Below, in pieces: positions 1-64,000 of a stretch of DNA of 64,000 nt. The notes below the pieces were generated by a model, which saw only the letters and a list, made by a program, of their open reading frames with translations, searched no databases and was not told the origin of the DNA. Both the position numbers and the translations under genes were made by a program. The DNA comes from Fidelibacterota bacterium (GTDB taxonomy: Bacteria; Fidelibacterota; Marinisomatia; SCGC-AAA003-L08; GCA-002704045). Location of the stretch: the NCBI GenBank assembly GCA_002703375.1, contig NZTO01000049.1, positions 38,901 to 102,900 on the forward strand. Reading direction: 5' to 3'. Every line of letters starts with the position of its first letter. Positions within the stretch are counted from its first letter, which is position 1.

Positions 1-19
1 TCAAATTACTATATATATA

Positions 20-598
20 ATGCCAATTATCAAGTTAGATGATCTACCAAATACAATGAAAAGGGAAAAATTAGATGTTGCTGTTGTTAGTTTTGGTGGT
101 TCAGGTTCAAATACTTTAGTAGAATTTCTACAGGCCCAGGGATTAAATACAAGAGCCCGTTGCTGGCAAAAGTTAGTTTGCCATTGTCCTGAACCTATTG
201 ATACGGATATCCCCATGATTTACATGTATAATAAAGATGCAAGAGATGCATTCTGTTCTCAGCGGAGACGCATGAGTGTGTGTTGGAAAGACAATCAAAG
301 AAAATTGTCGAATGGAAATTGCCCTAGTTTCTCCGATGAAAATCTCCTGCGATTGATGATAAAACAATTTAAGGCGTGGACCAAACTACCAAGAAAAAAA
401 AATCTTCTTTTTCTAACCTTTCAAGAATTTTTTACAGATGCCGGGAGAGATAAAATAAATAAGTTCTTAAATAAAAATTATACAGGGTGGCCAAATTGGG
501 GTGACCGCGAGAAACATGTATATGATTTTGATAAGGACAAAGAACTATTTGATACATTTAAAGATGACCTTGAATACATCAAAAATTTTGAACCCTAG
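20..598 (+). CDS. hypothetical protein (192 aa)
   Basis: ATG-initiated ORF and the only long ORF at this locus. I cannot assign a motif with confidence. Confidence 0.5.
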   Translation: MPIIKLDDLPNTMKREKLDVAVVSFGGSGSNTLVEFLQAQGLNTRARCWQKLVCHCPEPIDTDIPMIYMYNKDARDAFCSQRRRMSVCWKDNQRKLSNGNCPSFSDENLLRLMIKQFKAWTKLPRKKNLLFLTFQEFFTDAGRDKINKFLNKNYTGWPNWGDREKHVYDFDKDKELFDTFKDDLEYIKNFEP

Positions 599-975
599 TC
601 TGCTAGATATTCTCTTGTGGGGTTTCCATAATCATATAAAGGAACTGAATTATTCAAAAATAGAAGTTTACTTCCAGGGACTCCCGAACGATATGCAGGA
701 TTTTTTTTTTGACAGTTTGCTAAGGATATTCTATTTCTAAATATATTACCCTTTGCGATTCTCGCAAAGTTCGCAACTCTTGTAACAGAATTATCTTTTA
801 CTTTATTTTGATTGTATTTAAGAACTTCTGCTTTTCTACGCATATTGTAATCCTCTAAACTATATGTAACATAATCTCTCTGTGGTATACGTACTCTTCC
901 CCATGTCCTGTTTAAGGTGGTTGTTACAAATCTTCCATTTATACATTCTCTCACGGTATATGTTTCGTTTGACAT
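595..975 (-). CDS. hypothetical basic protein (126 aa after start trimming)
   Basis: ORF track gives 595..1041. The first 22 codons run into the divergent neighbour, so I use the internal ATG at 975 (MSNETYTV...). No assignable domain. Confidence 0.5.
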   Translation of the reverse strand: MSNETYTVRECINGRFVTTTLNRTWGRVRIPQRDYVTYSLEDYNMRRKAEVLKYNQNKVKDNSVTRVANFARIAKGNIFRNRISLANCQKKNPAYRSGVPGSKLLFLNNSVPLYDYGNPTREYLAD

Positions 976-1013
976 TATATTATATTTATATTTTTTTCTA
1001 CAATATAAATATA

Positions 1014-1454
1014 ATGGGACGAACCGGAGGAAGACATCCATCTATAAGTTTTAGAGCCTTTGCGCCAGGAGGAAGTACTGCTTTAAATAAATCAAAACAA
1101 GATATATTTGCTATGAATTTACATGTAGAAGGTAATTCAGATGTTAAAAAAAATAGTTCATCTGCAAGTAAAACTACTACAGACTTAACTGCTAGCGGAA
1201 CAGTGACTTCAAAAAATGTAAAAGTTACTAACCTTTTATCATTGCCCAGTATAGTAGATAAAATAAAATCAGATAATTTAACAGTGGATACTATATATTG
1301 TACTGATGACGTCGAAGAAGGAATGATTGGTTATCTTCCTAGTGGTTCTAATATTTATGGTACCGTACTAGCAGAGGGGGGAACTAGTTTTTTTGTCGCC
1401 AGATATGTTGTGAGTGCTGGAGCTCTTCTTTGGCAAGCCTTCCCTAGTTCATAG
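1014..1454 (+). CDS. hypothetical protein (146 aa)
   Basis: ORF track gives 882..1454. Its first 44 codons are antisense to the 595..975 gene, so I use the ATG verified at 1014 (MGRTGGRH...). Confidence 0.45.
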   Translation: MGRTGGRHPSISFRAFAPGGSTALNKSKQDIFAMNLHVEGNSDVKKNSSSASKTTTDLTASGTVTSKNVKVTNLLSLPSIVDKIKSDNLTVDTIYCTDDVEEGMIGYLPSGSNIYGTVLAEGGTSFFVARYVVSAGALLWQAFPSS

Positions 1455-2018
1455 TTAATCAAATCGCACTACAATTTCAACCTCTTCTTTTTTAATACTT
1501 TTCACAGCAGAAACTGATAATTCTTCTCGTTTTTTTCGTGTTTTACATGTTGTTGTATTTATAGAATTATTACGCTTTGATGTACTGTTTCTTTTATTCA
1601 TGTCAGCCTCAATCACAGCATAATTATCTTCAATATATTGAATAACATCATTTTCTAAGGCCCATTTAAAAAAATTAAGTTGCCCTATAGTTGTCTGTAT
1701 AAAAGTATTATTTTTATAGGGAATATTAATTCTTTCCCAACGACAAAATGGATCAAACCGACGTTTTGAATATGCCTTCAATTTTAATTTATAATCTGTA
1801 TAAACCTTAAATCGCATCTTTTCACTATTTTTTTCAATAATATAAATCGTAAAATTTTTTTTCGCGTAGTTTGTAGCAAACCAATCTACGATTCGCAAAG
1901 ATATTTTTGATTCACCGTTAATTATGTTTAACATTTTTTGTAAGTTATTATCTTTCTTATAAAAGGATAGTAAATTAGACATTAATAATTCATTTTGAGT
2001 ACTATACGTCTTAGACAT
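1455..2018 (-). CDS. conserved hypothetical protein (187 aa)
   Basis: Uninterrupted ORF. Segments RIVDWFATNYAKK, RFDPFCRWERI and TTIGQLNFFKWA resemble a family I recall from other large dsDNA viruses (recall only). Function unknown. Confidence 0.6.
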   Translation of the reverse strand: MSKTYSTQNELLMSNLLSFYKKDNNLQKMLNIINGESKISLRIVDWFATNYAKKNFTIYIIEKNSEKMRFKVYTDYKLKLKAYSKRRFDPFCRWERINIPYKNNTFIQTTIGQLNFFKWALENDVIQYIEDNYAVIEADMNKRNSTSKRNNSINTTTCKTRKKREELSVSAVKSIKKEEVEIVVRFD

Positions 2019-2080
2019 TTAATAATAGTAAAATTGTATTTTTAAAATACTTTTTCATAAATATATTTAATTTATTATAT

Positions 2081-4504
2081 TTATGAAAACAGGCGATTCA
2101 TATTTTTCACCTCGGGTTTATCTTTTTGTTCTGTAAAAATTTTATGAATCATACCCGAATCTCTAAATCTTACGGAATATTCCTGTTGCATTTTATTTCT
2201 ACCGATTCTTCCCAATGCCTGAAGTGTTTTTTCTTGAGTCATACTTGACAAATCTTTGGATATATATCCATGAGTGAATTGATAATTTGTACCATAAATA
2301 TAATCACTAGATGCAATAATCATAAATAATTTTTGCTGACTTGCGAGTTCTTTCATAATTTCTGTATAAGCAATACTCGTGTGCTCGCTAAAAACACCGA
2401 TTCCCATAATTAAAAGGATTTTCCAAGCCGCATCTATATCGGTAAGTTGTGCAATGCGAATTACAACATCTTCGCTAATATCAGCAGTAAATAAGTTTGA
2501 CTTATCTTTATCGGGAATCCATTTTTCAGTATGAGAATGAGTGTTTGGTATATAGGTGTCATCTATTTGAATTACCCGAATTTCTCTAAGCAACTCTTCA
2601 ATTTTAGATTGAATTGCTTTCATTTCAGGATTGACACGAGTACCAGAGTTTTTTCTTTCGGAAGTAACCTTGTTTTCTTTCATATCAAGATCTTCATAGT
2701 CCTTTTCCAATTTTTTTGTTTCATTTGTTAGTTTAGTATTATATTCAATATCCCTCATTAATATTTGTATTGTTTTTTCCGGAATGTTTGATTCCTTTAA
2801 ATAAAATGCTGCCACTTTTTTTATATTTTCCGTTAAAAATATTGTCGGACCGTGAGTTAGTGTATAGGAATCACTTGTTACCGCATGTATATTCGATTCA
2901 TAATATTTTTTACGATTTTCATTGAAATACTTATATATAGTGCTCCATTCTTCATGTTTAATATTTTTCAAAATTAGCAAATAATATTGTTTAATTTCAA
3001 ACATTGTTACCGTATTAAAATTCATGAAATAATTTTCAAGTTTAAGATTTTCTCTTTTCATGTAGTTATTTGTATTAATAAATAATATAAACCTTACAAT
3101 CTCTCCAAGGTCGAGGTACCGAAATAATGTTTTGTTTTCATTTATGTATTTGGCACAAGCCTGTAGTTCTTTATATTCTGCAAAAGATAAATGCGGTAAA
3201 TAAACGGAACAATCTTGATTGATAATTGGAATTGTCTTTTTACAATCATGGCTGATTATGCTATGAACATCGCCGCCAAATTTTATTCTGTAATCTTGAA
3301 TTGTTGAGATGATTTCATCTTCTCTAGGTAGCGTAGCAGAAGAAAGGACAATATTTGGTATAAGATTATCCTTCCAATTGTTGTGAATTATTTCATGAAA
3401 ATCGTGGGATTCATAATCCATAGTAATAGTGGGTTCGTCCCAAAAGGTAATAATTTTTTCTTTTTTATTGAATGCAAGCATATAATACATCGCATATCTA
3501 TAAGATTTTATATCGGATATAATCATTTCAACATTTTCCCCATTACTGTTATCCACTTTTCGAATTACGCCACTTTTTCGATCGCGAATACAATCCTTTG
3601 CTGCATTAAAATGCAATCTAATATCTTCCGCATCACCACAATTAAAAGCCAATGCAATTTTGCGATTTGAAGATATGGCATTTCTTGCAATAGCAAGACC
3701 AACATGCCTAGCCGCACACACAAATATTACACGATATTTTTCACACAATCCAATAGGAGTTAGGGTTTTTCCTGTTGATGTGGGAGCAATATATAATACC
3801 AATTTAGGTTTTATTTCAGGTAATTTAAATAATTGAAATATATCTTTTTGATGTTTGTATAAACAAATGTTTGCATGTTTCCATAAATAAGAATTGTGCT
3901 CAATCACGGTTGATGCATTTTCAATTAAAGTGGGTATTTGAGAAAGTATATCTAATTCCTTCGTAAAATAGTCAAGAATGAATCCTACAAATTCTTTAAA
4001 TAACTCATTAACCATCTTAATAGGATAATTATTCAAATGATGAATAGTATAGTAATAAAATATATATGTTGACATTTTTTTAGACTTGTCTGCTCTTTCC
4101 TTTTTAAAATACTTATTTATCATAATTTCAATCAGGTCCATGACAATAAATTCATAAATGTTTTTTTTCTCTCGTTCAAAGGTTTTTTCAAAATTTTCAA
4201 TTCGAATTATTTCTTTTTTTTTGGGATTTGTTTTTTTTTTAAATGTATATTTATAGTTGATATTGTTTTTTTTTAATAGTTTATCTATTTTAGGTTTAAA
4301 ATACTTTTCGAATAAAAATGAGGTCATTTCTTTTGACTCCTCTATTTTTGTATAAAGATAGAGTGAGTTTGTATTAGAATAGGATACTGAAGTTTCATGG
4401 AACCCCTCTTTGATCATATTTAGAATTTGTTTTTCATCGCTATCTACAGGAATTTCGATACCCTCCCATTCTGCGCGAGTTAGTTTGCGTTGACAAAGAT
4501 CCAT
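2081..4504 (-). CDS. superfamily-2 helicase (DEAD/SNF2-like)
   Basis: Ordered motifs: Walker A APTSTGKT, Walker B-like FWDEPT, motif III SSAT, motif VI QALGRIGR. Start set at MDLCQRK (ATG 4504) because an AAAATTGA box lies 38 nt upstream. ATGs at 4540 and 4594 remain possible. Confidence 0.8.
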   Translation of the reverse strand: MDLCQRKLTRAEWEGIEIPVDSDEKQILNMIKEGFHETSVSYSNTNSLYLYTKIEESKEMTSFLFEKYFKPKIDKLLKKNNINYKYTFKKKTNPKKKEIIRIENFEKTFEREKKNIYEFIVMDLIEIMINKYFKKERADKSKKMSTYIFYYYTIHHLNNYPIKMVNELFKEFVGFILDYFTKELDILSQIPTLIENASTVIEHNSYLWKHANICLYKHQKDIFQLFKLPEIKPKLVLYIAPTSTGKTLTPIGLCEKYRVIFVCAARHVGLAIARNAISSNRKIALAFNCGDAEDIRLHFNAAKDCIRDRKSGVIRKVDNSNGENVEMIISDIKSYRYAMYYMLAFNKKEKIITFWDEPTITMDYESHDFHEIIHNNWKDNLIPNIVLSSATLPREDEIISTIQDYRIKFGGDVHSIISHDCKKTIPIINQDCSVYLPHLSFAEYKELQACAKYINENKTLFRYLDLGEIVRFILFINTNNYMKRENLKLENYFMNFNTVTMFEIKQYYLLILKNIKHEEWSTIYKYFNENRKKYYESNIHAVTSDSYTLTHGPTIFLTENIKKVAAFYLKESNIPEKTIQILMRDIEYNTKLTNETKKLEKDYEDLDMKENKVTSERKNSGTRVNPEMKAIQSKIEELLREIRVIQIDDTYIPNTHSHTEKWIPDKDKSNLFTADISEDVVIRIAQLTDIDAAWKILLIMGIGVFSEHTSIAYTEIMKELASQQKLFMIIASSDYIYGTNYQFTHGYISKDLSSMTQEKTLQALGRIGRNKMQQEYSVRFRDSGMIHKIFTEQKDKPEVKNMNRLFS

Positions 4505-4542
4505 TTCTGTTGTTAATAGTATTTTAATACTTTTAAACATTT

Positions 4543-4550
4543 TCAATTTT
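4543..4550 (-). promoter_or_regulatory. AAAATTGA early-promoter-like box
   Basis: The plus strand reads tcaatttt. It lies 38 nt upstream of ATG 4504 of the helicase gene. Confidence 0.45.
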
Positions 4551-4663
4551 ATACATTGTATTATAATAAATATATTTATGAAATTAACGTGCAAAATAAA
4601 AAAAAAGAAAGTAACGCATTCTGATATTAAAAATATATTTAAAAAATAAATATATTATTATAT

Positions 4664-5293
4664 ATGTCGTTCAATGAGTTTGAACTTTCACCCCAAGGAA
4701 ACTATCAAAAATTGGAAAAAAAAGAAAATTTGCCGAAATATAAAGAATCGAGTGATTCGAGAGATTCGAGAGATTCTATATGTTCAAAGGATGTGTGTAA
4801 TGCAATAAAAAATTCATTTATGTTGATGTTTGGAGTGTACATGTTATTTTTATCTGGTGTATCTGTGGCCGCACTAACAGACACATCATACAAAAAACAA
4901 CATCAAATATGTGGACTAAGCAATCTATGGTTGTATTTGCTGTTCTCATTATTTTCAAATGGTTTGTTTTTAAAGGTCCGGAGAGATTTTAATCAAGAAA
5001 AATTATTTATCATTATTAAACCTAATCTTGAAGTATTAGGTGTTAAAATCTTATTTTTTATCTGGGGATCTGTGGAATTTTACAGTATTTCATGCGTAGA
5101 CGACCTTCGTAAAACAGACCTGTTTTTATGGGCATTAATGCAATATTTATTAGATATTCAAAGTATTGCAAGTATTTTTTGTTATACACTCTGGATTTGG
5201 TATAAGGTTAGAAAAGATAACGAAAGATTAAGATTAGAAGCCATAGATGCTTTGACGCGTTCAGGAGAATATGTTGAATCCGTTCGAGTATAA
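4664..5293 (+). CDS. hypothetical multi-pass membrane protein
   Basis: 209-aa ORF with several long hydrophobic segments after a polar N-terminus containing an SRDSRDS repeat. Confidence 0.55.
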   Translation: MSFNEFELSPQGNYQKLEKKENLPKYKESSDSRDSRDSICSKDVCNAIKNSFMLMFGVYMLFLSGVSVAALTDTSYKKQHQICGLSNLWLYLLFSLFSNGLFLKVRRDFNQEKLFIIIKPNLEVLGVKILFFIWGSVEFYSISCVDDLRKTDLFLWALMQYLLDIQSIASIFCYTLWIWYKVRKDNERLRLEAIDALTRSGEYVESVRV

Positions 5294-5342
5294 ATAAAAG
5301 AAATTTAGTTATAACTGAATAATTAATATTATTAAATAGTAA

Positions 5343-5810
5343 ATGAGAATTACCCCTTATTTACTATTTTCTTTTTGCAAAACCAATGTACAACCTCGAT
5401 TCTATCACAGTATTTTTGGTAGCAACTATATAGAATATAGTTATGGAACACAAAGCCGGAGAGATTTTAAACAACTTAAAAATTATACGGGATATGTTCA
5501 AGACCATCACTGTATTCCAAAACAATTTAGAAATCATAAATTACTAAGAGAAACGGGGTTTAATGTGAATAGTGCTTATAATATTGTTATTATGCCAAAT
5601 CACGAAGGGATTGAAAAACTTAATTTACATCCAGATAGTCGCGTTCATTATAACGGACACATACAATATAACAAATATGTTGGAAAACAACTTGAGTGGA
5701 TATGTTCTTGTTTTTCTACAATGGATGAAAAAAGGTATCAAATATGGCTACTTCTACATTATTTAAAGGATAATATAAAGTACAATGATACAGATATTCC
5801 ATGGAAATAA
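5343..5810 (+). CDS. AHH-type HNH/EndoVII-superfamily nuclease domain protein
   Basis: DHHCIP ... NIVIMP ... VHYNGHIQYNKYVGKQL follows the AHH-domain pattern: (A/x)HH-hydrophobic-P, then N-x-hydrophobic-LP, then H-x-G-H-x2-Y-x3-V-x3-L. Confidence 0.55.
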   Translation: MRITPYLLFSFCKTNVQPRFYHSIFGSNYIEYSYGTQSRRDFKQLKNYTGYVQDHHCIPKQFRNHKLLRETGFNVNSAYNIVIMPNHEGIEKLNLHPDSRVHYNGHIQYNKYVGKQLEWICSCFSTMDEKRYQIWLLLHYLKDNIKYNDTDIPWK

Positions 5811-5840
5811 ACGTAATCTCTCCAAACATCGTTCTTAAGA

Positions 5841-6992
5841 TTAATGTAGAAAACTTTGCTTCTGTGCATTGAAAAGGTTGTAGTTGGAAACAATCGCGTT
5901 TAAAAACCTACTTATAACAACAAAAAGAAGGGCAATAAGTATTTGATTTTTGTACTTATAATTAAATGCTATAGAAATAATACTAGAAAGAATAAGAAGA
6001 AATACTACATATTGGGTAATGGTAAAGACAATTTCTATATTATTCTTGAGTGTCATACCTTTGTCATAATCCTCATGTAAATATTGCAAGAAAACCATTC
6101 CCGTTTTTCCAGAAGGCTCAAAATACCATTCATAAAAATCGAGACAACCATTGTATTTCATGATAAAATCTAACAGATACTGCGGATATAAATAAACAAT
6201 AGGAGAATCCGTATAACATTTAAAACTGTAAAAAGGAACAAACGAGAAATCCTTTGTATTGCTGTAATCCCAAGTTTCATTCTCACATAAATCATTTACC
6301 GCCTTGATAAGTTCATGATTTTTAGTCGTTAAAAGATAGGCGCCTCCTCTAGAAAATCTTAATCCAACCTCGATAATTTTTGTTCCGCGATATTGAACAT
6401 TACAAACCCCGGTGTATCCATTCATATTGGCTTGCACCCATGTAATAATATTCTCCGGTGGTTTATTCTCTGGAGAGATATACTTCCAGTCATCCGCAAT
6501 AACACCGTGCTGGGTATCTGAGTATTTCATTGTCATTTGATACACTATAGTTCCCTTATGAATAAAAAAATCAGTCATCCCCTCCGTATCATCAATAAAC
6601 TGTGACCACATCATATTAGGAATATCTTTATATCTTTTCAATTCTTCAAAAGAATGGATCTTATAACAGTTCTTACTTGAAGCACTCTTGTGTCCATATC
6701 TGGGTTTTATAAAAATAGGGAACTCTTGCAAATCATGGCGATTTTCTAATAAGTTTTCTAAAGTTCCACAGGGAATACTTTGACTTCTAGCAATAAATAA
6801 CTTATCATATACAAATTGATATCCTTTATATTTCTTATGTGCCTGTCCATCAAAATCGGGAATGCATTTTGATATTCTTATTTTCCAAGGATCTCTATAA
6901 GGATTATAAATATTTAAAACACCGCACCAAACTTTTTCAAATTCCACAAAAAATTTCATCACTTTTTTATTTAAATCTATATACATATACAT
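5841..6992 (-). CDS. ATP-grasp-like protein with C-terminal transmembrane anchor
   Basis: FIKPRYGHKSASSKNCYKI and TKIIEVGLRFSRGG resemble ATP-grasp phosphate-binding and Mg-binding strands. The C-terminal about 60 aa are strongly hydrophobic. Start codon uncertain (MYMY... or MKFF...). Confidence 0.4.
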   Translation of the reverse strand: MYMYIDLNKKVMKFFVEFEKVWCGVLNIYNPYRDPWKIRISKCIPDFDGQAHKKYKGYQFVYDKLFIARSQSIPCGTLENLLENRHDLQEFPIFIKPRYGHKSASSKNCYKIHSFEELKRYKDIPNMMWSQFIDDTEGMTDFFIHKGTIVYQMTMKYSDTQHGVIADDWKYISPENKPPENIITWVQANMNGYTGVCNVQYRGTKIIEVGLRFSRGGAYLLTTKNHELIKAVNDLCENETWDYSNTKDFSFVPFYSFKCYTDSPIVYLYPQYLLDFIMKYNGCLDFYEWYFEPSGKTGMVFLQYLHEDYDKGMTLKNNIEIVFTITQYVVFLLILSSIISIAFNYKYKNQILIALLFVVISRFLNAIVSNYNLFNAQKQSFLH

Positions 6993-7048
6993 TATATAGA
7001 TTTAAAATTCAAACTTTAACCTGTTGAAGATTTAAAATATCGTCTATT

Positions 7049-7303
<255 letters not shown>

Positions 7304-7322
7304 CTATACATTTTATTTTAAG

Positions 7323-7934
7323 TTATTTTGAAATATTCTTAATGTTTGCATAGAATTCTAGAGTTTCCAATTCTTCATACAATCTCTCCATATTTTCACC
7401 TATAGAAAGAGTCCCGTGTCTTTCAAGTCCAATAATATCGTAGCCATTTAAACAATTAAAACAGTCTTCAGCCAAATCAAGACTTCCCGCCTCGTGGTAT
7501 TTTGCATTTTTCCCTATTGAACCAACATTTAATTCTGGAAAAAGCTTTTTTATAGTGCTTAGTTCCGTATTTTCATCTATCCCCATATACGCGATTGTTT
7601 GTAATGGGTGAGCATGAATAATACATACATCCTTATCTTTATTACTGGGCTGAGTCTGCAATAGGGCATGTATATGAATCTCTCTAGAAGGTTTGTACAT
7701 ATTATTATTAAAATACAAGTCATAATTAAAAGGAGACTTCTTATTATCAAAAGACTGAAAAAATACTTTTACTATTTGTTCTTCTTCTAAATTATTTTTT
7801 TTGATAGAGCCTGGAGAGATATAAAAATAATTCTCATTTTTTGGTTTATAACTTATATTACCGTCTCTAATAGTTATCATTTTATTGTCATATAATTTTT
7901 TCATATAATAACAAACATGTTTTCTAAATTTCAT
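7323..7934 (-). CDS. class II aldolase/adducin-domain protein
   Basis: REIHIHALLQ, VCIIHAHPLQTIA and GLERHGTLSIGENMERLYEELETLE match the zinc-His and HG motifs of the class II aldolase (FucA/MtnB-like) fold. Confidence 0.7.
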   Translation of the reverse strand: MKFRKHVCYYMKKLYDNKMITIRDGNISYKPKNENYFYISPGSIKKNNLEEEQIVKVFFQSFDNKKSPFNYDLYFNNNMYKPSREIHIHALLQTQPSNKDKDVCIIHAHPLQTIAYMGIDENTELSTIKKLFPELNVGSIGKNAKYHEAGSLDLAEDCFNCLNGYDIIGLERHGTLSIGENMERLYEELETLEFYANIKNISK

Positions 7935-7980
7935 AAATAATAATACATATGATATTTTTTTAAAAAAAAGTATAATTATA

Positions 7981-8014
7981 TTTCTATATATTTCTATATA
8001 TTTCTATATATTTA
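7981..8014. repeat. 10-nt tandem repeat (tttctatata) x3.4
   Basis: Three perfect copies at 7981, 7991 and 8001. It overlaps the stop codon of ORF 8004..8693 and lies upstream of the aldolase gene. Confidence 0.85.
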
Positions 8015-8693
8015 TCATACCTATGTTCAATGCATACATATAGTTTTCCGTTATAATAATGGGAATAATACTAACAAATAATTTATTAAGTATTTTTTTA
8101 ATAATATGATTTATAAAAAAACAACGAATATGTGAGAAAGAATACCCCTTTCGATATAATATTCTCCAATCGGTAAAACAAATTATTTTTGTTTTATTTG
8201 AAACCAAAAAAAAAAGTTCTATAAAATTTTCTAATTCATAAGAATCTTTTATTCTATACACATCTTCGTGTGGTCCTCTGTGATGTATTATCTGCAATGT
8301 TATTAAAGGTATATCTAGTTTCATTTCTTTTCGCACGTTTTTACAATGAATAATAAGAATATCGTCATTTGAATTAAAATATGTGTTGATTATTTCAGAA
8401 GTAAATACTTCATATTTTGTAGAACATTCTTTAATTAGGCAATTTAGTTTTTTCCTGTAGAAATAATCTCTCGGGCCTTTATCTATATGAGGAGTTTCAA
8501 TATCTATATTGTTTATTACATTTGAAATTTCTCCGTATTTGTGATCCCACGTTAACATATTTTTTTGAATATTAATCCAACGCTTGTGAATATTTTTAAA
8601 CTGTATTTCCTGATTAAAGAATAATATCACGCTAAAATAGGTAAATATATTTGTTATAAATTTGTCCTTTAATAAATATTCATATAATTTCAT
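8004..8693 (-). CDS. hypothetical protein (229 aa)
   Basis: Long ATG ORF with no competing ORF. No recognisable motif. Confidence 0.5.
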   Translation of the reverse strand: MKLYEYLLKDKFITNIFTYFSVILFFNQEIQFKNIHKRWINIQKNMLTWDHKYGEISNVINNIDIETPHIDKGPRDYFYRKKLNCLIKECSTKYEVFTSEIINTYFNSNDDILIIHCKNVRKEMKLDIPLITLQIIHHRGPHEDVYRIKDSYELENFIELFFLVSNKTKIICFTDWRILYRKGYSFSHIRCFFINHIIKKILNKLFVSIIPIIITENYMYALNIGMINI

Positions 8694-8767
8694 AAAATTA
8701 CAATGGTAATAAATATGCTATAAATAATATTAATAATACCTAAACTTATTTAAATTTATATATAATT

Positions 8768-9607
8768 TTAAATATTGGTTGTATCTTCGGCCTGTTCAGC
8801 CTGTTCTTCACTCGTAACGATTTCATTAGAAATAATTTTAATTCTATTTAAACACCTTTCAGAGAAATTTTTATTTTGGTCCAAGAATTTTCCTAATCTC
8901 TCGATATATGAATTAAATTCAAGAGTCAACTTTTGTTTTTGACTTTCCAAGTTCATAATTAGATTTCCCACACTAAATCCCCGGGTTTCTCTTTCTGTTG
9001 CTCGAGAGATTTTATCATCAAATGAACCAATATCTTCGGCAAGTTCCCTTAAGTTACTTGTTGTGCAATTAATTAAAGAAAATATTTCATTCATGTCATA
9101 TTTTGCGTAGGGATCTTCTATTTCTGCAGGTTCACCATCAACCGGCGAACCATCTTCTCCAATTGCTGCTGGATTTTTAATCATTGTCGGTGGGTAAGGA
9201 GTCATGTTTCTAAATTTACGCTCCTTTACAGCCTCTTTTGTAGAACCAACGGGAATTTCTTCAATGGCTAGGGCATTTTCTATTATACCATCACAGTATT
9301 TGTATAAATCTCCGTAAAGTTTTTTAATATATACATCTTTCATGTGAACAAAAAAATTCAAATCAATTTCTAAAGAACTTTTTTGAAATCCCAGTGTATC
9401 TAAAGATGTTCCAGTGTCATAACCACGTTCTTTGTCTGCTAGAACTTCTTTTTCAAAGTCTTTTATAGATAAAATATCACTTTCAAGATTACCAATAAAT
9501 TTATCCATTTCCGCATATTTTGCATTGATTACATTTAATGTATCGTTATAACTATCAGAATCAATCTTGTCTCTTAGTGTACTGTCATTAGGTTTAATTG
9601 CTGTCAT
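8768..9607 (-). CDS. hypothetical protein (279 aa)
   Basis: Long ORF with charged, coiled-coil-like composition and an acidic C-terminus. Confidence 0.55.
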   Translation of the reverse strand: MTAIKPNDSTLRDKIDSDSYNDTLNVINAKYAEMDKFIGNLESDILSIKDFEKEVLADKERGYDTGTSLDTLGFQKSSLEIDLNFFVHMKDVYIKKLYGDLYKYCDGIIENALAIEEIPVGSTKEAVKERKFRNMTPYPPTMIKNPAAIGEDGSPVDGEPAEIEDPYAKYDMNEIFSLINCTTSNLRELAEDIGSFDDKISRATERETRGFSVGNLIMNLESQKQKLTLEFNSYIERLGKFLDQNKNFSERCLNRIKIISNEIVTSEEQAEQAEDTTNI

Positions 9608-9766
9608 ATATCATTATAAACGAATTATTTTTTTACAAAAAAAATAATTTGATTTAACATCAAAAGCAACAAAAATAATTGTTATCATCTAATGAAATAT
9701 CCATTCCAAAGAAAAATCTTAGATAATAATAATGGTATATAATATTTAGATTTGTATTGAATTCAG

Positions 9767-10186
9767 TTAAAAGTCGATTTGAGGAGACTGAATTCCCCTT
9801 GATTCTAAAAAATCACGTACATCCTTGCCAATTTTTTTAATACTGCTGAGTCTTTTTTTAACATTATTGCACCGGTCCGTATTTATAATAGATTCACATA
9901 CTTCCATTCTATTTTTTAATTCTTGGTTAAATAAAACAGCATTCTTTATTTCATCGGTAAGTAATGTAATATCTTGTAATTGTCTTTCTATGAGTGTATC
10001 ATATCTTTCTATAAAATTATTAATACAAATAATATTGGCCTCGTCTACTTTAACTTTATTCTCTAACTGTTTATTTAATTCTTTTCTAACATTCATATCC
10101 TTTTTAAGTTCTTGTATTTGTACGTCTATATCATCAGGTTTATACTTCATAAAATCCGCTAAAATATTTCCCATAGTTTGTGACAT
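9767..10186 (-). CDS. hypothetical coiled-coil protein (139 aa)
   Basis: Heptad-like charged sequence. The antisense 121-aa ORF (9825..10190) is low-complexity and less plausible. Confidence 0.5.
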   Translation of the reverse strand: MSQTMGNILADFMKYKPDDIDVQIQELKKDMNVRKELNKQLENKVKVDEANIICINNFIERYDTLIERQLQDITLLTDEIKNAVLFNQELKNRMEVCESIINTDRCNNVKKRLSSIKKIGKDVRDFLESRGIQSPQIDF

Positions 10187-10259
10187 TTAATTTTTATATA
10201 TATTTATTATTTTACAAATATAATAAATACATTTAAAGAAATAGAATTAGAATTAGATA

Positions 10260-11243
10260 ATGCGAGGATTGGTATTTATGGCAATTATTATGTCATCATA
10301 CAGTGATATTGTTGAGAAGCAAGATCTGTACAGCGATTTTATGGATTATTCAGCCAGGTACAACAGAACTTATCAAACGTATAGTCAATACAAAAATGCA
10401 TTTCATAGATTTTCTAAAAATATAGAATATATTAACAACAACAATTTTCCATTTAAATTAGATAGAAATGAGTATATGGATATGTCATTTGACTATTTTC
10501 ATTTGGTCAAGAAAGGATATGTAAAAAAGTTAAGCACTAGCAGTAGCAGCAGCAGTAGTTGTAGTAAATATAAGTATGAAAATAAGGAACTACCCGATTC
10601 TCTGGATTGGAGAGATGTAAATGCGGTAACTCCGGTTAAAAATCAGGGTCAATGTGGAAGTTGTTGGAGTTTTTCCGCAACCGGGGCGATGGAGGGTGCA
10701 TGGGCGATTAAAAACGAGGAGTTAGTGAGTTTGTCAGAGCAACTTTTAATGGATTGTTCTGTAGATTACGGAGACTATTCTTGTAATGGTGGAGAGATGG
10801 AATCGGCGTTTGAATTTGCGATTGATAATGGTATGTGTAGTGAAGAACAAGAGCCTTATCTAGCAAAAGATGAAGATTGTATGTACTGTAATCCGCAGAT
10901 ATATTTTAGTGATTGTGTTAGGGTAACTCCAAAGAATGAAATTCATTTAAAGGAGGCTGTTTCTAGGGGTCCGGTATCTGTAGCGATTCAAGCCGATACT
11001 AAAACATTTCAGTTTTATTCCGGGGGGATAATATCAGGAGATTCATGTGGTACGAATTTGGATCATGGAGTACTAATTGTAGGATACGGGGAAGAAGATG
11101 GGGAGAAATATTGGATAGTTAAAAACAGTTGGGGTGCATCGTGGGGGGAAAATGGTTATGTTAGAATTTCAAGAAGCGATGAAGAAAATACGCATGGTGT
11201 ATGTGGTATTGCGATGCAGCCATCTTATCCGGTGGCTTATTAA
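10260..11243 (+). CDS. papain-family (C1A) cysteine protease, cathepsin-L-like with propeptide
   Basis: Catalytic Cys motif QGQCGSCWSFSATGAMEGAW, His motif LDHGVLIVGYG, Asn/Trp motif WIVKNSWGASWGENGY. An I29-like propeptide lies upstream and a poly-Ser tract sits in the linker. Confidence 0.92.
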   Translation: MRGLVFMAIIMSSYSDIVEKQDLYSDFMDYSARYNRTYQTYSQYKNAFHRFSKNIEYINNNNFPFKLDRNEYMDMSFDYFHLVKKGYVKKLSTSSSSSSSCSKYKYENKELPDSLDWRDVNAVTPVKNQGQCGSCWSFSATGAMEGAWAIKNEELVSLSEQLLMDCSVDYGDYSCNGGEMESAFEFAIDNGMCSEEQEPYLAKDEDCMYCNPQIYFSDCVRVTPKNEIHLKEAVSRGPVSVAIQADTKTFQFYSGGIISGDSCGTNLDHGVLIVGYGEEDGEKYWIVKNSWGASWGENGYVRISRSDEENTHGVCGIAMQPSYPVAY

Positions 11244-11322
11244 GTTTAGTACGTTTTTAAAACCTTCCAATGAAGAGAGATTATATATATAAAGATAATT
11301 AAGATAATTAATGTATTTATAG

Positions 11323-11613
11323 ATGAAGGATGAGGAAATAATAGGAATAATAGGATTATTAGGTTCGTTGGGTGTAGGTGCGAGTTTATTTCCACAGACA
11401 TGTAAAATATGGGAGAGCAATGATGTAGGTTCAATCTCTCCGTCATTTATAATAATAACTACATCATCTTCAGTTTTAATGCTTATATATGCTACTTATT
11501 TTTTGGTATATCCTATGATAATAGCAAATTTATCTGTGTTTGGAAATTGTTGTATTCTTTTATTTTTTTATTGTAGGACAAAAACAGGTTGTAGAACAAT
11601 GATGTGGGCATAA
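11323..11613 (+). CDS. single PQ-loop / SemiSWEET-like 3-TM membrane protein
   Basis: 96 aa with three hydrophobic helices. It has the PQ motif in helix 1 (SLFPQTCKIW), then GSISPSF, LMLIYATY and PMIIANLS, collinear with bacterial SemiSWEETs. Confidence 0.65.
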   Translation: MKDEEIIGIIGLLGSLGVGASLFPQTCKIWESNDVGSISPSFIIITTSSSVLMLIYATYFLVYPMIIANLSVFGNCCILLFFYCRTKTGCRTMMWA

Positions 11614-11617
11614 TATA

Positions 11618-11638
11618 TAATTATTAATTTAATAATTA
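11618..11638. terminator. 10-bp-arm AT palindrome between convergent genes
   Basis: taattattaa-t-ttaataatta lies between the stop of ORF 11323..11613 (+) and the stop of the capsid gene (-). Confidence 0.35.
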
Positions 11639-11679
11639 ATAATTATTTAAAAATTAAAAATATAAATAAGATAATAAAT

Positions 11680-13251
11680 TTAGTTGGAGTAAGCAAGACC
11701 ACCCATACCACTCATGATGCGAAGCACATTGTAGTTGACGGCGTAGATTCTTACCTTGGCGGTCATAGTGCCCTCAACGGTGGCGTTCGAGAGAACGAGT
11801 TGAAGAGTGGCGTTGTCAATGCGCGAGAAATTGCAGGTGCCCGAAGGTTGGTGCTCTTCAGGGCGGAGAGCGAACGAGTAGAGATTGACGCCGGTGTCGG
11901 GGGTGCGGGTGTGGTGTTGGAATGGTTGCACGAGGTCGAAGTAGGTACCTTCACGCTCAGAGAAGCGGTCTTGACCGTTAAGTTGGAGTTTAGCGGTAAC
12001 AACAGGATTTTGGCCCCAGCAGTGCATGTTGAGAGCAGTTTCGGCGAGAACGAAGGTGCCAGCGTCCGATACAAGGGAGCCTTGCGCGGCTCCACCACCG
12101 TCATGAAGACCGGAGGTGGCCCAGCCCTCTGTGGAGCCGGCAGGCGCGTCAGCACCGGCGTTGTCAAAGAGGCCAGAGCCGTGTATCATTGTATCGAGAG
12201 AGTCACTGTTACCGAAGGCGTGGAAAGCATTAGGAAGAGCATCGTAGGCGTCGGTGTAGTTGAATGGTTGGGCGCCTAGAAGTTTGAAAAGAGGAGTTCC
12301 TGCGTCGAGAGACGAGCAGTAGTCAACGTTTTGGTCGGGTTGTACAACCCAGACGAGTTCCTTACAAGGGTGGTTGAAGTTGAGCTTGATCTTGTTCGAG
12401 GAAGAACCAACCGACTCATCACCAGTGAATTGAAGTTGTTCGATGAGGTATTCATGGGGATTTTGAGCCATGCGACGTCTCTCGTCGGTGTCAAGGAAAA
12501 TGTAGTCTACGTATAGCGAAGCGGCGACAAGAGATTGCGAGTAGGCCGCGGTCGCCTTGGGGGTGCCGCTGGTCGAGGCGATGTCAGAGACAGCCCAAAG
12601 GCACTCATCAATAGGGCGGAGGTCAATGTTAATTTTTACCTCGTGGTATTGGAGAGCGATGAGGGGTAGCGCAAGACCAGGGTTTCTGCAGTACCAGAAT
12701 TGAAGGGGAACGTAAAGAGTGGTCTCAGGAAGAGCTTTGCGAGGAGCGCAGGTTTGGCGAGGCGCGTCCGAAGAGCAAGGGGTGTCAACCTCAGCAAAGG
12801 TGGGGTCGGTGATGTAGGTTAGCGAAGTGGTTTGTCCAACCATGTTGTGGTAGCCAACTTCTTGTTCCTTAGATTGAGTTAGAGTGTTCCAGATGTGCAT
12901 CCAGTCACCGTATTGACGGTCAATGCGTTGACCACCAATCTCAATCTCAACTTGCGAAACTAGCTGATGTCCAGGGAAATCAAGCCATCGAGCATAGTAG
13001 GCATGGTCTTGGCCAATTTCTGGTAGAGTTAGTTGCAGGTAAGTTCTGTAGGCAAGATCACCATTTCTTGAGATGGTGCAAGTCACCCGGCGACCGAAAT
13101 CAGCTTGGCCGTTGAAAGTTTGTTCGATTGCTTCCATAGCAAAGTTAGTGTGGCGTCTGTAGGTAACTTTCCAGAATGTAATTTGTGGATTGCTCGTTAG
13201 ATATACGTCTTGAGCTCCGTAAGCGACGAGTTGCATAAGTCCTCCTCCCAT
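11680..13251 (-). CDS. mcp: NCLDV major capsid protein
   Basis: N-terminus MGGGLMQLVAYGAQDVYLTSNPQITFWKVTYRRHTNFAMEAIEQTFNG and later blocks (LPLIALQYHEVKI, EYLIEQLQF, NFSRIDNATL) are typical of Mimiviridae/Phycodnaviridae capsid proteins. The 523 aa are uninterrupted. Confidence 0.95.
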   Translation of the reverse strand: MGGGLMQLVAYGAQDVYLTSNPQITFWKVTYRRHTNFAMEAIEQTFNGQADFGRRVTCTISRNGDLAYRTYLQLTLPEIGQDHAYYARWLDFPGHQLVSQVEIEIGGQRIDRQYGDWMHIWNTLTQSKEQEVGYHNMVGQTTSLTYITDPTFAEVDTPCSSDAPRQTCAPRKALPETTLYVPLQFWYCRNPGLALPLIALQYHEVKINIDLRPIDECLWAVSDIASTSGTPKATAAYSQSLVAASLYVDYIFLDTDERRRMAQNPHEYLIEQLQFTGDESVGSSSNKIKLNFNHPCKELVWVVQPDQNVDYCSSLDAGTPLFKLLGAQPFNYTDAYDALPNAFHAFGNSDSLDTMIHGSGLFDNAGADAPAGSTEGWATSGLHDGGGAAQGSLVSDAGTFVLAETALNMHCWGQNPVVTAKLQLNGQDRFSEREGTYFDLVQPFQHHTRTPDTGVNLYSFALRPEEHQPSGTCNFSRIDNATLQLVLSNATVEGTMTAKVRIYAVNYNVLRIMSGMGGLAYSN

Positions 13252-13306
13252 GATTATAATATTGCTAAAGAAAAAAAAATAAAGTTTTTATTTTAATTAT
13301 TTATAT

Positions 13307-13540
13307 TTAATTTAATATAGAATTAATATCAATATTTTCCTTCATAAACCGTTTCAAATAATCGTCTGCAAGTATCTCTTTTTTACCTTCATGATTTTTC
13401 TTAAAAATATAATTTTTATCTTTTTTCGATATGGACCAACCGTTTTCCAGTGCATTATAGATAAAAATCATTTTTTTAAAATTAACATGATTAATGTTTT
13501 CCATATCTAATTTATTTAAATTTATATTTATCGTATCCAT
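13307..13540 (-). CDS. hypothetical small protein (77 aa)
   Basis: Compact ORF immediately upstream of the capsid gene on the same strand. No motif. Confidence 0.45.
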   Translation of the reverse strand: MDTININLNKLDMENINHVNFKKMIFIYNALENGWSISKKDKNYIFKKNHEGKKEILADDYLKRFMKENIDINSILN

Positions 13541-13626
13541 TAATTGATTATTAGAAAAAGTAAATGAAAATTATTCTTAATTTATTAGAAATATATAAAT
13601 ATAAAAAAAAAAAAGAACTATAACAT

Positions 13627-14760
13627 ATGCCTAGTTTTAAACCAAAGACAAATAAAAAGATAAATGTTAAAGAAAAGGATACAATAACATTGGATACAAA
13701 ACACCAAGAAATCACGGAAAAATTTAAAGTAGAAAATGAAGTAGATATACCTAAACTTAAAAAAAAAATAAGATTTTTAAATAAAAAATATACAGAGAAT
13801 AATTTATCATTAGAACATAAACTTGATATTAAAGATGAAATAATCAGAATTAAAAATCAGATAAAAGATATTAAAAAGAATCAAAAGCAGTATTATTTAA
13901 AGAATTCTACTTACATTTTTAATTATTTTGAAGATAAAAAGGATATTGAAAATGGAAATACAAACACTAAAATCCTTAATTCATTTTTCAAAATAGATGA
14001 TAAAAATTCGAAAAATACAGAAGAGTTAGACCGAAATAGTAATCTATACAATTATTTAAAAAATATAGATGATAGTTTTATTAGTGTAAATAATTTTATT
14101 TTAAATACTGATATATGTAAAAGTTGTAATAAAGGAGAACTTATTCCAGTCGATCATGAGGGAATAATTGTATGTAATAATATAAAATGTGGCAAACAGT
14201 TTCCATATCTTATAGAAAATGAGAAACCATCTTATAAAGAACCTCCTAAAGAAGTATGTTTTTATGCATATAAAAGAATAAATCATTTTAGAGAGATTTT
14301 GGCGCAATTCCAAGCAAAAGAGTCTACACAAATTCCAGAAAATGTAATTCAAGATATTATTCTTCAAATGAAAAAAGAGAGAATAAACCTAGAAGCACTC
14401 AATAATAAAAGGGCTAAAGATATACTTAAAAAACTAGGATATAGCAAATATTACGAACATATTCCTTTTATTAAAGAAAAATTAGGAATTAGACCACCTA
14501 TTATGAGTCCTGAATTGGAAGATAAATTGTGTAATTTATTTATGGAAATCCAAGCACCCTATGCAAAATATTGTCCAGATGGAAGAGTTAATTTTTTAAA
14601 TTACTATTATACTATTTCTAAATTATGTGAGTTATTAGATGAAAGAGATTTTTTACCTTATTTTCCTGTATTAAAAGACCGAGAAAAAAGAATAGAACAA
14701 GATGATATTTGGAAAAAAATTTGTAAAGAACTAAATTGGAAATTTATACCAACGCTTTAA
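13627..14760 (+). CDS. VLTF3-like late transcription factor
   Basis: Zinc-ribbon CKSCNKGELIPVDHEGIIVCNNIKCGKQF followed by YAYKRINHFREILAQFQAKESTQIPENVIQDI, the conserved NCLDV VLTF3 core. Confidence 0.85.
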   Translation: MPSFKPKTNKKINVKEKDTITLDTKHQEITEKFKVENEVDIPKLKKKIRFLNKKYTENNLSLEHKLDIKDEIIRIKNQIKDIKKNQKQYYLKNSTYIFNYFEDKKDIENGNTNTKILNSFFKIDDKNSKNTEELDRNSNLYNYLKNIDDSFISVNNFILNTDICKSCNKGELIPVDHEGIIVCNNIKCGKQFPYLIENEKPSYKEPPKEVCFYAYKRINHFREILAQFQAKESTQIPENVIQDIILQMKKERINLEALNNKRAKDILKKLGYSKYYEHIPFIKEKLGIRPPIMSPELEDKLCNLFMEIQAPYAKYCPDGRVNFLNYYYTISKLCELLDERDFLPYFPVLKDREKRIEQDDIWKKICKELNWKFIPTL

Positions 14761-14805
14761 TGAAATAATAATTAACATATTCTATTAATTATGATTTTTT
14801 AGTTT

Positions 14806-15054
14806 TTATCGCGGAAATCCAACAAGATTGGCACCGATACCAAATCCTGCGCCCGAACGAGCAGAAGCCGCCATAGATGGAACGTAGGTGTCAAGAATAG
14901 AAAATGTGGCCGCAGCAGTAAGAGCAATTAATGCAACCTCTTCGAGTTTAAGTTTTTGTTTGGGTATTACAGAGGCAACTATACCAACCATAACACCTTC
15001 AACAAGGTATTTGATGGCTCTTTTAACTAATTCACCGAGATCCAATTGATTCAT
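14806..15054 (-). CDS. small Ala/Gly-rich membrane protein (82 aa)
   Basis: ORF track gives 14806..15132. I use the ATG at 15054 (MNQLDLGELV...), which avoids overlap with the divergent 15120 gene. One or two hydrophobic helices and locally elevated G+C. Confidence 0.5.
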   Translation of the reverse strand: MNQLDLGELVKRAIKYLVEGVMVGIVASVIPKQKLKLEEVALIALTAAATFSILDTYVPSMAASARSGAGFGIGANLVGFPR

Positions 15055-15119
15055 TATAATATTTGTAAAGATAAAATATTTTTGAAAAGTATTTAAATTT
15101 AATTTAATACATAGTATTA

Positions 15120-16055
15120 ATGGAAAAAACAACTCCTAAATTAGTGGATTTATTAGAAGAAGATAATCCTCTACCCGGACAAAAATTTGTCTGTGTTTCC
15201 TTTGTTTCTCCAGAAAAAATTTTGAAGGATAAATCGTTATATTTTTTTGAAAAGTTCCTAAAGAACTGGGATTTTAGAAAATCACTTGAAAAATATAATC
15301 AGTTTACAAATTTTTTAGCATATAAATATAATTTATCATCGGAAGATGTGCAGAATGATTTAAAAGAATTTGTTAAAGAAGAACAAGAAAATTTATTAAA
15401 TGATACCATAGAAGATGAATACAAGAATTTTATCGACCTTCATGAAGAAAAAATGGAAAACGACTTTAATGCAGAAAATGATTTTAAAACCAATGTTCGC
15501 GGAGTCAAGGTTCGTGGTGTATTTGAAACTCAAAAAGAGGCAGAAATAAGATGTAAACTATTACAACAACTTGACCCTAATCATGATGTTTACGTTGGAC
15601 CTGTAGGATTATGGATGCCCTGGGAGCCAGATGCCTATAAAACTGGTCGTGTGGAACATATTGAGGACGAATTAAATCGTTTAATGCATGAAAAAGACAA
15701 AAATGAAAAAAATGCTAAAATGCATTTCGAGAAACGAGTAAAAAATGCTAAAAAAAATGCTATTGAAGAAAACAAAAAAATTGCTCTAGAAAATAACAAT
15801 AAATTAACTCAAAATATTGACGAGCATGGAAATCTTTTCAGCGTAAATCAAGGAAAAGATAATGAAGTCCCATTACATGATGTCCGGAAAGAATTATTTG
15901 ATGAAAGTAATATAAACCGCGATAGATTATTATGTGACCCTAATCATCCCAGTTTATTAGAAAGATCAAAAAGCATGCCTCTTCCTAGTACCCCCGAAGA
16001 AGAAAATGAAAAATCAAGTTCCATTGATGTAGATGCTAGTAAGAAGGTTGATTAA
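15120..16055 (+). CDS. conserved hypothetical protein (311 aa)
   Basis: Long ORF. The block GVKVRGVFETQKEAEIRCKLLQQLDPNHDVYVGPVGLWMPWEPD looks like a conserved giant-virus domain of unknown function (recall only). Confidence 0.6.
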   Translation: MEKTTPKLVDLLEEDNPLPGQKFVCVSFVSPEKILKDKSLYFFEKFLKNWDFRKSLEKYNQFTNFLAYKYNLSSEDVQNDLKEFVKEEQENLLNDTIEDEYKNFIDLHEEKMENDFNAENDFKTNVRGVKVRGVFETQKEAEIRCKLLQQLDPNHDVYVGPVGLWMPWEPDAYKTGRVEHIEDELNRLMHEKDKNEKNAKMHFEKRVKNAKKNAIEENKKIALENNNKLTQNIDEHGNLFSVNQGKDNEVPLHDVRKELFDESNINRDRLLCDPNHPSLLERSKSMPLPSTPEEENEKSSSIDVDASKKVD

Positions 16056-16102
16056 CTTATTAGTTGATAATTACTTATATATTTTGTTGATATTTATTGA
16101 CA

Positions 16103-16123
16103 ATATATATATATATATATATA
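16103..16123. repeat. (AT)10 microsatellite
   Basis: Read directly. It lies in the largest spacer (16056..16285). Confidence 0.9.
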
Positions 16124-16285
16124 AATATGAAATCATTTGAAATAAATAATGGTATGGATCATAAACTATTTATAAAATATATTTAGATAAATCAAGTGCT
16201 AGAAAAAGAGCCACTAAAAACAGTGGCCGGCATAGACGTTCTAATAAAAAATTATAGTATTAGAATTACACAATTAATAAGTTAT

Positions 16286-17128
16286 TTACCACCTGGATTT
16301 TTTAACATTAATTCTTGGCCCTGCTGATTTTTTTCTATTACTATTTGGATCATACATTTCATCTTCCTCATCCGAGTTGAGATCCTTAGATAGTTCCCAA
16401 AATTCCTTTGACCCTAACTTGAAATCACCATGTGGTTCCGCACGATACCAGAATATTTGGTCTCTTAATGAATTGCTCTTCGCATTATTATGAATAACAA
16501 GACACTCATAATTTTCTGTGCATTGATCCATAACCTGGCAGAAAGACTCAAATGTCGGAAACATTCCCGCATAGTTCTCATAGATTCTTTTACGATTTGC
16601 TATATATGGCTCCCTTAAAATAAACACATAATCAATATTTGTTCTTAAATTTGGAGGGATGCCAAGCGGGTATTGCATCGTGATTATCAACATAACTTTC
16701 CAATGACGACCGTTCATAAACAATAGACGCATCATTTTATCTTTTGTCCAACCCGCATCATATAAACAATCGTCCAAAATAACAAATGTCCGTCCATCTA
16801 TATTTGATTTTTTATATGTTTCAACTTCCCTTTTTATTTGCTTTATTACCTGTTTTTGCCTCTTTAAAATGTTCTCCACAATCGCGCTGTTATATTCATC
16901 GTGAATAAAAAGTTTTGGTACATGTTTTGAATAAAAGCCATTTCCCGCTTCCGTGCCCGATATAACAGTCCCTATAGGAATATCCTGCTGATAATATAAA
17001 ATATCTCTTACCAGATAAGATTTTCCAGTATCGCGACGACCTATTAATACGATAACTGGACCACTACTATCTTTATTCGCTTCAAATTTTATACTTTTCA
17101 TATCAAATTTTTTTAATTCAAGGGTCAT
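16286..17128 (-). CDS. A32-like virion DNA-packaging ATPase
   Basis: Walker A LIGRRDTGKSYLV and Walker B TFVILDDCLYD, with the size and downstream conservation typical of NCLDV A32/FtsK-HerA packaging ATPases. Start trimmed to MTLELKKF (ATG 17128). Confidence 0.85.
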   Translation of the reverse strand: MTLELKKFDMKSIKFEANKDSSGPVIVLIGRRDTGKSYLVRDILYYQQDIPIGTVISGTEAGNGFYSKHVPKLFIHDEYNSAIVENILKRQKQVIKQIKREVETYKKSNIDGRTFVILDDCLYDAGWTKDKMMRLLFMNGRHWKVMLIITMQYPLGIPPNLRTNIDYVFILREPYIANRKRIYENYAGMFPTFESFCQVMDQCTENYECLVIHNNAKSNSLRDQIFWYRAEPHGDFKLGSKEFWELSKDLNSDEEDEMYDPNSNRKKSAGPRINVKKSRW

Positions 17129-17211
17129 AATATAAAGAAAAAATATAAAATACATAATTTAAATACGCATAATTAGTTTAAAAATAGTTAAATTAATATA
17201 TTTAAAAACCA

Positions 17212-18957
17212 ATGACTAAATTGTTAAATTATCAATATACAGAGTCTACTTTAGAGAATATAGAAGCGCTGAACATAAAAAATATGCAAAAATACAATCC
17301 AATCTATAAACAATTTTTTAAATTATGTGAAAATAATTATAATAAAATAACATTAAATCAACACTATACTTTGTCACATATTTTAGAAAAAAAATCATTT
17401 TCAAGATATTTATGTAAAGTTACCAAAAATAATGAATTTCTAGAAAAAGAAACATTTGTAAAATTCGCTCCAATTTTAGACCCTATCAAATACATGGTTG
17501 GGAAATATGATAATAAAGATAAAAACCTATTTATTCTACCAACACTATTAGATGATACTTCTAAATATGAAAAAATGTGTGATTACAATAATTGTGCATA
17601 CACCGATGGATTTTTTTCCTTTCTTGCAAGCAAATTGTTACATGAATATAAGTTTTTAAATGCCGTTGATTTTTATGGTTCATATCTAGCCAATCATAAT
17701 AATATGATGATAAATATTTATGACGATATTGAGTTTTTAAATGATTCAGATGATTTTCATAAAAATAAAAAGATTTACTTTGATGTAGACGATTGTTTTT
17801 ATGATGAAGTTTCAAACTATGATTCGAATCATAACAAAAAAAAAATAAATATTTCATCCGGAAAAAATATGGATGAAATCGAGGACATCAAAGATATCGA
17901 AGACATCAGTGCCATTGAAGCCATCGAATATCCTGTAAATGTTGAAATCGAAAATATAGTAGAAACAAGTGGAAAAGATACTTCTTATATAAATTTATCG
18001 GATCTTAGTGATTTAAGTTACAATTTCCTTGATATATCTTTAAATAATTCTAAGGAAGAAAGTGAGTGTTCTTCTATAACATGTTCATCTAGGTCATCAC
18101 ACACAGAAAATAGCAAGGAAAATGAAGAAGAAGAAGAAAAAGAAAGCGATGATTCTTGTGAAGAAAGTGATTGTGAAAGCGAAGAAGAAAAAGAAATATT
18201 TTCTTACATAAAAAATTTTCCGGTAAACGTTATATTTCTAGAGAAATGTAACCAAACCCTTGACTCCTATATGTTAAAAAATGATATGGAAGAACAGGAA
18301 TGGGAAAGTATACTTCTACAAATTATATTCACGTTAATTACCTACCAAAAAGTATTTGATTTTACACATAATGACTTACATACAAATAACATTATGTATG
18401 CTGAAACCGACAAACAATTTATATACTACACTTATAATTCTAAAACATACAAAATACCTACATATGGAAAATTGTGGAAAATTATAGATTTTGGAAGGGC
18501 AATTTTCAAATTTAATGGAAAATTGCTTGTTAGTGATAGTTTTTCAATAAAAGGTGATGCTGCAACACAATATAACTTTGGACCATATTATAATAGCAAA
18601 AAACAAAAGGTAGAACCCAATAAAAGTTTCGATTTATGTAGATTAGGCTGTTCTTTATTCGATTATTTTATAGACAATATTAAAAATATCAAAGACCGAA
18701 GCGACTGTGACAACTTACAGTGCCTGATATTAGAATGGTGCGAAGATGATAATAATAAAAATGTACTATATAAAAATAACGGAGAAGAGAGATATCCGGA
18801 ATTTAAATTATATAAAATGATATCCAGAACCGTTCATAAACACACACCAGAACGTCAATTAGATCGTATATTGTTTGATGAATATCGCGTATCAAAGAAA
18901 AAACTCAACAAAAAAGTCAAAATCATGAACATTGATGAAATTCCTTGTTTTGTTTAA
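17212..18957 (+). CDS. protein-kinase-like protein with acidic insert
   Basis: Catalytic-loop-like HNDLHTNNIMY and DFG motif IIDFGRA. I saw no clear Gly-rich loop. There is a central Glu/Ser/Asp-rich tract. Confidence 0.55.
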   Translation: MTKLLNYQYTESTLENIEALNIKNMQKYNPIYKQFFKLCENNYNKITLNQHYTLSHILEKKSFSRYLCKVTKNNEFLEKETFVKFAPILDPIKYMVGKYDNKDKNLFILPTLLDDTSKYEKMCDYNNCAYTDGFFSFLASKLLHEYKFLNAVDFYGSYLANHNNMMINIYDDIEFLNDSDDFHKNKKIYFDVDDCFYDEVSNYDSNHNKKKINISSGKNMDEIEDIKDIEDISAIEAIEYPVNVEIENIVETSGKDTSYINLSDLSDLSYNFLDISLNNSKEESECSSITCSSRSSHTENSKENEEEEEKESDDSCEESDCESEEEKEIFSYIKNFPVNVIFLEKCNQTLDSYMLKNDMEEQEWESILLQIIFTLITYQKVFDFTHNDLHTNNIMYAETDKQFIYYTYNSKTYKIPTYGKLWKIIDFGRAIFKFNGKLLVSDSFSIKGDAATQYNFGPYYNSKKQKVEPNKSFDLCRLGCSLFDYFIDNIKNIKDRSDCDNLQCLILEWCEDDNNKNVLYKNNGEERYPEFKLYKMISRTVHKHTPERQLDRILFDEYRVSKKKLNKKVKIMNIDEIPCFV

Positions 18958-18985
18958 ATATATAATAGTACTTGTAATTATATAT

Positions 18986-19276
18986 TTAAAAATCCGGCTC
19001 GTTGGTAAAGGCGTTTGGAATACCACTACCAACCTCTCCAACAGAATCGCCAAACATCGAAGATATTGAAGAAATATCACCCATTTGTGAAAGTACAAAC
19101 TGTGCTCCAGAGGCCGCGAATAAAACATATATACTTTCATTCGCCAAATTTTTGAAATTGATTTCCTCCTTTTTAATTAATTTACTTTCAAATATTTTTA
19201 TCGCTAAAAATACTAAAGAAATCAAAACACTACTCACTAAAAGTTCCTTCATTATTTTATTATCAATATAATACAT
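18986..19276 (-). CDS. small membrane protein (96 aa or shorter)
   Basis: It has an N-terminal TM helix (LLVSSVLISLVFLAI). I prefer it over the overlapping plus-strand ORF 19002..19271 because the whole surrounding block is minus-strand. Confidence 0.4.
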   Translation of the reverse strand: MYYIDNKIMKELLVSSVLISLVFLAIKIFESKLIKKEEINFKNLANESIYVLFAASGAQFVLSQMGDISSISSMFGDSVGEVGSGIPNAFTNEPDF

Positions 19277-19294
19277 TAATTTGTTTTTAACGAA

Positions 19295-20401
19295 TTATGT
19301 AAGTGTTTCTATATCTCCTAATAATGATGGTTCATCGTTCACTTCTTTACTAGATTCATCTATTGAATCTATGGAAATAACATCTCCTAAATCTAAATTA
19401 ACATCCTCTATTTTAAGTTTTTCATCGTCGTCGTTAGAAGTTGATTCTATTTCACTTATATCTAAATCATTTGAAAAACTAACACCCTGTTTTTCCGCAT
19501 CATTCAAATCCGGAACTTCCGTGACTAACACGGGTTCTTTGGGTTCTTCGGATTCTTCGGATTTTTTTGTATTTTCCGTATTTTCTGCATTTAACTCTTT
19601 TATATCCAACATTACTCCATAATTATCATCGCTAATTACAATATTATCTGTATCTTTTAGTTTAATAGAACTTTCATTATCATTCATAACCTCCTCAATC
19701 AAAAGATTGGGATTTGTCTTACTTTCTAATGACTCTTCATTAGATTTAGATTCCATATTTTCTTCAGAACCGTCAACGCTCACCATATCATCCTCTGCCG
19801 GAATAAGTTCCTCTTCAACTTCCATAGTTTCTTCTGTAACCTCGTCAAGATAAGAACGTAATATAGTTTCTATTGGAATTGTATCTCTCACGGAATTCAA
19901 AATGCACTCCTTTATAATAAGTTCAATCTCTCTATTGTGTTTTTGCATTTCTAATGGATTAATATTCTTTTGAAACAGATATATATTCGTATACAATTTT
20001 CTCGCTACTGAAATATAAATCTTATGAATAAAATCTGCTAAATTTGGTATATCTATGTCTACCTTTTTTTGATTTTGACCCACCCTTATACATGTCAATG
20101 CCTTTAATTGAATAATATGCACACATGTAATTAAATCCTCGATATATCCACATTTGCTATTTTCTTTTATACGCGAAACCTCATTTTCAACTAATTCTTT
20201 ATTCCATTTTGGTATTCTTGATAATAAATTTTGAAACGTCATTAAATATTTTTCATCCTCGTTGTTTTCTATACAAAGTTTATAAGCATCTTCATATATG
20301 GATTTAAACCCCTCGATAATAAAAGGACACAAAATAGTAACTAATCTTGCGGTCCATTCATTCCTCGATTCAGTTAAACTACTTATATTGTAATCGTCCA
20401 T
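19295..20401 (-). CDS. conserved hypothetical protein with acidic C-terminal tail
   Basis: The N-terminal 190 aa (WTARLVTILCPFIIEGFKSIYEDAYKLC ... YLMTFQNLLSRIPKWN) look like a conserved NCLDV domain (recall only). The C-terminal half is Glu/Asp/Ser-rich. Confidence 0.6.
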   Translation of the reverse strand: MDDYNISSLTESRNEWTARLVTILCPFIIEGFKSIYEDAYKLCIENNEDEKYLMTFQNLLSRIPKWNKELVENEVSRIKENSKCGYIEDLITCVHIIQLKALTCIRVGQNQKKVDIDIPNLADFIHKIYISVARKLYTNIYLFQKNINPLEMQKHNREIELIIKECILNSVRDTIPIETILRSYLDEVTEETMEVEEELIPAEDDMVSVDGSEENMESKSNEESLESKTNPNLLIEEVMNDNESSIKLKDTDNIVISDDNYGVMLDIKELNAENTENTKKSEESEEPKEPVLVTEVPDLNDAEKQGVSFSNDLDISEIESTSNDDDEKLKIEDVNLDLGDVISIDSIDESSKEVNDEPSLLGDIETLT

Positions 20402-21211
20402 TTACATAAATGATATATTTTCTAAATTATAATCATTACGCAAATACGTAAAATTTAATAGAAAAAACATGGCTAATTTCTCATTTTTTATATCTTTTCT
20501 TACTTTATTGAAAATAATAAATAAACGGTTTCTCTTATTTGTATCTTTAATATTTTTTTTTAAAAAATTTAATATATCAATCCCTGAATATCCTTTATTA
20601 TATAATTTATTTACTCTATCTATTAATTCTATTGATGTTGTTTTATTTGTTATATCTTTCAATAAAGTTTTAATAGAAATAGATCTTTGGTATTCTATTT
20701 TGTTGAAATCAAATGTTTTATTTACTAAATAATTATGCAGATTTACCTCCTCGTTTAAAATGACCGGCGGTGAAACATAAATCTCTGAAAATCTCGATAA
20801 TATTGGTTTCAATAATTTATATTTATTTTCTACAACAATGAAAAATCTAGTAGTATTACTAAATAATTCTATACATCTTCTTAATGCAGATTGAGCATCT
20901 ATTGTTAATTTGTCAGCATTTAACAAGACAATACTTTTGAATAATTTTTGAGAGTTGTGTATATTTGCTCTTGCAAAAAACTTCAGTTCTTCTCTTATAA
21001 ATTTAATACCTTTTCCATGACCACAATCAATGTAAATTACATATAAATTTATCAGTTCTTTATCATTATAATAAATATCGCTTATAAAATTCTGTAGTAT
21101 TGTCCGTTTACCGGTTCCCGACTCTCCATGAAATATAATGTGTGGTATCTTACGTGTTTGAATAAAATAATTTAATTTTTTTTTGATATCTTTATGAATA
21201 TCTAATCCCAT
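20402..21211 (-). CDS. replication factor C small-subunit-like AAA+ clamp loader
   Basis: Walker A FHGESGTGKRT, Walker B-region VLLNADKLT, QSALRRCIE, and an SRC-like box LKPILSRFSEIY. Confidence 0.8.
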   Translation of the reverse strand: MGLDIHKDIKKKLNYFIQTRKIPHIIFHGESGTGKRTILQNFISDIYYNDKELINLYVIYIDCGHGKGIKFIREELKFFARANIHNSQKLFKSIVLLNADKLTIDAQSALRRCIELFSNTTRFFIVVENKYKLLKPILSRFSEIYVSPPVILNEEVNLHNYLVNKTFDFNKIEYQRSISIKTLLKDITNKTTSIELIDRVNKLYNKGYSGIDILNFLKKNIKDTNKRNRLFIIFNKVRKDIKNEKLAMFFLLNFTYLRNDYNLENISFM

Positions 21212-21253
21212 TAATAGTATTTAATACTATAATTTAAATACTATTTATACTTA

Positions 21254-22993
21254 TTAATAACTACTTAAACTTTGTGTAAACGGATTATTTTTAAACGCTT
21301 GTAATAAATCGGGCTCAATTCTATCAGTGTTTGTGTTAGGTAGTTCTTGTTTTCCATGAAGTTGGCCATATGTCTGTATATCCGGAGAATACGATGGGCC
21401 AATTGTAGTGTTTGTTGTACGATAATTCTGGGTATCTCTCTGGGTTACAAGATCAGGATTAATTTGATTATTAAAGGTATCTATATTCCCAGATGGAGTG
21501 AATGAATACGTGTCCCGGTTCACATTGTTTCGTTGCGCGTATTCTGCATCCGATACTCTAACTCCACTATTATTACCACCAGAACCATAGTTCTCTACGT
21601 GAAAATCGCTTCTTTTACTATCCACAGTTCTTTTTTGATCTAATAAATAAGCATTTGAATTTTGCATACCGTTTCGTTGAATGTTCATGTTATACGGCTG
21701 ACTTCCCGTCATCTCTCTAATGGTTGTTTTCGGTTCATTTTTTTGATATACATATTCTCCTCCCGCTCCGGCTCTTTCGACGTTTCCATTGATTCTTATA
21801 TTTCCAATAACGTTATCTTTTTTTGTTGGTCTCAAAAAGTCCATAACTGGAGCCATAATTGCACCAATCGCGCCCCCGGCCGTTCCAAAAGTGTGTGTTT
21901 CGTCTACCGTAGAACGATTATTAGGCAATGTATTATAGGTTCCGCGTCCATTATTTGATTCTGTGGTGGGCGCCGTATTAACTCCTGTAGATATCCCATA
22001 ATTTTCTTTATATGTATGAGGCCGCATTGAACCTTCATAATTTTCTGGTGCCATTCCTTTAATCATGTGCGCACCCCCCGCATTACCACCATAAGCCGAA
22101 AGCGTGCTAATTCTGTTCACATCGGGTAATATTTCAAGAGCACGAGTTGTTTGTCGTTTTTCTAAACCTGTCGTTGTAAGATATCTTTCGGGACCATTCA
22201 TGTAATACGTATCGGGCTTATGTTGTTCCATTTTACCATAAATACCCCGATTTTTAATTTTTGACATTGCTGGACCTTCATGTGTTGCTAGATCATATGT
22301 TCTTTTGGGATTTGTAGATACACGAAGTTCATCTACCGATTTTGGCATCCAATGTTCTCGTGCACCCATCCCCGAATTAAAACCCGTATATCCTTCCCCA
22401 TTCTTTAATCCCGGTGCTTCTCTTTCCTCTTCCCACGGTTTTGTATTGTTTTGTTGTAAACTAGTAGTTTGTCTAGATTGCATAAAATCATTCATATTTG
22501 GAGCACCGTGTGCCCACTGCATTGATTCTTCAGGCTTGAATAAAGGAGCAACCTCCTCTTTATTGTACGATTGAGAACCAGAACCCATTTTATTGTCTAA
22601 AATACTTTCCGCCGTATTATCTTCTAAATTAATACCTTTAATTTTGCTTCCAAAAAAAGGAGCCATATTATTATGTTTAAAATCACTTTGATTTACTACA
22701 TCTCCACTTAAAGAAACAAATTTTGAGCCCATAAATTCCTCTTGTTTTCCATGTAAATCATCATGCGTTATTCTTTCGGAGCTTACCTCTGTAATTGGGT
22801 CTACATTTGAATTGTCCGTTGACCGATATCTTCGACTTTCTACATTATTTGATTCATAATGATTAATTGGTTTTGTATATTTTTGCTCCTTTGTCTCAGG
22901 GTAATTTGTAAATCTCTCTATCGATGGTTTTTTTTCGCTATTCATAATTGTATATACACCTGTGGCACCAGCTAAAGCTATTAGTACTTCCAT
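21254..22993 (-). CDS. hypothetical protein, probable virion component (579 aa)
   Basis: It has an N-terminal hydrophobic helix, then Gly/Asn/Thr-rich sequence. It lies in a co-oriented block of late-looking genes. Confidence 0.55.
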   Translation of the reverse strand: MEVLIALAGATGVYTIMNSEKKPSIERFTNYPETKEQKYTKPINHYESNNVESRRYRSTDNSNVDPITEVSSERITHDDLHGKQEEFMGSKFVSLSGDVVNQSDFKHNNMAPFFGSKIKGINLEDNTAESILDNKMGSGSQSYNKEEVAPLFKPEESMQWAHGAPNMNDFMQSRQTTSLQQNNTKPWEEEREAPGLKNGEGYTGFNSGMGAREHWMPKSVDELRVSTNPKRTYDLATHEGPAMSKIKNRGIYGKMEQHKPDTYYMNGPERYLTTTGLEKRQTTRALEILPDVNRISTLSAYGGNAGGAHMIKGMAPENYEGSMRPHTYKENYGISTGVNTAPTTESNNGRGTYNTLPNNRSTVDETHTFGTAGGAIGAIMAPVMDFLRPTKKDNVIGNIRINGNVERAGAGGEYVYQKNEPKTTIREMTGSQPYNMNIQRNGMQNSNAYLLDQKRTVDSKRSDFHVENYGSGGNNSGVRVSDAEYAQRNNVNRDTYSFTPSGNIDTFNNQINPDLVTQRDTQNYRTTNTTIGPSYSPDIQTYGQLHGKQELPNTNTDRIEPDLLQAFKNNPFTQSLSSY

Positions 22994-23048
22994 TATATAT
23001 ATGTTACTATATTTTTTGATAATTTTAATGTTAAAACTAAAAATAAAA

Positions 23049-23513
23049 TTATCTATTATTTAAATTTTTCTCAAAATTATTTTTTTGTTGAACTCTAGAA
23101 CTTATATTATTTGCAAATGTAATTACAGACTTTGATTGATAATCATGAAGTGGCTCCTCCCATCTCTCTATATTTTTGTCTAGAAAACTCCAAGCAGGGT
23201 GCGTCGCTCTCGATTGGTCCGTCATCATATTCACACTAGAATAAGGCAAATCACCTTGCTTCACCTTTTCATAAGTATATTTTGTTTCGTCCCTATTTAA
23301 AGGACGATCCGCTCGCCTTAACTTATTTTCTAAATCAATCATATTTGGAGTAAAATTTGCCCCCCATTTTTGTAATCTTATGTGTGGATCATTGTGAAAA
23401 GGCATATTAGTTCCTGGACCAGGCATAGTTAATACATATCGACCACTTCCTGTTGATTGTTGTAATTCTTTTTCAACTCTCGCTATATCATTTTTAATAC
23501 TTGTCAAAGCCAT
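23049..23513 (-). CDS. hypothetical protein (154 aa), IDLEnxLR-motif family
   Basis: Contains ...RLQKWGANFTPNMIDLENKLRRADRPLNR. It shares a short motif with ORFs 23524..23892 and 24331..24891. Confidence 0.5.
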   Translation of the reverse strand: MALTSIKNDIARVEKELQQSTGSGRYVLTMPGPGTNMPFHNDPHIRLQKWGANFTPNMIDLENKLRRADRPLNRDETKYTYEKVKQGDLPYSSVNMMTDQSRATHPAWSFLDKNIERWEEPLHDYQSKSVITFANNISSRVQQKNNFEKNLNNR

Positions 23514-23523
23514 ATATTATTAC

Positions 23524-23892
23524 TTAAGAATTTATATTTGGAAATGGTCTTTCTTTTGTACTTATCTCCAAATCCGCCGGAAGAACCATTCCAGGTTTCT
23601 TAAAAAACTCAACCTGCTTTAACGGTGTTAATTTTGGAAATGTTGGAAACTTGGGATTTACTAAATTAGTTGAACCAATTCCTCTTAGTGCAGATTCAAT
23701 ATCCACCGAATTACTACTTAACATTGTTCTGTTTATCTTACTCGGTGGAGCAGAACCACCTGATGGAATTGCTGGTAAATAAGGTTTTCCATAACTATAC
23801 TCTGTATTTAAGTTATAATCCTGAAATCTCCTAAATTCCTCTTGCTCTAATTCATAGTTCCCATAAGTATTTTTATTTCTGGTGGATGTCAT
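23524..23892 (-). CDS. hypothetical protein (122 aa), VDIESALR-motif family
   Basis: Contains SSNSVDIESALRGIGSTNL. It is adjacent to and co-oriented with 23049..23513. Confidence 0.5.
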   Translation of the reverse strand: MTSTRNKNTYGNYELEQEEFRRFQDYNLNTEYSYGKPYLPAIPSGGSAPPSKINRTMLSSNSVDIESALRGIGSTNLVNPKFPTFPKLTPLKQVEFFKKPGMVLPADLEISTKERPFPNINS

Positions 23893-23943
23893 TTATTTAT
23901 ATAAATAAACAATATAAATTATATTAAAAATATAAAACGACAT

Positions 23944-24300
23944 TCAAGCCTTTACAATTTTCTCTATTTCATTTATAGTTAAAACAATACTCTCACAAAT
24001 GTTCTTGTTATTTGAAAAATAAGTTTGTATACACTTATGCAGCAAATGAAATGTATCATATGCAAATAATCTAACAATTCCCCATTCTGTATCTGCATTA
24101 TCAAATAATGAATTACTATCGCAAGAAACTTTAAATAAATCATCAAAAACCTTTTCTTTTTTCAATTCCTCATATAATGCAAATCGTTTATTTGCTATCA
24201 ACTCTTCATCCCAGTTATTTGTTCCAAATACCATAAAAAAAACTTCTTGATAATCACTTAAATTATTATAACTAACGTCTAAATTATAGTTATACATCAA
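23944..24300 (-). CDS. hypothetical protein (118 aa)
   Basis: ATG ORF with no motif. Confidence 0.45.
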   Translation of the reverse strand: MMYNYNLDVSYNNLSDYQEVFFMVFGTNNWDEELIANKRFALYEELKKEKVFDDLFKVSCDSNSLFDNADTEWGIVRLFAYDTFHLLHKCIQTYFSNNKNICESIVLTINEIEKIVKA

Positions 24301-24330
24301 TAATTATAATTTATTTTTTTAAATGAAAAT

Positions 24331-24891
24331 TTAATTAATTTGTTTCTTGGTGTACTCTCTACTCGGTAAACCACCTCTTATCCAACCATCTGAAGCAACA
24401 CCCTCAATAAGATTATTTGGATTTTGTACTTTAGTGGCCACTTCCGGTATCATTGGAGTATGCTTTAAAGGAATATACGATTTCTCTGATAACTGTGTTG
24501 CTGTTTTTCTGTGTGTTTCTTGAACACCATATCTTAGTTTTGTTTCTAGATTTGGATCCACCTTACCTTTACCTAAATATGGAACCGTTAAATATTGTCT
24601 TTCTTGTAATGATATCTTTCCCTTGTCATGTATTAAATTCTTATCAATCAATAATTGCGAATTAGTATCGATATTCGTTCCTTTTAATGCTGTACTATGT
24701 GTCCCACTATAATTAAACATCGGTTGTTTCAACGCTTGAGATATTCCCGACCGCATTTCATAATCGTTCGCATAAAGATTTTCCAATTGGTAATTACCCA
24801 ATTTTGTATTTTGAACATTTTTTTGACTAAGATCCGATACATCATTTCCTATTCTAGATAAACCATTAAACATGAAATCACTTCTTTGCAT
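24331..24891 (-). CDS. hypothetical protein (186 aa), related motif family
   Basis: Contains GTNIDTNSQLL and DPNLETKLRYG segments that echo the neighbours' motif. Confidence 0.5.
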   Translation of the reverse strand: MQRSDFMFNGLSRIGNDVSDLSQKNVQNTKLGNYQLENLYANDYEMRSGISQALKQPMFNYSGTHSTALKGTNIDTNSQLLIDKNLIHDKGKISLQERQYLTVPYLGKGKVDPNLETKLRYGVQETHRKTATQLSEKSYIPLKHTPMIPEVATKVQNPNNLIEGVASDGWIRGGLPSREYTKKQIN

Positions 24892-24931
24892 ATATAATCT
24901 AAAAATATAATATTTTTATAATATTAAATTT

Positions 24932-25585
24932 TTATTTTGGAACTAGAAGTGAACCATCCTTTGTCGATTTTAAATCACCGTAAAGAAAGTTTTTAAAAGA
25001 CTGCTGATCATTTGGTATTTCTGTATTTGCCGTTGAATAAAAGTTTCTCATCGAATAATCAAACATAGTATTATTTCCTAAATCCTGGAATAATTTTTTT
25101 TCTATTTCAACGTTGTTATTATTAATTTCTTTGATCATTTCTTTCGTTTTTATATTTATTTCATTATTCATATCATCGTGATAAGCCGGAGGCGCAGGTT
25201 TTCTTCCGGGATTATCTTGATAATCTGTTAACAAAACATTACCAAGAGGATTATTAGACGTGGGCTTCTTATATTCCTTAACTTCTTCATCCAATAAAAT
25301 ATCTTTTTCGGTTTCTATTTCTTTTGAACCACCACTTGTAAACTCTTCTAAAACATTTGATTTACTATATTTCACTACTATTATTACTATTAGAACAGAA
25401 ATCCCAATAAATAAATGTTTATAGGAGTTGAATATAATAAATCCTAAAATAGATAAAATTATTATTAATCTAGACAGCGAATTCAATTTTTGATTAAAAG
25501 ACATAAATTCCATTGGCCATAATTCACTAATATAATCTGTATCTACTAAAATAGCAGGATCGTTAATCCAAAAATTTATTGTCAT
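24932..25585 (-). CDS. hypothetical membrane protein (217 aa)
   Basis: Two adjacent TM helices (LSRLIIILSILGFIIF, LFIGISVLIVIIVV) after a short N-terminus. Confidence 0.5.
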   Translation of the reverse strand: MTINFWINDPAILVDTDYISELWPMEFMSFNQKLNSLSRLIIILSILGFIIFNSYKHLFIGISVLIVIIVVKYSKSNVLEEFTSGGSKEIETEKDILLDEEVKEYKKPTSNNPLGNVLLTDYQDNPGRKPAPPAYHDDMNNEINIKTKEMIKEINNNNVEIEKKLFQDLGNNTMFDYSMRNFYSTANTEIPNDQQSFKNFLYGDLKSTKDGSLLVPK

Positions 25586-25621
25586 TATATATATGATTTG
25601 TTATTTTTTTGTTATTAAACA

Positions 25622-26806
25622 TTAATTACCTTTCTTCTTCTTCTTCTTCTTCTTTTTCTTATTTTTAGGCTTTGCTTCTTCTACATTATCAGATATATAT
25701 GATTTATCTACCTTTTCTCCCGTAACAAATTTATTATCGACCAGTTTTCCACTATTTTTTCTTTCATCTAATTTTTTTTTTAATCTCTCTTTCAGTTTCG
25801 CGTTTTTTAAATTCGAATTCAAGTTATTTTGCATGGCATTTAAATCTAATTTTCCCTTTCCTTTCGGTACTCCAGGCATACCCATATTCTTAAATAGTTC
25901 ATCCATATTCTTCATACCCGGCATTTTTTTCATTTTTTTTAATATCTCTGAAGCCTCCTCTAACAATTCACTTTCTTTCATCTCTCCACTTTTAAATTTA
26001 TCTTCTAGTTTTGTACTTATAGATTTCACAATCTTCATCAACTTTTGAGGATTCTTTACTAAAGACTTGAACACTCCATCCATATCTTCAACACCTTTCA
26101 TATCCTCTTTTAGATCATTTGCGGTTTCTTCTGCAATTTCTTTTGCTAAAGAACCTATTTTCCCTTCCATTAAATCATTTATATGTTCATGCATATCCTC
26201 TGCCGATGGCATATTTTGAGATACGTCGTTATCAAATATATTACCCATATTTGATATTGTTTCTTCTAATTTTGCTTTGAATTGTTGTTCATCTATTGCT
26301 TTAAACATATCAGCAGAATCCCCAAAAAGTTTTTTAGAGTCCACATCATTTACACAAACAAAAAGAATGATTTGTAAATATTTCCAAATAATGTCCTTCG
26401 TCTTATCGCTTATGTTCGTTTTCCAAATAAACTTAAAATTTATCTTCGGTAGAAAATTTAACTCTTCTGTATCCTCATTAGTAAAAATATCCTCGTTCTT
26501 GTATAAAATATTAAAAAAATGTTTTGGATAAATATTTTTACAATAATCAAATAAATCTTTATATTCCTTTTCGGTTAAATCGGTGCTTAAATTGTACTCA
26601 GGAAACGTTTTTCTCATATCATTAAAAAAATCATTTATTACATCCTTAAATTTATTCATTGGAGATACGTTGGGTTCATTTGTATCCTCCTCCTCTTGTT
26701 CCTCCTCTTGTTCCTCCTCTTGTTCCTCCTCTTGCGGTTCACCCTCCTCTTGCGGATCACCCTCCTCCACTGGTTCTTCGTTATTTACGGGTTGTTTTTC
26801 ATCCAT
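25622..26806 (-). CDS. hypothetical protein with acidic N-terminus and poly-Lys C-terminus
   Basis: 394-aa ORF with an (EEQ)n tract near the N-terminus and KKKKKKKKKKKGN at the C-terminus. Confidence 0.55.
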   Translation of the reverse strand: MDEKQPVNNEEPVEEGDPQEEGEPQEEEQEEEQEEEQEEEDTNEPNVSPMNKFKDVINDFFNDMRKTFPEYNLSTDLTEKEYKDLFDYCKNIYPKHFFNILYKNEDIFTNEDTEELNFLPKINFKFIWKTNISDKTKDIIWKYLQIILFVCVNDVDSKKLFGDSADMFKAIDEQQFKAKLEETISNMGNIFDNDVSQNMPSAEDMHEHINDLMEGKIGSLAKEIAEETANDLKEDMKGVEDMDGVFKSLVKNPQKLMKIVKSISTKLEDKFKSGEMKESELLEEASEILKKMKKMPGMKNMDELFKNMGMPGVPKGKGKLDLNAMQNNLNSNLKNAKLKERLKKKLDERKNSGKLVDNKFVTGEKVDKSYISDNVEEAKPKNKKKKKKKKKKGN

Positions 26807-26808
26807 AT

Positions 26809-26845
26809 AAGTAATTTAATTTATAATGTTTAAATTAAATTACTT
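26809..26845 (-). terminator. perfect 15-bp inverted repeat (hairpin) at a gene 3-prime end
   Basis: Arms aagtaatttaattta (26809..26823) and taaattaaattactt (26831..26845) are exact reverse complements with a 7-nt loop. The hairpin lies just downstream of the stop of ORF 26858..27301. Confidence 0.45.
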
Positions 26846-26857
26846 ATTATTATTAAT

Positions 26858-27301
26858 TTATTCTTTTTGTGCTTTTTTAATAACGTACAAAAGAGATAAT
26901 TTTGATACAGTTTTTACATATTTCATCCATCTCGATTTTACATGATCCGAAAATTTATGTAATTCTTTTCTTATGGTATGTATAGTTTCCAGGGCTTTTT
27001 TTGCATTTACAAGTGCCCCATCTTCTATATCCCACGAATAATCTTTTTCCGCAAAAAAATTAAAATCACCATCGTCAATATATTTTTTATATCTTGCGTA
27101 TATCTGTTTATAATATCCCGTAATAAATAATATAGGATTTAATTTAATAAAATTACAAACCAATTCACAACCACCTCTTATAGTTTTATGTGTTTTATTA
27201 TTTTCCTCTTTGAATAGAGATACTGTCCATTCCATCCACTCTTTATAATTTTTACAAAATGCATTCAATATTGATTTTTCGTCTATAACTAAATTATTCA
27301 T
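26858..27301 (-). CDS. hypothetical protein (147 aa)
   Basis: ATG ORF with no motif. Confidence 0.45.
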   Translation of the reverse strand: MNNLVIDEKSILNAFCKNYKEWMEWTVSLFKEENNKTHKTIRGGCELVCNFIKLNPILFITGYYKQIYARYKKYIDDGDFNFFAEKDYSWDIEDGALVNAKKALETIHTIRKELHKFSDHVKSRWMKYVKTVSKLSLLYVIKKAQKE

Positions 27302-27334
27302 ATTAATACTATTATTAAATATTATTTATATTAT

Positions 27335-27901
27335 TTATATTCTTTTATTTTGTTTTACCTCTAATTCTCTGTCTTGTATTAGTTTTTCCATATCTACTCC
27401 ATTTGTTCCTATCTTGTCTGGAACATAGTTATCAGGTGGCGTTTCTATTGAAGTCTCTGATAATGGTGTACAATAATTATGCATTTGTCTAACTCCCCCA
27501 GAACCCTTTGCCGACAGTTCATCCGAACTCATGTCGTAGTCGCTATAATTGTCAGAGTGAACACCAAAAAGACTATTTTTATATATGGCATAACAATCTG
27601 GCTCGTCGATTTCCGTAGTTTTACCAGAATTTATCTTGCTATTTAAATAATCCATTATATCATCCCCCTCTATTATTTTATTTCCGCGATTTAACAACAA
27701 TAAAGATGGAACCTTCGTTATCTCTTTCGGTAACTCCATTTCCGTTCCATTTTCTAATATAACCACTATTATATCTTCTTTCATTTTCCTCTTATCAATA
27801 CATATATAATGCAAATCATTTCTTAATGGATGTTTCACTATTTTTGCAAGCGTTCTCTCACAATTCTTACAAAAATTACTATAGAAAAATATTGAATTCA
27901 T
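27335..27901 (-). CDS. thioredoxin/glutaredoxin-fold protein
   Basis: N-terminal beta-strand plus CxxC (IFFYSNFCKNCERTL) and a later VPSLLL (cis-Pro loop-like) segment fit a thioredoxin fold. Confidence 0.5.
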   Translation of the reverse strand: MNSIFFYSNFCKNCERTLAKIVKHPLRNDLHYICIDKRKMKEDIIVVILENGTEMELPKEITKVPSLLLLNRGNKIIEGDDIMDYLNSKINSGKTTEIDEPDCYAIYKNSLFGVHSDNYSDYDMSSDELSAKGSGGVRQMHNYCTPLSETSIETPPDNYVPDKIGTNGVDMEKLIQDRELEVKQNKRI

Positions 27902-27949
27902 ATTAATAATAATTTATTTATTCTTTTTAAATTAAACATATTTAATATT

Positions 27950-27958
27950 AAAAATTGA
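27950..27958 (+). promoter_or_regulatory. AAAAATTGA early-promoter-like box
   Basis: 30 nt upstream of the RPB3/11 ATG (27989). Confidence 0.5.
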
Positions 27959-27988
27959 ACATATAAAAATATATATATCAATATATAA

Positions 27989-29092
27989 ATGAATCCAAGA
28001 TTAGATCGTGTTTCTCAAAATGAAAATAAACTTACACTATCATTCACAAATACTAACTATAGTATTATAAATGCTTTACGTAGAACTATAATATCTGATA
28101 TTCCTGTTGTTTCTTTTACTACATTTCCTCACGAAAACAATAGGTGCGAAATCTTTAAAAATACTAGTGGACTTAACAATGAAATAATTAAACATAGACT
28201 AGCATGTATCCCCGTACATTTGGACCCCACTAGTAAAACATATGAAACACTTAAGGTTGTTCTTAAGAAGAAAAATGATACAGACCAAATTATGTTCGCA
28301 ACAACTGGTGATTTTCAAATTTATGACACCAATACGGATAAACCCTTGTCTACCGCCGATAGAAATGAAATTTTCCCACCCAATGAAATTACTAAATATT
28401 TCATCGATTTTGTTCGTCTAAATCCAGAAATATCCAAAGAAATCCCCGGAGAAGAAATACATCTTGAAGCCATGCTTGATATTAATACTGCTGTAAAAAA
28501 TGGGTGTTATAATTGTGTATCTACTTGCAGTTACATTAATACTCCTGATACCATCCGCGCAAATGATATATGGATCACTAAAGAAAAGGAACTAAAAGCC
28601 TTAAAAACACCCAAAGAAAAAATCGAATCTCTCAAAAAAGATTGGTTCCTATTAGATGCAAATCGTATATATATTGAAAATAGTTTTGAATTTACGATTG
28701 AAACTATTGGTATTTATTCTAATGAAAATATATTTAAAATGGCATGCACTGTTCTGCTAAATCAACTTGAGGAATTAAAGGATAATATTACCAGTGGTTC
28801 TGTTATTATCAATCAACCGATGTCTACTACCGAAAATGAATACGAAGTTATATTGGAAAACATCGATTTCACTATCGGAAAAGTTATTGAATATTATATG
28901 TATGAAATATATTACAACCAAAGAAGTGTTCTCACTTTATGTGGTTTTTATAAAAAACACCCTCATGAAAATTATTCCATCCTTCGCCTTGCATTAACAG
29001 AACCTAGTGATAAATCTATTGTGAATGAATATCTTATTACTTGCATCGAAGAAGCAAAGAAAATATTCGCCACCTTCAATTCTAAATTTTAA
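27989..29092 (+). CDS. DNA-directed RNA polymerase subunit RPB3/RPB11 fusion
   Basis: RPB3/alpha-like N-terminal motif NYSIINALRRTIISDIPVVSF. The C-terminal part (EYEVILENIDFTIGKVIEYYMYE ... GFYKKHPHENYSILRL) resembles RPB11. Confidence 0.8.
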   Translation: MNPRLDRVSQNENKLTLSFTNTNYSIINALRRTIISDIPVVSFTTFPHENNRCEIFKNTSGLNNEIIKHRLACIPVHLDPTSKTYETLKVVLKKKNDTDQIMFATTGDFQIYDTNTDKPLSTADRNEIFPPNEITKYFIDFVRLNPEISKEIPGEEIHLEAMLDINTAVKNGCYNCVSTCSYINTPDTIRANDIWITKEKELKALKTPKEKIESLKKDWFLLDANRIYIENSFEFTIETIGIYSNENIFKMACTVLLNQLEELKDNITSGSVIINQPMSTTENEYEVILENIDFTIGKVIEYYMYEIYYNQRSVLTLCGFYKKHPHENYSILRLALTEPSDKSIVNEYLITCIEEAKKIFATFNSKF

Positions 29093-29116
29093 TTAACGCA
29101 AATGAACCGCGGATTT

Positions 29117-29872
29117 CTATATAATCTCGTCGACCAACCCAAACCCTAAACACGTTTCTGCATCTAACCATAAATCTTTCTGCAATAAGTAATTTAAATG
29201 AGCAGATTTTAATTTCGTACGATTTAAATAAATATTTCCTATGATGTTCATCAATACCCCCATATTTGTCATCTGATCCTGGAGTTCATTGTATTTTCCC
29301 GAATCCGTACCAGATAATTGATGTATTAACATTAAAGAATTTTTTGTCATGTACCTCTTCTTACCCACCACACTTATCAATGTTGCCGCACTCGCCGCAA
29401 AACCATCGATATAAGTATATACAGGTGTTTTAAGATTTTGAATTACATCTAATACATATAATGTATGATACAAACTACCTCCCTGACTTTGAATATGCAA
29501 ATGAATTGGTGGTGGTTTTATTTTATACTGTAAATGAAATATTTGCGATTTCACATCTAAGTCATTTAACCTATTTTTTAACTCATAACAACTTCTTTGG
29601 GAAACCGGACCGTAAAAATATATTTCATTATTAATATCGTGGATTATTCCTACCTCTCCACTTACCACATCTTCATTTAAAAATATCTTTTTCTGTATGT
29701 CACTCTCCTTTTTAATATACGGTTCGCGCTTTACAATATCCGCAGATTCATCCTTATTTGTATTGAACGAAGAAGTCATCCCGATAAAACTACCTAAAGC
29801 TTGCCGACGATTTATCGAAAAACTGTCGGACCCCAAAAAAAGCACTGTTAAAAGTACTTGCTTTAAATACAT
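29117..29872 (-). CDS. clpP: ClpP-family (S14) serine protease with N-terminal presequence
   Basis: Collinear with ClpP: IQSQGGSLYHTLYVLDVIQ (INSPGGS-like), catalytic Ser in DGFAASAATLI, catalytic His in LMLIHQLSG, Asp region KDLWLDAETCLGFGLVDEII. About 90 aa precede the core, starting with the hydrophobic MYLKQVLLTVLFLG. Confidence 0.8.
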   Translation of the reverse strand: MYLKQVLLTVLFLGSDSFSINRRQALGSFIGMTSSFNTNKDESADIVKREPYIKKESDIQKKIFLNEDVVSGEVGIIHDINNEIYFYGPVSQRSCYELKNRLNDLDVKSQIFHLQYKIKPPPIHLHIQSQGGSLYHTLYVLDVIQNLKTPVYTYIDGFAASAATLISVVGKKRYMTKNSLMLIHQLSGTDSGKYNELQDQMTNMGVLMNIIGNIYLNRTKLKSAHLNYLLQKDLWLDAETCLGFGLVDEII

Positions 29873-29902
29873 TTATATATATATATATAAAGGTATTTAA
29901 AA

Positions 29903-31489
29903 TTATTCATAGGATTGTAAAATTCGTGCTGATGGATCCTTAATATTGCCACACCATTTAGGTAGCCATAAATAAGGTATTGTTTCTTCAAATCCACCAT
30001 AATTATTCGAGAAAATCTCTCGATAATATAAACTTTCTTTTAAATATGGTACATTGTGAACACATTTTTTAATTCCCTTGTAAAATTCCGCGTCTGATAT
30101 TTGTTTATCAACTTTCCTTTGAATAATCGAATACCAAGATTCACTCTTTGAAGATACTCCATCGGAAAATGCCTCTTTCGTTCTCCAGACAATGCTACTT
30201 GGTAAATCATGTTCAAATGCAACCCGCAAAAGAAACTTTTCTACTCCATTCCATCTCGCCGGTATTTTTAATTCCGGATCTATGGACATGTAATAATCTA
30301 TAAATTCCTTATCTAAAAATGGAACACGACATTCTAATCCCCATGACGCTATTGATTTCTCCCCGCGCAATACATCAAAATAGTTCAAATCCTTCAACAA
30401 TCGAATCGTCTCCTCGTAAAAACTCTCTTCACTTGGTGCATTTCTAAAATATAGATAACTCCCGGATGCTTCATCACTTCCTTCTCCACTAAATAACACC
30501 TTAATATCAAAGTTCTCTTTTATATATTTCGTAAGTAAAAACATCGGGATACTCGCTCTAACCGTTGTTGTATCATACGATTCAATATGGTATATAACAC
30601 TGTCTATCGCATTAAACATATAATCCTCATCTAATATTAATTCATAATGTTCAGTGTTAAGATGCTCGGCAACTATTCTCGCATACTTTAAATCTTCACT
30701 CCCCCTCAACCCTACAGAAAACGTCTTCAATGTATCTCCCTTGTTATATTTTGTTAAAATCGCTGCAATAATACTACTATCTAACCCACCCGAAAGCAAA
30801 CAACCAAACGGTCGTTCCGTTAATAACCTTCTCTGTACTGACGCCTCCAATTTTTCACGGATTTTTATTACTACATCAACATGAACCTCCAATATTGTCT
30901 TATATTCATAATTATAAAATCTCTTTTTTATACCACCTAATTCCATATAGCAACCCGGCTCAAACTGCTCCGCCTCCAAACATAATTTATTTAAACACTT
31001 TAACTCACTACCTATAACTACCTCATCTTTGTCCGTTCTCCCTATATATAACGACCTTACTCCAAAAGGATCCCTCGCAACATACTTTTTATCCTTCTCT
31101 AGATCTATCAATATAAAAGCATAATCCCCATTTAATCTATGTAGCGTCTCCTCTATTCCATATTTTACATAAAGATGAATAATAATCTCACTGTCACTTT
31201 TCGAATACACCGAAAAATTCTCCTCCTTCATTATATCATCATAATTAAATATCTCTCCATTACACAACAAAATAATGTTTGGATACATCTCTAAATTTAT
31301 TGGTTGACTACCTTTATCCGTTAAATCATTTATACAAAGACGATGAAACATTAAATACATAGAATCTATTACTAACTCTTTTGTATTATCCGGCCCTCTA
31401 TGTTGAATCTTATTTCCCTCCGCAAATAATGTATCACGTAATTCTTGTGTAATTGTACCAGAACCAAAAAAACCAAATATACCACACAT
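29903..31489 (-). CDS. asnB: asparagine synthetase (glutamine-hydrolysing)
   Basis: N-terminal nucleophile MCGIFG, the PP-loop LLSGGLDSS, and full-length collinearity with AsnB. Confidence 0.9.
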   Translation of the reverse strand: MCGIFGFFGSGTITQELRDTLFAEGNKIQHRGPDNTKELVIDSMYLMFHRLCINDLTDKGSQPINLEMYPNIILLCNGEIFNYDDIMKEENFSVYSKSDSEIIIHLYVKYGIEETLHRLNGDYAFILIDLEKDKKYVARDPFGVRSLYIGRTDKDEVVIGSELKCLNKLCLEAEQFEPGCYMELGGIKKRFYNYEYKTILEVHVDVVIKIREKLEASVQRRLLTERPFGCLLSGGLDSSIIAAILTKYNKGDTLKTFSVGLRGSEDLKYARIVAEHLNTEHYELILDEDYMFNAIDSVIYHIESYDTTTVRASIPMFLLTKYIKENFDIKVLFSGEGSDEASGSYLYFRNAPSEESFYEETIRLLKDLNYFDVLRGEKSIASWGLECRVPFLDKEFIDYYMSIDPELKIPARWNGVEKFLLRVAFEHDLPSSIVWRTKEAFSDGVSSKSESWYSIIQRKVDKQISDAEFYKGIKKCVHNVPYLKESLYYREIFSNNYGGFEETIPYLWLPKWCGNIKDPSARILQSYE

Positions 31490-31657
31490 TAACTATCTAT
31501 ATTGTTATATTTTTATATGCATAAAACAATATCATTTATAAAAAAGAATGTAACAACGAAGAATTAAAAAATGAATGGAGAATAATTATGACTTCAAAAT
31601 ACCCCTCTGATTGTAATTATATAATAAATGAACCCGAAAACAATTTGGAATTTTAAC

Positions 31658-32119
31658 TTAAATGTTTTCCTTACATTTTTTTATTGTTATTTTCCCATTA
31701 CCTGAAGGATCGCTACTAGATGAATAGATTAATTCTGTAAAAGGAACTTCATTTTTCCATTCCAAATAAAATTTGGACCATATTTTCTCACCAAATATAT
31801 TTATCACGATATATACACGGTAATCTTCATAATATTTATAGTTAAAACGACCGTCATCATCTGGAAAACACTGTCTACTGATTTCAATCATCATTTGTTC
31901 GTTCTCAATTTTAATAACTTTTGGTTTATTATCTATAAAGTACCTACTGATTTCAACCTTCATTCGATCATTATCAACAATTGCGGGTTTAGGTTCAAAT
32001 GACCGTGAATCTTTTAAACCTGGTTCTTTATCAAAATATTTTGAAATGAGTTCTTTTGATATATAAAGTATATGCTCACTGGCTTCCCTTTTAAATTCTG
32101 CGCTCAGTCGTGGTGTCAT
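31658..32119 (-). CDS. hypothetical protein (153 aa after start trimming)
   Basis: ORF track gives 31658..32161. The ATG at 32119 (MTPRLSAEF) lies 38 nt downstream of an AAAATTGA box, and that box sits inside the longer ORF version. Confidence 0.5.
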   Translation of the reverse strand: MTPRLSAEFKREASEHILYISKELISKYFDKEPGLKDSRSFEPKPAIVDNDRMKVEISRYFIDNKPKVIKIENEQMMIEISRQCFPDDDGRFNYKYYEDYRVYIVINIFGEKIWSKFYLEWKNEVPFTELIYSSSSDPSGNGKITIKKCKENI

Positions 32120-32157
32120 AATAGTATGTATACATAAATAATGTGATATATTTAAAT

Positions 32158-32165
32158 TCAATTTT
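32158..32165 (-). promoter_or_regulatory. AAAATTGA early-promoter-like box
   Basis: The plus strand reads tcaatttt. It lies 38 nt upstream of ATG 32119. Confidence 0.45.
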
Positions 32166-32277
32166 TAAATATATAGGTGTGTATCTTTACACGTAAATAG
32201 GTCATAAACTTAATTTTAATTTTTTAATAAAATCTCTCTAACTTTCTTTTACAAACCTAAAAATATAATAAATAAAA

Positions 32278-32285
32278 AAAATTGA
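32278..32285 (+). promoter_or_regulatory. AAAATTGA early-promoter-like box
   Basis: 38 nt upstream of ATG 32324 of the MORN mini-gene. Confidence 0.45.
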
Positions 32286-32323
32286 ATCGATTTGAATACT
32301 TATATGATACGTATTCAAATAAT

Positions 32324-32494
32324 ATGACTTCAAAAGGACCTGAAGAATGTAAACATGACAATCGCAGCATAACATATGAGAGCGGCGCCAAATACGAGGG
32401 TGACTTGAAGGATGATAAGAGGCATGGCAAGGGCACCTGCACTTGGGCGGACGGCGGCAAGTACGAGGGGATAATTTACCAAAGATATACATGA
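32324..32494 (+). CDS. MORN-repeat mini-protein or truncated MORN gene (56 aa from ATG)
   Basis: AKYEGDLKDDKRHGKGTCTWADGGKYEG matches the MORN repeat consensus (YxG..x..HGxG....DG..YxG). The track ORF starts at a TTG (32282); the first ATG is 32324. The 3-prime part is GC-rich. Confidence 0.4.
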   Translation: MTSKGPEECKHDNRSITYESGAKYEGDLKDDKRHGKGTCTWADGGKYEGIIYQRYT

Positions 32495-32793
32495 CTTAAT
32501 ATCTTTGGATTGTAATATCCATCACTCTTTCGCTTTTCCTTGCGAATCGCCGCTGCACGACTCTTTACTCCCGAATGTCTCATGAAATAACGCTGCATCC
32601 TTTTACGTGTTCCGTGATCACGACCTTTGTATAATTTTAACGGAGTTCTATCCTTGTATTGTTGATAATCCTTGTGTCCAAAATGTATCTTTCTAACCGT
32701 TTTATTCTTTTTATCTCGCACATAGGCTGTATACTTTTTTTTCCGTGGACCACGCTCAAATTTTACAATACTTTCCTTCATTAATATATACAC
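32476..32793 (-). CDS. conserved basic hypothetical protein (about 100 aa)
   Basis: KKKYTAYVRDKKNKTVRKIHFGHKDYQQYKDRT...DHGTRKRMQRYFMRH is a Lys/Arg-rich family I recall from algal giant viruses (recall only). Confidence 0.55.
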   Translation of the reverse strand: MYILMKESIVKFERGPRKKKYTAYVRDKKNKTVRKIHFGHKDYQQYKDRTPLKLYKGRDHGTRKRMQRYFMRHSGVKSRAAAIRKEKRKSDGYYNPKILSHVYLW

Positions 32794-32941
32794 ATATTTA
32801 TTTAGTAAAATTAATTTGTTTAATTATACTAAATGAAAAAAAAAATAAATTTAAAATTAAATGAAAAAACCTTTCAAGGTTTATTGGGAGCATTCACTAT
32901 TTTCTTTTTAATAATAGTATTCACTCTATAACATAATAATT

Positions 32942-34207
32942 TTATTCTATATTATCCAAAATTTCCTCGACCACCTCTTTAACTTCCGTTTCCTCTTTTG
33001 GTTCTAATTCTGCTTTCTTTGGACGATTCTTATAATTCAACACAAACATCTGCTGCGATTCATGTAAACTGTTAAAATACTCAAATACTCGCGTTAGTGT
33101 CATCGTTTGTCTATCTTTTAAAAAGATCTTATGCAAACTAAACATATGAATTCGATACTCATTCGGCCAATCCTTTACAGGCTTCTGCTTTTTTACGTAA
33201 CATCCCACATAACTCTTCCACAAATTATGAACATAAGATGTAATCTCGTTCTTATAAGATAAATATTTATCCGCATCTAGCGGAAAATACTTCAAATATT
33301 CCGTGATTTTTTTGTGTTTTCGAAGTGTTAAATACTGATATTTTGGTTTAATTTGATTACCCCTTAAACTTTTTAAATATTCATAATTAGAACAACGAAT
33401 CTTCCAACGACAACCATCATCAGCCTTAATTACAACTCCTGGCATACAAGACATTCTATCAAAATCAAACTGATTATACCTAACCCAAGGATGAAATTCT
33501 TTTTTAAACCACTCTGTGAAAGGTTTTTCTTCATCGTTATTATTAGAATAGTGCTCTGTAAACTTACAACACGAAAGAGCCTTGATATCTAACATTTCAT
33601 CATCCGTAAGAATAGTTATAAGCGTTCCACCCTCCGACAACCGCTCGATATTATAGACTTCGACACAATATAAAGCCGGGGTTTTGTGTTGATTGATGAT
33701 TAAATTTTCAGGATGTTGCATTACAAAACTATAACTATACTTTTTAGGCAAATCATCAAATTCCAAATTACAAGAAAGACACGCCTCCAAAAACATCTCA
33801 CGAAAAGTTTTAACACCGGGTTCTTGAACATACGTCGCTCTACCGCCAATATTACTACGGGTTGCCATTTCCCACTTTTCATTAAATACATCATAAAACA
33901 AATTAATCATTGTTCCCTCTATCATCTCTTCAATTTGAAGACCACCCTCCGGTAATTGAACTCCTTCTAAATCTTTAGTATTAATCTTAGTAGATTTAAA
34001 TGGAGAACATGCAACAATATAATCATTTTTGTCTACTACCAAAGAACGATATCTTCCATACTTTGTAAAATCTGATACTTTTTCCTTTTTGTATCTTAAA
34101 ATAAAATGATTTTCATCCTTTTTATTTCTGTACACTTTCATAGAATCGTCCATTTTAAGACGACTAATATCATCTTTGCTTATAGTTATAAGTGTCATGT
34201 GATACAA
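32942..34207 (-). CDS. hypothetical protein (421 aa)
   Basis: Long ORF with weak, unconfirmed resemblance to nucleotidyltransferase/RNA-ligase motif spacing (see rejected list). Confidence 0.55.
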   Translation of the reverse strand: MYHMTLITISKDDISRLKMDDSMKVYRNKKDENHFILRYKKEKVSDFTKYGRYRSLVVDKNDYIVACSPFKSTKINTKDLEGVQLPEGGLQIEEMIEGTMINLFYDVFNEKWEMATRSNIGGRATYVQEPGVKTFREMFLEACLSCNLEFDDLPKKYSYSFVMQHPENLIINQHKTPALYCVEVYNIERLSEGGTLITILTDDEMLDIKALSCCKFTEHYSNNNDEEKPFTEWFKKEFHPWVRYNQFDFDRMSCMPGVVIKADDGCRWKIRCSNYEYLKSLRGNQIKPKYQYLTLRKHKKITEYLKYFPLDADKYLSYKNEITSYVHNLWKSYVGCYVKKQKPVKDWPNEYRIHMFSLHKIFLKDRQTMTLTRVFEYFNSLHESQQMFVLNYKNRPKKAELEPKEETEVKEVVEEILDNIE

Positions 34208-34284
34208 AAATATAAGTGAATCTCTTTAACTAATTTATAAAATGTTTAATGATAATTTATTTATTTCTACCTTAAATATAAGAT

Positions 34285-37200
34285 ATGTCGGAGAGTTCAA
34301 TACAAATCCAATTAAATGATATAATTCAAATAAATTCACCAGAAAATCCAGTTTTTCATAATAAAATCTTCATTGTTATCTATGCAAGTGAAAGTAAGAT
34401 CAAGATAATAGATTCTCCTGTAAATTTTTTAGAAACGAAGGAAGATTCTTTTCAAGAATTTAATTTACCAATCGAAGATGGTAATTTATTAGATCCAACC
34501 ATAGAAAGTATTGACTTATTAAGTAGAGATGATAATCCTGGATTTGCGATGCAAAATAATTTAACCCCGAACACATGGATTGATATAACTTTTAGCGAAG
34601 AAATACCATCTATCATTACTGGAGAGATTACTAATTTAGAAGAAGATATGATTGAAATAAAAATATATCCTTCCAATAAGGTTATTTACATTGATTTTAA
34701 ATATCAGGGTATACCCGATGATTTACCTATAAAAAGTATTTTAATCCGCGAAAAACCAAAAGAAACAATACTTGATACTACATCAAGGGCTGAATTGGGA
34801 GTATCGCAGCAGGAAGGTGTTAATCTGGATGAGGAAGAGGAAAAGGCCAAAGGAGAAGATGACAAGAGTGAGGAGGGTGACGAGAGTAATGAAATAGAAC
34901 CGGAAGAATCAAAAATAGTATTGGTCGAGTTGGATCAAGTAATATTAGAAGGAGATGCAATACAATTTGGTGAAGAACTTGGAGAGATTTATCAAGAAGT
35001 CACCGTAGACGAGGCAAATAAAAGATATTCAATAGACAGCCAAACAAATGATTTGATGGATGATATGATTTCCAGAATACCTACTAGAGAGAGAACACCA
35101 GAAGTTCTTAACTATTTACATTTGCAAATAAATCGTTTCATAGAACTACGTAAGGAGTTTTCCAAGTTCGATGAAAATGGAAATGCAAATATGCCAAATT
35201 ATAAAGGAGTTAATAATAAACCACTTATCACAGAACTGAAAGATTTCAAAAAGAAGATACCATGGTTAATACCAGTCGCTAAAAATAAGAGAAAGATATA
35301 TCACGGTGAAACAAATGAAACGTCTATTACCGGGGAAAAAATATACGCCCCTCTAACGGATGAAGAATATAATGAAATGGACATACAAAATAAATTAATA
35401 TCAGATGAAAATTTAAATGAAAATAATTATTTAAAACAATACCGTAATGACAAACAAAACACATTTAATTATAATGAACAACGCTATAAAACATTAGTTA
35501 AAAGGGTAACTAGTTTATACACACCATTTAATAAAACCGAAAATAATCATGATATTATATACGAAGCAGAAGTACAATCTTTGTTAAATGTTTTAATAAA
35601 CAATCAGGAAGATTACGATTCATTTGCCGTAAAAGATATGAATATTAAAAAAACTAAATTTCTTATGCAAAATTATGTTCCATCTATAGACCTAATTAGA
35701 ATGGATGCATTGAATAATACATATAAAGTAAGTATATCTAATAAGGATACATTGCAACTATTATCTTTTATGATGTTACCAAAAAATGTAATGAAATACT
35801 CAAAGGCCTTTTTACATGAATCCAATATCCTAGAAAAAATGGAATTAAATTCAAATCCATTTTATTACTATAAATTATTAAATAAACATACCGCACCAAA
35901 TACAATAGATATTAATAGTTTTGAAAATAAAAAAAATTACGATAAAGTAAAATTCTTATCTACCATAACAGAATTTACATTAGATTCATCCATACAAGAT
36001 GAAGATAAATACGATAAATTTTTGAACACTATTGTTCCAAAAATAAAAGACCTATTTTTATACACAAAAAATTTTATCGATGGATATTCCGTAAGAGCAA
36101 TTATAAAAGAAATGGAACCATTCCACGTTTATGGTGAAGACATAACATATCGACAATACGAAGAGTTTAGAACATTTTTAAAACTACAAATCATTGAATA
36201 TAAAAAAAATTTTGTGCAAAAATCCAAGGATTTCAAAAAAATACACCCTCGAAACGATAAACAAGAAGTACATCCTTTACCATTAGCCGTTAGTAACATA
36301 AAACACCCGCTTAATGATAAACTAATGGATTCATATGTATACGAAGAATTATATAATGTCACTACAAATAAAGATTCGACCGCTGAAATCATAAAAAAAT
36401 TAATGATAGATAGTTTTCAAATGGCCAGTAATTCAAATACTTATGGAAACTTGGAATTATTTGGTATAATAGATATCGAAACCGAAATTAAATCTCTCGA
36501 GAATCAATTCTTGGAAGAAAAAAAAGAAGAGGAAGCAAAGGATGATTGCGGTGTGTTCGTTCTTGGGAAAAAGTACGAAGATTATGATGAATTACTGGAA
36601 GATAATGATCGAGATATATATTTCGATAAAAGTTATGATACAACAATATACGACATAATAGATAATTACAAAGAACAACAACAAACTATGGATAAAGATC
36701 AATTTAACATATTCTTAATTGAAGAATTGAAAAAAAATATCGGTCTTTCGGCAGAAAAAGCGAGAGATGATGCCGAGGCTATGATATTAGGTAAACGCCC
36801 GGTAAAAGAAGGGAATTATGCAATGTTAATAAATAGGGGCGATTCAGAGGATGAAAACGATCAATCCTTTTTCCGCCGAGTAAATAATAAATGGGAAAGA
36901 GACGAAGCAATGAAAGGAATATATGCAGATAATCAAAAAATATTCTGTAATATGAAATCCACCTGCTTCCAAATAAATAATGTTTGTAGTTCTAATGAAA
37001 CCGCAGAAAATGAACTAAAGCAAAATGCAATTAAGTACATATTAAATGAATTTGATAAAAGACTAGAATTGGGTATTGATGAAATAACAGATAAAATTAA
37101 AAGAAACATACAAGAAAATGAAAGAATGCTAAAAGCCAAAATACAAATAGAAAAATTTCATTTGCTTAAACATAATAATTTCAAATTTATGCTCGGTGGT

Positions 37201-40200
37201 AATGTAGAAGACATACAAATAAAACAATCCCCATATGAAAAACTTAAAAACTTAATACTGGGTCATAATAATTTCTCCGAAAAACAAAACTATATTTTGA
37301 TATTCTGCAATAAATTTACAAGAGAAAACATTCATGGTGAAAACAATTACTGGTTATACTGTAAGGATTCAAATATAAAATTACTGCCTATATTTTTACA
37401 TAAATTAGCAGTGGCTTATTTTGATGGTACTTATGATTCAAAAATAGAAGAGATATGTAAAAATCAAGGAGAAATAAGTGACGATGAATCTTATTGGGTT
37501 GACCGTCATAGTGGATATTACATAAAAAATATAAGTTACAGCACAGATATGGGTTATGATGAAAGTGGATACGCAATAAAAACTAGCGATATTTTAGAGG
37601 ATGAAAAAGAAATTCTCTTAGACAGCCCAAAACAGGATATAGACCCCATAAATATCAGTATTGACAACATAATAAATGCAATATCAAGTAATACAAGAAT
37701 ATTTATAGAAGGATATCGCGATTTTATAAAAAAGCATGTTAGTGCTTTACTTCCTAAAATAATAAATGAAACCATCTATGAAAAACTAAAGGTCCTCGCA
37801 GAAAAAAAGAATAAAAAAATTCAATCCTATGAGTTATCTGTCAATAAATCACTTATGATTCTAACCTTATCATTTATACACATATCTATCCAGATTTCAA
37901 TTCCACCGGTTTTGACCAGAAATTCTTTTCCAGGATGTGTCAAATCCTTTTCCGGATATCCTTTAGATGGAGACAGCGATTACGGAGGTATAGAATATAT
38001 AGCATGCGTTGCATCTAAAATGAAAAGTTCCAGTTCCCCATGGAATGGTATAAATAAAATGAAAGAAGTTGTTATTACTAGAGAAATTAAAAATTCTATT
38101 GAGAAATACATTATTAATTTACCAACTGTAATATCAAAATTAGAAGAAAAAACAGAATACCTATCAAAACCAGAGAATCAAGAAATACCCGTAAGTGTGA
38201 ATTTTAAAAAATGGATAAATTTCCTCCCACCTCTACAATCGGTACAAATACCCCGAGTAGATAATATAAGTAATGCATTTATACAATCATTCAAAGAAAA
38301 TATGAGAAAGGGCTCAGAAAAACAACACGAACAATATTTAACCTTATACTCAAAAGCAAAAATGCTTACCATGGAAATTATCAAATTTATACAAAATATT
38401 ATCAATTCAAAATCACCCGTACTTACCAATAATTTACTAGAACCCTTTTTAGAAAATGCTTGTTGTAATGATGGATTAGTTCAAGCCTATAATTATTTTA
38501 TAAACGAAAATAAATCTATTCATGACAATAATACACAGATTCTATTCATAGAAAATATACTATACGATTATAATAATTTTTACACGGCACCAATGATGTT
38601 AGATTTAACGAACACAAAAATGTCAATAGTTAATACAAGTGAATATACGGAAGAATTGATATACAAAACATTTATACACTACGGTAATTTAAATAACGAA
38701 GACCCAATCCCTAAAGAATTGGAAATATTCTTCAGTGAAAAACCCGAAGAAATGAAGGACTATAAAAATTTAAAAGAACAAATAGAATTTTTGAAAGAAA
38801 ATGGTAAAAATTTTACGTATGAGAGTTTTATGGACCTACTTAAACTACTATCAAATAATATTCCTCCGGAATATTCTATTAAAACCACACATTATCAAAG
38901 ACTAGATGACCTTCTAAACTTTATTATAGATAATGAACAAAACATCCCCCCCCCCTTCACCAATGGCCTATTGAATTTATTGAAAAATCCGGAAAATAAA
39001 ATGACGGAAAATGACAATGAACTGCAAATGTTTAAAGAATATCTATATAAAAGTAGCACTGAATTAATGGAATCAATTCGATTGTTCCTAACTAGATATT
39101 CATCAACTACTAAAAAGAAAGTAAATGAAACCGTTGATTTTTTAATGAATTTAAATATTTGGAAACCGTTAAACGAAACGATTCCAAATAATGACCATGA
39201 TTACAGCAGAATATTTAGTTTCATGCATGATTTTGTAGATAAATTTTTTATCGTTTTCCCACAAATGATCAAAACAAATAATAAAAACACTAATATATCA
39301 ATACCAAACCATTGGAATATGACCTATTCCGGAAAGAAAAGCATAGAATCTTTGATAGAAATGTATTATTCAAAATTAAATAAGTACATGAATAATGAAA
39401 CTATCATATCACTCTTTCAATCTTTTCCAGATGAGATTGAACTCTACATAAAAATACTTGGAGAGATTCAATTCAAATTAGGAAATTTCATTGAAACTGG
39501 TTCCGATGTCATCTACGAATTTAAAACTTTTGACAAAAATCTTTGTGTATTGATTCATAAGTACGTTATTACTAGTTTAATATATGAGATGACTAATATA
39601 CCAGATGTTGAAAAATTTGAATTTAAACTAGGTAGAAAAGAGTTAGTAGAAACGACGACATCTGTTTCTTTAGAATCGGATTCGCTAAAATTAGAAGAAA
39701 TGGATTTCGAAGAAGATGTGCCAAATACAAATAAAGAGTTAATTGCAAATTATATTATAGATTCATGCTCTATATTTTCAATCACTAAAAAAAAAGTACT
39801 AAACTTTAGCCTGCAAGATATCAAAAAGAAAGTTAACGTCGAAAAAGAAAAGGAAAAACGTTACGAATTCACGGACAAATTAGCAAACATGGATAATGAA
39901 GAACGAGAATTAAATAACTTATTTAAAACTAGTAATCTGGGTGATTGGGGAAAAGGTAAGGAGAAGGGAATAACACAATATCAAAAAGATTTTTTTGATG
40001 CAGAAGTAAAAGATCGTGAGAAAAGAATAATGATTGAACGTAATTTAGCAAATAATCCAAATGTTACCGAAATGAATATAAATATTTTTGCCTTAGAATA
40101 CGAAGAAGAACAAGCCGCTGAGGAACAAATAGAACATGATGCATTTAATATGGAAGATATTCCAGATGATGGTGATGCCGGAGAAAATGACTATTTTGAA

Positions 40201-40218
40201 TATGATGGCGGAAAGTAA
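34285..40218 (+). CDS. very large hypothetical protein (1977 aa)
   Basis: Single uninterrupted 5.9-kb ORF. I saw no P-loop or polymerase motifs. It has acidic tracts near both ends and Cys-containing blocks (FPGCVKSFSGYPLDGDSDYGGIEYIACVASK, LENACCNDG). Confidence 0.7.
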   Translation: MSESSIQIQLNDIIQINSPENPVFHNKIFIVIYASESKIKIIDSPVNFLETKEDSFQEFNLPIEDGNLLDPTIESIDLLSRDDNPGFAMQNNLTPNTWIDITFSEEIPSIITGEITNLEEDMIEIKIYPSNKVIYIDFKYQGIPDDLPIKSILIREKPKETILDTTSRAELGVSQQEGVNLDEEEEKAKGEDDKSEEGDESNEIEPEESKIVLVELDQVILEGDAIQFGEELGEIYQEVTVDEANKRYSIDSQTNDLMDDMISRIPTRERTPEVLNYLHLQINRFIELRKEFSKFDENGNANMPNYKGVNNKPLITELKDFKKKIPWLIPVAKNKRKIYHGETNETSITGEKIYAPLTDEEYNEMDIQNKLISDENLNENNYLKQYRNDKQNTFNYNEQRYKTLVKRVTSLYTPFNKTENNHDIIYEAEVQSLLNVLINNQEDYDSFAVKDMNIKKTKFLMQNYVPSIDLIRMDALNNTYKVSISNKDTLQLLSFMMLPKNVMKYSKAFLHESNILEKMELNSNPFYYYKLLNKHTAPNTIDINSFENKKNYDKVKFLSTITEFTLDSSIQDEDKYDKFLNTIVPKIKDLFLYTKNFIDGYSVRAIIKEMEPFHVYGEDITYRQYEEFRTFLKLQIIEYKKNFVQKSKDFKKIHPRNDKQEVHPLPLAVSNIKHPLNDKLMDSYVYEELYNVTTNKDSTAEIIKKLMIDSFQMASNSNTYGNLELFGIIDIETEIKSLENQFLEEKKEEEAKDDCGVFVLGKKYEDYDELLEDNDRDIYFDKSYDTTIYDIIDNYKEQQQTMDKDQFNIFLIEELKKNIGLSAEKARDDAEAMILGKRPVKEGNYAMLINRGDSEDENDQSFFRRVNNKWERDEAMKGIYADNQKIFCNMKSTCFQINNVCSSNETAENELKQNAIKYILNEFDKRLELGIDEITDKIKRNIQENERMLKAKIQIEKFHLLKHNNFKFMLGGNVEDIQIKQSPYEKLKNLILGHNNFSEKQNYILIFCNKFTRENIHGENNYWLYCKDSNIKLLPIFLHKLAVAYFDGTYDSKIEEICKNQGEISDDESYWVDRHSGYYIKNISYSTDMGYDESGYAIKTSDILEDEKEILLDSPKQDIDPINISIDNIINAISSNTRIFIEGYRDFIKKHVSALLPKIINETIYEKLKVLAEKKNKKIQSYELSVNKSLMILTLSFIHISIQISIPPVLTRNSFPGCVKSFSGYPLDGDSDYGGIEYIACVASKMKSSSSPWNGINKMKEVVITREIKNSIEKYIINLPTVISKLEEKTEYLSKPENQEIPVSVNFKKWINFLPPLQSVQIPRVDNISNAFIQSFKENMRKGSEKQHEQYLTLYSKAKMLTMEIIKFIQNIINSKSPVLTNNLLEPFLENACCNDGLVQAYNYFINENKSIHDNNTQILFIENILYDYNNFYTAPMMLDLTNTKMSIVNTSEYTEELIYKTFIHYGNLNNEDPIPKELEIFFSEKPEEMKDYKNLKEQIEFLKENGKNFTYESFMDLLKLLSNNIPPEYSIKTTHYQRLDDLLNFIIDNEQNIPPPFTNGLLNLLKNPENKMTENDNELQMFKEYLYKSSTELMESIRLFLTRYSSTTKKKVNETVDFLMNLNIWKPLNETIPNNDHDYSRIFSFMHDFVDKFFIVFPQMIKTNNKNTNISIPNHWNMTYSGKKSIESLIEMYYSKLNKYMNNETIISLFQSFPDEIELYIKILGEIQFKLGNFIETGSDVIYEFKTFDKNLCVLIHKYVITSLIYEMTNIPDVEKFEFKLGRKELVETTTSVSLESDSLKLEEMDFEEDVPNTNKELIANYIIDSCSIFSITKKKVLNFSLQDIKKKVNVEKEKEKRYEFTDKLANMDNEERELNNLFKTSNLGDWGKGKEKGITQYQKDFFDAEVKDREKRIMIERNLANNPNVTEMNINIFALEYEEEQAAEEQIEHDAFNMEDIPDDGDAGENDYFEYDGGK

Positions 40219-40252
40219 TTATATATAAATTATATTTGATATATATATAATT

Positions 40253-40501
40253 ATGTTTACAAGAACATATGTAAGAAACAATGTATTAACAGTATCTCTA
40301 CTTTTGTTTATTGTTATATATTTTTCCATAAATATTTTAAAACCTAACTTTTTATACGATAAAGACAGTATTCTTAGAGATTTTGGTATTGGATATAGAA
40401 AAAAAACCGTACTACCATTATCTATTATTTCTATGATTTTAGCTATTTTATCTTATTTCATTGTTTTATATTACATTACCGTACCAAGAATTAGATATTG
40501 A
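40253..40501 (+). CDS. small 2-TM membrane protein (82 aa)
   Basis: Two hydrophobic helices. Confidence 0.45.
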   Translation: MFTRTYVRNNVLTVSLLLFIVIYFSINILKPNFLYDKDSILRDFGIGYRKKTVLPLSIISMILAILSYFIVLYYITVPRIRY

Positions 40502-42407
40502 ATTGTTGGGTTAAAAATGGAACACCCTGTGTTCTCATGCGTTTTTTAATATCTTTTGCTTCTTTTTTCGCTGTATATTTACTATATTCACCTAATTCTA
40601 AAGACGAAGGATCTTTTGTCGCTTTCCAAAAACTGTTATCTTGTATTTTTTTATTAAATTTTCTAGTATTATTAAAATTACTATCTTCTTTTAACAATGC
40701 AAAATTTTCCGGATTATTTTCTGTAAATCTGTTATCAATCTCATTAAATTGTTTTGTACCAGATTGATTTTGTGTTTCTATTTCACTCATGGCCGCATTA
40801 TATGCATCGGCTTGCATTTCTGCCTGACTTTTCGTATTATCATACTCACCCATGGGAATGCCAATTGATGTAAATATTTTATTTATAGGTCCAAATACAG
40901 AGTCACCCTTTACAGAACATTTCTCTTCAAGAACCTTTGTATAGGTAATAAGTATTGTCAAGAGACCGGCCAATGATATCCACATAAATTCTCCAAATAA
41001 GTCTTTTAATAAAATTACCTTATATAGTTTTGTGATTAAATTATATAATTCACTCTCTTCGCTTAATATATCTTGATTCAGTTCGTCTTCGAATTCTTGT
41101 TCATCAGACAATATATCTTCGTTGGATTCTTCTAGTTGTAAAGCTGCCTTTTTATTATCTTCATCTAGTTTCTGTAATCTTTCTATTCTTGTACGTAGTT
41201 CATTTATATCACCCTCAAAAGAATCATTATCATTTTGTAATTTTAATAATTCTGTGGTTTTATCTGTTCTTAATGATTCTATACGATTTATATTTTCAGT
41301 GATTTCATTAATTTTTTTAATTAATTCTGGCGACAAAGGCTCGCCTGTTTTTTCCTCTATTTCTTTTAATTCCATACTGATATCTGGTATACTTAAGTTA
41401 TTTAATTCATTATTGGCACCACCTTTAATATCCTCTTTATTGGTAGAAGGAGTGTTTGCTGCTGCTTCGGCCGCCGGGGCGGCGGCTGCTGCTTCTTCGG
41501 CCGCCGGGGCGGCGGCTGCTGCTTCTTCGGCCGCCGGGGCGGTGGGTGCTGCTTCTTCGGCCGCCGGGGCGGTGGGTGCACCTGTTTTGTCGTCATCCAT
41601 TTTAATAGGCTCTGCATCATCTCCTAATGCATTTATCATGGAGTTCGCAACCTTGATGTCTTGTCCTTTCCTAATAATCCTTTTACTTTTATCATCAAGT
41701 TCATCCTCATTTTCCTTAGGAATTTTTGCCTTTTCAATTATATCATCCGGAATATCCCTTATTATTTTTTCATAAATTGAAATATTAATAAATTGAGTAA
41801 ATTTATCTACGTTCATCCCATTTACAAAGTGTTTTATATTTTTGTATCTTTTATCTAATAAAGTATTTAGAAGGTCCACCAAAGATTTTGATAGTTTTCC
41901 ATCCTTTTTTTTTAATGCGGGATCATTTGGGTCATTCAATATTTTTTGAAAGAATGTTTCATATTTTTCAATACCATATAATCTAGAAGATATTTCATAG
42001 CCTATAGTATTTCCAAAAACACTTTTCCAATCCAAAGGCAAAAAATTTATTGTGAAAAATGTAGTTGAAAAAATTAACCCCCAACTTGTAACCGAAGAAA
42101 TTAAAATGGATATAATATTTTTATTAGATACATAGCCACCACAATGTTTTTGTAAATTATCAAATAAAAGTACTAATATTTGAACAGTAATTAAAATTAC
42201 TACATAGGAAATAGATGTATATGTTGCATAGGATGGCGTATGCTTCCATTTACTTTTTTTATTGCTATATGTAATCCCAAATTTTTGCAACACTGCAAAT
42301 TTAGTCATTAAATATCCAAATGTTATTATAAAAAATGTTATATATAGAGTAGTAGGTGGGTTATCTGCACCTAAATCACTTATAGTTTTCATATCGAATC
42401 TATCCAT
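40491..42407 (-). CDS. multi-pass membrane protein with Ala/Pro/Glu decapeptide repeat and coiled-coil region
   Basis: N-terminal TM helices, a central APAAEEAA repeat encoded by the 30-nt GC-rich tandem repeat, then charged coiled-coil-like sequence and a further TM segment. Confidence 0.65.
   Translation of the reverse strand: MDRFDMKTISDLGADNPPTTLYITFFIITFGYLMTKFAVLQKFGITYSNKKSKWKHTPSYATYTSISYVVILITVQILVLLFDNLQKHCGGYVSNKNIISILISSVTSWGLIFSTTFFTINFLPLDWKSVFGNTIGYEISSRLYGIEKYETFFQKILNDPNDPALKKKDGKLSKSLVDLLNTLLDKRYKNIKHFVNGMNVDKFTQFINISIYEKIIRDIPDDIIEKAKIPKENEDELDDKSKRIIRKGQDIKVANSMINALGDDAEPIKMDDDKTGAPTAPAAEEAAPTAPAAEEAAAAAPAAEEAAAAAPAAEAAANTPSTNKEDIKGGANNELNNLSIPDISMELKEIEEKTGEPLSPELIKKINEITENINRIESLRTDKTTELLKLQNDNDSFEGDINELRTRIERLQKLDEDNKKAALQLEESNEDILSDEQEFEDELNQDILSEESELYNLITKLYKVILLKDLFGEFMWISLAGLLTILITYTKVLEEKCSVKGDSVFGPINKIFTSIGIPMGEYDNTKSQAEMQADAYNAAMSEIETQNQSGTKQFNEIDNRFTENNPENFALLKEDSNFNNTRKFNKKIQDNSFWKATKDPSSLELGEYSKYTAKKEAKDIKKRMRTQGVPFLTQQFNI
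41458..41577. repeat. 30-nt GC-rich tandem repeat, 4 copies (coding)
   Basis: Units start at 41458, 41488, 41518 and 41548 (gctgcttcttcggccgccggggcgg[c/t]gg[c/g]t). On the minus strand they encode the A/P/E decapeptide repeat of ORF 40491..42407. Confidence 0.9.
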
Positions 42408-42452
42408 TATATAATATGTATAAATAAATTAATTAATTTAGACTATTAAAGT

Positions 42453-42791
42453 ATGGATAAACCAAATTTATTAGAAAATGAAACCAAATTTTTTTTATCT
42501 CAAAGTTTGAAAAAATGTAATAAATTTAAAGAAGAATATTACAATTATGTATTTAATATTGGTGCATTTATCTTTATGGTATTGGTATTTGGTATATTTT
42601 TACTCGTAAAATATCGCGGAAAAATGTCACCTACAGAAAAAAATGAAAAAGATAAAAAAAAGAAGGAATATATACTATCAAAAATAAGAATTATGCAAGA
42701 CATAAAAAGACAAAATTCCCAGGATTTAATAACTAATTTACCGGCTTGGGAATCAAATGACGATATATTAAACAGAAAAATATATAGATAA
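42453..42791 (+). CDS. small single-TM protein (112 aa)
   Basis: One TM helix (IGAFIFMVLVFGIFLLV) and a Lys-rich tail. Confidence 0.45.
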   Translation: MDKPNLLENETKFFLSQSLKKCNKFKEEYYNYVFNIGAFIFMVLVFGIFLLVKYRGKMSPTEKNEKDKKKKEYILSKIRIMQDIKRQNSQDLITNLPAWESNDDILNRKIYR

Positions 42792-42798
42792 ATTATAT

Positions 42799-43662
42799 AT
42801 GAAAGAAGATGAAATTGTCAACCAGAAAGTTTATGATGCGATTAATGATTATTATAGATTGAAATCCGCATATGAGAATAGAATAGAAGACATGAAAAAA
42901 AAAATAAAAGCTCCTAAAGAAATAACAAATAAAATTACAGGCAAAACCACAAAGATAGAGAAAAGTATAGAAGAAAAAAGAAACGAAATAAAATTAATGA
43001 AACCTAAATGTATTTACTGTAATAAACCCGTAGGAACAGATTTTAAAATTACCGATAAATTGCTTATTGCAAAATGTGGAGCTGTAGAAAAAAAAGAAGG
43101 TTTTGAACCATGCAATCTTAATATTGAAATTAAAAAAGGAAGTATTGCAAATACTAGGACAGAATATTATAGATTTTTAAATGAAAAAAAAACAACAGAA
43201 AAAAATATAATTAATCTTAAATTAGATTTACTATTTAAATATTCTACAGAAGAAGAAACTTTAGAAAAATTCGAAAAGGAATTAGAAGATTATGAATACT
43301 ATGTAAATAGTATTCAGTTTTCTATTGGAGAAATAGAGAAACACACGAATAAAACGGAACACAAGGCCAAAATGACAGAACTAGATGGACAAATTAAAAA
43401 TTCCATTGAATTCATAAAAGATACTATTGTACAATATAAACAACAAAATGATACACAACTATTAGTAGAAGTAATTAACAAATATACCGATAATTTAATT
43501 CCAAACGTAGAACAACTTAGAGATATAAAAAATGATTATTACGATATTGAAAAAAATGAGATAACGGGTGAATATACTCTAGTGAAAACAGAGGTTAGTG
43601 TATCAAATATTGAAATAATTCTAGACAACGAAGACCCGGAGATAATTTATTTTGTTCAGTGA
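42799..43662 (+). CDS. hypothetical protein with Cys-cluster (287 aa)
   Basis: CIYCNKPVG ... AKCGA ... CNL suggests a zinc-ribbon. The rest is charged and helical. Confidence 0.5.
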   Translation: MKEDEIVNQKVYDAINDYYRLKSAYENRIEDMKKKIKAPKEITNKITGKTTKIEKSIEEKRNEIKLMKPKCIYCNKPVGTDFKITDKLLIAKCGAVEKKEGFEPCNLNIEIKKGSIANTRTEYYRFLNEKKTTEKNIINLKLDLLFKYSTEEETLEKFEKELEDYEYYVNSIQFSIGEIEKHTNKTEHKAKMTELDGQIKNSIEFIKDTIVQYKQQNDTQLLVEVINKYTDNLIPNVEQLRDIKNDYYDIEKNEITGEYTLVKTEVSVSNIEIILDNEDPEIIYFVQ

Positions 43663-43671
43663 TATATATAT

Positions 43672-43905
43672 ATGAACGTATTAAGTTATATAAATTGGTA
43701 TGCATTTGTATTTTCATTTATCATTGGTATTATTTTTATGTACTTTTATAGCGAAGAGCCGGTAAAAATATACGTATATCCTACTGCTAAAAATTTTAAA
43801 AACGTACAAGTATTAGATAAAAGTGGAACTTGTTTTTCTATCGAAACAAAAGAAACGGCTTGTCCTGAGAATGATAGTAATATAAAAAAAGTACCAATAC
43901 AATAA
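43672..43905 (+). CDS. small single-TM protein (77 aa)
   Basis: N-terminal TM helix. It is part of a run of small plus-strand membrane ORFs. Confidence 0.45.
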   Translation: MNVLSYINWYAFVFSFIIGIIFMYFYSEEPVKIYVYPTAKNFKNVQVLDKSGTCFSIETKETACPENDSNIKKVPIQ

Positions 43906-43926
43906 TATTATATTGGTATATAATAT

Positions 43927-44169
43927 ATGTTTATAAAACGGATCCTTTATTCAAAATATAGTTCTTTAATACTATCAGTTATACTTGGATTTGGACTAGC
44001 AACATTATTTAGAATGGGATGTAAAGGTAATAATTGTAATATATTTAAAGCCCCAGAAGATTTAAAGGATGAAAATAAAATTTATAAAATTAACGATAAG
44101 TGTTATAAGGCTGTAGCGACACCCATAGATTGTGATAATAATAAAAAAACATTAGAATTTTTTGCGTAA
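43927..44169 (+). CDS. small single-TM Cys-containing protein (80 aa)
   Basis: N-terminal TM helix followed by a Cys-containing ectodomain. Confidence 0.45.
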   Translation: MFIKRILYSKYSSLILSVILGFGLATLFRMGCKGNNCNIFKAPEDLKDENKIYKINDKCYKAVATPIDCDNNKKTLEFFA

Positions 44170-44201
44170 ATAATTAAAAAATGTGTTTCTAATTATTTAT
44201 A

Positions 44202-44717
44202 ATGACCACGTCTATAAACGATCTTCCTATTGACCCGGGTATTTCAAGCGAAAATATTAAATTAGAATCCAGAGAAAAAAAACCTTTCTCTGATGAAATA
44301 CTTGAGGCAAAGCGCGCCGGTTTGACGGACCTTCCTACAAGAGATATTCCAAATTCATCTGTTGAACACACCACAGATGCTAGTGTTACAGCAAATTATG
44401 TCCCCCCGGCCGACTCTGTAGGTGATTACATTGAAAATTATAAAAATGAAATAGGATATAGAAATGAAGTAAATAAAGCAAATATTCATAAAAGCACATT
44501 TGATATTGTTTTCGATGAGTTTAGAACTGCCTTATTAGTAGGGTTACTTTTCTTTTTATTTCAATTGCCTATTTTTAAAGCAACTTTACACAAAAATATG
44601 GATTTCCTATTCAAAAAAGATGCAAACTATAATTTTTATGGGGTTTTATTTGTGAGTTTCGTTTTCGGTATGGGATACTATGGAATAGAACGGACAATTG
44701 AACACTTTTCTATTTAG
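44202..44717 (+). CDS. hypothetical membrane protein (171 aa)
   Basis: Polar N-terminal half and two C-terminal TM helices. Confidence 0.5.
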   Translation: MTTSINDLPIDPGISSENIKLESREKKPFSDEILEAKRAGLTDLPTRDIPNSSVEHTTDASVTANYVPPADSVGDYIENYKNEIGYRNEVNKANIHKSTFDIVFDEFRTALLVGLLFFLFQLPIFKATLHKNMDFLFKKDANYNFYGVLFVSFVFGMGYYGIERTIEHFSI

Positions 44718-45264
44718 TATCACATAAAATATTCACCCATTTTTTAATATAATTATCACCATCGAAATACCATTTTTCATTACTAGATAAATTTATATCT
44801 TTTCCGGTCTTTATTTGTATCAATGCGAATGTTTTAAACATTAAATTTCGCGCCATTTTTCTCCGTATCAATTCTATTTCGTCTTTTCTGGTTCCCATAC
44901 ATTTTATATGATAATTGCGTATATTTTCCGTTGGTTGATTGTAATCCCATCTTCCATATCTATTTCTATGATTTATTTGTTCATCTATCGAAATGAAATT
45001 TAGACTTTGTATGTATTCTTCTGAATATTCACCATAAATATTTATTCCTTTGGAGTACCTAACTCCATCATGTAAACATCCGGAATACATGCAATTTTCA
45101 CGATGATTTACATTGCCTACGCTTCCTCCACTACCACCACATTCTATACAAACGTTTATGAAATCCTTTTTTGTATTAAATAAAAATACATGGTCATTTT
45201 CAACAAAAGAACTATGTAAATTTCTAGGAGAAATATGACATAAGCAATTGTAAATACTATACAT
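44710..45264 (-). CDS. hypothetical protein (184 aa)
   Basis: ATG ORF containing a Cys/His-rich segment CIECGGSGGSVGNVNHRENCMYSGCLH. A decayed partial copy lies immediately upstream of it (45309..45400). Confidence 0.5.
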   Translation of the reverse strand: MYSIYNCLCHISPRNLHSSFVENDHVFLFNTKKDFINVCIECGGSGGSVGNVNHRENCMYSGCLHDGVRYSKGINIYGEYSEEYIQSLNFISIDEQINHRNRYGRWDYNQPTENIRNYHIKCMGTRKDEIELIRRKMARNLMFKTFALIQIKTGKDINLSSNEKWYFDGDNYIKKWVNILCDTK

Positions 45265-45308
45265 ATATTATTTTACATATAAAATAATATATCATATAAT
45301 AAACCTTC

Positions 45309-45400
45309 CTACTTAATATTAAGTAAAATATTTACCCAATTTTTAATATATTCATCATTAGATAAATTTATACCTATTCCTGTCTTTATTTCAATTCTTT
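45309..45400 (-). pseudogene. decayed C-terminal fragment of a paralog of ORF 44710..45264
   Basis: The minus strand translates to IEIKTGIGINLSNDEYIKNWVNILLNIK-stop. The intact gene has IQIKTGKDINLSSNEKWYFDGDNYIKKWVNILCDTK-stop. The nucleotide alignment is clear, with an internal deletion of about 21 nt, and an in-frame TAA lies two codons upstream. Confidence 0.7.
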
Positions 45401-45413
45401 ATTCAAATGTGTT

Positions 45414-45421
45414 AAAATTGA
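45414..45421 (+). promoter_or_regulatory. AAAATTGA early-promoter-like box
   Basis: 34 nt upstream of ATG 45456. Confidence 0.5.
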
Positions 45422-45455
45422 GATAAAAATAAGTTTTTAAATTTTAAAAACAAAG

Positions 45456-45761
45456 ATGACCGATCTTCTAAGAGACTATGAATTTAAATGTCTTATTGAT
45501 TTGATACCACATATGAATTTCAAAAAAGAGTGGCTTCCACTATATAAAAATTGGAATAAATTAGAATATTATCAACATATTAATCAAAATATAATTAGTA
45601 ATTGGGTTAAATATGTATATTACAAAAAAAACAACAAATCTTTAAAAAAAAATTTTGTAGATTATCAAAAATCAATGAAAGGATATCCACTAGATATTAA
45701 AAAAAAAATAAAGATAACATTAGAAAGATGTGGTATAAAGAATGTGAAAATAAAATATTAA
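45456..45761 (+). CDS. hypothetical protein (101 aa)
   Basis: ATG ORF preceded by an AAAATTGA box 34 nt upstream. Confidence 0.5.
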   Translation: MTDLLRDYEFKCLIDLIPHMNFKKEWLPLYKNWNKLEYYQHINQNIISNWVKYVYYKKNNKSLKKNFVDYQKSMKGYPLDIKKKIKITLERCGIKNVKIKY

Positions 45762-45776
45762 AAGATTAAAAGATTA

Positions 45777-45784
45777 AAAATTGA
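45777..45784 (+). promoter_or_regulatory. AAAATTGA early-promoter-like box
   Basis: 38 nt upstream of ATG 45823. Confidence 0.5.
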
Positions 45785-45822
45785 AACTATTTACAAGTAA
45801 ATAATAGTATTTTAACTAAAGA

Positions 45823-46230
45823 ATGTCATTCTATTTTATACCCGAATTACTGAATGAAGTTAATGATTATATAGAGCCGACCCTTGAACTTCGTTGTGTA
45901 AGTCGAAAATATTATAAATTGTACACACCAGAAATAAGAGAAAAATATCCGTTACACTTTCATGCAATTGATTACTTGAATGCATTACGAATATGTCCAA
46001 CATACAATGCTCTTTCTATATATTTTCCTTATAATTATTGGTTGTCTTATGACCCACAAAAAGACGAAATGATATATCACACCAATAAATTACAATGCAA
46101 AGGATATACGAAAAAAGGACTTCGTTGCAAGCGATATTCATGTGATGCGTTTTGTTATAATCATAGAAATACACTTAAAACATATCAAAACAGTAAAATG
46201 TTTCATTATTTAACAGATGGTATTTTCTAA
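45823..46230 (+). CDS. hypothetical protein (135 aa)
   Basis: ATG ORF preceded by an AAAATTGA box 38 nt upstream. It has a C-terminal Cys/His cluster (CKGYTKKGLRCKRYSCDAFCYNH). Confidence 0.5.
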   Translation: MSFYFIPELLNEVNDYIEPTLELRCVSRKYYKLYTPEIREKYPLHFHAIDYLNALRICPTYNALSIYFPYNYWLSYDPQKDEMIYHTNKLQCKGYTKKGLRCKRYSCDAFCYNHRNTLKTYQNSKMFHYLTDGIF

Positions 46231-46272
46231 ACATATATAATTAAATCAAATATTACAAAGAAAATATTTTTA

Positions 46273-46686
46273 TTAAATCTTTTCAATTATAATCCCCGCC
46301 ATTTCCATGATTTCCGGTATCAATTCATCGTTCTTATAATCTTCTATGTAGTAAATATTTTTTATTCCGGAAGCACACAATATCTTTGTGCAGTTAATGC
46401 AAGGATAATGCGTTATGTAAGCCTCTGCTTTGTCGCAACTAACACCGCGTTTGGCACAGTCTGTTATCGCATTTTGCTCGGCATGAATCGTGGCTTGTTC
46501 ATGATTGTTTCTAACAAAAGATTTATGGGGACATCCGGGAAGAAATCCATTATATCCCTGAGATATAATGCGGTTATCTTTTACAATAACACAACCCACT
46601 TTTAATCTCTCACACGGCGAACGTTTTGAAGTTACTAATACTATTTCCTTAAAATAATCTCTCCAACTTGGTCGTTTATTTTCCAT
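46273..46686 (-). CDS. dCMP (deoxycytidylate) deaminase
   Basis: N-terminal WRDYF, zinc motifs HAEQNAI and PCINCTKIL, and a size typical of ComEB/dCMP deaminases. Confidence 0.85.
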   Translation of the reverse strand: MENKRPSWRDYFKEIVLVTSKRSPCERLKVGCVIVKDNRIISQGYNGFLPGCPHKSFVRNNHEQATIHAEQNAITDCAKRGVSCDKAEAYITHYPCINCTKILCASGIKNIYYIEDYKNDELIPEIMEMAGIIIEKI

Positions 46687-47207
46687 TGTACATTAATCCT
46701 ACGTATTTTTTTAATTATTTTCTTACACTTAATTGTAATCGTATTTCTACAACAGCCGTATTCTGTTGCTATCTTATTTACCGGTATTTTATAAATATAA
46801 CGCTTCAAAATCAAATTCTTTTCAAATTCGGTTAATCCGCTTAAAAGATAATCATAGTTTTCAAAATCTTCTGTTATAATTAAATTTTCTTCTTTTAGTG
46901 GCAATGGTTTATTATACAGGGTTCTTATGTAGTCTCCCATATATTTTTTTATCCATCTACTACTATAAGTAGAAAATGCAAATCCCTTTGTTTCGTTATA
47001 TTTACGGGCCGCGTACAAAAGACCGATAGAACCCTCCTGAATCAACTCCTTTTTTTCATCGAGATTTAACCTATTTTTTATCATGTACGACCTAGCAAAG
47101 TAAGGAACCAATCGATAATTGTTTCTCGCATAACTCCTTATCATTTCCGGGGAATTATAACTTGATACAGAATATAATATACTTGATAAAATAATAAAAC
47201 GGTACAT
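46641..47207 (-). CDS. sigma-70 family RNA polymerase sigma factor (regions 2 and 4 only)
   Basis: NYRLVPYFARSY...ELIQEGSIGLLYAARKYNETKGFAFSTYSSRWIKKYM aligns residue-by-residue with RpoD region 2 (NLRLVISIAKKY...[37 protein letters not shown]). The C-terminal LTEFEKNLILKRYIYKIPVNKIATEYGCCRNTITIKCKKIIKKIRR matches the region 4 HTH layout. The first about 15 aa are hydrophobic. Confidence 0.85.
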   Translation of the reverse strand: MYRFIILSSILYSVSSYNSPEMIRSYARNNYRLVPYFARSYMIKNRLNLDEKKELIQEGSIGLLYAARKYNETKGFAFSTYSSRWIKKYMGDYIRTLYNKPLPLKEENLIITEDFENYDYLLSGLTEFEKNLILKRYIYKIPVNKIATEYGCCRNTITIKCKKIIKKIRRINVQWKINDQVGEIILRK

Positions 47208-47245
47208 AGTATGTATATAAATTATTTAACATGTATTTAAATAAT

Positions 47246-47518
47246 TTATGAACTGTATGTAAAGAATTGCTTCGGTATAAATCGATCCTTAAGTTCTTTA
47301 TTACAATTTACACAAGAATCGGGAGGGGTTCTTAAACAAAAGTCATTGTTATATCCCTGGTTAACACATGATTTATAAGAACTAAAGGGCTCTTTTTTTC
47401 TTTTTTGAATTAAAAAAATAATATACATAAAATAAAACAGCACAAAAATAATATAAAATGTGAAACTATTAGATGCTTTTTCAATAGTGGGAGTTACATC
47501 TATTTCTTGACTTTCCAT
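47246..47518 (-). CDS. small single-TM protein (90 aa)
   Basis: Central TM helix and a Cys-containing C-terminus. Confidence 0.45.
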   Translation of the reverse strand: MESQEIDVTPTIEKASNSFTFYIIFVLFYFMYIIFLIQKRKKEPFSSYKSCVNQGYNNDFCLRTPPDSCVNCNKELKDRFIPKQFFTYSS

Positions 47519-47535
47519 ATATTATATTGTACATT

Positions 47536-48933
47536 TTATTTCCACGAAAAGAGACGATTTGTTTTTTTGCGTTTTTTCTTTCTACGCTTTTTTGTATTTG
47601 CATTATCGGGGTTAATTTCCTTTTTATCCTTTTTCACATCGGGAATATACTTTAAAAACCACTCTTCATATTCTCTTGTTCCCTTCTTATCCTTTAGTTT
47701 TTCAAACATATCCGATTTTTCCTGACGCATAGATTCTAAGGTGGGTTGTTCCCCATAGCAACTAATACTAAATCTTCTTAGTAATCCTTTTTGTTTTAAT
47801 CTATTTTTTTGTTGAACCTTAAATAAATATTGAGACATACAAAGTAATCTATCTGTGTCGTAGTATGGTCTATCCGCATAAATGAATGCCAAATAAAAAC
47901 TTAACATTGTATCTATAGTAGCAATTTTTAAAATCTGCCCTTGTATATTAATTATATTGTAACTGTGGCATCCTAATGGTTCATATACAAAAGCAACTGT
48001 ATCCTTACCAACTAAAATTTCGTAGTGAGGAGCAATAATCTCTCCAACTCCTTCATGTTTTACTATTTTAGTATTCATTATACCTCTATCATTTAATCTT
48101 TCTACTACAATAGTACATACTGTTAACGGTTCTAATGATAAAACATCAAAATCTGGGGAGTTTTGCAATTTTTTTCTTAGTTTTGATGGCATATATTTGG
48201 AATAAATGGTGTTTGCAAATCCCCCAAAAAATATAACCTCTTGATTAATAAATGTATCTTTTGTAATATTATATATGTCTACTTCTTTATTACTTTCTAA
48301 AGAAACGGTGGATTCCATGGAACGCTGAAAATTAACTTCATCGCATTTTTTATTTCTTATTGGATAATTTTTATTTAATAATAATAGACGTTTAAGAACC
48401 TTTTCCCATCTACTTACATCACCTTTTGGTCTTGATAATTCTAAATACATAGCCATTCTTAGAAAATTCGGGGGCGCATATAAAATACCATTCACGCTGA
48501 TAGAATCTTGTTTCACCTTTTTAAACAAATTTGGATCTAATGAAGTTATATCCGCAACGGGGATATAATTTACATATACTTTATAAGTTCCATGATGTAC
48601 ACCACTTTTTGCTTCCACGTCTGTAAAGCCTCTTTCATTATAAATGTTCGCGAGTTCTTTTGCATGATCTAAAGCCGTCGGGGAATAAAAATCATAATCG
48701 GGTATTTCAAGTGATTTATCATAGAATTGATCGGATTGTGGCAATATATTATTAATGGCTGTTCCGCCATAACAAACTAATTTCTTTTTTCTTAAAAATT
48801 CTTCAACCACGGCTATAATCTTTTTTACAATTGGTGCATTTGCTGACTTTCTATCACTTCTTTTTTCCGCTTTATCTACAGCACTTCTTAATATTTCTAA
48901 TTCTTTATCTTCATAATGTTTATCCTTATTCAT
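47536..48933 (-). CDS. nucleotidyltransferase, probable Mimiviridae-type poly(A) polymerase
   Basis: Pol-beta-like signature CYGGTAIN ... IPDYDFYS (hGG ... DxD). The size and basic tail match proteins annotated as poly(A) polymerase catalytic subunit in related viruses (recall only). Confidence 0.55.
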   Translation of the reverse strand: MNKDKHYEDKELEILRSAVDKAEKRSDRKSANAPIVKKIIAVVEEFLRKKKLVCYGGTAINNILPQSDQFYDKSLEIPDYDFYSPTALDHAKELANIYNERGFTDVEAKSGVHHGTYKVYVNYIPVADITSLDPNLFKKVKQDSISVNGILYAPPNFLRMAMYLELSRPKGDVSRWEKVLKRLLLLNKNYPIRNKKCDEVNFQRSMESTVSLESNKEVDIYNITKDTFINQEVIFFGGFANTIYSKYMPSKLRKKLQNSPDFDVLSLEPLTVCTIVVERLNDRGIMNTKIVKHEGVGEIIAPHYEILVGKDTVAFVYEPLGCHSYNIINIQGQILKIATIDTMLSFYLAFIYADRPYYDTDRLLCMSQYLFKVQQKNRLKQKGLLRRFSISCYGEQPTLESMRQEKSDMFEKLKDKKGTREYEEWFLKYIPDVKKDKKEINPDNANTKKRRKKKRKKTNRLFSWK

Positions 48934-48951
48934 TATATTATTATATTATTA

Positions 48952-49602
48952 TTAGAAATTAATTATACCATCTACAATAATTTTACTCCCCAAAAAAGAT
49001 GGCTCAATATTATTTATAAATTGATTTTTTTCAATTAAAAGATTACTTACTTTATATAACTTGAAATTATTCTCATTGCAAAACGAATAAAGTTTATTAT
49101 TCCATGTATTTATTAGTAAATAATATTTCTTATAGTCCTCACCACGTATAAAATATAAATCGGTCAATACTATTGTACAATTTGTTTTTTGATAAAGTCT
49201 TAAAACGACATCCTTATAAGATTCAAAGATTTTATCCAATACATCATAATTTTCTATTTCTACACCATTGTATTCATAAGAATTTAATAAATCATTTCCA
49301 CCAATAGATATAAATAAATAAGTATTTGAATTATTCAATTCTTTTGGCATTTTATCGTATTGTTCCATTAAATCTTCAATCATTGAATTATCTTTGGCTA
49401 AAACAATTGATTTCTTTACTTTTTTTTTAATGATGTATTCTACACTTTCTTCTCTTTTTACATATTTTTTATTTTGATACATGCTGTCACCTAACAAAAC
49501 AACCGCGTTATTGTTTTCAAGATTTTCTATTGAAGTCGAATTTTGAAATAGACAACAAAAAATGATAATGATTAATAAAAACGATATGGTATTCACATTC
49601 AT
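48952..49602 (-). CDS. SGNH/GDSL-like hydrolase with signal peptide
   Basis: N-terminal signal-like helix, block I VVLLGDSMY, block III ISIGGNDL. The expected block V DxxH reads NNIEPS, so the catalytic His may be replaced. Confidence 0.55.
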   Translation of the reverse strand: MNVNTISFLLIIIIFCCLFQNSTSIENLENNNAVVLLGDSMYQNKKYVKREESVEYIIKKKVKKSIVLAKDNSMIEDLMEQYDKMPKELNNSNTYLFISIGGNDLLNSYEYNGVEIENYDVLDKIFESYKDVVLRLYQKTNCTIVLTDLYFIRGEDYKKYYLLINTWNNKLYSFCNENNFKLYKVSNLLIEKNQFINNIEPSFLGSKIIVDGIINF

Positions 49603-49687
49603 AATTTATATAAAAACATATATTTTTAATAATAAAATTCAAAATAAAAAATTTGTATATTTTCTATTCTAAATTAAATTTAAGAAT

Positions 49688-50164
49688 ATGAACCACTGTG
49701 AAACTTGCACGATTTGTTTTGAAGAAACCAACTCCTTTCATGCTCTAAATTGTTGTGACGCGGAAAAAAAAATATGTTTGAATTGCATCAATTGTTTACG
49801 TTCTCCACAATGTCCTTATTGTAGAGAACAATTATGTGAAGAATTGTTTATAAATAATTCATACGTAAGGTCTGCTCCACAGCAAAGTGATTGGTCTTTA
49901 TTTGTAGAAGAAGAATTTCTAATTAATCCATATGATCCAGAATTTATAGATTCAAGAATTTTACGGAGACAAATGAGACGTGTTAGAAGACGGTTTCTAT
50001 CGGAACAAAATAGAATCATAAGAAATAGAAATACAAATCAAAATTCAAATCGTGCATCCGCAAGAACTAGAAGACAACAAAGAAAACAAGCTCGACAGCA
50101 ACTTAGAAACAGTTTAAGATTAAATAATAACACATTTGATATTCAATTTGAATTAGAATTATAA
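49688..50164 (+). CDS. RING-finger protein with Arg/Gln-rich tail
   Basis: CTICFEE...H.LNCC......CLNC......CPYC has RING-type Cys/His spacing. The C-terminal half is highly basic. Confidence 0.7.
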   Translation: MNHCETCTICFEETNSFHALNCCDAEKKICLNCINCLRSPQCPYCREQLCEELFINNSYVRSAPQQSDWSLFVEEEFLINPYDPEFIDSRILRRQMRRVRRRFLSEQNRIIRNRNTNQNSNRASARTRRQQRKQARQQLRNSLRLNNNTFDIQFELEL

Positions 50165-50206
50165 TATTTATTAAATATTTAAAGATAAAAAACTTATAAT
50201 AATAAA

Positions 50207-52501
50207 ATGGCTGAACAGGAAGTTATGACCGTATTACACGAAGACCCGCAGGTTCTCGTAAAAGACGAATTTATTACAAAAAAAGAATGTGAACATATTA
50301 TTGATATTTGTAAGGATAAACTAAAAGATGCTTTGGTAAGTAACAATCAAAAAGGATTTGTTTCTGCTGGAAGAAGTGGTAAAAATTGCTGGCTTCAGCA
50401 CGATCACGATAATATTACGAAAAAAATCGCCGAAAGAATCGCAAAAATTGTTAATATTCCATTGTCTCATGCAGAAATTTATCAAGTTATTTATTATGAT
50501 GAAACCCAGGAGTATCGTTCGCATTATGATGGTTGGTTGCATAATAACTCTGAAAAAAGTAATCGCTGTATGAAATACGGCGGACAACGTGTTGCTACTG
50601 CATTATGTTATCTCAATGATGTCGAAGAAGGAGGATGTACCGGATTCCCGCGATTAAAAATAGAGGTTCCGCCAAAACAGGGCAAATTACTTATTTTCGA
50701 AAATATAATCAAAAATTCTGGAAAAGAAACAGGTAGAAGTGAAAGGCATCCTTTATCAGAACACGCCGGAAGACCGGTTATCAAGGGGAAAAAGTGGGCT
50801 TTTAATTTGTGGTTTCGTGAAAATCCCAAGACGGTTTTGTATGTTCCTCCAGAACTGCCTTCTAATGATGTTTCAAGTACAAAGGATACTAAAAATATAC
50901 AAGATGTAAATACCAAGAACGAATCTGGAAAAACTGAAAAGATTATACATCAAGAAGTAGTAACTACTTGCTCTGGATTAAATAAAGAGACTCTCAATCA
51001 AGAACACAAGATTTATACTCACAATGGAATTATGAACGATGGTGATATAGAAAAAGTTAAAAAACTTGCCAAACTAGAAAAAACTGAAAAACGTAATAGT
51101 TCATGGATTAAATTAACAGAAATTCCGGAGATTCTTTTGAAGATTGTAAATAGTACTGGGTATAATTATTCTTTTTATGAAAACGCAAATGTTGTACAGT
51201 ATGCTTCTTCTAATACACACAATCGATTTTTAGATGCATATGATTTTAATAGTGAAAACGGAAAGCGAAATACACAAAAGGTGGGTCAGCGATTGTATTC
51301 CATCGTATGTTTTCTAGATGATAAAATGACCTACAAATTTAATAAATTAGATATTATATATCAACCACAAAAGGGTAGTATTCTAAGTTATTGTAATACA
51401 TTAAACAATAGCAATGAGCGTTCCCTTGATATGTATCATGAAATTTCAAATGAAAATGAAAATGGGGCAATGTTATTTAATATCTACGTAAGAGAAAAGA
51501 ATACAAATGGAGAGATTTTTCCAAATCACTTTGAGAATGAAAATATTAAACTAATGATTGATGATAAGGCAACTACCGGTGAAGATATTATTGTAAAAGA
51601 TGTCATCCCTACTCCACCTCCCGTACCTTCATCTGCTCCTCCACCTACCTGTAAAAATATGGAAGATAAAAAAGAGGTTTGTGAAGAGCCCAAGAAACTT
51701 GTGGAATCCAAAGAATCCGCGGAACCTACCGAGCCCAAGGAACGACCAGAATATATGAAGGAACTTCTTGAAGTTTATGATAAGTTTAAAGATGGAACTA
51801 TAACCATGCGAGGACACAAAAGCATTAAATTTATCAACAAAATACCCTTTTCGATAGTTACGGAAAATGCAAACAAACTATTCGCTACCAGAGATGAAAA
51901 ATATGGAGCACTGAATCCAAAGGTTTTCGATAAAGAATACTATATTGACGAATTTACACCTCTTGTTATTGATAATGTTTACAATGAAGCCGCGCATTCA
52001 ATTATTAAAAATTATTTCCATTCTAACATTGATGCGGGTAACTTTGCTCTTGGTGATCGTCAAGCACACAGATACAAATCGAATAACGAATCCTTTTCTC
52101 GTCTTGTTCAGTATGAACTGTTACCATTGATTGAACATGTTGTTAAAAAACCCATGAACCCTACCTATATTTATGTATCTTGTTATACAAAAGATGAGGA
52201 GAAACCTACTGAATTACCACCACATACGGATAGACCAGATTGTGAATATACTATATCCTATATTATTGATAAACCAGAAGGTTCTAATTGGCCTATTTAT
52301 GTTGATAAGACGAAACAACCTGTAAAAAATAAAGGAAGATATTGGTTTTACCCACCAAAAGAAGGTTGTGTTGCAGTAGACGCAAATGCAAATAGTTTAA
52401 TGATGTTCAATGGGACAGACCATATTCACTATAGAGAAAAAATGGAATGTGATTATTATTATATCGTTCTTTTACATTTTAGAAGCGACGGATATGAATA
52501 A
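50207..52501 (+). CDS. multi-domain 2OG-Fe(II) oxygenase (N-terminal prolyl 4-hydroxylase domain plus two further 2OG-like domains)
   Basis: Domain 1: YRSHYDGW (HxD), SEHAG (second His), KGKKWAFNLWFRE (P4H alpha-like). Domain 2: similar layout, but NRFLDAYDF stands where HxD is expected. Domain 3: PPHTDRPD (HxD) and GTDHIHYRE. The Pro-rich linker is PTPPPVPSSAPPPT. Confidence 0.75.
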   Translation: MAEQEVMTVLHEDPQVLVKDEFITKKECEHIIDICKDKLKDALVSNNQKGFVSAGRSGKNCWLQHDHDNITKKIAERIAKIVNIPLSHAEIYQVIYYDETQEYRSHYDGWLHNNSEKSNRCMKYGGQRVATALCYLNDVEEGGCTGFPRLKIEVPPKQGKLLIFENIIKNSGKETGRSERHPLSEHAGRPVIKGKKWAFNLWFRENPKTVLYVPPELPSNDVSSTKDTKNIQDVNTKNESGKTEKIIHQEVVTTCSGLNKETLNQEHKIYTHNGIMNDGDIEKVKKLAKLEKTEKRNSSWIKLTEIPEILLKIVNSTGYNYSFYENANVVQYASSNTHNRFLDAYDFNSENGKRNTQKVGQRLYSIVCFLDDKMTYKFNKLDIIYQPQKGSILSYCNTLNNSNERSLDMYHEISNENENGAMLFNIYVREKNTNGEIFPNHFENENIKLMIDDKATTGEDIIVKDVIPTPPPVPSSAPPPTCKNMEDKKEVCEEPKKLVESKESAEPTEPKERPEYMKELLEVYDKFKDGTITMRGHKSIKFINKIPFSIVTENANKLFATRDEKYGALNPKVFDKEYYIDEFTPLVIDNVYNEAAHSIIKNYFHSNIDAGNFALGDRQAHRYKSNNESFSRLVQYELLPLIEHVVKKPMNPTYIYVSCYTKDEEKPTELPPHTDRPDCEYTISYIIDKPEGSNWPIYVDKTKQPVKNKGRYWFYPPKEGCVAVDANANSLMMFNGTDHIHYREKMECDYYYIVLLHFRSDGYE

Positions 52502-52552
52502 TTTAGTAAATTCGTTAAATCATTTAAAAAAAATGTATTATTAATTATTATA

Positions 52553-53500
52553 ATGTCCAATTTTACAATGAGTGACGGTTTTCTTCTAAAAGTTTTCAGC
52601 AATAAAAATTCTCGACTTTTCGAGGAAGCTGGAAACCACGTATTAAAAGAATTTTCTGGAAGCAAGGATCAAGTTGGTATCATCTATAACGATTTCAACG
52701 CTGATGCTAAGATGGTAGATTCATGGCAAAAAGAAACAAAGGGTATGAATGTTTATCATGTCGCCCCACGTTCAAAGACCCTTCGCATGGATGCCAAGGT
52801 TCTTTTTGCGAAAAAAATGAAAGATTCGCACTATGTACCCAAGACCTATTTCAGTTATGATGAAATCCCCAGCGACACTCCCGAAAACGCCCTTTTCTTT
52901 GTTAAGAAAAATGGCTCCACTGGTTCACGCGGAGTCGATATTCATCCCTACAGTGCAATGAAAGACCTTGACTACACGGAACGCGTGGTCCAAGAAAACA
53001 TGCCGACCCCAGATTTATATGACGACAAGAGATATAAGATTCGTGCGTATGTTGTTCTTCATGACAAGAATGTTTTCCTTTTCAACAAGTCATTCGCCAC
53101 TGTTGCTAGTGAGGATTTCAAGGATGCGATTGGTGATATGGATCAAGATGTTCTCCGCAAGATGCATGTTATTTTTCAAACTAGCGGAACCAAGTTCATT
53201 CTATCGGAGGAACTTGACAAATTTGAACAAATTCAACAAAATATGCTTGTGGCCTGCAAGGATTTCAAGAATGTATACAAGGATGAAATTAAGCGCATTG
53301 AGCCCAATGAGTTCGTAATACTTGGTTTTGATTTCGTTGTTGATGCGGATGGTAATGTTCAAATCATTGAAATTAACCACCGTTCTAACTACGCTCACCC
53401 TAAGCTTATGGAGAACAAGGTAGACGTTCCTTTGTTAAAGAATCTTTACAAGCTCCTTATTCAAGGTTCCAGTCTAGACACCGATTTCCGCAAGGTTTAG
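52553..53500 (+). CDS. tubulin-tyrosine-ligase-like (TTL) ATP-grasp enzyme
   Basis: FFVKKNGSTGSRGVDIH, RYKIRAYVVLHDKNVFLF and FVILGFDFVVDADGNVQIIEINHRSN follow the TTL/ATP-grasp motif order. The gene is visibly less AT-rich than its neighbours. Confidence 0.65.
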   Translation: MSNFTMSDGFLLKVFSNKNSRLFEEAGNHVLKEFSGSKDQVGIIYNDFNADAKMVDSWQKETKGMNVYHVAPRSKTLRMDAKVLFAKKMKDSHYVPKTYFSYDEIPSDTPENALFFVKKNGSTGSRGVDIHPYSAMKDLDYTERVVQENMPTPDLYDDKRYKIRAYVVLHDKNVFLFNKSFATVASEDFKDAIGDMDQDVLRKMHVIFQTSGTKFILSEELDKFEQIQQNMLVACKDFKNVYKDEIKRIEPNEFVILGFDFVVDADGNVQIIEINHRSNYAHPKLMENKVDVPLLKNLYKLLIQGSSLDTDFRKV

Positions 53501-53539
53501 ACATTCGATTAATATATTTTATAACTATAATATATATTA

Positions 53540-53908
53540 ATGCCATCAAAAAGTAAAAGCAAAGCTAAAAGAACTGCAAGAGAACAAAGGCGAAAACAAG
53601 GAGCTACTAATAAAAAAACCAGAGAGGAACAAAGAACAAAAAGAACCCAAAATAATAAAATAAATGAGCAACAAATGGTCGATTTAGAAGAGATAAGACA
53701 AGAAAAAGAATCATATTTGAATACTCTCAATTCAAATACATGGAAAGATCATCGCACAGTTACTGATATGTATGAACATCTACAAAATCTCATTGATACA
53801 TATAATATAAAATATGCGAAACCAACTTCTAGAGGTTCAAAAAAAAAACGAAACCTTCGAAAAAAAAGAGGGACAAGAAAAAGGAAAAGGAGAAGAAACG
53901 AAGAATAG
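53540..53908 (+). CDS. highly basic Lys/Arg-rich protein (122 aa to the TAG)
   Basis: ATG ORF with Lys/Arg-rich ends. It terminates at TAG 53906..53908, but the frame stays open for 67 more codons (see findings). Confidence 0.55.
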   Translation: MPSKSKSKAKRTAREQRRKQGATNKKTREEQRTKRTQNNKINEQQMVDLEEIRQEKESYLNTLNSNTWKDHRTVTDMYEHLQNLIDTYNIKYAKPTSRGSKKKRNLRKKRGTRKRKRRRNEE

Positions 53909-54194
53909 GAAGAAGAGAAAGGGGGTGAGAATCCCTTTGCTAAGATATCACATTTTATCGAAAATCAAAGGTCAAGGCTAAAAGCCTGGCGCGAGAGACG
54001 AGCGGAAGCGCGTGCAAGAAAAGAGAAGGAGCTGGAGACAGAGAAAGAGCGGGATAAGTTTCTTGAGGAATACGAGAACAGCCTGAATTACACAGCGCCT
54101 CGTTGGGGTTAATTAAACTAAGAGTAGTAAGAAGAGAAAATACGATGTTAATATACTATTAAATACAATTAAAAATATATTTACTGATATATAC

Positions 54195-54785
54195 ATGGCA
54201 GAAATTTCATTATTAGATATATCTCAAGACAATAAACCTATAAAACTCAATCTATCTCGCATTATTTCTTCGGGAACAATCATTTTATATATCTGGTCTT
54301 TGCCTTACTTGGCAAAGATTGGTTTCGCGGAAAAGGGCTCAACTAGCATATCCGAGTTTGTTTCAAACGCACATGCTACCGGAGCCATGGCTGTTTTATC
54401 CTTTACACCACTAACACTAATGTGGGAATATCAAGACATTCGAGTCGTGACTGTTTGCACTGAGAAAGGCAAAAGGGTGTTGTATTATACATTGGTTGCG
54501 TATCAATGGTTTTACGGGGGATTTTTAGTTTGCACCGTAAATTATGTCCCCTTATGGCTCCATATGCTAATGGTCGTTTCGTTTTGTATTTCATTTGTCA
54601 TTCATTCGATTATGACCATGAATTATACAAAACCAAGTAAATGTGGACAATATCAACTTATTGTTGGTATTTTATCCTGTGTCTGTATGCCCTTTTCCAA
54701 AGGACTATGGTTTTGGGTGTGCGAATGTGTGGGATTGTCTATGATTATGTTATTTACACCAACAGAAATATTACTAAACTATTAA
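54195..54785 (+). CDS. multi-pass membrane protein (196 aa)
   Basis: Five to six hydrophobic helices. No other motif. Confidence 0.55.
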   Translation: MAEISLLDISQDNKPIKLNLSRIISSGTIILYIWSLPYLAKIGFAEKGSTSISEFVSNAHATGAMAVLSFTPLTLMWEYQDIRVVTVCTEKGKRVLYYTLVAYQWFYGGFLVCTVNYVPLWLHMLMVVSFCISFVIHSIMTMNYTKPSKCGQYQLIVGILSCVCMPFSKGLWFWVCECVGLSMIMLFTPTEILLNY

Positions 54786-54824
54786 TTCGTATTATAATTT
54801 TTAGAATATTCATTACCTAGTTAT

Positions 54825-55658
54825 ATGGTTAAATTTGTGGATTGTTTTATATTTAATGATGAATTAGATTTGCTGGAATTTCGTTTTGAAGAACACGATT
54901 CTTTTACCGATCTTTTTATTTTGATAGAAAGTAAAAAAACCTTTAGCGGAAAACCCAAACCATTGTATGCGTCAGATAATATAGAAAGATTTGAACGATG
55001 GTCCCATAAACTAATCGTTTTGATAATAGATGAAAAACTTATTGAAAAAAAACATGGCTTTGGATTAGAGGAATTTAGTAGACATGTCGGTATTCAAAAA
55101 ATAAAACATCTTCTAGAAGAAAAAAAAATAGAACCAGACGATATTGTATCGGTTGTTAGTGACGTAGATGAAATATATGACGAAGATGAAATTATAAAAC
55201 TTAAAAAACCATCCGGAGAAGAAGGTGCTTTAAGTAATCCCATACGACCTCTTCTAAGATTTCACTATTATAGTTTAAAAATAGGGAGGCCATCAAATAT
55301 GAACTGGTGTCCACAAAAAAGACTAAAAATTATACGGGTTAAAGATCTAAAAGAATTTACTATAGAAGAAATACAACATAAAACTGGACCTCTTTTAGAC
55401 AAAGAAAAAATGGGGTGGCATCTTTCTTATTTTGGAGGTGTCGATATGGTAAGAAAGAAATTAAGTGAATTTTCACATTCGAGTATGAAAAGTGTACGCG
55501 AATGTATCGATAATCCAGAATTAATTCGTCAAAGAATTGAAAATAATGAAGATATATTGGGAAGAAATTGGGAGAAACTAGTTGTTATGGAACCCGAAAA
55601 AGTACCAAAAAGAATGGATCTGATTATTCTTTATCAACTTGATGCAATTTATATTTAA
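54825..55658 (+). CDS. glycosyltransferase family 17-like (bisecting GlcNAc-transferase-like)
   Basis: N-terminal CFIFNDELDLLEFRFEEHDSFTDLFILIESKKTFSGKPKPLY and later GWHLSYFGG are the hallmark GT17 blocks. Confidence 0.75.
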   Translation: MVKFVDCFIFNDELDLLEFRFEEHDSFTDLFILIESKKTFSGKPKPLYASDNIERFERWSHKLIVLIIDEKLIEKKHGFGLEEFSRHVGIQKIKHLLEEKKIEPDDIVSVVSDVDEIYDEDEIIKLKKPSGEEGALSNPIRPLLRFHYYSLKIGRPSNMNWCPQKRLKIIRVKDLKEFTIEEIQHKTGPLLDKEKMGWHLSYFGGVDMVRKKLSEFSHSSMKSVRECIDNPELIRQRIENNEDILGRNWEKLVVMEPEKVPKRMDLIILYQLDAIYI

Positions 55659-55664
55659 AATTGA
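55657..55664 (+). promoter_or_regulatory. AAAATTGA early-promoter-like box
   Basis: 31 nt upstream of ATG 55696. It overlaps the stop codon of the GT17 gene. Confidence 0.5.
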
Positions 55665-55695
55665 ACAAATAATTTTAAATATAAATTATATTTAA

Positions 55696-56109
55696 ATGGA
55701 AATACATCCAACTGCTAGACTTATTAAGCAATTAAACTTTAGAAGTTATCAACATATTACTTTCAAGAAAACCGATCAAGAAGATAAAAAACACATACAT
55801 TATGATAAATATGATAAATACGTTGAAAATTACGATAAGAGTAATCTACCGTACTTTATAGGTTATAGTTTTATCATATTTAAAAATGAATTCAATATGA
55901 AAACAGAAACCGCCGATACTATATTCATTGTAAAACTGAAAGCGGAAAAAATGCATCGATTTCCAAATACACAAAAAATCAAATTAAAAACCTTTAAAAA
56001 AAGCCCCGGTATTAATTTATATGAACCAAACTTTTTGTATTCTAAAAAAAATTATGAAAAACAAGACATCTTTGATATGTATTGTAATGGAGATTATTAT
56101 AAAATGTAA
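55696..56109 (+). CDS. hypothetical protein (137 aa)
   Basis: ATG ORF preceded by an AAAATTGA box 31 nt upstream. Confidence 0.5.
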   Translation: MEIHPTARLIKQLNFRSYQHITFKKTDQEDKKHIHYDKYDKYVENYDKSNLPYFIGYSFIIFKNEFNMKTETADTIFIVKLKAEKMHRFPNTQKIKLKTFKKSPGINLYEPNFLYSKKNYEKQDIFDMYCNGDYYKM

Positions 56110-56116
56110 TATATAT

Positions 56117-56617
56117 ATGAAAAAATTTATATTTGATTTAGATGATACACTATATTCCCCAATAGAACATGAAAGCAGAGATAAAGATTTCTATAAAAAT
56201 TTAAAAAAAGATAAGCGACTAACAGATTTACTTAAAAAAACAAAAGAAAATTACATATTTACAAATGGAAACAAATATCATATGGAGGAATGTATAAAAA
56301 GAATGAAATTGAAATCATTGTTTAAGGGATATAGTTATAGTGATCTTTTTAGAGGAAAATACAAACCCCATATTCTTCCATATATCATAACCTTAGAACG
56401 ATTTAAACTTAATAAAAACGATTTTATTTTTTATTTTGAAGACCTAGCCGACAATTTAAAAACAGGAAAAAAATTGGGGTGGATTACTATTTTCATAGAT
56501 CACGAAAATAAAATGCGCCAAAAACCTAAATATATAGACATGGTATTTAATAATATATATGATGCAATCGAAACATGTTTATCCCTAAAAATAAGTATAA
56601 CTAAGAATAGTAATTGA
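56117..56617 (+). CDS. HAD-superfamily hydrolase (pyrimidine 5-prime-nucleotidase/SDT1-like)
   Basis: Motif [11 protein letters not shown] at the N-terminus when started at ATG 56117 (the track ORF begins at 56021 and overlaps the previous gene). Also FTNGN (motif II), KP (motif III Lys) and FFEDLADN (motif IV). Confidence 0.7.
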
Positions 56618-57650
56618 AGTTAACATCACAATCACTTTCAACCATTTCTTTTATTAACATATTAAAATCGTATTTCGGTTTCCAGTTCAACAATGTTCTT
56701 GCCTTTGTAGAGTCCCCTAGTAATTCATCTACCTCAGCAGGCCTAAAATATTTATCAGATACGTATATTAATACTCTACCACTATTTTTATCAATACCTA
56801 CTTCGTTTAAACCTTCTCCATTCCATTCTATATCAATACCCTTCATTTTGAATGATTTTTCTATAAACTCACGAACCGAATGAAATTCATTTGTTGATAG
56901 TACAAAATCATCAGGAGTATCATGTTGTAGTATTTTCCACATTCCCTCCACATAATCTTTTGCGTGACCCCAATCCCGTTTTGCATCTAGATTTCCTACT
57001 ATTAAACGATCGCGCTCTCCTGTTAATATCATTCTTAAACCTCTAGTAATCTTTCTAGTAATAAATGTTGGACCTCTTCGAGAACTTTCATGATTAAATA
57101 GAATACCATTCGAGGCAAACATACCATATGCTTCGCGGTAATTTTTTGTTATCCAATATCCATACAGTTTAGCCACTCCATAAGGAGAACGCGGATGAAA
57201 TGGTGTGGTTTCCGTTTGTGGAACTTCTTGAACCATACCATACAACTCTGATGAAGATGCCTGATAAAATTTACACTTATCCGTTAAACCCGAACTTCTT
57301 ATTGCATCTAATAATCTTAATACTCCAACTCCGGTAGTATCTGCTGTATATTCTGGCATCTCAAAAGAAACCTTCACATGACTCATTGCTGCTAGATTAT
57401 ACACCTCTAGTAATTCAAATGATTCCTTCTGTTTTATCTCACACATAATATGTAATAAATTTGTACTATCCGATAAATCCCCGTATTTTAAAATTAAATT
57501 ATTATTTTCATATAAGTGCTCAATTCTTCTCGTATTGATATTTGATGTCCTTCTTATCAACCCCCAGACCTGATAATCTTTTTCTAATAAGAATTCTGTC
57601 AAATAAGAACCATCTTGACCGGTTATTCCTGTTATAAACGCTACTTTCAT
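56601..57650 (-). CDS. gmd: GDP-mannose 4,6-dehydratase
   Basis: [47 protein letters not shown], the catalytic region SSSELYG ... SPYGVAKLY, and NHESSRRG give full-length collinearity with GMD. Confidence 0.92.
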
Positions 57651-57690
57651 TTATATATAGATTATAATACTCGAAATATTTTTATATTAA

Positions 57691-57754
57691 ATATTAATTT
57701 ATCATATTAATTTATCATATTAATTTATCATATTAATTTATCATATTAATTTTA
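57691..57754. repeat. 13-nt AT-rich tandem repeat (atattaatttatc), about 4.9 copies
   Basis: Perfect copies start at 57691, 57704, 57717 and 57730, with a partial copy at 57743. The repeat spans the stop codon of the AAA ATPase gene and lies upstream of gmd. Confidence 0.9.
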
Positions 57755-58718
57755 TTTTTGAATTTAATTCAAATGTTACATGTAATCTTCCCTTTCTTAA
57801 ATAAGAGACATCAAGATTGTCTAATTCTCTTTTTGTTCTATTGCTACATAAAATAACAATCAAATTTGGATAAAGCCCCATATCTATTTTATCAAAAAAA
57901 AGATTCCAACTGGGTTTATCAGATATTTGAATAGGATACTTTTTATGTTTTAATATACGATTTTCATACACATTTTGAATAATGTTGTCTACCTCATCCA
58001 GCAAAATAATTAAAGGCTCATCATTTGTAGGTGCGATTTTCGAATATAAATTCGCAAGAGATTCACCAGGTTCCGTAGGATTAAACGAATCACAAAAACA
58101 AGCAGATAACGATTTCGCAAGTAAATAAGATAACATTGTCTTACCAGAGCCAGGCTTTCCATAAATAAAACACGTCAAAAATCCCTTTCTCTTGAAGTTC
58201 TCCGTAATTGAATTAGAAATCACTCTCTGTTCTTGTGTATACTCTTTATCTATAATAACTTTCCTTGACGTGTAAAAAAAATATTCATAATTACCACCTC
58301 GTGTATAATATTTGATTTCGTTATTTATTTTTTTTTCTTCAACGCTATGTGGTATATTTTTTTGTATTTTTACTGAATTAGATGCTGAAATCAACCTTTC
58401 TTTCACACTTTCTGTGCAAAATATAGACATTGTTCTTTCATAATCATCTCCATATACCCATATAATATATCTAGGAATCCACGCCTTATTGATAATTAAT
58501 CCAATTGGATTACCTTGTTCTGTATAACTAGAACAAAAATCACTTTTTATATTATTTGAGATATAATTCGCATTCTCTTCACTTTTCATGCGATACATAT
58601 TTATTTTTAATAAAATGGAAACTAAAAACATAACATATGGACCTGTTATATTAATAAAATTTTGTGACATAGATAAAACTCCCAAAATTATAGCAAATCC
58701 ATAGTTATTATCTAGCAT
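57741..58718 (-). CDS. AAA-family ATPase with N-terminal membrane anchor
   Basis: Walker A IYGKPGSGKTML, Walker B PLIILLDEVD, sensor-1 ILCSNR, and LRKGRLHV (Arg-finger region). Two N-terminal hydrophobic helices give a BCS1-like layout. Confidence 0.75.
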   Translation of the reverse strand: MLDNNYGFAIILGVLSMSQNFINITGPYVMFLVSILLKINMYRMKSEENANYISNNIKSDFCSSYTEQGNPIGLIINKAWIPRYIIWVYGDDYERTMSIFCTESVKERLISASNSVKIQKNIPHSVEEKKINNEIKYYTRGGNYEYFFYTSRKVIIDKEYTQEQRVISNSITENFKRKGFLTCFIYGKPGSGKTMLSYLLAKSLSACFCDSFNPTEPGESLANLYSKIAPTNDEPLIILLDEVDNIIQNVYENRILKHKKYPIQISDKPSWNLFFDKIDMGLYPNLIVILCSNRTKRELDNLDVSYLRKGRLHVTFELNSKIKLI

Positions 58719-58820
58719 AATGTAATATTATTCTAATACAATTATTTAAATAGATTTTAAATAATAAATAATGAAACTTTTGTTCTTTCCAGATTTTTGC
58801 CACTTCATAAATTGGTATCA

Positions 58821-59453
58821 TCAAGTATTACAGCCAAATACATATTTTCCCCAACTCATACCTCGTCCCTTATCAAAATCTTCTCTTCCTTCTTCGATTA
58901 CCTCATTTTTCTCCAAAGCATCACTCCAAACCTTCGTTGGATACTCATTCCAATACCTTTTAAGGCTATCCGAATAACACGTATCATCAAATAAAACAAT
59001 CGTATTCTCGTGTGCTAATTTTTTACAATTTTCCAAATCTAATTTTGGAATTGGTTCCCAATGTGCACCATCTATAAATATTAAATCAAATTTTTTATCA
59101 GGATTTCGCTTAATATAATTTGGAATACTCCACTCACTTTCCCCAATTACTATATTTAATCTATCGGGATAATTGTAATCCAAATATCTTTTACCAAATC
59201 GTAAATTATTTCTTATAATTGAAAAACTATGCACATTATTTTCAGGCTTTGCTTTTAAAAATACCTCTGCAGAATGACCACAATTAAACCCAATCTCCAT
59301 TATATTTGTAATCTCAGGCTGTGATGCATAGTGCTTCAATATTTCAACCTGTCTTCCCATCTGTTGACAAAATCCCTCTATCGGCTTTATATCATAATGG
59401 TCTAAAAATTCATCCAATGTGGGAAAATCGTACCTATTCATAACTATATTCAT
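58821..59453 (-). CDS. class I SAM-dependent methyltransferase
   Basis: Motif I-like IMEIGFNCGHSAEVF and FDLIFIDGAHW, typical of the O-methyltransferase / Methyltransf_24-like group. Confidence 0.6.
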   Translation of the reverse strand: MNIVMNRYDFPTLDEFLDHYDIKPIEGFCQQMGRQVEILKHYASQPEITNIMEIGFNCGHSAEVFLKAKPENNVHSFSIIRNNLRFGKRYLDYNYPDRLNIVIGESEWSIPNYIKRNPDKKFDLIFIDGAHWEPIPKLDLENCKKLAHENTIVLFDDTCYSDSLKRYWNEYPTKVWSDALEKNEVIEEGREDFDKGRGMSWGKYVFGCNT

Positions 59454-59511
59454 TTATACATTACTATTCACCCTTTTTTAAAATACTTTTTACAAGATAG
59501 TTTAGAATGTA

Positions 59512-60438
59512 TTAAGAACGATAATTGATTAAAAGATCTTTATTTTCGCGCTTACAATACTGATACATTCCCGTCCTATATTCTCCATATTTATCGTAAT
59601 CATATATATGAAACTGTATATCATTTATCATAAGGTCCTGTTTCTTCTTAAATAAAGTCTTTGTCCACCAGTTCATGGTTGCATTTAATCGATTAAAAAA
59701 ATAAGAAGGAACATAAACGTTCTTTATAGTATCGCTTAGTTGTATTACAAAAGGACAGAGAGATGACTGACATGGAACATAATGCTTTGCTCCAATTAAA
59801 TAATCAAAATCCTTCTTGAAATTGTAACCATTTTTCTTTGTTCTACCATCATTCAACCACTGAATTGCATTGTATTTCTCTACTAAAATTGGAAATAAAG
59901 GATTCATTGGATCCCTTTCTGTTATTACATAAATATCATTCCATGAACCGGATTCAATTACTTTTTCATAAAATTCTAAGGGTGGTTGTATCATTTCAGG
60001 GTTGCCACCAACCATAATATCACCGCTTCTTAAATGGATCAATAAATCTTTATCTCCAAGAATTTTAGGCGATATTTTCATGATGGGCTTTATATATTTT
60101 TGAACATATGTAATACGTTCCTTAAAATCCAAACCTATTTGTCTATATAATCTATCCAAAGATAATTGAATTATTTCCTTATTTTCATTTTCATTTTCAT
60201 TTTCATTTTCATTTTTATTTTTATTTTCATTTTTATGTTGTTCATTTATTTTTATTACAAATTCCTTGAAAAAATCATTGAGTAAAGTTTTATTTATTTC
60301 TGGAGAAGAAGACCAATGAATACAAGAAAAATCTAATTGTTCCATTTTACGTTTCTCTGCCAATAAAATACCATTTAATAAACAAATAATAAAATTACCA
60401 GTTCGACCACAACCTTTAATTAGTTTTAATTCTTTCAT
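59512..60438 (-). CDS. putative fucosyltransferase-superfamily glycosyltransferase
   Basis: N-terminal GCGRTGNFIICLLNGILLA (GRxGN box) and LIHLRSGD (HxRxGD box) are the two motifs shared by the GT11/23/65/68 fucosyltransferases. It also contains an (NE)n low-complexity insert. Confidence 0.45.
   Translation of the reverse strand: MKELKLIKGCGRTGNFIICLLNGILLAEKRKMEQLDFSCIHWSSSPEINKTLLNDFFKEFVIKINEQHKNENKNKNENENENENENKEIIQLSLDRLYRQIGLDFKERITYVQKYIKPIMKISPKILGDKDLLIHLRSGDIMVGGNPEMIQPPLEFYEKVIESGSWNDIYVITERDPMNPLFPILVEKYNAIQWLNDGRTKKNGYNFKKDFDYLIGAKHYVPCQSSLCPFVIQLSDTIKNVYVPSYFFNRLNATMNWWTKTLFKKKQDLMINDIQFHIYDYDKYGEYRTGMYQYCKRENKDLLINYRS
60181..60246. repeat. hexanucleotide repeat (attttc/attttt)n, coding
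   Basis: attttc x5, then attttt/attttc variants. On the minus strand it encodes NENKNKNENENENENENK in ORF 59512..60438. Confidence 0.85.
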
Positions 60439-60460
60439 TTATATATTATTCCTTATATAA

Positions 60461-61750
60461 ATGGAACATACTAACGATTTATCTTGTTGTGATACAAAAT
60501 CAGAAGTTGAGAACAAAAAAGAAGCCCTAGATATTGTAAAATCAATCTCTGAAAATATGGGTGAAACCGTGATAACCAACTTATCTAAAACTAAAGATAC
60601 CACAGTAACAGAAGAAGATGACAAAATGAAAACAGATGCTGAAATAAAAGAACTGTCCTCTCTTTTTAATAAAGAACCAACAACAAAATCACAATCTCAT
60701 AGAAAACAGGTTTTATCTAAAAAAATAAATCCAAAGGTTAATACTTTACTTGCTAAAAAACCAAAGCCGGTACCTCAACATAAACCATTGCCAATTCATA
60801 GATCAAATACTGATTCATCTAAAAATTTACCACCTCCTCCACCTAAAGGTGACGCCCCTAAACTTGAATTCGACCCAAATAAAAAAACTTCCAAACCAGT
60901 TCTAAAAAAGTTACCCACAACTACTATACAAAAACCCCAGGGAAAAAAAGAATTAGTCTTTGTTCTTAGAGGTCACATTCGTGACGCCTTTGATGATAAC
61001 TCTAAAATTAAAGATTTTGTAAAATTATTAAGCCAAAAATATAATATTGTCATCTATGTTCACACGTGGAACAAAAAAGAATGCAAAAAAACGTGGAGAC
61101 ATGAAGCCTCTATGTACAGTTGGAAAAAAACACCTGAAGAATTAAAGGTTACTAAGGATACTGTAATGGAATATTTTAGTGATTTTAAACATCTCATCAA
61201 AAAAATCTCTCTGGAAGATGAAGAACTTGTTAAACTAAATGGTCGCACTGAAGGACAACTTACTAAAATATGCACCATGCCAACAAAAAGTTGGAAATAC
61301 TTTGTTCATAACTTATATACCAGTCTAACCGAAATATTACCTGAAGACCGTCACAAAACTATATTCTCTTTGCGACTAGATATGATTCAAACCCGACTCT
61401 TCAGCACCTGGCATGGATTTAATCACGATAATATGCTTGATTCATTCTTTAAAATATGCTGCAGTTATATAGACCGTTCCAATCTAAAATACAAATGGTG
61501 CAAAATGCAATCTATCGGTGGAAGCAGTTCCGGGTATGATAATGCCCTCTTAGGAGAATTTGACTACCTCGAAAGAATATTCCATCTTCTTGAAATGAAA
61601 TTGGATGATGTTCTTGTAAAATGCGCAGAACAATGCGACAGCAGAAACCAAGAAATTTTTGTGGAGAGATTGAGAGATAAACTTATTCATAATATCAACT
61701 ATTTTAACTTCATTTTTACCGGGGAACAGCCCCCAAAATTAAAATCATAG
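60461..61750 (+). CDS. hypothetical protein with Lys/Pro-rich N-terminal region (429 aa)
   Basis: Long ORF diverging from the putative glycosyltransferase. The C-terminal 260 aa look globular (VFVLRGHIRDAFDD...IYVHTWNKKE) but I cannot assign them. Confidence 0.55.
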   Translation: MEHTNDLSCCDTKSEVENKKEALDIVKSISENMGETVITNLSKTKDTTVTEEDDKMKTDAEIKELSSLFNKEPTTKSQSHRKQVLSKKINPKVNTLLAKKPKPVPQHKPLPIHRSNTDSSKNLPPPPPKGDAPKLEFDPNKKTSKPVLKKLPTTTIQKPQGKKELVFVLRGHIRDAFDDNSKIKDFVKLLSQKYNIVIYVHTWNKKECKKTWRHEASMYSWKKTPEELKVTKDTVMEYFSDFKHLIKKISLEDEELVKLNGRTEGQLTKICTMPTKSWKYFVHNLYTSLTEILPEDRHKTIFSLRLDMIQTRLFSTWHGFNHDNMLDSFFKICCSYIDRSNLKYKWCKMQSIGGSSSGYDNALLGEFDYLERIFHLLEMKLDDVLVKCAEQCDSRNQEIFVERLRDKLIHNINYFNFIFTGEQPPKLKS

Positions 61751-61846
61751 CATGTTGTAATATCACGATATACATAATGTTAGTAATATACTTATATTTA
61801 GCATAGTCAAACTTTTATTACCGGATTAAAATATATTGATATATAT

Positions 61847-63940
61847 ATGCGTTTTGAAGAAGGAGGAGGAAGAAAAAAAGAATGGGAGTGTACATTAAAA
61901 AATAATAAACCTATGTATGTAAATGCTAAAAAAGGTATAGAACATCCTATATTTTTAAATAAAAAATTACGACCAACCTATAGAAACAAAAATGGTATCG
62001 TAATGGAAGCAAAAGATTGCCCACAAGAATATAATGCATTATTAAAGAGTGAATCAAAAAAGACTCTGAAAACAAATCAATTGACCCTAAAAAGTAATCG
62101 ATTGGAAAATATGGTTAAAAAAACATTGGAAAAAAAAATAGTATTAAATAAAAAATCGCCATCACTGACACTATCTCAAAAGAAAACATCTCTGCCTAAA
62201 CCTAATAAACTTATTATTGGCGAGTATATTGATAAACTCAAAAAGGGTGAACCATTACCCAGAAATAAAACGGTAAAAAAACTTACAAAATTTTGCAAAC
62301 TTGCAAGTAAAAAAAACGCATTTGTATATACCACAAAAGAAGTTATAAAGCCAACCAAAAAACCCAAGACTCCTACACCTACTAAGACAAAGAGCCCTAC
62401 AATGAATCCAAATGCAAAGACATTTATACCACAAGTGAAAATTCCCACGCCTAAATCCAAGAATCCTACTCCCAAAGCAAAAACCTCCAAGCTTCGCAAT
62501 TCTTTCTTTGGTAGTCCTCCTAAAGCAAAAATACCCGCGCCTAAACCTAAAACACAATCACCAGTCTCACAAGTTAAACAACCTTGTGGAAACGGTAAAC
62601 GATGTAAAAAAGGTACAAAATGTAATAAAAAAACAGGTTTCTGCATACCTATGGGTTCAAATAAAACTGCAAAGAAAACGCAACCAGTAACAAAGCGTGT
62701 AAGTGACAGCTTGCAAATCATGCAATATCAAGAAGAAGAGTTAAAAGAACTTGGATTAAAAAAAAACGACTTCTATGAGGATGTCTGCCTTGTATTAAAA
62801 AATATACGCAAAAAACTGCATACCCCAGGAGAAAAACAAAAAGAGGAAGAATGGTCGAGTAATAAATTAGTAAAAATGCATGACTTAGTGCCTCATACAC
62901 GAGATAAAAAAGGAAAATTAATTAAAGGAAATAACGTTCATCGAGAACAATATTTAGGTGATAAAGAAATTAAATTTACACATATTTTAGGGAAGGGTGG
63001 ATATGGTAGAATTCATGGAGGAACCTACGGTGGTAGACCATGTGCTATCAAAGAATCTCTCGATTCTATGGATAGTCGTATAGATATAGAGGATTATTAT
63101 GGTGAAATTATAAAACAAAATGAATTATTTTGTCAAGCCCATCGTGCTAAATTAAATCAACCTAAATATGCTAAGATACCTAAACCCTTATTCATTGCAA
63201 ATATGGATAAAACTCCACTACTTGGCATGGAACCCTTAGACGATTCCTTATATAATTTTATTAAAAAATCAAAAGCTCCTTCTACAATAAAAGAGGATAT
63301 CATTACACATAAGCGAAAGATGACAAAGGTCATTACTGATATGTTTGAATGTATATGTAATACCCTTATTTATCTTCAAGAAAAATATGATTTTTATCAT
63401 AGAGATATGCACTGCGGAAACATTATGTATCGCAAAAGCGGTGAGACTTACCAATGGTTTTTAATTGATTTTGGAATGTCGACATTTAAATTGCACGATT
63501 ATAGATTCAGTAATGATGGAGCTGGGCCTTATGGTAAATTCAATAGTGAATTAATAAAAACTGGTTATGGGAAAGGTCGAAAAGGACATGACTTGCGATT
63601 AACCCTTTTATTTATGTTTGAATTGATAGAAGACAACCTTGATAAAATGATACTACCAGAAGCGTTCAATATTTTAAATGCTATATATATTAAAATAAAA
63701 AATGATATTCGAAAGAATTCTATAGGTAACAGTCCTGTATTCTGGCATCGTGGTTATAAAGATGCATTTAATAATCTTATTACCAGAGAAACCGAGCCAA
63801 AGGTATTTCTAGCAGAAACAATACCACAACTTCGGCAGATCATTTTGAACAACCGTAATCCCGCTATTTCTTTAAAATCAAAAAACAAACCGAAAAAAGA
63901 ATTTATATTTGTTGAAAGAAAAGAAGGTAAAAAAAAATAG
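61847..63940 (+). CDS. serine/threonine protein kinase with Lys/Pro-rich repeat N-terminus
   Basis: Gly-loop LGKGGYGRIHGG, AIKES (VAIK Lys), HRDMHCGNIMY (HRD/N), LIDFGMS (DFG). N-terminal PTPK/PKxK repeats and the small Cys knot CGNGKRCKKGTKCNKKTGFC. Confidence 0.85.
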   Translation: MRFEEGGGRKKEWECTLKNNKPMYVNAKKGIEHPIFLNKKLRPTYRNKNGIVMEAKDCPQEYNALLKSESKKTLKTNQLTLKSNRLENMVKKTLEKKIVLNKKSPSLTLSQKKTSLPKPNKLIIGEYIDKLKKGEPLPRNKTVKKLTKFCKLASKKNAFVYTTKEVIKPTKKPKTPTPTKTKSPTMNPNAKTFIPQVKIPTPKSKNPTPKAKTSKLRNSFFGSPPKAKIPAPKPKTQSPVSQVKQPCGNGKRCKKGTKCNKKTGFCIPMGSNKTAKKTQPVTKRVSDSLQIMQYQEEELKELGLKKNDFYEDVCLVLKNIRKKLHTPGEKQKEEEWSSNKLVKMHDLVPHTRDKKGKLIKGNNVHREQYLGDKEIKFTHILGKGGYGRIHGGTYGGRPCAIKESLDSMDSRIDIEDYYGEIIKQNELFCQAHRAKLNQPKYAKIPKPLFIANMDKTPLLGMEPLDDSLYNFIKKSKAPSTIKEDIITHKRKMTKVITDMFECICNTLIYLQEKYDFYHRDMHCGNIMYRKSGETYQWFLIDFGMSTFKLHDYRFSNDGAGPYGKFNSELIKTGYGKGRKGHDLRLTLLFMFELIEDNLDKMILPEAFNILNAIYIKIKNDIRKNSIGNSPVFWHRGYKDAFNNLITRETEPKVFLAETIPQLRQIILNNRNPAISLKSKNKPKKEFIFVERKEGKKK

Positions 63941-64000
63941 ATAAATATTTAAATAAGTATAAACTTAAATACTTATTTAAATGAATATATATGTCAAAAA

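What the first reader, a model, noticed from the sequence alone, without database searches (positions are those of the whole stretch)
53906..54112. In-frame TAG followed by a 67-codon open, GC-rich extension
**Seen in the sequence.** The basic-protein ORF stops at TAG 53906..53908, but I translated the same frame onward and it stays open for 67 codons to TAA 54110..54112. The peptide is EEEKGGENPFAKISHFIENQRSRLKAWRERRAEARARKEKELETEKERDKFLEEYENSLNYTAPRWG. It contains no Met, which is why the ORF track misses it. The extension is compositionally foreign: 44 of 80 nt in 53981..54060 are G/C by my count. Its charged, helical character nevertheless continues the theme of the upstream protein. A 67-codon stop-free run is unlikely by chance in such an AT-rich genome.

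**Inference.** Three options: (a) programmed TAG read-through producing a long isoform; (b) a recent nonsense mutation splitting a 190-aa gene; (c) the extension is the tail of a captured GC-rich (host-like) gene fused behind a viral gene.
Basis: seen in the sequence. Interest (0 to 1): 0.6.

Follow-up and report, generated by a model that had tools for sequence, protein, structure and literature searches.

The report
GC-rich insertion behind a real stop
The open stretch after the TAG is a 219-base piece of foreign-looking DNA inserted into the variable tail of a giant-virus gene in one lineage only; nothing supports a read-through protein.

Summary
TAG sits at 53906-08, the same frame stays open for 67 codons to TAA 54110-12, there is no Met, and 44 of 80 bases are G/C.

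The explanation is structural, not translational. Compared with the closest relative (L001), the window carries a clean 219-nt insertion. It consists of a 194-nt GC-rich core (53921-54114) bounded by an imperfect 25-nt direct repeat (53896-53920 and 54115-54139, 22/25). The TAG lies inside the left repeat copy. The ancestral 3' end of the gene (TKSSKKRK...LIYY*) survives after the insertion, frameshifted.

Four other allele types of this gene in related viruses all end 33-69 nt before the next gene. None has the core.

At least five independent metagenome assemblies of the same virus population carry the insertion. They differ in a G-run 13 nt after the TAG: G5 in four assemblies, G6 in two. 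In G6 genomes the extension is out of frame with the TAG gene.

The peptide has no homologue in 1.84 billion proteins. Given the local T-poor composition, the frame stays open in about 4% of shuffles.

Verdict: the TAG is a genuine stop and the extension is an untranslated orphan insertion in a hypervariable gene tail. Read-through and a simple nonsense split are not supported. "Captured GC-rich DNA" is partly right, but the donor is unknown.

The parts
53540..53908 (+). Basic-protein gene (122 aa) ending at TAG 53906-08. It is the only coding part here that is called as a gene in the assemblies.
   Evidence: ORF list. Identical protein MAP67455.1 / P0001 and variant P0122 occur on 9 contigs. 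The motif PTS(G)RS-K-KRK is shared with the L001 and L036 alleles.
53896..53920 (+). Left copy of the 25-nt direct repeat (AAACGAAGAATAGGAAGAAGAGAAA). It contains the TAG stop and one extra A relative to L001.
   Evidence: the repeat finder family D1. It is one of only two matches in the window at 3 or fewer mismatches, with 0 expected by chance. Alignment to L001.
53921..54114 (+). 194-nt GC-rich, purine-rich core of the insertion. It is absent from all relatives and its donor is unknown.
   Evidence: Clean gap against L001. Absent in L010/L011/L012/L031-L039. No other copy in the window or in the loci fetched by that point, L001-L007. No Rfam or tRNA hit.
53921..53925 (+). G-run that is polymorphic in the population (G5 or G6). 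It sets the phase of the open stretch relative to the TAG gene.
   Evidence: G5 in the window, L007, L025 and L026/L028. G6 in L006 and L029. Consequences translated.
53909..54112 (+).
   Evidence: Translation. Shuffle statistics. No homologue.
54115..54139 (+). Right copy of the 25-nt direct repeat. It matches L001 coding sequence for TKSSKKRK at 24 of 25 positions.
54140..54162 (+). Remnant of the ancestral 3' end of the gene (...LIYY, TAA 54160-62). A 2-nt deletion relative to L001 puts it out of frame with TKSSKKRK.
   Evidence: Alignment A1. Six-frame translation. Excision reconstruction.
53814..53981 (+). Overlapping +1-frame ATG ORF. It is 55 aa in G5 genomes and becomes a 99-aa ORF covering the whole extension in G6 genomes. 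Never called as a gene.
   Evidence: No predicted protein anywhere matches the extension.
53558..54330 (+). Hypervariable or recombinant tract. It is the only part of the locus that differs between the window and the otherwise 96-99% identical scaffold L036.
   Evidence: Identity profiles and pairwise identities.
54195..54785 (+). Downstream conserved membrane-protein gene, used as the anchor for the comparative loci.

Best explanation
One lineage of an uncultured marine giant virus acquired a 219-nt insertion in the hypervariable basic C-terminal tail of a small, fast-evolving basic-protein gene. The insertion is a 194-nt core of unknown foreign origin plus a duplicated 25-nt stretch of the target.

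The gene now terminates at TAG 53906-08, which lies inside the left copy of the duplicated target. That copy is read one base out of phase with the orthologue because of an extra A. The product ends ...RKRKRRRNEE instead of ...RRRTKSSKKRKNATLIYY.

Everything downstream is untranslated 3' sequence: the GC-rich core, the right repeat copy and the frameshifted remnant of the old gene end. The 67-codon open stretch follows from the core's T-poor, purine-rich make-up. It may also reflect a coding past, either in the donor or briefly in the virus.

Shown: the insertion, the repeat, the empty sites in relatives, the population polymorphism and the absence of homologues. Inferred: that the TAG terminates translation, the direction of the event (gain rather than loss), and the mechanism of insertion.
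For: 1. Filled versus empty site. The window aligns to L001 with one clean 220-column gap (about 53896-54115). L001 reads straight through ...RRRTKSSKKRKNATLIYY*.

2. The 25-nt direct repeat sits exactly at the two edges, spaced 219 nt = 3 x 73. It is unique in the window, with 0 expected by chance.

3. The right repeat plus LIYY-TAA is retained after the insert but broken by a 2-nt deletion.

4. Four other allele types lack the core. L001/L009 is 125 aa, L010/L011/L031 is 143 aa, L012 is at least 110 aa, and L032-L039 are up to 154 aa. All stop 33-69 nt before the membrane gene, against 286 nt in the window.

5. The insertion is real and not an assembly artefact. It is present in the NCBI MAG contig and in ENA ERZ840938, ERZ840062, ERZ23499537, JGI 3300020394 and 3300020402.

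6. The phase is not conserved. G5 and G6 each occur in at least two assemblies, and all four combinations with SNP 53831 are seen. In G6 genomes the TAG frame hits TGA after 6 codons.

7. There are no homologues of the 67-aa peptide.
- 0 hits among 1.84 billion representative proteins.
- None in the 5.8-billion-sequence word search.
- None in IMG/VR or JGI metagenomes.
- The other frames gave nothing.

8. Codon usage is foreign: GAG:GAA is 10:5 against 316:1106 in the window's genes, and Arg uses CGN codons.

9. TAG is an ordinary stop here, ending 11 of 49 long ORFs.
Against: - The frame is open for the whole core, which happens in only about 4% of composition-matched shuffles.
- With G6 and without the extra A, the gene would run uninterrupted through the core as a 190-aa ORF. 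Some coding history is therefore possible.
- A modest hairpin (-12.4 kcal/mol, z=-1.8) starts about 10 nt after the UAG. This is the sort of position where read-through stimulators sit.
- There are no expression data of any kind.
- The polarity (gain in this lineage rather than repeat-mediated loss elsewhere) rests on parsimony across very divergent alleles.
Confidence: 0.75

Rival explanations
1. Disabled in-frame extension. The insertion originally fused 64 new codons in frame to the basic tail (...RRRTK(S/N)(S/R)KKRKGGENPF...APRWG*, a 190-aa protein). A later +1 insertion of an A at 53896-98 cut it off at TAG. G6-to-G5 is a later neutral change. The extension would then be a recently dead coding sequence.
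For: - Removing one A and using the G6 allele gives an uninterrupted 190-codon ORF.
- The insert length is a multiple of 3.
- The left repeat, read in the L001 phase, gives TKNRKKRK, a conservative version of TKSSKKRK.
- The core is open in exactly that phase; openness alone is about 4-10% by chance.
Against: - Every assembly carries the extra A, so no intact long allele has been seen.
- No homologue of the tail exists anywhere.
- No significant 3-base periodicity.
- Two of the three changes in the left repeat are non-synonymous in that phase.
Confidence: 0.2
2. Recombination junction rather than a simple insertion. The window allele is a mosaic. A divergent allele carrying the core at its 3' end was joined by illegitimate or unequal recombination to an L001-like right-hand tract. 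The 25-mer is present twice because both parents had it.
For: - The window is 96-99% identical to L036 on both flanks, but only about 73% (nt) and 38% (aa) in the gene.
- The window is 93% identical to L001 in 54116-54330, against 81% to L036, although L001 is only 79-89% identical elsewhere.
- The three mismatches between the repeat copies fit two different parental sequences.
Against: - No parent allele carrying the core has been found in any collection.
- The high identity to L001 around the promoter and the start of the next gene could be plain functional conservation.
Confidence: 0.15
3. Retroposition-type capture (target-primed reverse transcription by a host LINE-like element) of a host RNA fragment, as shown for poxvirus gene capture.
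For: - A flanking target-site-like duplication of 25 nt and an empty site in a relative.
- In cowpox vGAAP a nearly identical 21-bp duplication with a pseudo-empty site was the key signature, and TSDs of about 8-20 bp are typical (PMC9578705).
- The duplicated target starts with AAA.
Against: - No poly(A) tract before the right repeat (...GGGGTTAATT|AAAC) in either orientation.
- The cut site AG|AAAC is a poor match to TT|AAAA.
- No tRNA-, 7SL- or 5S-like SINE head.
- No donor gene found.
Confidence: 0.07
4. Programmed UAG read-through in G5 genomes produces a minor 189-aa isoform with an acidic or helical tail.
For: - The open frame is in phase with the gene in 4 of 6 assemblies.
- A hairpin lies about 10 nt downstream of UAG.
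- Recoding exists in giant viruses: the Mimivirus release-factor gene uses a frameshift plus a read-through (PMC3521657).
Against: - The extension is absent in all relatives and has no homologues.
- G6 genomes circulate in which the product would gain only 6 residues.
- UAG is followed by G and there is no CARYYA-type motif.
- The hairpin is not exceptional: 10 of 200 shuffles fold as well.
Confidence: 0.04

Closest known systems
Host-sequence capture in poxviruses flanked by target-site duplications (vGAAP, the taterapox SINE, experimental K3L capture; PMC9578705, PMC9578709)
   Same: A large DNA virus of eukaryotes. A discrete block of compositionally foreign DNA. Near-identical direct repeats of about 20-25 bp at both edges. 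A relative with a single repeat copy that serves as an empty site.
   Different: There is no poly(A) remnant, no convincing endonuclease site, no identifiable donor gene and no complete ORF. The insert lands inside a gene's 3' end and shortens its product instead of adding a gene.
Programmed stop-codon read-through in viruses (TMV replicase, MuLV gag-pol, luteovirus CP-RTD) and the Mimivirus release-factor gene (PMC3521657)
   Same: An in-frame UAG followed by a long open frame. A hairpin lies a short distance downstream.
   Different: Those extensions are conserved at the protein level among relatives and their phase is invariant. Here the extension is lineage-specific and orphan, and a frameshifting polymorphism is tolerated just after the stop.
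Selfish short insertions inside coding regions of AT-rich genomes (Rickettsia palindromic elements; yeast mitochondrial GC clusters), cited from my own knowledge
   Same: A short (about 100-200 nt) block that is relatively GC-rich, inserted into a protein-coding gene of an AT-rich genome, with a length that is a multiple of 3.
   Different: Those elements are multi-copy and palindromic or structured. This one is single-copy, shows no fold signal and has no inverted termini.
Hypervariable low-complexity tails and indel hot spots in giant-virus genes, driven by replication slippage or recombination
   Same: The tail of this gene varies in length by repeat units among near-identical genomes: GKK, GT and TK repeats, and a 28-nt indel. 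One assembly even has an N-gap there.
   Different: The 194-nt core is not a repeat expansion of local sequence. It has a different composition and no local source.

Membership tests
Programmed stop-codon read-through | Downstream reading frame conserved at the protein level in related viruses | tested here: not met
   The core is absent from L001/L009, L010/L011, L012 and L031-L039. There are 0 homologues in 1.84 billion proteins.
Programmed stop-codon read-through | Phase between the stop codon and the extension is maintained | tested here: not met
   A G5/G6 polymorphism lies 13 nt after the TAG, each state in at least two assemblies. G6 gives TGA after 6 codons.
Programmed stop-codon read-through | Leaky stop context or a stimulatory RNA structure a few bases downstream | tested here: inconclusive
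   UAG-GAA-GAA has no CARYYA motif and no +4 C. The hairpin is -12.4 kcal/mol with z=-1.79, and 10 of 200 shuffles fold as well.
Programmed stop-codon read-through | Extended protein detected | not testable with these tools
   The virus is uncultured and no proteome or ribosome profiling data were available.
Gene split by a nonsense mutation | Orthologues have a sense codon at the stop position and a homologous downstream part | tested here: not met
   Orthologues are 110-154 aa and end in their own basic or aromatic tails. None has the downstream part.
LINE/TPRT-mediated capture (poxvirus type) | Target-site duplication flanking the insert, with an empty site in relatives | tested here: met
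   The 25-nt repeat matches 22/25 at both edges. L001 has a single copy.
LINE/TPRT-mediated capture (poxvirus type) | Poly(A) tract at the 3' junction | tested here: not met
   The junction reads GGGGTTAATT|AAACTAAG. The reverse orientation ends in CACCCCC.
LINE/TPRT-mediated capture (poxvirus type) | Identifiable cellular donor (mRNA or SINE) | tested here: not met
   No protein homologue in any frame. No tRNA, 7SL, 5S or other Rfam hit. Eukaryotic host genomes could not be searched at the DNA level.
MITE / DNA transposon | Terminal inverted repeats and multiple copies | tested here: not met
   No inverted repeat at the termini. Single copy in the window and in the loci fetched by then, L001-L007. 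None in IMG/VR.
Group I intron or other structured RNA insert | Match to an RNA family, or a fold more stable than shuffles | tested here: not met
   Rfam at E up to 10 gave only three chance hits, all outside the insert. Fold z-scores are -0.47 and +0.29.
Assembly artefact / chimera | Present in only one assembly, with junctions at shared k-mers | tested here: not met
   The same insert and junctions occur in at least five other assemblies from different pipelines and samples.

The most novel reading that the evidence does not exclude
The 194-nt core is a fragment of host (protist) or other cellular nucleic acid. It was captured by a break-repair or retroposition-type event that duplicated 25 bp of target. 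It was born as an in-frame 64-residue C-terminal extension of a rapidly diversifying basic virion or nuclear protein (the G6, no-extra-A state). That would be a caught-in-the-act case of protein-tail birth and death from captured DNA in a marine giant virus. The G-run and A-runs could still allow low-level access to the tail by slippage or read-through.
Probability: 0.12. Interest if true: 0.55.

Novelty: new member of a known kind. Interest (0 to 1): 0.3.

Why it matters
This matters mainly as a correction. An in-frame stop followed by a long open GC-rich stretch looks like recoding, but comparative and population data show a lineage-specific insertion behind a genuine stop. It should not be annotated as a read-through gene.

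The modest positive value has two parts.
- It is a clean filled-site and empty-site pair, with a 25-nt duplication, for orphan foreign DNA entering an uncultured marine giant virus. That is the signature used to infer host-gene capture in poxviruses.
- It sits in a small basic-protein gene that is the only strongly divergent tract between otherwise 96-99% identical genomes. That marks the gene as a recombination or diversification hot spot worth study in its own right.

Tried and rejected
- **Structured RNA or intron:** Rfam at E up to 10 found nothing in the insert. Folds on both strands were no better than shuffles. No tRNA-like element.
- **Mobile-element family:** no terminal inverted repeats. 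No second copy in the window or in the loci held at that point, L001-L007, by blastn with word size 7 and by tblastn. None in IMG/VR by six back-translated peptide patterns or by a degenerate KAWRERRAEA pattern.
  - The single hit, L005, is a chance match in a high-GC phage contig.
- **Donor search:**
  - phmmer of the 67-aa peptide against 1.84 billion representatives gave 0 hits.
  - The 5.8-billion-sequence word search with the joined 189-aa protein returned only the 122-aa protein itself.
  - Alternative-frame peptides, concatenated, gave nothing.
  - JGI metagenomes gave nothing.
  - GTDB genomes gave one hit, L008. It is a 20-residue 'RLKAWRERRA' match in the tail of what looks like an RND-type efflux pump of a Betaproteobacterium. 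It was seeded by the search pattern and I judge it to be chance.
  - Plasmid and phage blastn gave nothing.
  - Pfam gave nothing above threshold.
- **Alternative genetic code (TAG as sense):** rejected. TAG ends 11 of 49 long ORFs and the long genes are intact under the standard code.
- **Assembly artefact:** rejected.
- **Lineage naming:** the search for closer relatives using the basic protein in IMG/VR found nothing. The MCP search returned only unnamed environmental proteins, so the virus could not be placed more finely than an NCLDV, whose closest contigs include two IMG/VR GVMAG bins.

Full report
**1. What is in the sequence**

The 122-aa ORF 53540-53908 ends at TAG 53906-08. The same frame then runs 67 sense codons to TAA 54110-12 (EEEKGGENPF...TAPRWG, no Met). 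G+C is 44/80 in 53981-54060 and 48% over the whole stretch. The window as a whole is 30% and the upstream gene 31%.

The window is a giant-virus (NCLDV) contig.
- It encodes an NCLDV major capsid protein (Pfam Capsid_NCLDV, E=3e-61). It also encodes a 2OG-Fe(II) oxygenase, a TTL-like ATP-grasp protein and a family-17 glycosyltransferase.
- Its closest IMG/VR relatives include two GVMAG bins.
- In NCBI the contig is filed under a 'Candidatus Marinimicrobia' MAG.

**2. Is the open frame more than chance?**

Only marginally. With genome-wide base frequencies p is about 0.004, but the segment is T-poor and purine-rich.
- Dinucleotide-preserving shuffles of the 201 nt leave this frame open 3.7% of the time, some forward frame 10%, and some frame of six 39%.
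- Three-base periodicity is not significant (p=0.14).
- Codon usage differs from the viral genes: GAG exceeds GAA, and Arg uses CGN codons.
- TAG is a normal stop in this genome, ending 11 of 49 long ORFs.

**3. The key result: it is an insertion**

The neighbouring TTL-like gene retrieved four related IMG/VR loci. In the closest one, L001, that neighbour is 95% identical at the protein level. There the orthologous basic protein (125 aa) ends ...GGTRKRRRTKSSKKRKNATLIYY*, and the next gene starts 33 nt later.

The pairwise alignment shows one clean gap of 220 columns. The window has extra DNA from about 53896 to 54115.

The edges are an imperfect 25-nt direct repeat: 53896-53920 AAACGAAGAATAGGAAGAAGAGAAA and 54115-54139 AAACTAAGAGTAGTAAGAAGAGAAA. 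They match at 22/25 and are spaced 219 nt = 3 x 73. These are the only two matches in the window at 3 or fewer mismatches, with none expected by chance.

The right copy matches L001's codons for TKSSKKRK at 24 of 25 positions. It is followed by the relic ...LIYY-TAA (54148-54162). A 2-nt deletion now puts that relic out of frame with TKSSKKRK.

The left copy carries one extra A relative to L001 (GAAGAAAC against GAAGAAC). The gene therefore reads it as N-E-E-stop rather than T-K-N-R-K-K-R-K. That is the origin of the TAG.

Between the repeats lies a 194-nt core, 53921-54114. The flagged open frame spans it and ends 2 nt before its right edge.

**4. More relatives, all with empty sites**

I used the downstream membrane protein as an anchor. 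I also used members of its 90%-identity cluster. Together they gave four further allele classes of the basic gene.
- L010/L011/L031: 143 aa, ...KRNY(K/N)IKHHEIH(V/I)F*
- L012: ...HHDSFYF*
- L032-L039: up to 154 aa, ...KKYNIKHH(D/N)MVYA*
- L001/L009: as described above

All stop 33-69 nt before the membrane gene, against 286 nt in the window. None contains the core. The more distant L003 and L004 have 187-194-aa basic proteins, also without it.

The tails differ by GKK, GT and TK repeat units and by a 28-nt indel. One scaffold (L030) has an N-gap exactly there. This tail is therefore an indel hot spot.

**5. The insertion is real and fixed in its population, but its phase is not**

Exact-protein look-ups found the same allele in other assemblies. 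These are ENA ERZ840938 (L006, 99.95% identical over 3.6 kb), ERZ23499537 (L007, 99.5%), ERZ840062 (L025), JGI 3300020394 (L026/L028) and JGI 3300020402 (L029). All carry the insert and its junctions. L007 covers only the left junction.

The only variation inside the insert is the G-run at 53921-25. It is G5 in the window, L007, L025 and L026/L028, and G6 in L006 and L029. All four combinations with SNP 53831 (A/G) occur.
- In G6 genomes the TAG frame meets TGA after six codons.
- In G6 genomes the open stretch falls instead into the phase of an overlapping ATG ORF (53814), which then spans 99 codons.
- With G6 and without the extra A, the basic gene would run uninterrupted for 190 codons.

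A frameshifting polymorphism tolerated 13 nt after the stop argues against a maintained read-through product.

**6. What the core is not**

- It is not a known or structured RNA.
- It is not bounded by inverted repeats.
- It is not repeated in the window or in the loci held at that stage, L001-L007.
- It was not found in IMG/VR, JGI metagenomes, GTDB genomes, plasmids or phages. The two pattern hits, L005 and L008, are short chance matches seeded by the search pattern itself.
- It has no protein homologue in the open frame among 1.84 billion representatives or in the 5.8-billion-sequence word search. The other frames also gave nothing.

For a 67-aa query, a donor of at least about 50% identity should have been detectable. 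The donor is therefore unsampled, non-coding or strongly diverged.

**7. Context: a hypervariable cassette**

Scaffold L036 (Tara, 114 kb) is 96-99% identical to the window in the flanking genes. It drops to about 73% (nt) and 38% (aa) in the basic gene.

The divergent tract runs from about 53558 to about 54330. Within it, the right-hand part (54116-54330) is 93% identical to L001 but only 81% to L036. L001 is otherwise only 79-89% identical to the window.

The locus is therefore mosaic. The basic gene is either exchanged by recombination among co-circulating viruses or evolving very fast. This leaves room for a variant history in which the 25-mer is duplicated because two divergent alleles were joined illegitimately, rather than by a target-site duplication.

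**8. Mechanism**

Most likely (about 0.75): a one-off insertion of orphan DNA with duplication of 25 nt of target, placed in the dispensable and variable basic tail. The product is shortened by about 15 residues and keeps its basic tract and the conserved PTS(G)RS-K-KRK motif. The TAG terminates translation, and the core is 3' untranslated sequence.

The duplication resembles the signature used to infer LINE-1-mediated capture in poxviruses, namely a 21-bp duplication plus a pseudo-empty site for vGAAP (PMC9578705). Here, however, the poly(A) tract, the endonuclease site and the donor are all missing. I rate retroposition low (0.07) and leave the mechanism as break repair or illegitimate recombination.

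A brief coding past for the tail is possible (0.2). Programmed read-through is unlikely (0.04), even though recoding does occur in giant viruses (PMC3521657). In that case homology across the stops was the evidence, and here there is none.

**9. Verdict**

The feature is a new example of a known kind of event, and its interest is low to moderate (0.3). The hypervariable basic-protein cassette is arguably the more interesting by-product.

Noticed in passing
window 53558-54330 vs L036:968-1640: The basic-protein gene and the first ~40 codons of the next gene are the only strongly divergent tract (about 73% nt, 38% aa) between two genomes that are 96-99% identical on both sides. The right end of the tract is closer to the more distant virus L001 (93%) than to L036 (81%). 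This points to a recombination or diversification hot spot.
   Followed up: partly
window 11680-13251 (-): The NCLDV major capsid protein gene is 52% G+C in a 30% G+C genome. Its codon usage is very different from the other genes: no TTA or TTG Leu codons, and CGC is the main Arg codon.
   Followed up: partly
whole window: The contig is deposited in NCBI as part of a 'Candidatus Marinimicrobia bacterium' MAG (CMF80_07145 / MAP67455.1). It nevertheless encodes an NCLDV capsid protein, and two of its closest IMG/VR contigs are GVMAG bins. It is a giant-virus contig mis-binned into a bacterial MAG.
   Followed up: partly
L001:6953-7246: The closest relative has an extra 97-aa ORF between the TTL-like gene and the basic gene. 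The window lacks it. This is another presence/absence difference at the same locus.
   Followed up: no
L030:~1420-1520: An independent 57-kb scaffold has a run of N exactly in the variable basic tail of this gene. This suggests assemblers struggle with within-sample variation there.
   Followed up: no
window 19295-21211 (-); 8004-8693 (-); 50207-53500 (+): Several neighbouring ORFs lie in the same frame, separated by a single stop or a short stop-free spacer. For example, 20402-21211 ends at TAA and 19295-20401 follows directly. Most are probably chance phase coincidences, but the directly abutting pair could be a split gene.
   Followed up: no
window 41371-41680 (-): A GC-rich (53%) island encodes an Ala/Pro/Glu repeat (APTAPAAEEA...) inside the 638-aa ORF 40491-42407.
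   Followed up: no
window 53839-53848 and 53860-53867: A10 and A8 homopolymer runs lie in the lysine-rich tail just upstream of the TAG. They are potential slippage sites, and the +1 frame from there is the one that joins the extension in G6 genomes.
   Followed up: no
window 54116-54200: In the TKSSKKRK phase, the relic of the old gene end reads without a stop into the ATG of the downstream membrane-protein gene (…TDIYMAEIS…). This is probably coincidental.
   Followed up: no

Follow-up and report, generated by a model that had tools for sequence, protein, structure and literature searches.

A glycan-synthesis gene island in a marine mimivirus-like giant virus

Gene content and viral origin of the locus

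We analysed a 64,000-nucleotide stretch of DNA (the window) that carries a group of glycan-synthesis genes towards its end. From 54.8 kb to a point ~10 kb beyond the end of the window there are six glycosyltransferase (GT)-like genes, a GDP-mannose 4,6-dehydratase (GMD) and a methyltransferase. Every open reading frame (ORF) listed in a preliminary description of this DNA was found where that description had placed it, and its calls of GT17, HAD, GMD, a membrane-anchored AAA ATPase and an O-methyltransferase are upheld, above curated thresholds or by clear matches. The ORFs are long, have significant family matches and are conserved in many metagenomic contigs, and are therefore not chance features. 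A scan of 39 other window ORFs brought up no further genes of these kinds. A TAAATG start context is found in 5/8 cluster genes compared with 7/48 genes elsewhere (Fisher p = 0.008).

The limits previously given to the cluster, 54825-61750, are too narrow. The island runs past these coordinates and past the window, where the parent contig (L004) continues with genes for GT47/RXYLT1_C, an AKR+PhyH fusion, GT92 and GT90, and its whole length is about 17-25 kb. Between its two halves stands the gene for a 697-amino acid protein (61847..63940, plus strand) whose N-terminus is Lys/Pro-rich and whose kinase-like C-terminus gives weak ABC1 and PK_Tyr_Ser-Thr matches; this is probably not a glycan enzyme. 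Just before the window begins there is a virus-encoded GFAT gene.

The window contains hallmark genes of the NCLDV, i.e. capsid protein (MCP), VLTF3, A32 ATPase, P9, a mimivirus-type poly(A) polymerase and an Rpb3/11-like RNA polymerase subunit, on the same contig as the glycan genes. The cluster is therefore virus-encoded, as had been proposed. The source of the window is a marine mimivirus-like giant virus that is misfiled in GenBank as a bacterium (a 'Marinimicrobia' MAG). A bacterial locus (Candidatus Marinimicrobia), belonging to an O-antigen or capsule cluster, would agree with the GenBank naming of MAP67456-MAP67465, and bacterial O-antigen loci typically cluster GMD, GT and methyltransferase genes. 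Yet the hallmark genes on the same contig lead us to reject this origin, the probability of which is negligible. Against it there is also the GC content of ~30%, the fact that the GMD of the window is closest to the human enzyme, and the presence of GT17, GT47, GT90, GT92 and TTL, which occur mostly in eukaryotes and in the viruses of eukaryotes.

Confirmed and predicted glycosyltransferases and the methyltransferase

The 277-amino acid GT17-family protein (54825..55658, plus strand) matches PF04724 with E = 1.2e-22 (81 bits, cutoff 26), well above threshold for the domain it has in common with MGAT3/GnT-III, the GT17 beta-1,4-N-acetylglucosaminyltransferase III. As in GnT-III there is an acidic DVD motif, here within SDVDEI. 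GnT-III sits in the Golgi as a type II membrane protein, whereas the viral protein is only 277 amino acids long and is soluble, with no TM segment to serve as a membrane anchor. TM segments are absent from all the transferases of the cluster, so that the viral glycan enzymes would work without ER and Golgi. It is very unlikely that the acceptor of the viral GT17 is the eukaryotic N-glycan core. The gene is conserved in three related contigs (L001-L003), where it adjoins GFAT, and that proximity fits a UDP-GlcNAc-type donor. GT17 genes are known in chloroviruses and in CpV-BQ1; to our knowledge the activity of the viral proteins has never been assayed.

The 308-amino acid protein (59512..60438, minus strand), also soluble, had been taken for a fucosyltransferase from its motifs, a guess now borne out at the fold level. 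The motifs GRTGN (residues 11-15) and HLRSGD (residues 135-140) vary little or not at all among 19 homologs, with G11, R12, N15, R137, S138, G139 and D140 invariant. With the fucosyltransferase superfamily the protein shares a GxGN loop near the N-terminus and the HxRxGD motif with its invariant arginine, although HLRSGD stands where HxRRGDY is the usual form in GT11 enzymes. The best PDB fold matches of the AF2 model (pLDDT 87.9, pTM 0.87) are POFUT1, NodZ and FUT8, and these are weak (best E 3e-3, TM ~0.4). The best annotated viral matches are to GT11 and Fut1_Fut2-like proteins and the alpha-1,2-fucosyltransferase of Bodo saltans virus (E 5e-7 to 6e-6). The predicted fold is thus closest to those of GT11 (FUT1/FUT2 and bacterial FutC/WbsJ; PF01531), GT23 (NodZ/FUT8) and GT65 (POFUT1). 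Unlike GT11 enzymes the protein has no Pfam, NCBIfam or PDB sequence match, and its whole family falls short of every Pfam model, even at E = 10, and of those in NCBIfam. A sequence bridge to Pfam-validated GT11 is nevertheless provided by hhalign (E = 7e-4); in the alignment the C-terminal SS-x-x-P/F motif of the family falls on SNSSFSF of a viral GT11 confirmed by Pfam, and a size of ~300 amino acids is common to both. The structural model and the alignment show the protein to be a predicted divergent fucosyltransferase-superfamily (GT11-like) enzyme. A hexanucleotide repeat detected by TRF (60179..60256) encodes an (NE)n insert, corresponding to the low-pLDDT residues 67-84 of the model; the insert is strain-variable, giving proteins of 296, 306 and 308 amino acids.

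Divergently paired with this gene, both in the window and in L001-L003, is that of a 429-amino acid protein, previously described as Lys/Pro-rich and unassigned. The composition is confirmed for the N-terminal region (60461..60931, plus strand), which is Lys/Pro/Thr-rich (K 17.5%, P 10.6% and T 10.6% over 160 residues), probably disordered, of low conservation and of varying length among homologs. The protein need no longer be left unassigned, as it is itself a probable transferase. Its C-terminal domain (60932..61750, plus strand) belongs to a large, conserved, unnamed family with 429 cluster representatives at E<=1e-3. In 152 diverse copies the signature RGHIR / TW / WK / RxD / GxDN / LD is kept. 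The domain has no canonical DxD motif. There is no PDB or Pfam sequence match to the protein. In the AF2 model of the domain (pLDDT 74, pTM 0.78) the first three PDB fold matches are KCC3 transporter domains, and GT-A is the recurring enzyme class among the remainder, with glycogenin, COLGALT1 (prob 0.99), LgtC, MGAT2 and GtrB (E ~1e-2). Domains of this type are also repeatedly fused to five kinds of GT-associated domain, GT61, GT31, DUF3431, Mannosyl_trans3 and GT41. The modelled domain is weakly GT-A-like and the protein is a probable glycan-modifying transferase.

Sequence profiles (Pfam and NCBIfam, applied to all family members) thus gave a GT assignment for neither 59512..60438 nor 60461..61750, and both transferase calls are based on structure and gene context. 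The island is real but fairly ordinary; these two proteins belong to enzyme families without recognition in any sequence database.

The 210-amino acid class I O-methyltransferase (58821..59453, minus strand) is of COMT/YrrM type, matching PF13578 (E = 2e-12) and PF01596 (22.3, cutoff 22), with a sub-threshold match to the NanM sugar O-methyltransferase. In the PDB it is nearest to catechol O-methyltransferases (E = 1e-4), and 159 homologs carry the name 'predicted O-methyltransferase YrrM'. One fragment (P0375) combines an NTP_transferase domain with this YrrM-type domain. The enzyme is a candidate sugar O-methyltransferase.

Conserved neighbours and the question of a single pathway

Four further proteins are conserved neighbours without a demonstrated pathway link. 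The 166-amino acid HAD-IA phosphatase lies in an ORF of 56021..56617 (plus strand); its cluster members have 166-176 amino acids, so translation most likely starts at 56117. Its HAD identity is confirmed (PF13419, E = 2.7e-7; TIGR01509, 29.5 with a cutoff of 29.4). The role in a glycan pathway earlier implied for it is not supported, since it resembles Sdt1/SSM1 nucleotide phosphatases and not sugar-phosphate enzymes: the best-scoring named family is the pyrimidine 5'-nucleotidase TIGR01993, below threshold (59.7 vs 142.9), and in the PDB it comes closest to SSM1 and to a putative nucleotide phosphatase (E = 2e-7). Similarly, the 325-amino acid AAA+ ATPase (57741..58718, minus strand) is indeed a single-module, membrane-anchored protein (PF00004, E = 1.1e-8; one N-terminal TM-like segment, residues 21-40), but PDB comparison reveals a generic Cdc48/p97-type module that does not tie it to the pathway. 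The AAA gene follows the methyltransferase gene in L001-L003, and a homolog (E = 7e-43) abuts GMD-GMER in L027. The 137-amino acid protein (55696..56109, plus strand) has no Pfam or NCBIfam match and is 45% identical to a 133-amino acid gene product at the syntenic position in L001. The 196-amino acid protein (54195..54785, plus strand), of uncertain membership, has the several TM-like segments expected of a multi-pass membrane protein (residues 110-144 and 155-189). Its sole family match, TMEM260-like, is sub-threshold (19.6 bits vs a cutoff of 24.2), and L001 has in the corresponding place a PAP2-like gene with which it shares no homology.

The presence of such genes raises the question of whether there is one pathway here at all. 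The region might be a variable one gathering unrelated auxiliary genes, with conservation reflecting the collinearity of close relatives; synteny among viruses at ~60% identity may indicate relatedness only. HAD, AAA, kinase-like protein, D12 methyltransferase, GIY-YIG and aconitase genes are scattered among the GT genes, genes occur on both strands, and the block differs between relatives by insertions of PHO4, PAP2, GFO_IDH_MocA and GMD. However, glycogenes are strongly concentrated here relative to the rest of the window, the combination GT17+GT11+GMD+methyltransferase occurs again in an unrelated contig, and the fusions of the 429-type domain to other GTs and the common TAAATG context also argue for a functional unit. 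We consider a mere gathering of unrelated genes decidedly improbable.

GMD and the proposed pathway

The 349-amino acid GMD (56601..57650, minus strand) is genuine, as had been claimed, scoring 529 bits against TIGR01472 (cutoff 415) and 458 bits against human GMD (6gpj), and matching PF16363 with E = 6e-140. The motifs GITGQDG, ASSSE, YGVAK and NHESSRRG can be seen in the translation. The enzyme looks functional. Also as reported, the window has no GDP-fucose synthase: phmmer with GMD and a GMER HMM found no second SDR or GMER in the window or in the 10 kb flanks of parent contigs, and there is no GMER or RMD within ~84 kb. GMD often stands alone in related giant-virus contigs. The preliminary interpretation is therefore supported in part; the viral glycan cluster, the GMD, the fucosyltransferase-type fold and the absence of GMER stand, while profile GT assignment, pathway roles for HAD and AAA and the original coordinates as the full extent do not.

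In L001-L003 the gene order is 429-homolog / fucosyltransferase-like / methyltransferase / AAA / HAD, with no GMD between AAA and HAD. The absence of GMD from the block of these closest relatives suggests that it is a lineage-specific addition and not part of the module core. The GT11-like enzyme, the 429-amino acid protein and the methyltransferase might then form a module using a donor unrelated to GMD, with GMD recently inserted for another purpose, e.g. to enlarge the host's pool of GDP-fucose or GDP-rhamnose, or to supply one of the downstream GTs. Other nucleotide-sugar genes (NeuB, DegT, GFAT and GFO_IDH_MocA) lie near the block in L001-L003. More distant fucosyltransferase-like family members adjoin UDP-GlcNAc 2-epimerase or GT47/Nucleotid_trans genes and not GMD, so the donor need not be the GMD product. 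Insertion would also fit two features of the DNA. At its 3' end GMD shares 17 bp with the HAD gene, and a perfect 13-bp x 4.8 tandem repeat (57691..57752; TRF score 124, 100% matches) lies exactly at the AAA/GMD junction, covering the 3' end of the AAA gene and the spacer that separates it from GMD, upstream of the latter. Its unit TGATAAATTAATA has four exact copies on the minus strand and no other exact copy elsewhere. Against this, the structural neighbours of the 308-amino acid protein are specifically fucosyltransferases, and the contigs of L001-type relatives are short (13-38 kb), so that GMD could be elsewhere in those genomes. In L077 and L084, moreover, GT11 and GT17 are coupled directly to GMD and GMER on one strand (GMD>GMER>SDR>SDR>GT17>GT11>DUF3431>radical SAM>MTase), and this co-directional arrangement in an unrelated viral contig speaks for a module that builds a deoxyhexose glycan. 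A donor unrelated to GMD is accordingly rather unlikely.

The best explanation, to which we assign a probability of about 0.7, is a glycosylation island with which a mimivirus-like giant virus uses its own soluble enzymes and a GMD-derived 6-deoxyhexose, likely for its virion surface. GMD would convert host GDP-mannose to GDP-4-keto-6-deoxymannose. A reductase not encoded within ~84 kb would finish the donor; candidates are the host GMER/FX, a viral gene at a distance, and GMD itself if it has a 4-reductase activity as in PBCV-1. The finished donor would most likely be GDP-L-fucose, otherwise GDP-D-rhamnose. The GT11-like enzyme would transfer the 6-deoxyhexose, and the GT17-like and 429-amino acid enzymes would add other residues, GT17 probably adding a beta-linked HexNAc supplied via the virus's own GFAT. 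The methyltransferase may add a methyl cap to a sugar hydroxyl. If chloroviruses and mimiviruses are a guide, the finished glycan is most likely carried by proteins of the virion surface.

The fibril glycosylation clusters of Mimivirus and Megavirinae belong to the same broad viral lineage as this island. Their products are UDP-linked rare amino and deoxy sugars, among them viosamine, rhamnose and bacillosamine, with a starting point other than GDP-mannose, and we know of no GMD or fucosyltransferase-type enzymes described in the fibril clusters. Nucleotide-sugar enzymes and GTs are reported to be combined there in clade-specific clusters (PMC10117803). The capsid-glycan machinery of PBCV-1 comprises A118R (GMD), A295L (GMER), A111/114R with a fucosyltransferase domain, A064R, the A061L methyltransferase and A075L, an exostosin-type GT; A061L (209 amino acids) methylates rhamnose O-3 (PMC9614988). 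Unlike PBCV-1, the present virus is mimivirus-like and not of the Algavirales, has no GMER within ~84 kb of the locus, and has single-domain transferases in place of three-domain fusions. Its fucosyltransferase-like and 429-amino acid enzymes escape sequence profiles. In common with PBCV-1, GMD and GFAT are virus-encoded and there are several soluble glycosyltransferases, including fucosyltransferase-type and exostosin/GT47-type enzymes. A GT17 gene is shared with some chloroviruses, and the small (~210 amino acids) class I O-methyltransferase resembles A061L in size and class.

A giant-virus contig in a bacterial assembly

The window is AT-rich (GC ~27–39%) and contains a set of NCLDV hallmark genes. 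These include the major capsid protein (11680..13251, −), VLTF3 (13627..14760, +), an A32-type packaging ATPase (16286..17155, −) and the catalytic subunit of a mimivirus-type poly(A) polymerase (47536..48933, −), together with a P9 minor capsid protein and an Rpb3/11-like RNA polymerase subunit. The mimivirus-associated families DUF5832, DUF5764 and DUF7197 are also represented. All of the ORFs of the preliminary description were recovered where it had placed them, and an exact-sequence look-up of ten proteins of the locus identified all ten as GenBank MAP67456.1–MAP67465.1 (locus tags CMF80_07150–07195). The source of these entries is labeled as a Tara Oceans MAG, ‘Candidatus Marinimicrobia bacterium’. 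Given the capsid protein, VLTF3, A32 ATPase and mimivirus-type poly(A) polymerase on the contig, that label is wrong for this sequence; it is a giant-virus contig that was mis-binned into a bacterial MAG, and this concerns every user of the ‘Marinimicrobia’ genome. From the hallmark set the virus is most likely a marine relative of the mimiviruses, in the order Imitervirales. It is uncultured, and known from metagenomes alone.

Several other genes of the window are worth recording. A 188-aa protein (46641..47207, −) matches region 2 of bacterial sigma-70 factors (PF04542, E = 2e-11) with a weak match to region 4, and a sigma-factor-like gene is unexpected for a giant virus. There are also a papain-family cysteine protease (10260..11243, +), a ClpP-like protease (29117..29872, −) and an asparagine synthase (29903..31489, −).

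GMD and the second step to a GDP-deoxyhexose

The gene at 56601..57650 (−) had been annotated as GDP-mannose 4,6-dehydratase (GMD), and this is borne out by a TIGR01472 score of 529 bits against an equivalog cutoff of 415. The protein aligns with the whole of PF16363 (positions 1–332 of 332, E = 6e-140), and its nearest solved structure is human GMD (458 bits). The NADP(H) motif GITGQDG lies at residues 8–14 and ASSSELYG and SPYGVAKLY are found in the translation, so that both binding and catalytic motifs are intact; the roles of these residues (GxxGxxG; S/T-E...YxxxK) are assigned as in SDR enzymes generally.

Conversion of the GMD product into a GDP-deoxyhexose requires a second enzyme activity, and it had been noted that no GDP-fucose synthase is visible in the window. 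This holds. Searching with GMD as the phmmer query revealed no second SDR in the window, and extension by 10 kb on each side (~84 kb in all) gave no GMER or RMD partner by phmmer, by a scan for Rossmann motifs or with a purpose-built GMER HMM. The latter was constructed from SDR genes abutting GMD at viral GMD loci, one seed of which was verified as a GDP-L-fucose synthase (384 bits to the human enzyme). We considered whether a lone GMD is unusual. There are at least 596 confirmed matches to the protein on viral contigs, with giant-virus MAGs reaching 77% identity, and the GMER HMM places a GMER within 8 kb of GMD at 47 of 80 viral loci. Among the closest loci, which are mostly from giant viruses, the fraction is 17/45, and at least nine loci with full flanks have no GMER. 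A lone GMD is hence nothing out of the ordinary in this kind of virus.

The second step may be supplied by a bifunctional GMD, by a distant viral gene or by a host enzyme. We know of no sequence determinant for the additional NADPH-dependent 4-reductase activity of some GMDs. The PBCV-1 enzyme has this activity and that of ATCV-1, which is 53% identical, does not (PMC9614988), so bifunctionality is not readable from the sequence. With its lone GMD the virus may make a 6-deoxyhexose other than fucose, for example D-rhamnose through an intrinsic reductase activity of GMD. Two other genes may be mentioned here. A 589-aa protein in which an aldo-keto reductase (E = 7e-45) is fused to a PhyH-type dioxygenase (E = 7e-15) is encoded ~4.5 kb past the end of the window, on the parent contig (L004, 14381..16150, −) among the downstream glycosyltransferase genes; a role as sugar-nucleotide ketoreductase is conceivable in principle. 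Within the window, the protein encoded at 7323..7934 (−) belongs to the class II aldolase/adducin family (PF00596, E = 2e-20), which includes L-fuculose-phosphate aldolase.

Transferases and neighboring enzymes of the cluster

Profile searches assign one of three candidate transferases of the cluster to a glycosyltransferase family. The GT17 assignment of the protein encoded at 54825..55658 (+) stands, with a PF04724 score of 81 bits against a cutoff of 26 and residues 3–245 aligned to model positions 74–298 of 348; the 308-aa and 429-aa proteins match nothing in Pfam or NCBIfam. The translations contain an acidic motif, possibly the catalytic DxD, which reads SDVDEI in the window protein and GDLDEV in its homolog on the viral contig L077. 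Beta-1,4-GlcNAc transfer from UDP-GlcNAc by the GT17 enzyme is hinted at by the position of GFAT, which directly adjoins GT17 in the related viral contig L001 (18200..20125), near NeuB-, DegT- and GFO_IDH_MocA-type sugar genes. The window virus also encodes GFAT, immediately upstream of the window start (contig L091, 8131..9954, +).

The 308-aa protein (59512..60438, −) had been described as fucosyltransferase-like on the basis of its GRTGN and HLRSGD motifs, both of which are present. No Pfam fucosyltransferase model matched it or 18 homologs at E ≤ 10 (19 members scanned), and a comparison with PF01531 and related models did not place it in GT11. Neither the single sequence nor a family profile gave a genuine sequence match in the PDB; the sole match, PHO4, was rejected as a low-complexity artefact of an (NE)n insert. 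That insert is encoded by a hexanucleotide repeat (60179..60256) through which the length of the protein varies between strains (296, 306 and 308 aa). Among 5.8 billion proteins searched, just 23 relatives turned up, all of them from metagenomes and without annotation. The residues G11, R12, N15, R137, S138, G139 and D140 do not vary in their alignment, and there is further conservation of P152-P153, E174 and a QSSLCP block. The N-terminal GxGN motif, the HxR(R/x)GD motif with its donor-binding arginine and the C-terminal SxS(T/S)F-type motif presumably have the functions ascribed to them in the literature.

An AlphaFold2 model built on the family alignment is confident (pLDDT 87.9, pTM 0.87), the (NE)n insert being its sole low-confidence part. 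In a Foldseek comparison with the PDB the best seven matches are POFUT1 (GT65) and NodZ (GT23), followed by FUT8 and GT9 heptosyltransferases; the scores are modest (best E = 3e-3, probability up to 0.98, TM ~0.4). Predicted viral structures (BFVD) match the model much more strongly. The best of these is an uncharacterised Megaviridae protein (E = 6e-8), and the best annotated match is a phage ‘Glycosyl transferase family 11’ (E = 4.9e-7, TM 0.52/0.62); others are two ‘Fut1_Fut2_like’ proteins, a Synechococcus phage fucosyltransferase and the alpha-1,2-fucosyltransferase of Bodo saltans virus (E = 6.5e-6). A bridge at the level of sequence is provided by a 317-aa protein of L077 that passes the Pfam threshold for GT11. 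It is linked to the window protein by phmmer (E = 7.6e-6, in a small database) and by hhalign over the QSSLCPF / SNSSFSFF motif (E = 7e-4). The context would suit a GDP-L-fucose donor, with GMD in the cluster and both GMD and GMER beside GT11 in L077. We conclude from the modeled fold and the sequence bridge that the 308-aa protein belongs to the fucosyltransferase superfamily as a divergent member closest to GT11, with a predicted two-Rossmann-domain glycosyltransferase fold. Its nearest structural neighbors are fucosyltransferases, and the original guess from motifs was a good one.

The 429-aa protein (60461..61750, +) has the Lys/Pro/Thr-rich N-terminus that was reported for it. Its homologs share a conserved C-terminal domain of ~270 residues, preceded by a variable low-complexity N-terminus. 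Searches of Pfam, NCBIfam and the PDB (phmmer and profile) with the protein gave nothing meaningful, and sampled members of the family are all metagenomic ‘hypothetical proteins’. The family is large; 429 of 1.8 billion cluster representatives match its profile at E ≤ 1e-3 in an exhaustive search (360 at E ≤ 1e-10), and many of them are multidomain. In ten multidomain examples the partners include GT61, Galactosyl_T (GT31), DUF3431, Mannosyl_trans3 and GT41. A 429-type domain is also fused to a domain with fucosyltransferase-like motifs in the database protein P0113. This is a hint, but as a Rosetta-stone fusion of the two families it was rejected, since the hhalign alignment is confined to the HLRxSD region and falls short of significance (E = 0.07). 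The domain signature derived from 152 diverse copies is RGH(I)R, TW, YF, WK, RxD, GxDN and LD, with near-invariant aspartates at D307, D360 and D382 (94–98% conserved) and no canonical DxD. The AlphaFold model of the domain is of medium quality (pLDDT 74, pTM 0.78), and its fold neighbors in the PDB are weak (E ~1e-2). The top three are the C-terminal domain of the KCC3 transporter; among the remaining matches the GT-A fold recurs (glycogenin, COLGALT1 with probability 0.99, LgtC, MGAT2 and GtrB). We rather favor the view that the 429-aa protein is a transferase module acting on glycans, probably GT-A-like and from a family without a name. Its chemistry may also be that of a phospho-sugar transferase or of another kind of transferase. 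In a less likely reading, the domain with the RGHIR/TW/WK/RxD/GxDN signature would be a transferase of a new, metal-independent kind, perhaps one for phospho-sugars.

The methyltransferase (58821..59453, −) was correctly recognized, and can be specified as a class I O-methyltransferase of the COMT/YrrM type. It scores 48.4 bits with PF13578 (cutoff 26.3) and 22.3 with PF01596 (cutoff 22), and its nearest relative in the PDB is COMT (E = 1e-4). A sugar hydroxyl as its acceptor is hinted at by no more than a sub-threshold match to the sugar O-methyltransferase NanM (20.2 bits against a cutoff of 44) and one fragment in the homolog set that joins NTP_transferase and methyltransferase domains. The protein could not be tied by name to A061L of PBCV-1, as the homolog list holds only ‘YrrM’-type names.

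Two further enzymes had been included in the glycan-synthesis cluster. The HAD match is genuine, with an FDLDDT motif I at the inferred N-terminus and a TIGR01509 score of 29.5 against a cutoff of 29.4. Since database copies have 166–176 aa, the most likely start within the ORF (56021..56617) is at 56117, and with that start it is clear of the 137-aa ORF (55696..56109, +), which it had seemed to overlap. The score with the pyrimidine 5′-nucleotidase model TIGR01993 is below its equivalog cutoff (59.7 vs 142.9 bits), and the nearest relatives are yeast SSM1/Sdt1 (best in the PDB, E = 2e-7) and other nucleotide phosphatases. Given these relatives, and because the steps from GDP-mannose to a GDP-6-deoxyhexose require no such enzyme, membership of the pathway is not supported. 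The AAA ATPase (57741..58718, −) is membrane-anchored as described, through one N-terminal TM-like segment; it is a generic Cdc48-type module, and its placement in the pathway is likewise unsupported. We regard both as conserved neighbors, for which a supporting role is conceivable and none is indicated. A homolog of the AAA ATPase (E = 7e-43) also occurs on another contig, L027, directly beside a GMER–GMD pair, and an asparagine synthase adjoins that group. The 196-aa protein upstream (54195..54785, +) is indeed multi-pass. The PAP2-like gene that occupies the corresponding position in L001 was considered as its equivalent and rejected, as the two show no similarity.

Arrangement of the island and a proposed pathway

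The island extends past the end of the window. On the 138-kb parent contig it is followed by genes for an unannotated 290-aa protein, a GT47/RXYLT1-type enzyme, the aldo-keto reductase–PhyH fusion and a D12 DNA methyltransferase, and then in the same run a GIY-YIG nuclease, GT92, GT90 and aconitase. Six glycosyltransferase-like genes, GMD and the methyltransferase are thereby found within ~20 kb. A scan of the 39 other ORFs of the window revealed no glycosyltransferase-like, GMD-type or similar methyltransferase gene.

Three related viral contigs (L001–L003, ~60% identity) have a block collinear with the window, in the order 429-homolog divergent from fucosyltransferase-like protein, methyltransferase, AAA, HAD ... 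133-aa homolog ... GT17, GFAT. GMD is missing from the block, and PHO4-like, GFO_IDH_MocA and PAP2-like genes are inserted instead. More distant members of the fucosyltransferase-like family also have glycan-related neighbors. They adjoin the gene for a giant DUF5672+GT47 protein and a Nucleotid_trans gene, or are near a UDP-GlcNAc 2-epimerase and a GT2-like gene, so the family is consistently glycan-associated and not tied to GMD. Two contigs unrelated to the lineage of the window (L077 and L084) carry on one strand GMD, GMER, two more SDRs, GT17 (PF04724, E = 1e-21), GT11, a DUF3431 protein, a radical-SAM enzyme and a methyltransferase. They repeat the combination of GMD, GT17, GT11-like and methyltransferase genes, with GMER included, which supports a functional link. 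DUF3431 is likewise found fused to the 429-type domain.

Judged from the translated genes, the virus appears to be equipped for ER/Golgi-independent glycosylation in the manner of the chloroviruses, with its own nucleotide-sugar enzymes and several glycosyltransferases predicted to lack signal or TM segments. It encodes GMD, GFAT, GT17, the fucosyltransferase-like protein, the 429-aa domain, GT47, GT92 and GT90, and the transferases of the window have no TM-like segments. The chloroviruses provide a precedent for every class of component (GMD, fucosyltransferase domain, exostosin-type glycosyltransferase, small sugar O-methyltransferase, GFAT and GT17), and GT17 is likewise annotated in a haptophyte virus. 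In the pathway that we propose, GMD would convert host GDP-mannose into GDP-4-keto-6-deoxymannose, and an unlinked reductase would turn this into GDP-L-fucose, the likeliest product, or into GDP-D-rhamnose. Transfer of the resulting deoxyhexose would fall to the GT11-like enzyme, and the remainder of the glycan would be built by the GT17-like and 429-aa proteins and the downstream GT47, GT92 and GT90 enzymes. A possible role of the O-methyltransferase is to cap a sugar, like A061L of PBCV-1 (PMC9614988). By analogy, the product would decorate virion proteins.

A 764-aa protein encoded 2 kb upstream of the island (50207..52501, +) contains a prolyl-4-hydroxylase-type 2OG-Fe(II) oxygenase domain (PF13640, E = 1e-13), with an apparent second HxD...H oxygenase module at its C-terminus. 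Between it and the island lies a tubulin-tyrosine-ligase-like ATP-grasp protein (52553..53500, +; PF03133, E = 1.6e-12). Pro/Lys-rich tracts such as IPAPKPK and PTPKSKNPTPKAK occur in the 429-aa protein (within 60461..60931) and in a 697-aa protein (within 61847..62750). They resemble the (PAPK)n sequences that the prolyl hydroxylase of PBCV-1 takes as substrates. The oxygenase and the tracts may indicate hydroxyproline-linked glycosylation, and an O-methylated deoxyhexose may be attached to hydroxylated Pro/Lys-rich viral proteins. The two proteins invisible to profiles may found new glycosyltransferase families that are widely used by marine giant viruses. That all of this is true together, with two new families and an O-methylated 6-deoxyhexose other than fucose on hydroxylated Pro/Lys-rich proteins, we consider unlikely.

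To our knowledge, chloroviruses and a few amoeba-infecting mimivirids are the only giant viruses whose glycans have been elucidated. According to a 2022 review those of the marine alga-infecting relatives of mimiviruses had been examined by nobody (PMC9614988). As a concept, a giant-virus glycan cluster that includes GMD is firmly established. The new elements are modest but concrete, namely the GT11-like clade that profiles miss, the large unnamed family of transferase-like domains and the taxonomic mislabel, together with a first sketch of a glycosylation island in a marine mimivirus-relative lineage. An abundant Tara Oceans lineage is seen to have a dense and largely soluble glycosylation toolkit. 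The GT11-like fucosyltransferase clade and the 429-representative domain family, repeatedly fused to glycosyltransferases, are two cloneable targets missed by current profiles, and with both characterized the glycogenes of giant-virus metagenomes would be better annotated.

The starts of the cluster genes have a feature in common. The context TATATAA-ATG (TAAATG) is found at 12 of 56 genes of the window compared with 4.3% of all ATGs, and at 5/8 cluster genes compared with 7/48 others (Fisher p = 0.008), including the starts at 55696, 57650(−), 59453(−), 60438(−) and 60461. This hints at shared regulation, and the context resembles the TAAATG initiator of poxvirus late promoters. The octamer AAAATTGA of mimivirus early promoters is not enriched in the window (11 observed vs ~20 expected). 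Lastly, a perfect 13-bp tandem repeat (ATATTAATTTATC × 4.8, 100% identity, 57691..57752) spans the last AAA codons and the spacer upstream of GMD. It coincides exactly with the junction at which the window has GMD and L001–L003 lack it, and may represent a promoter element or the scar of an insertion.
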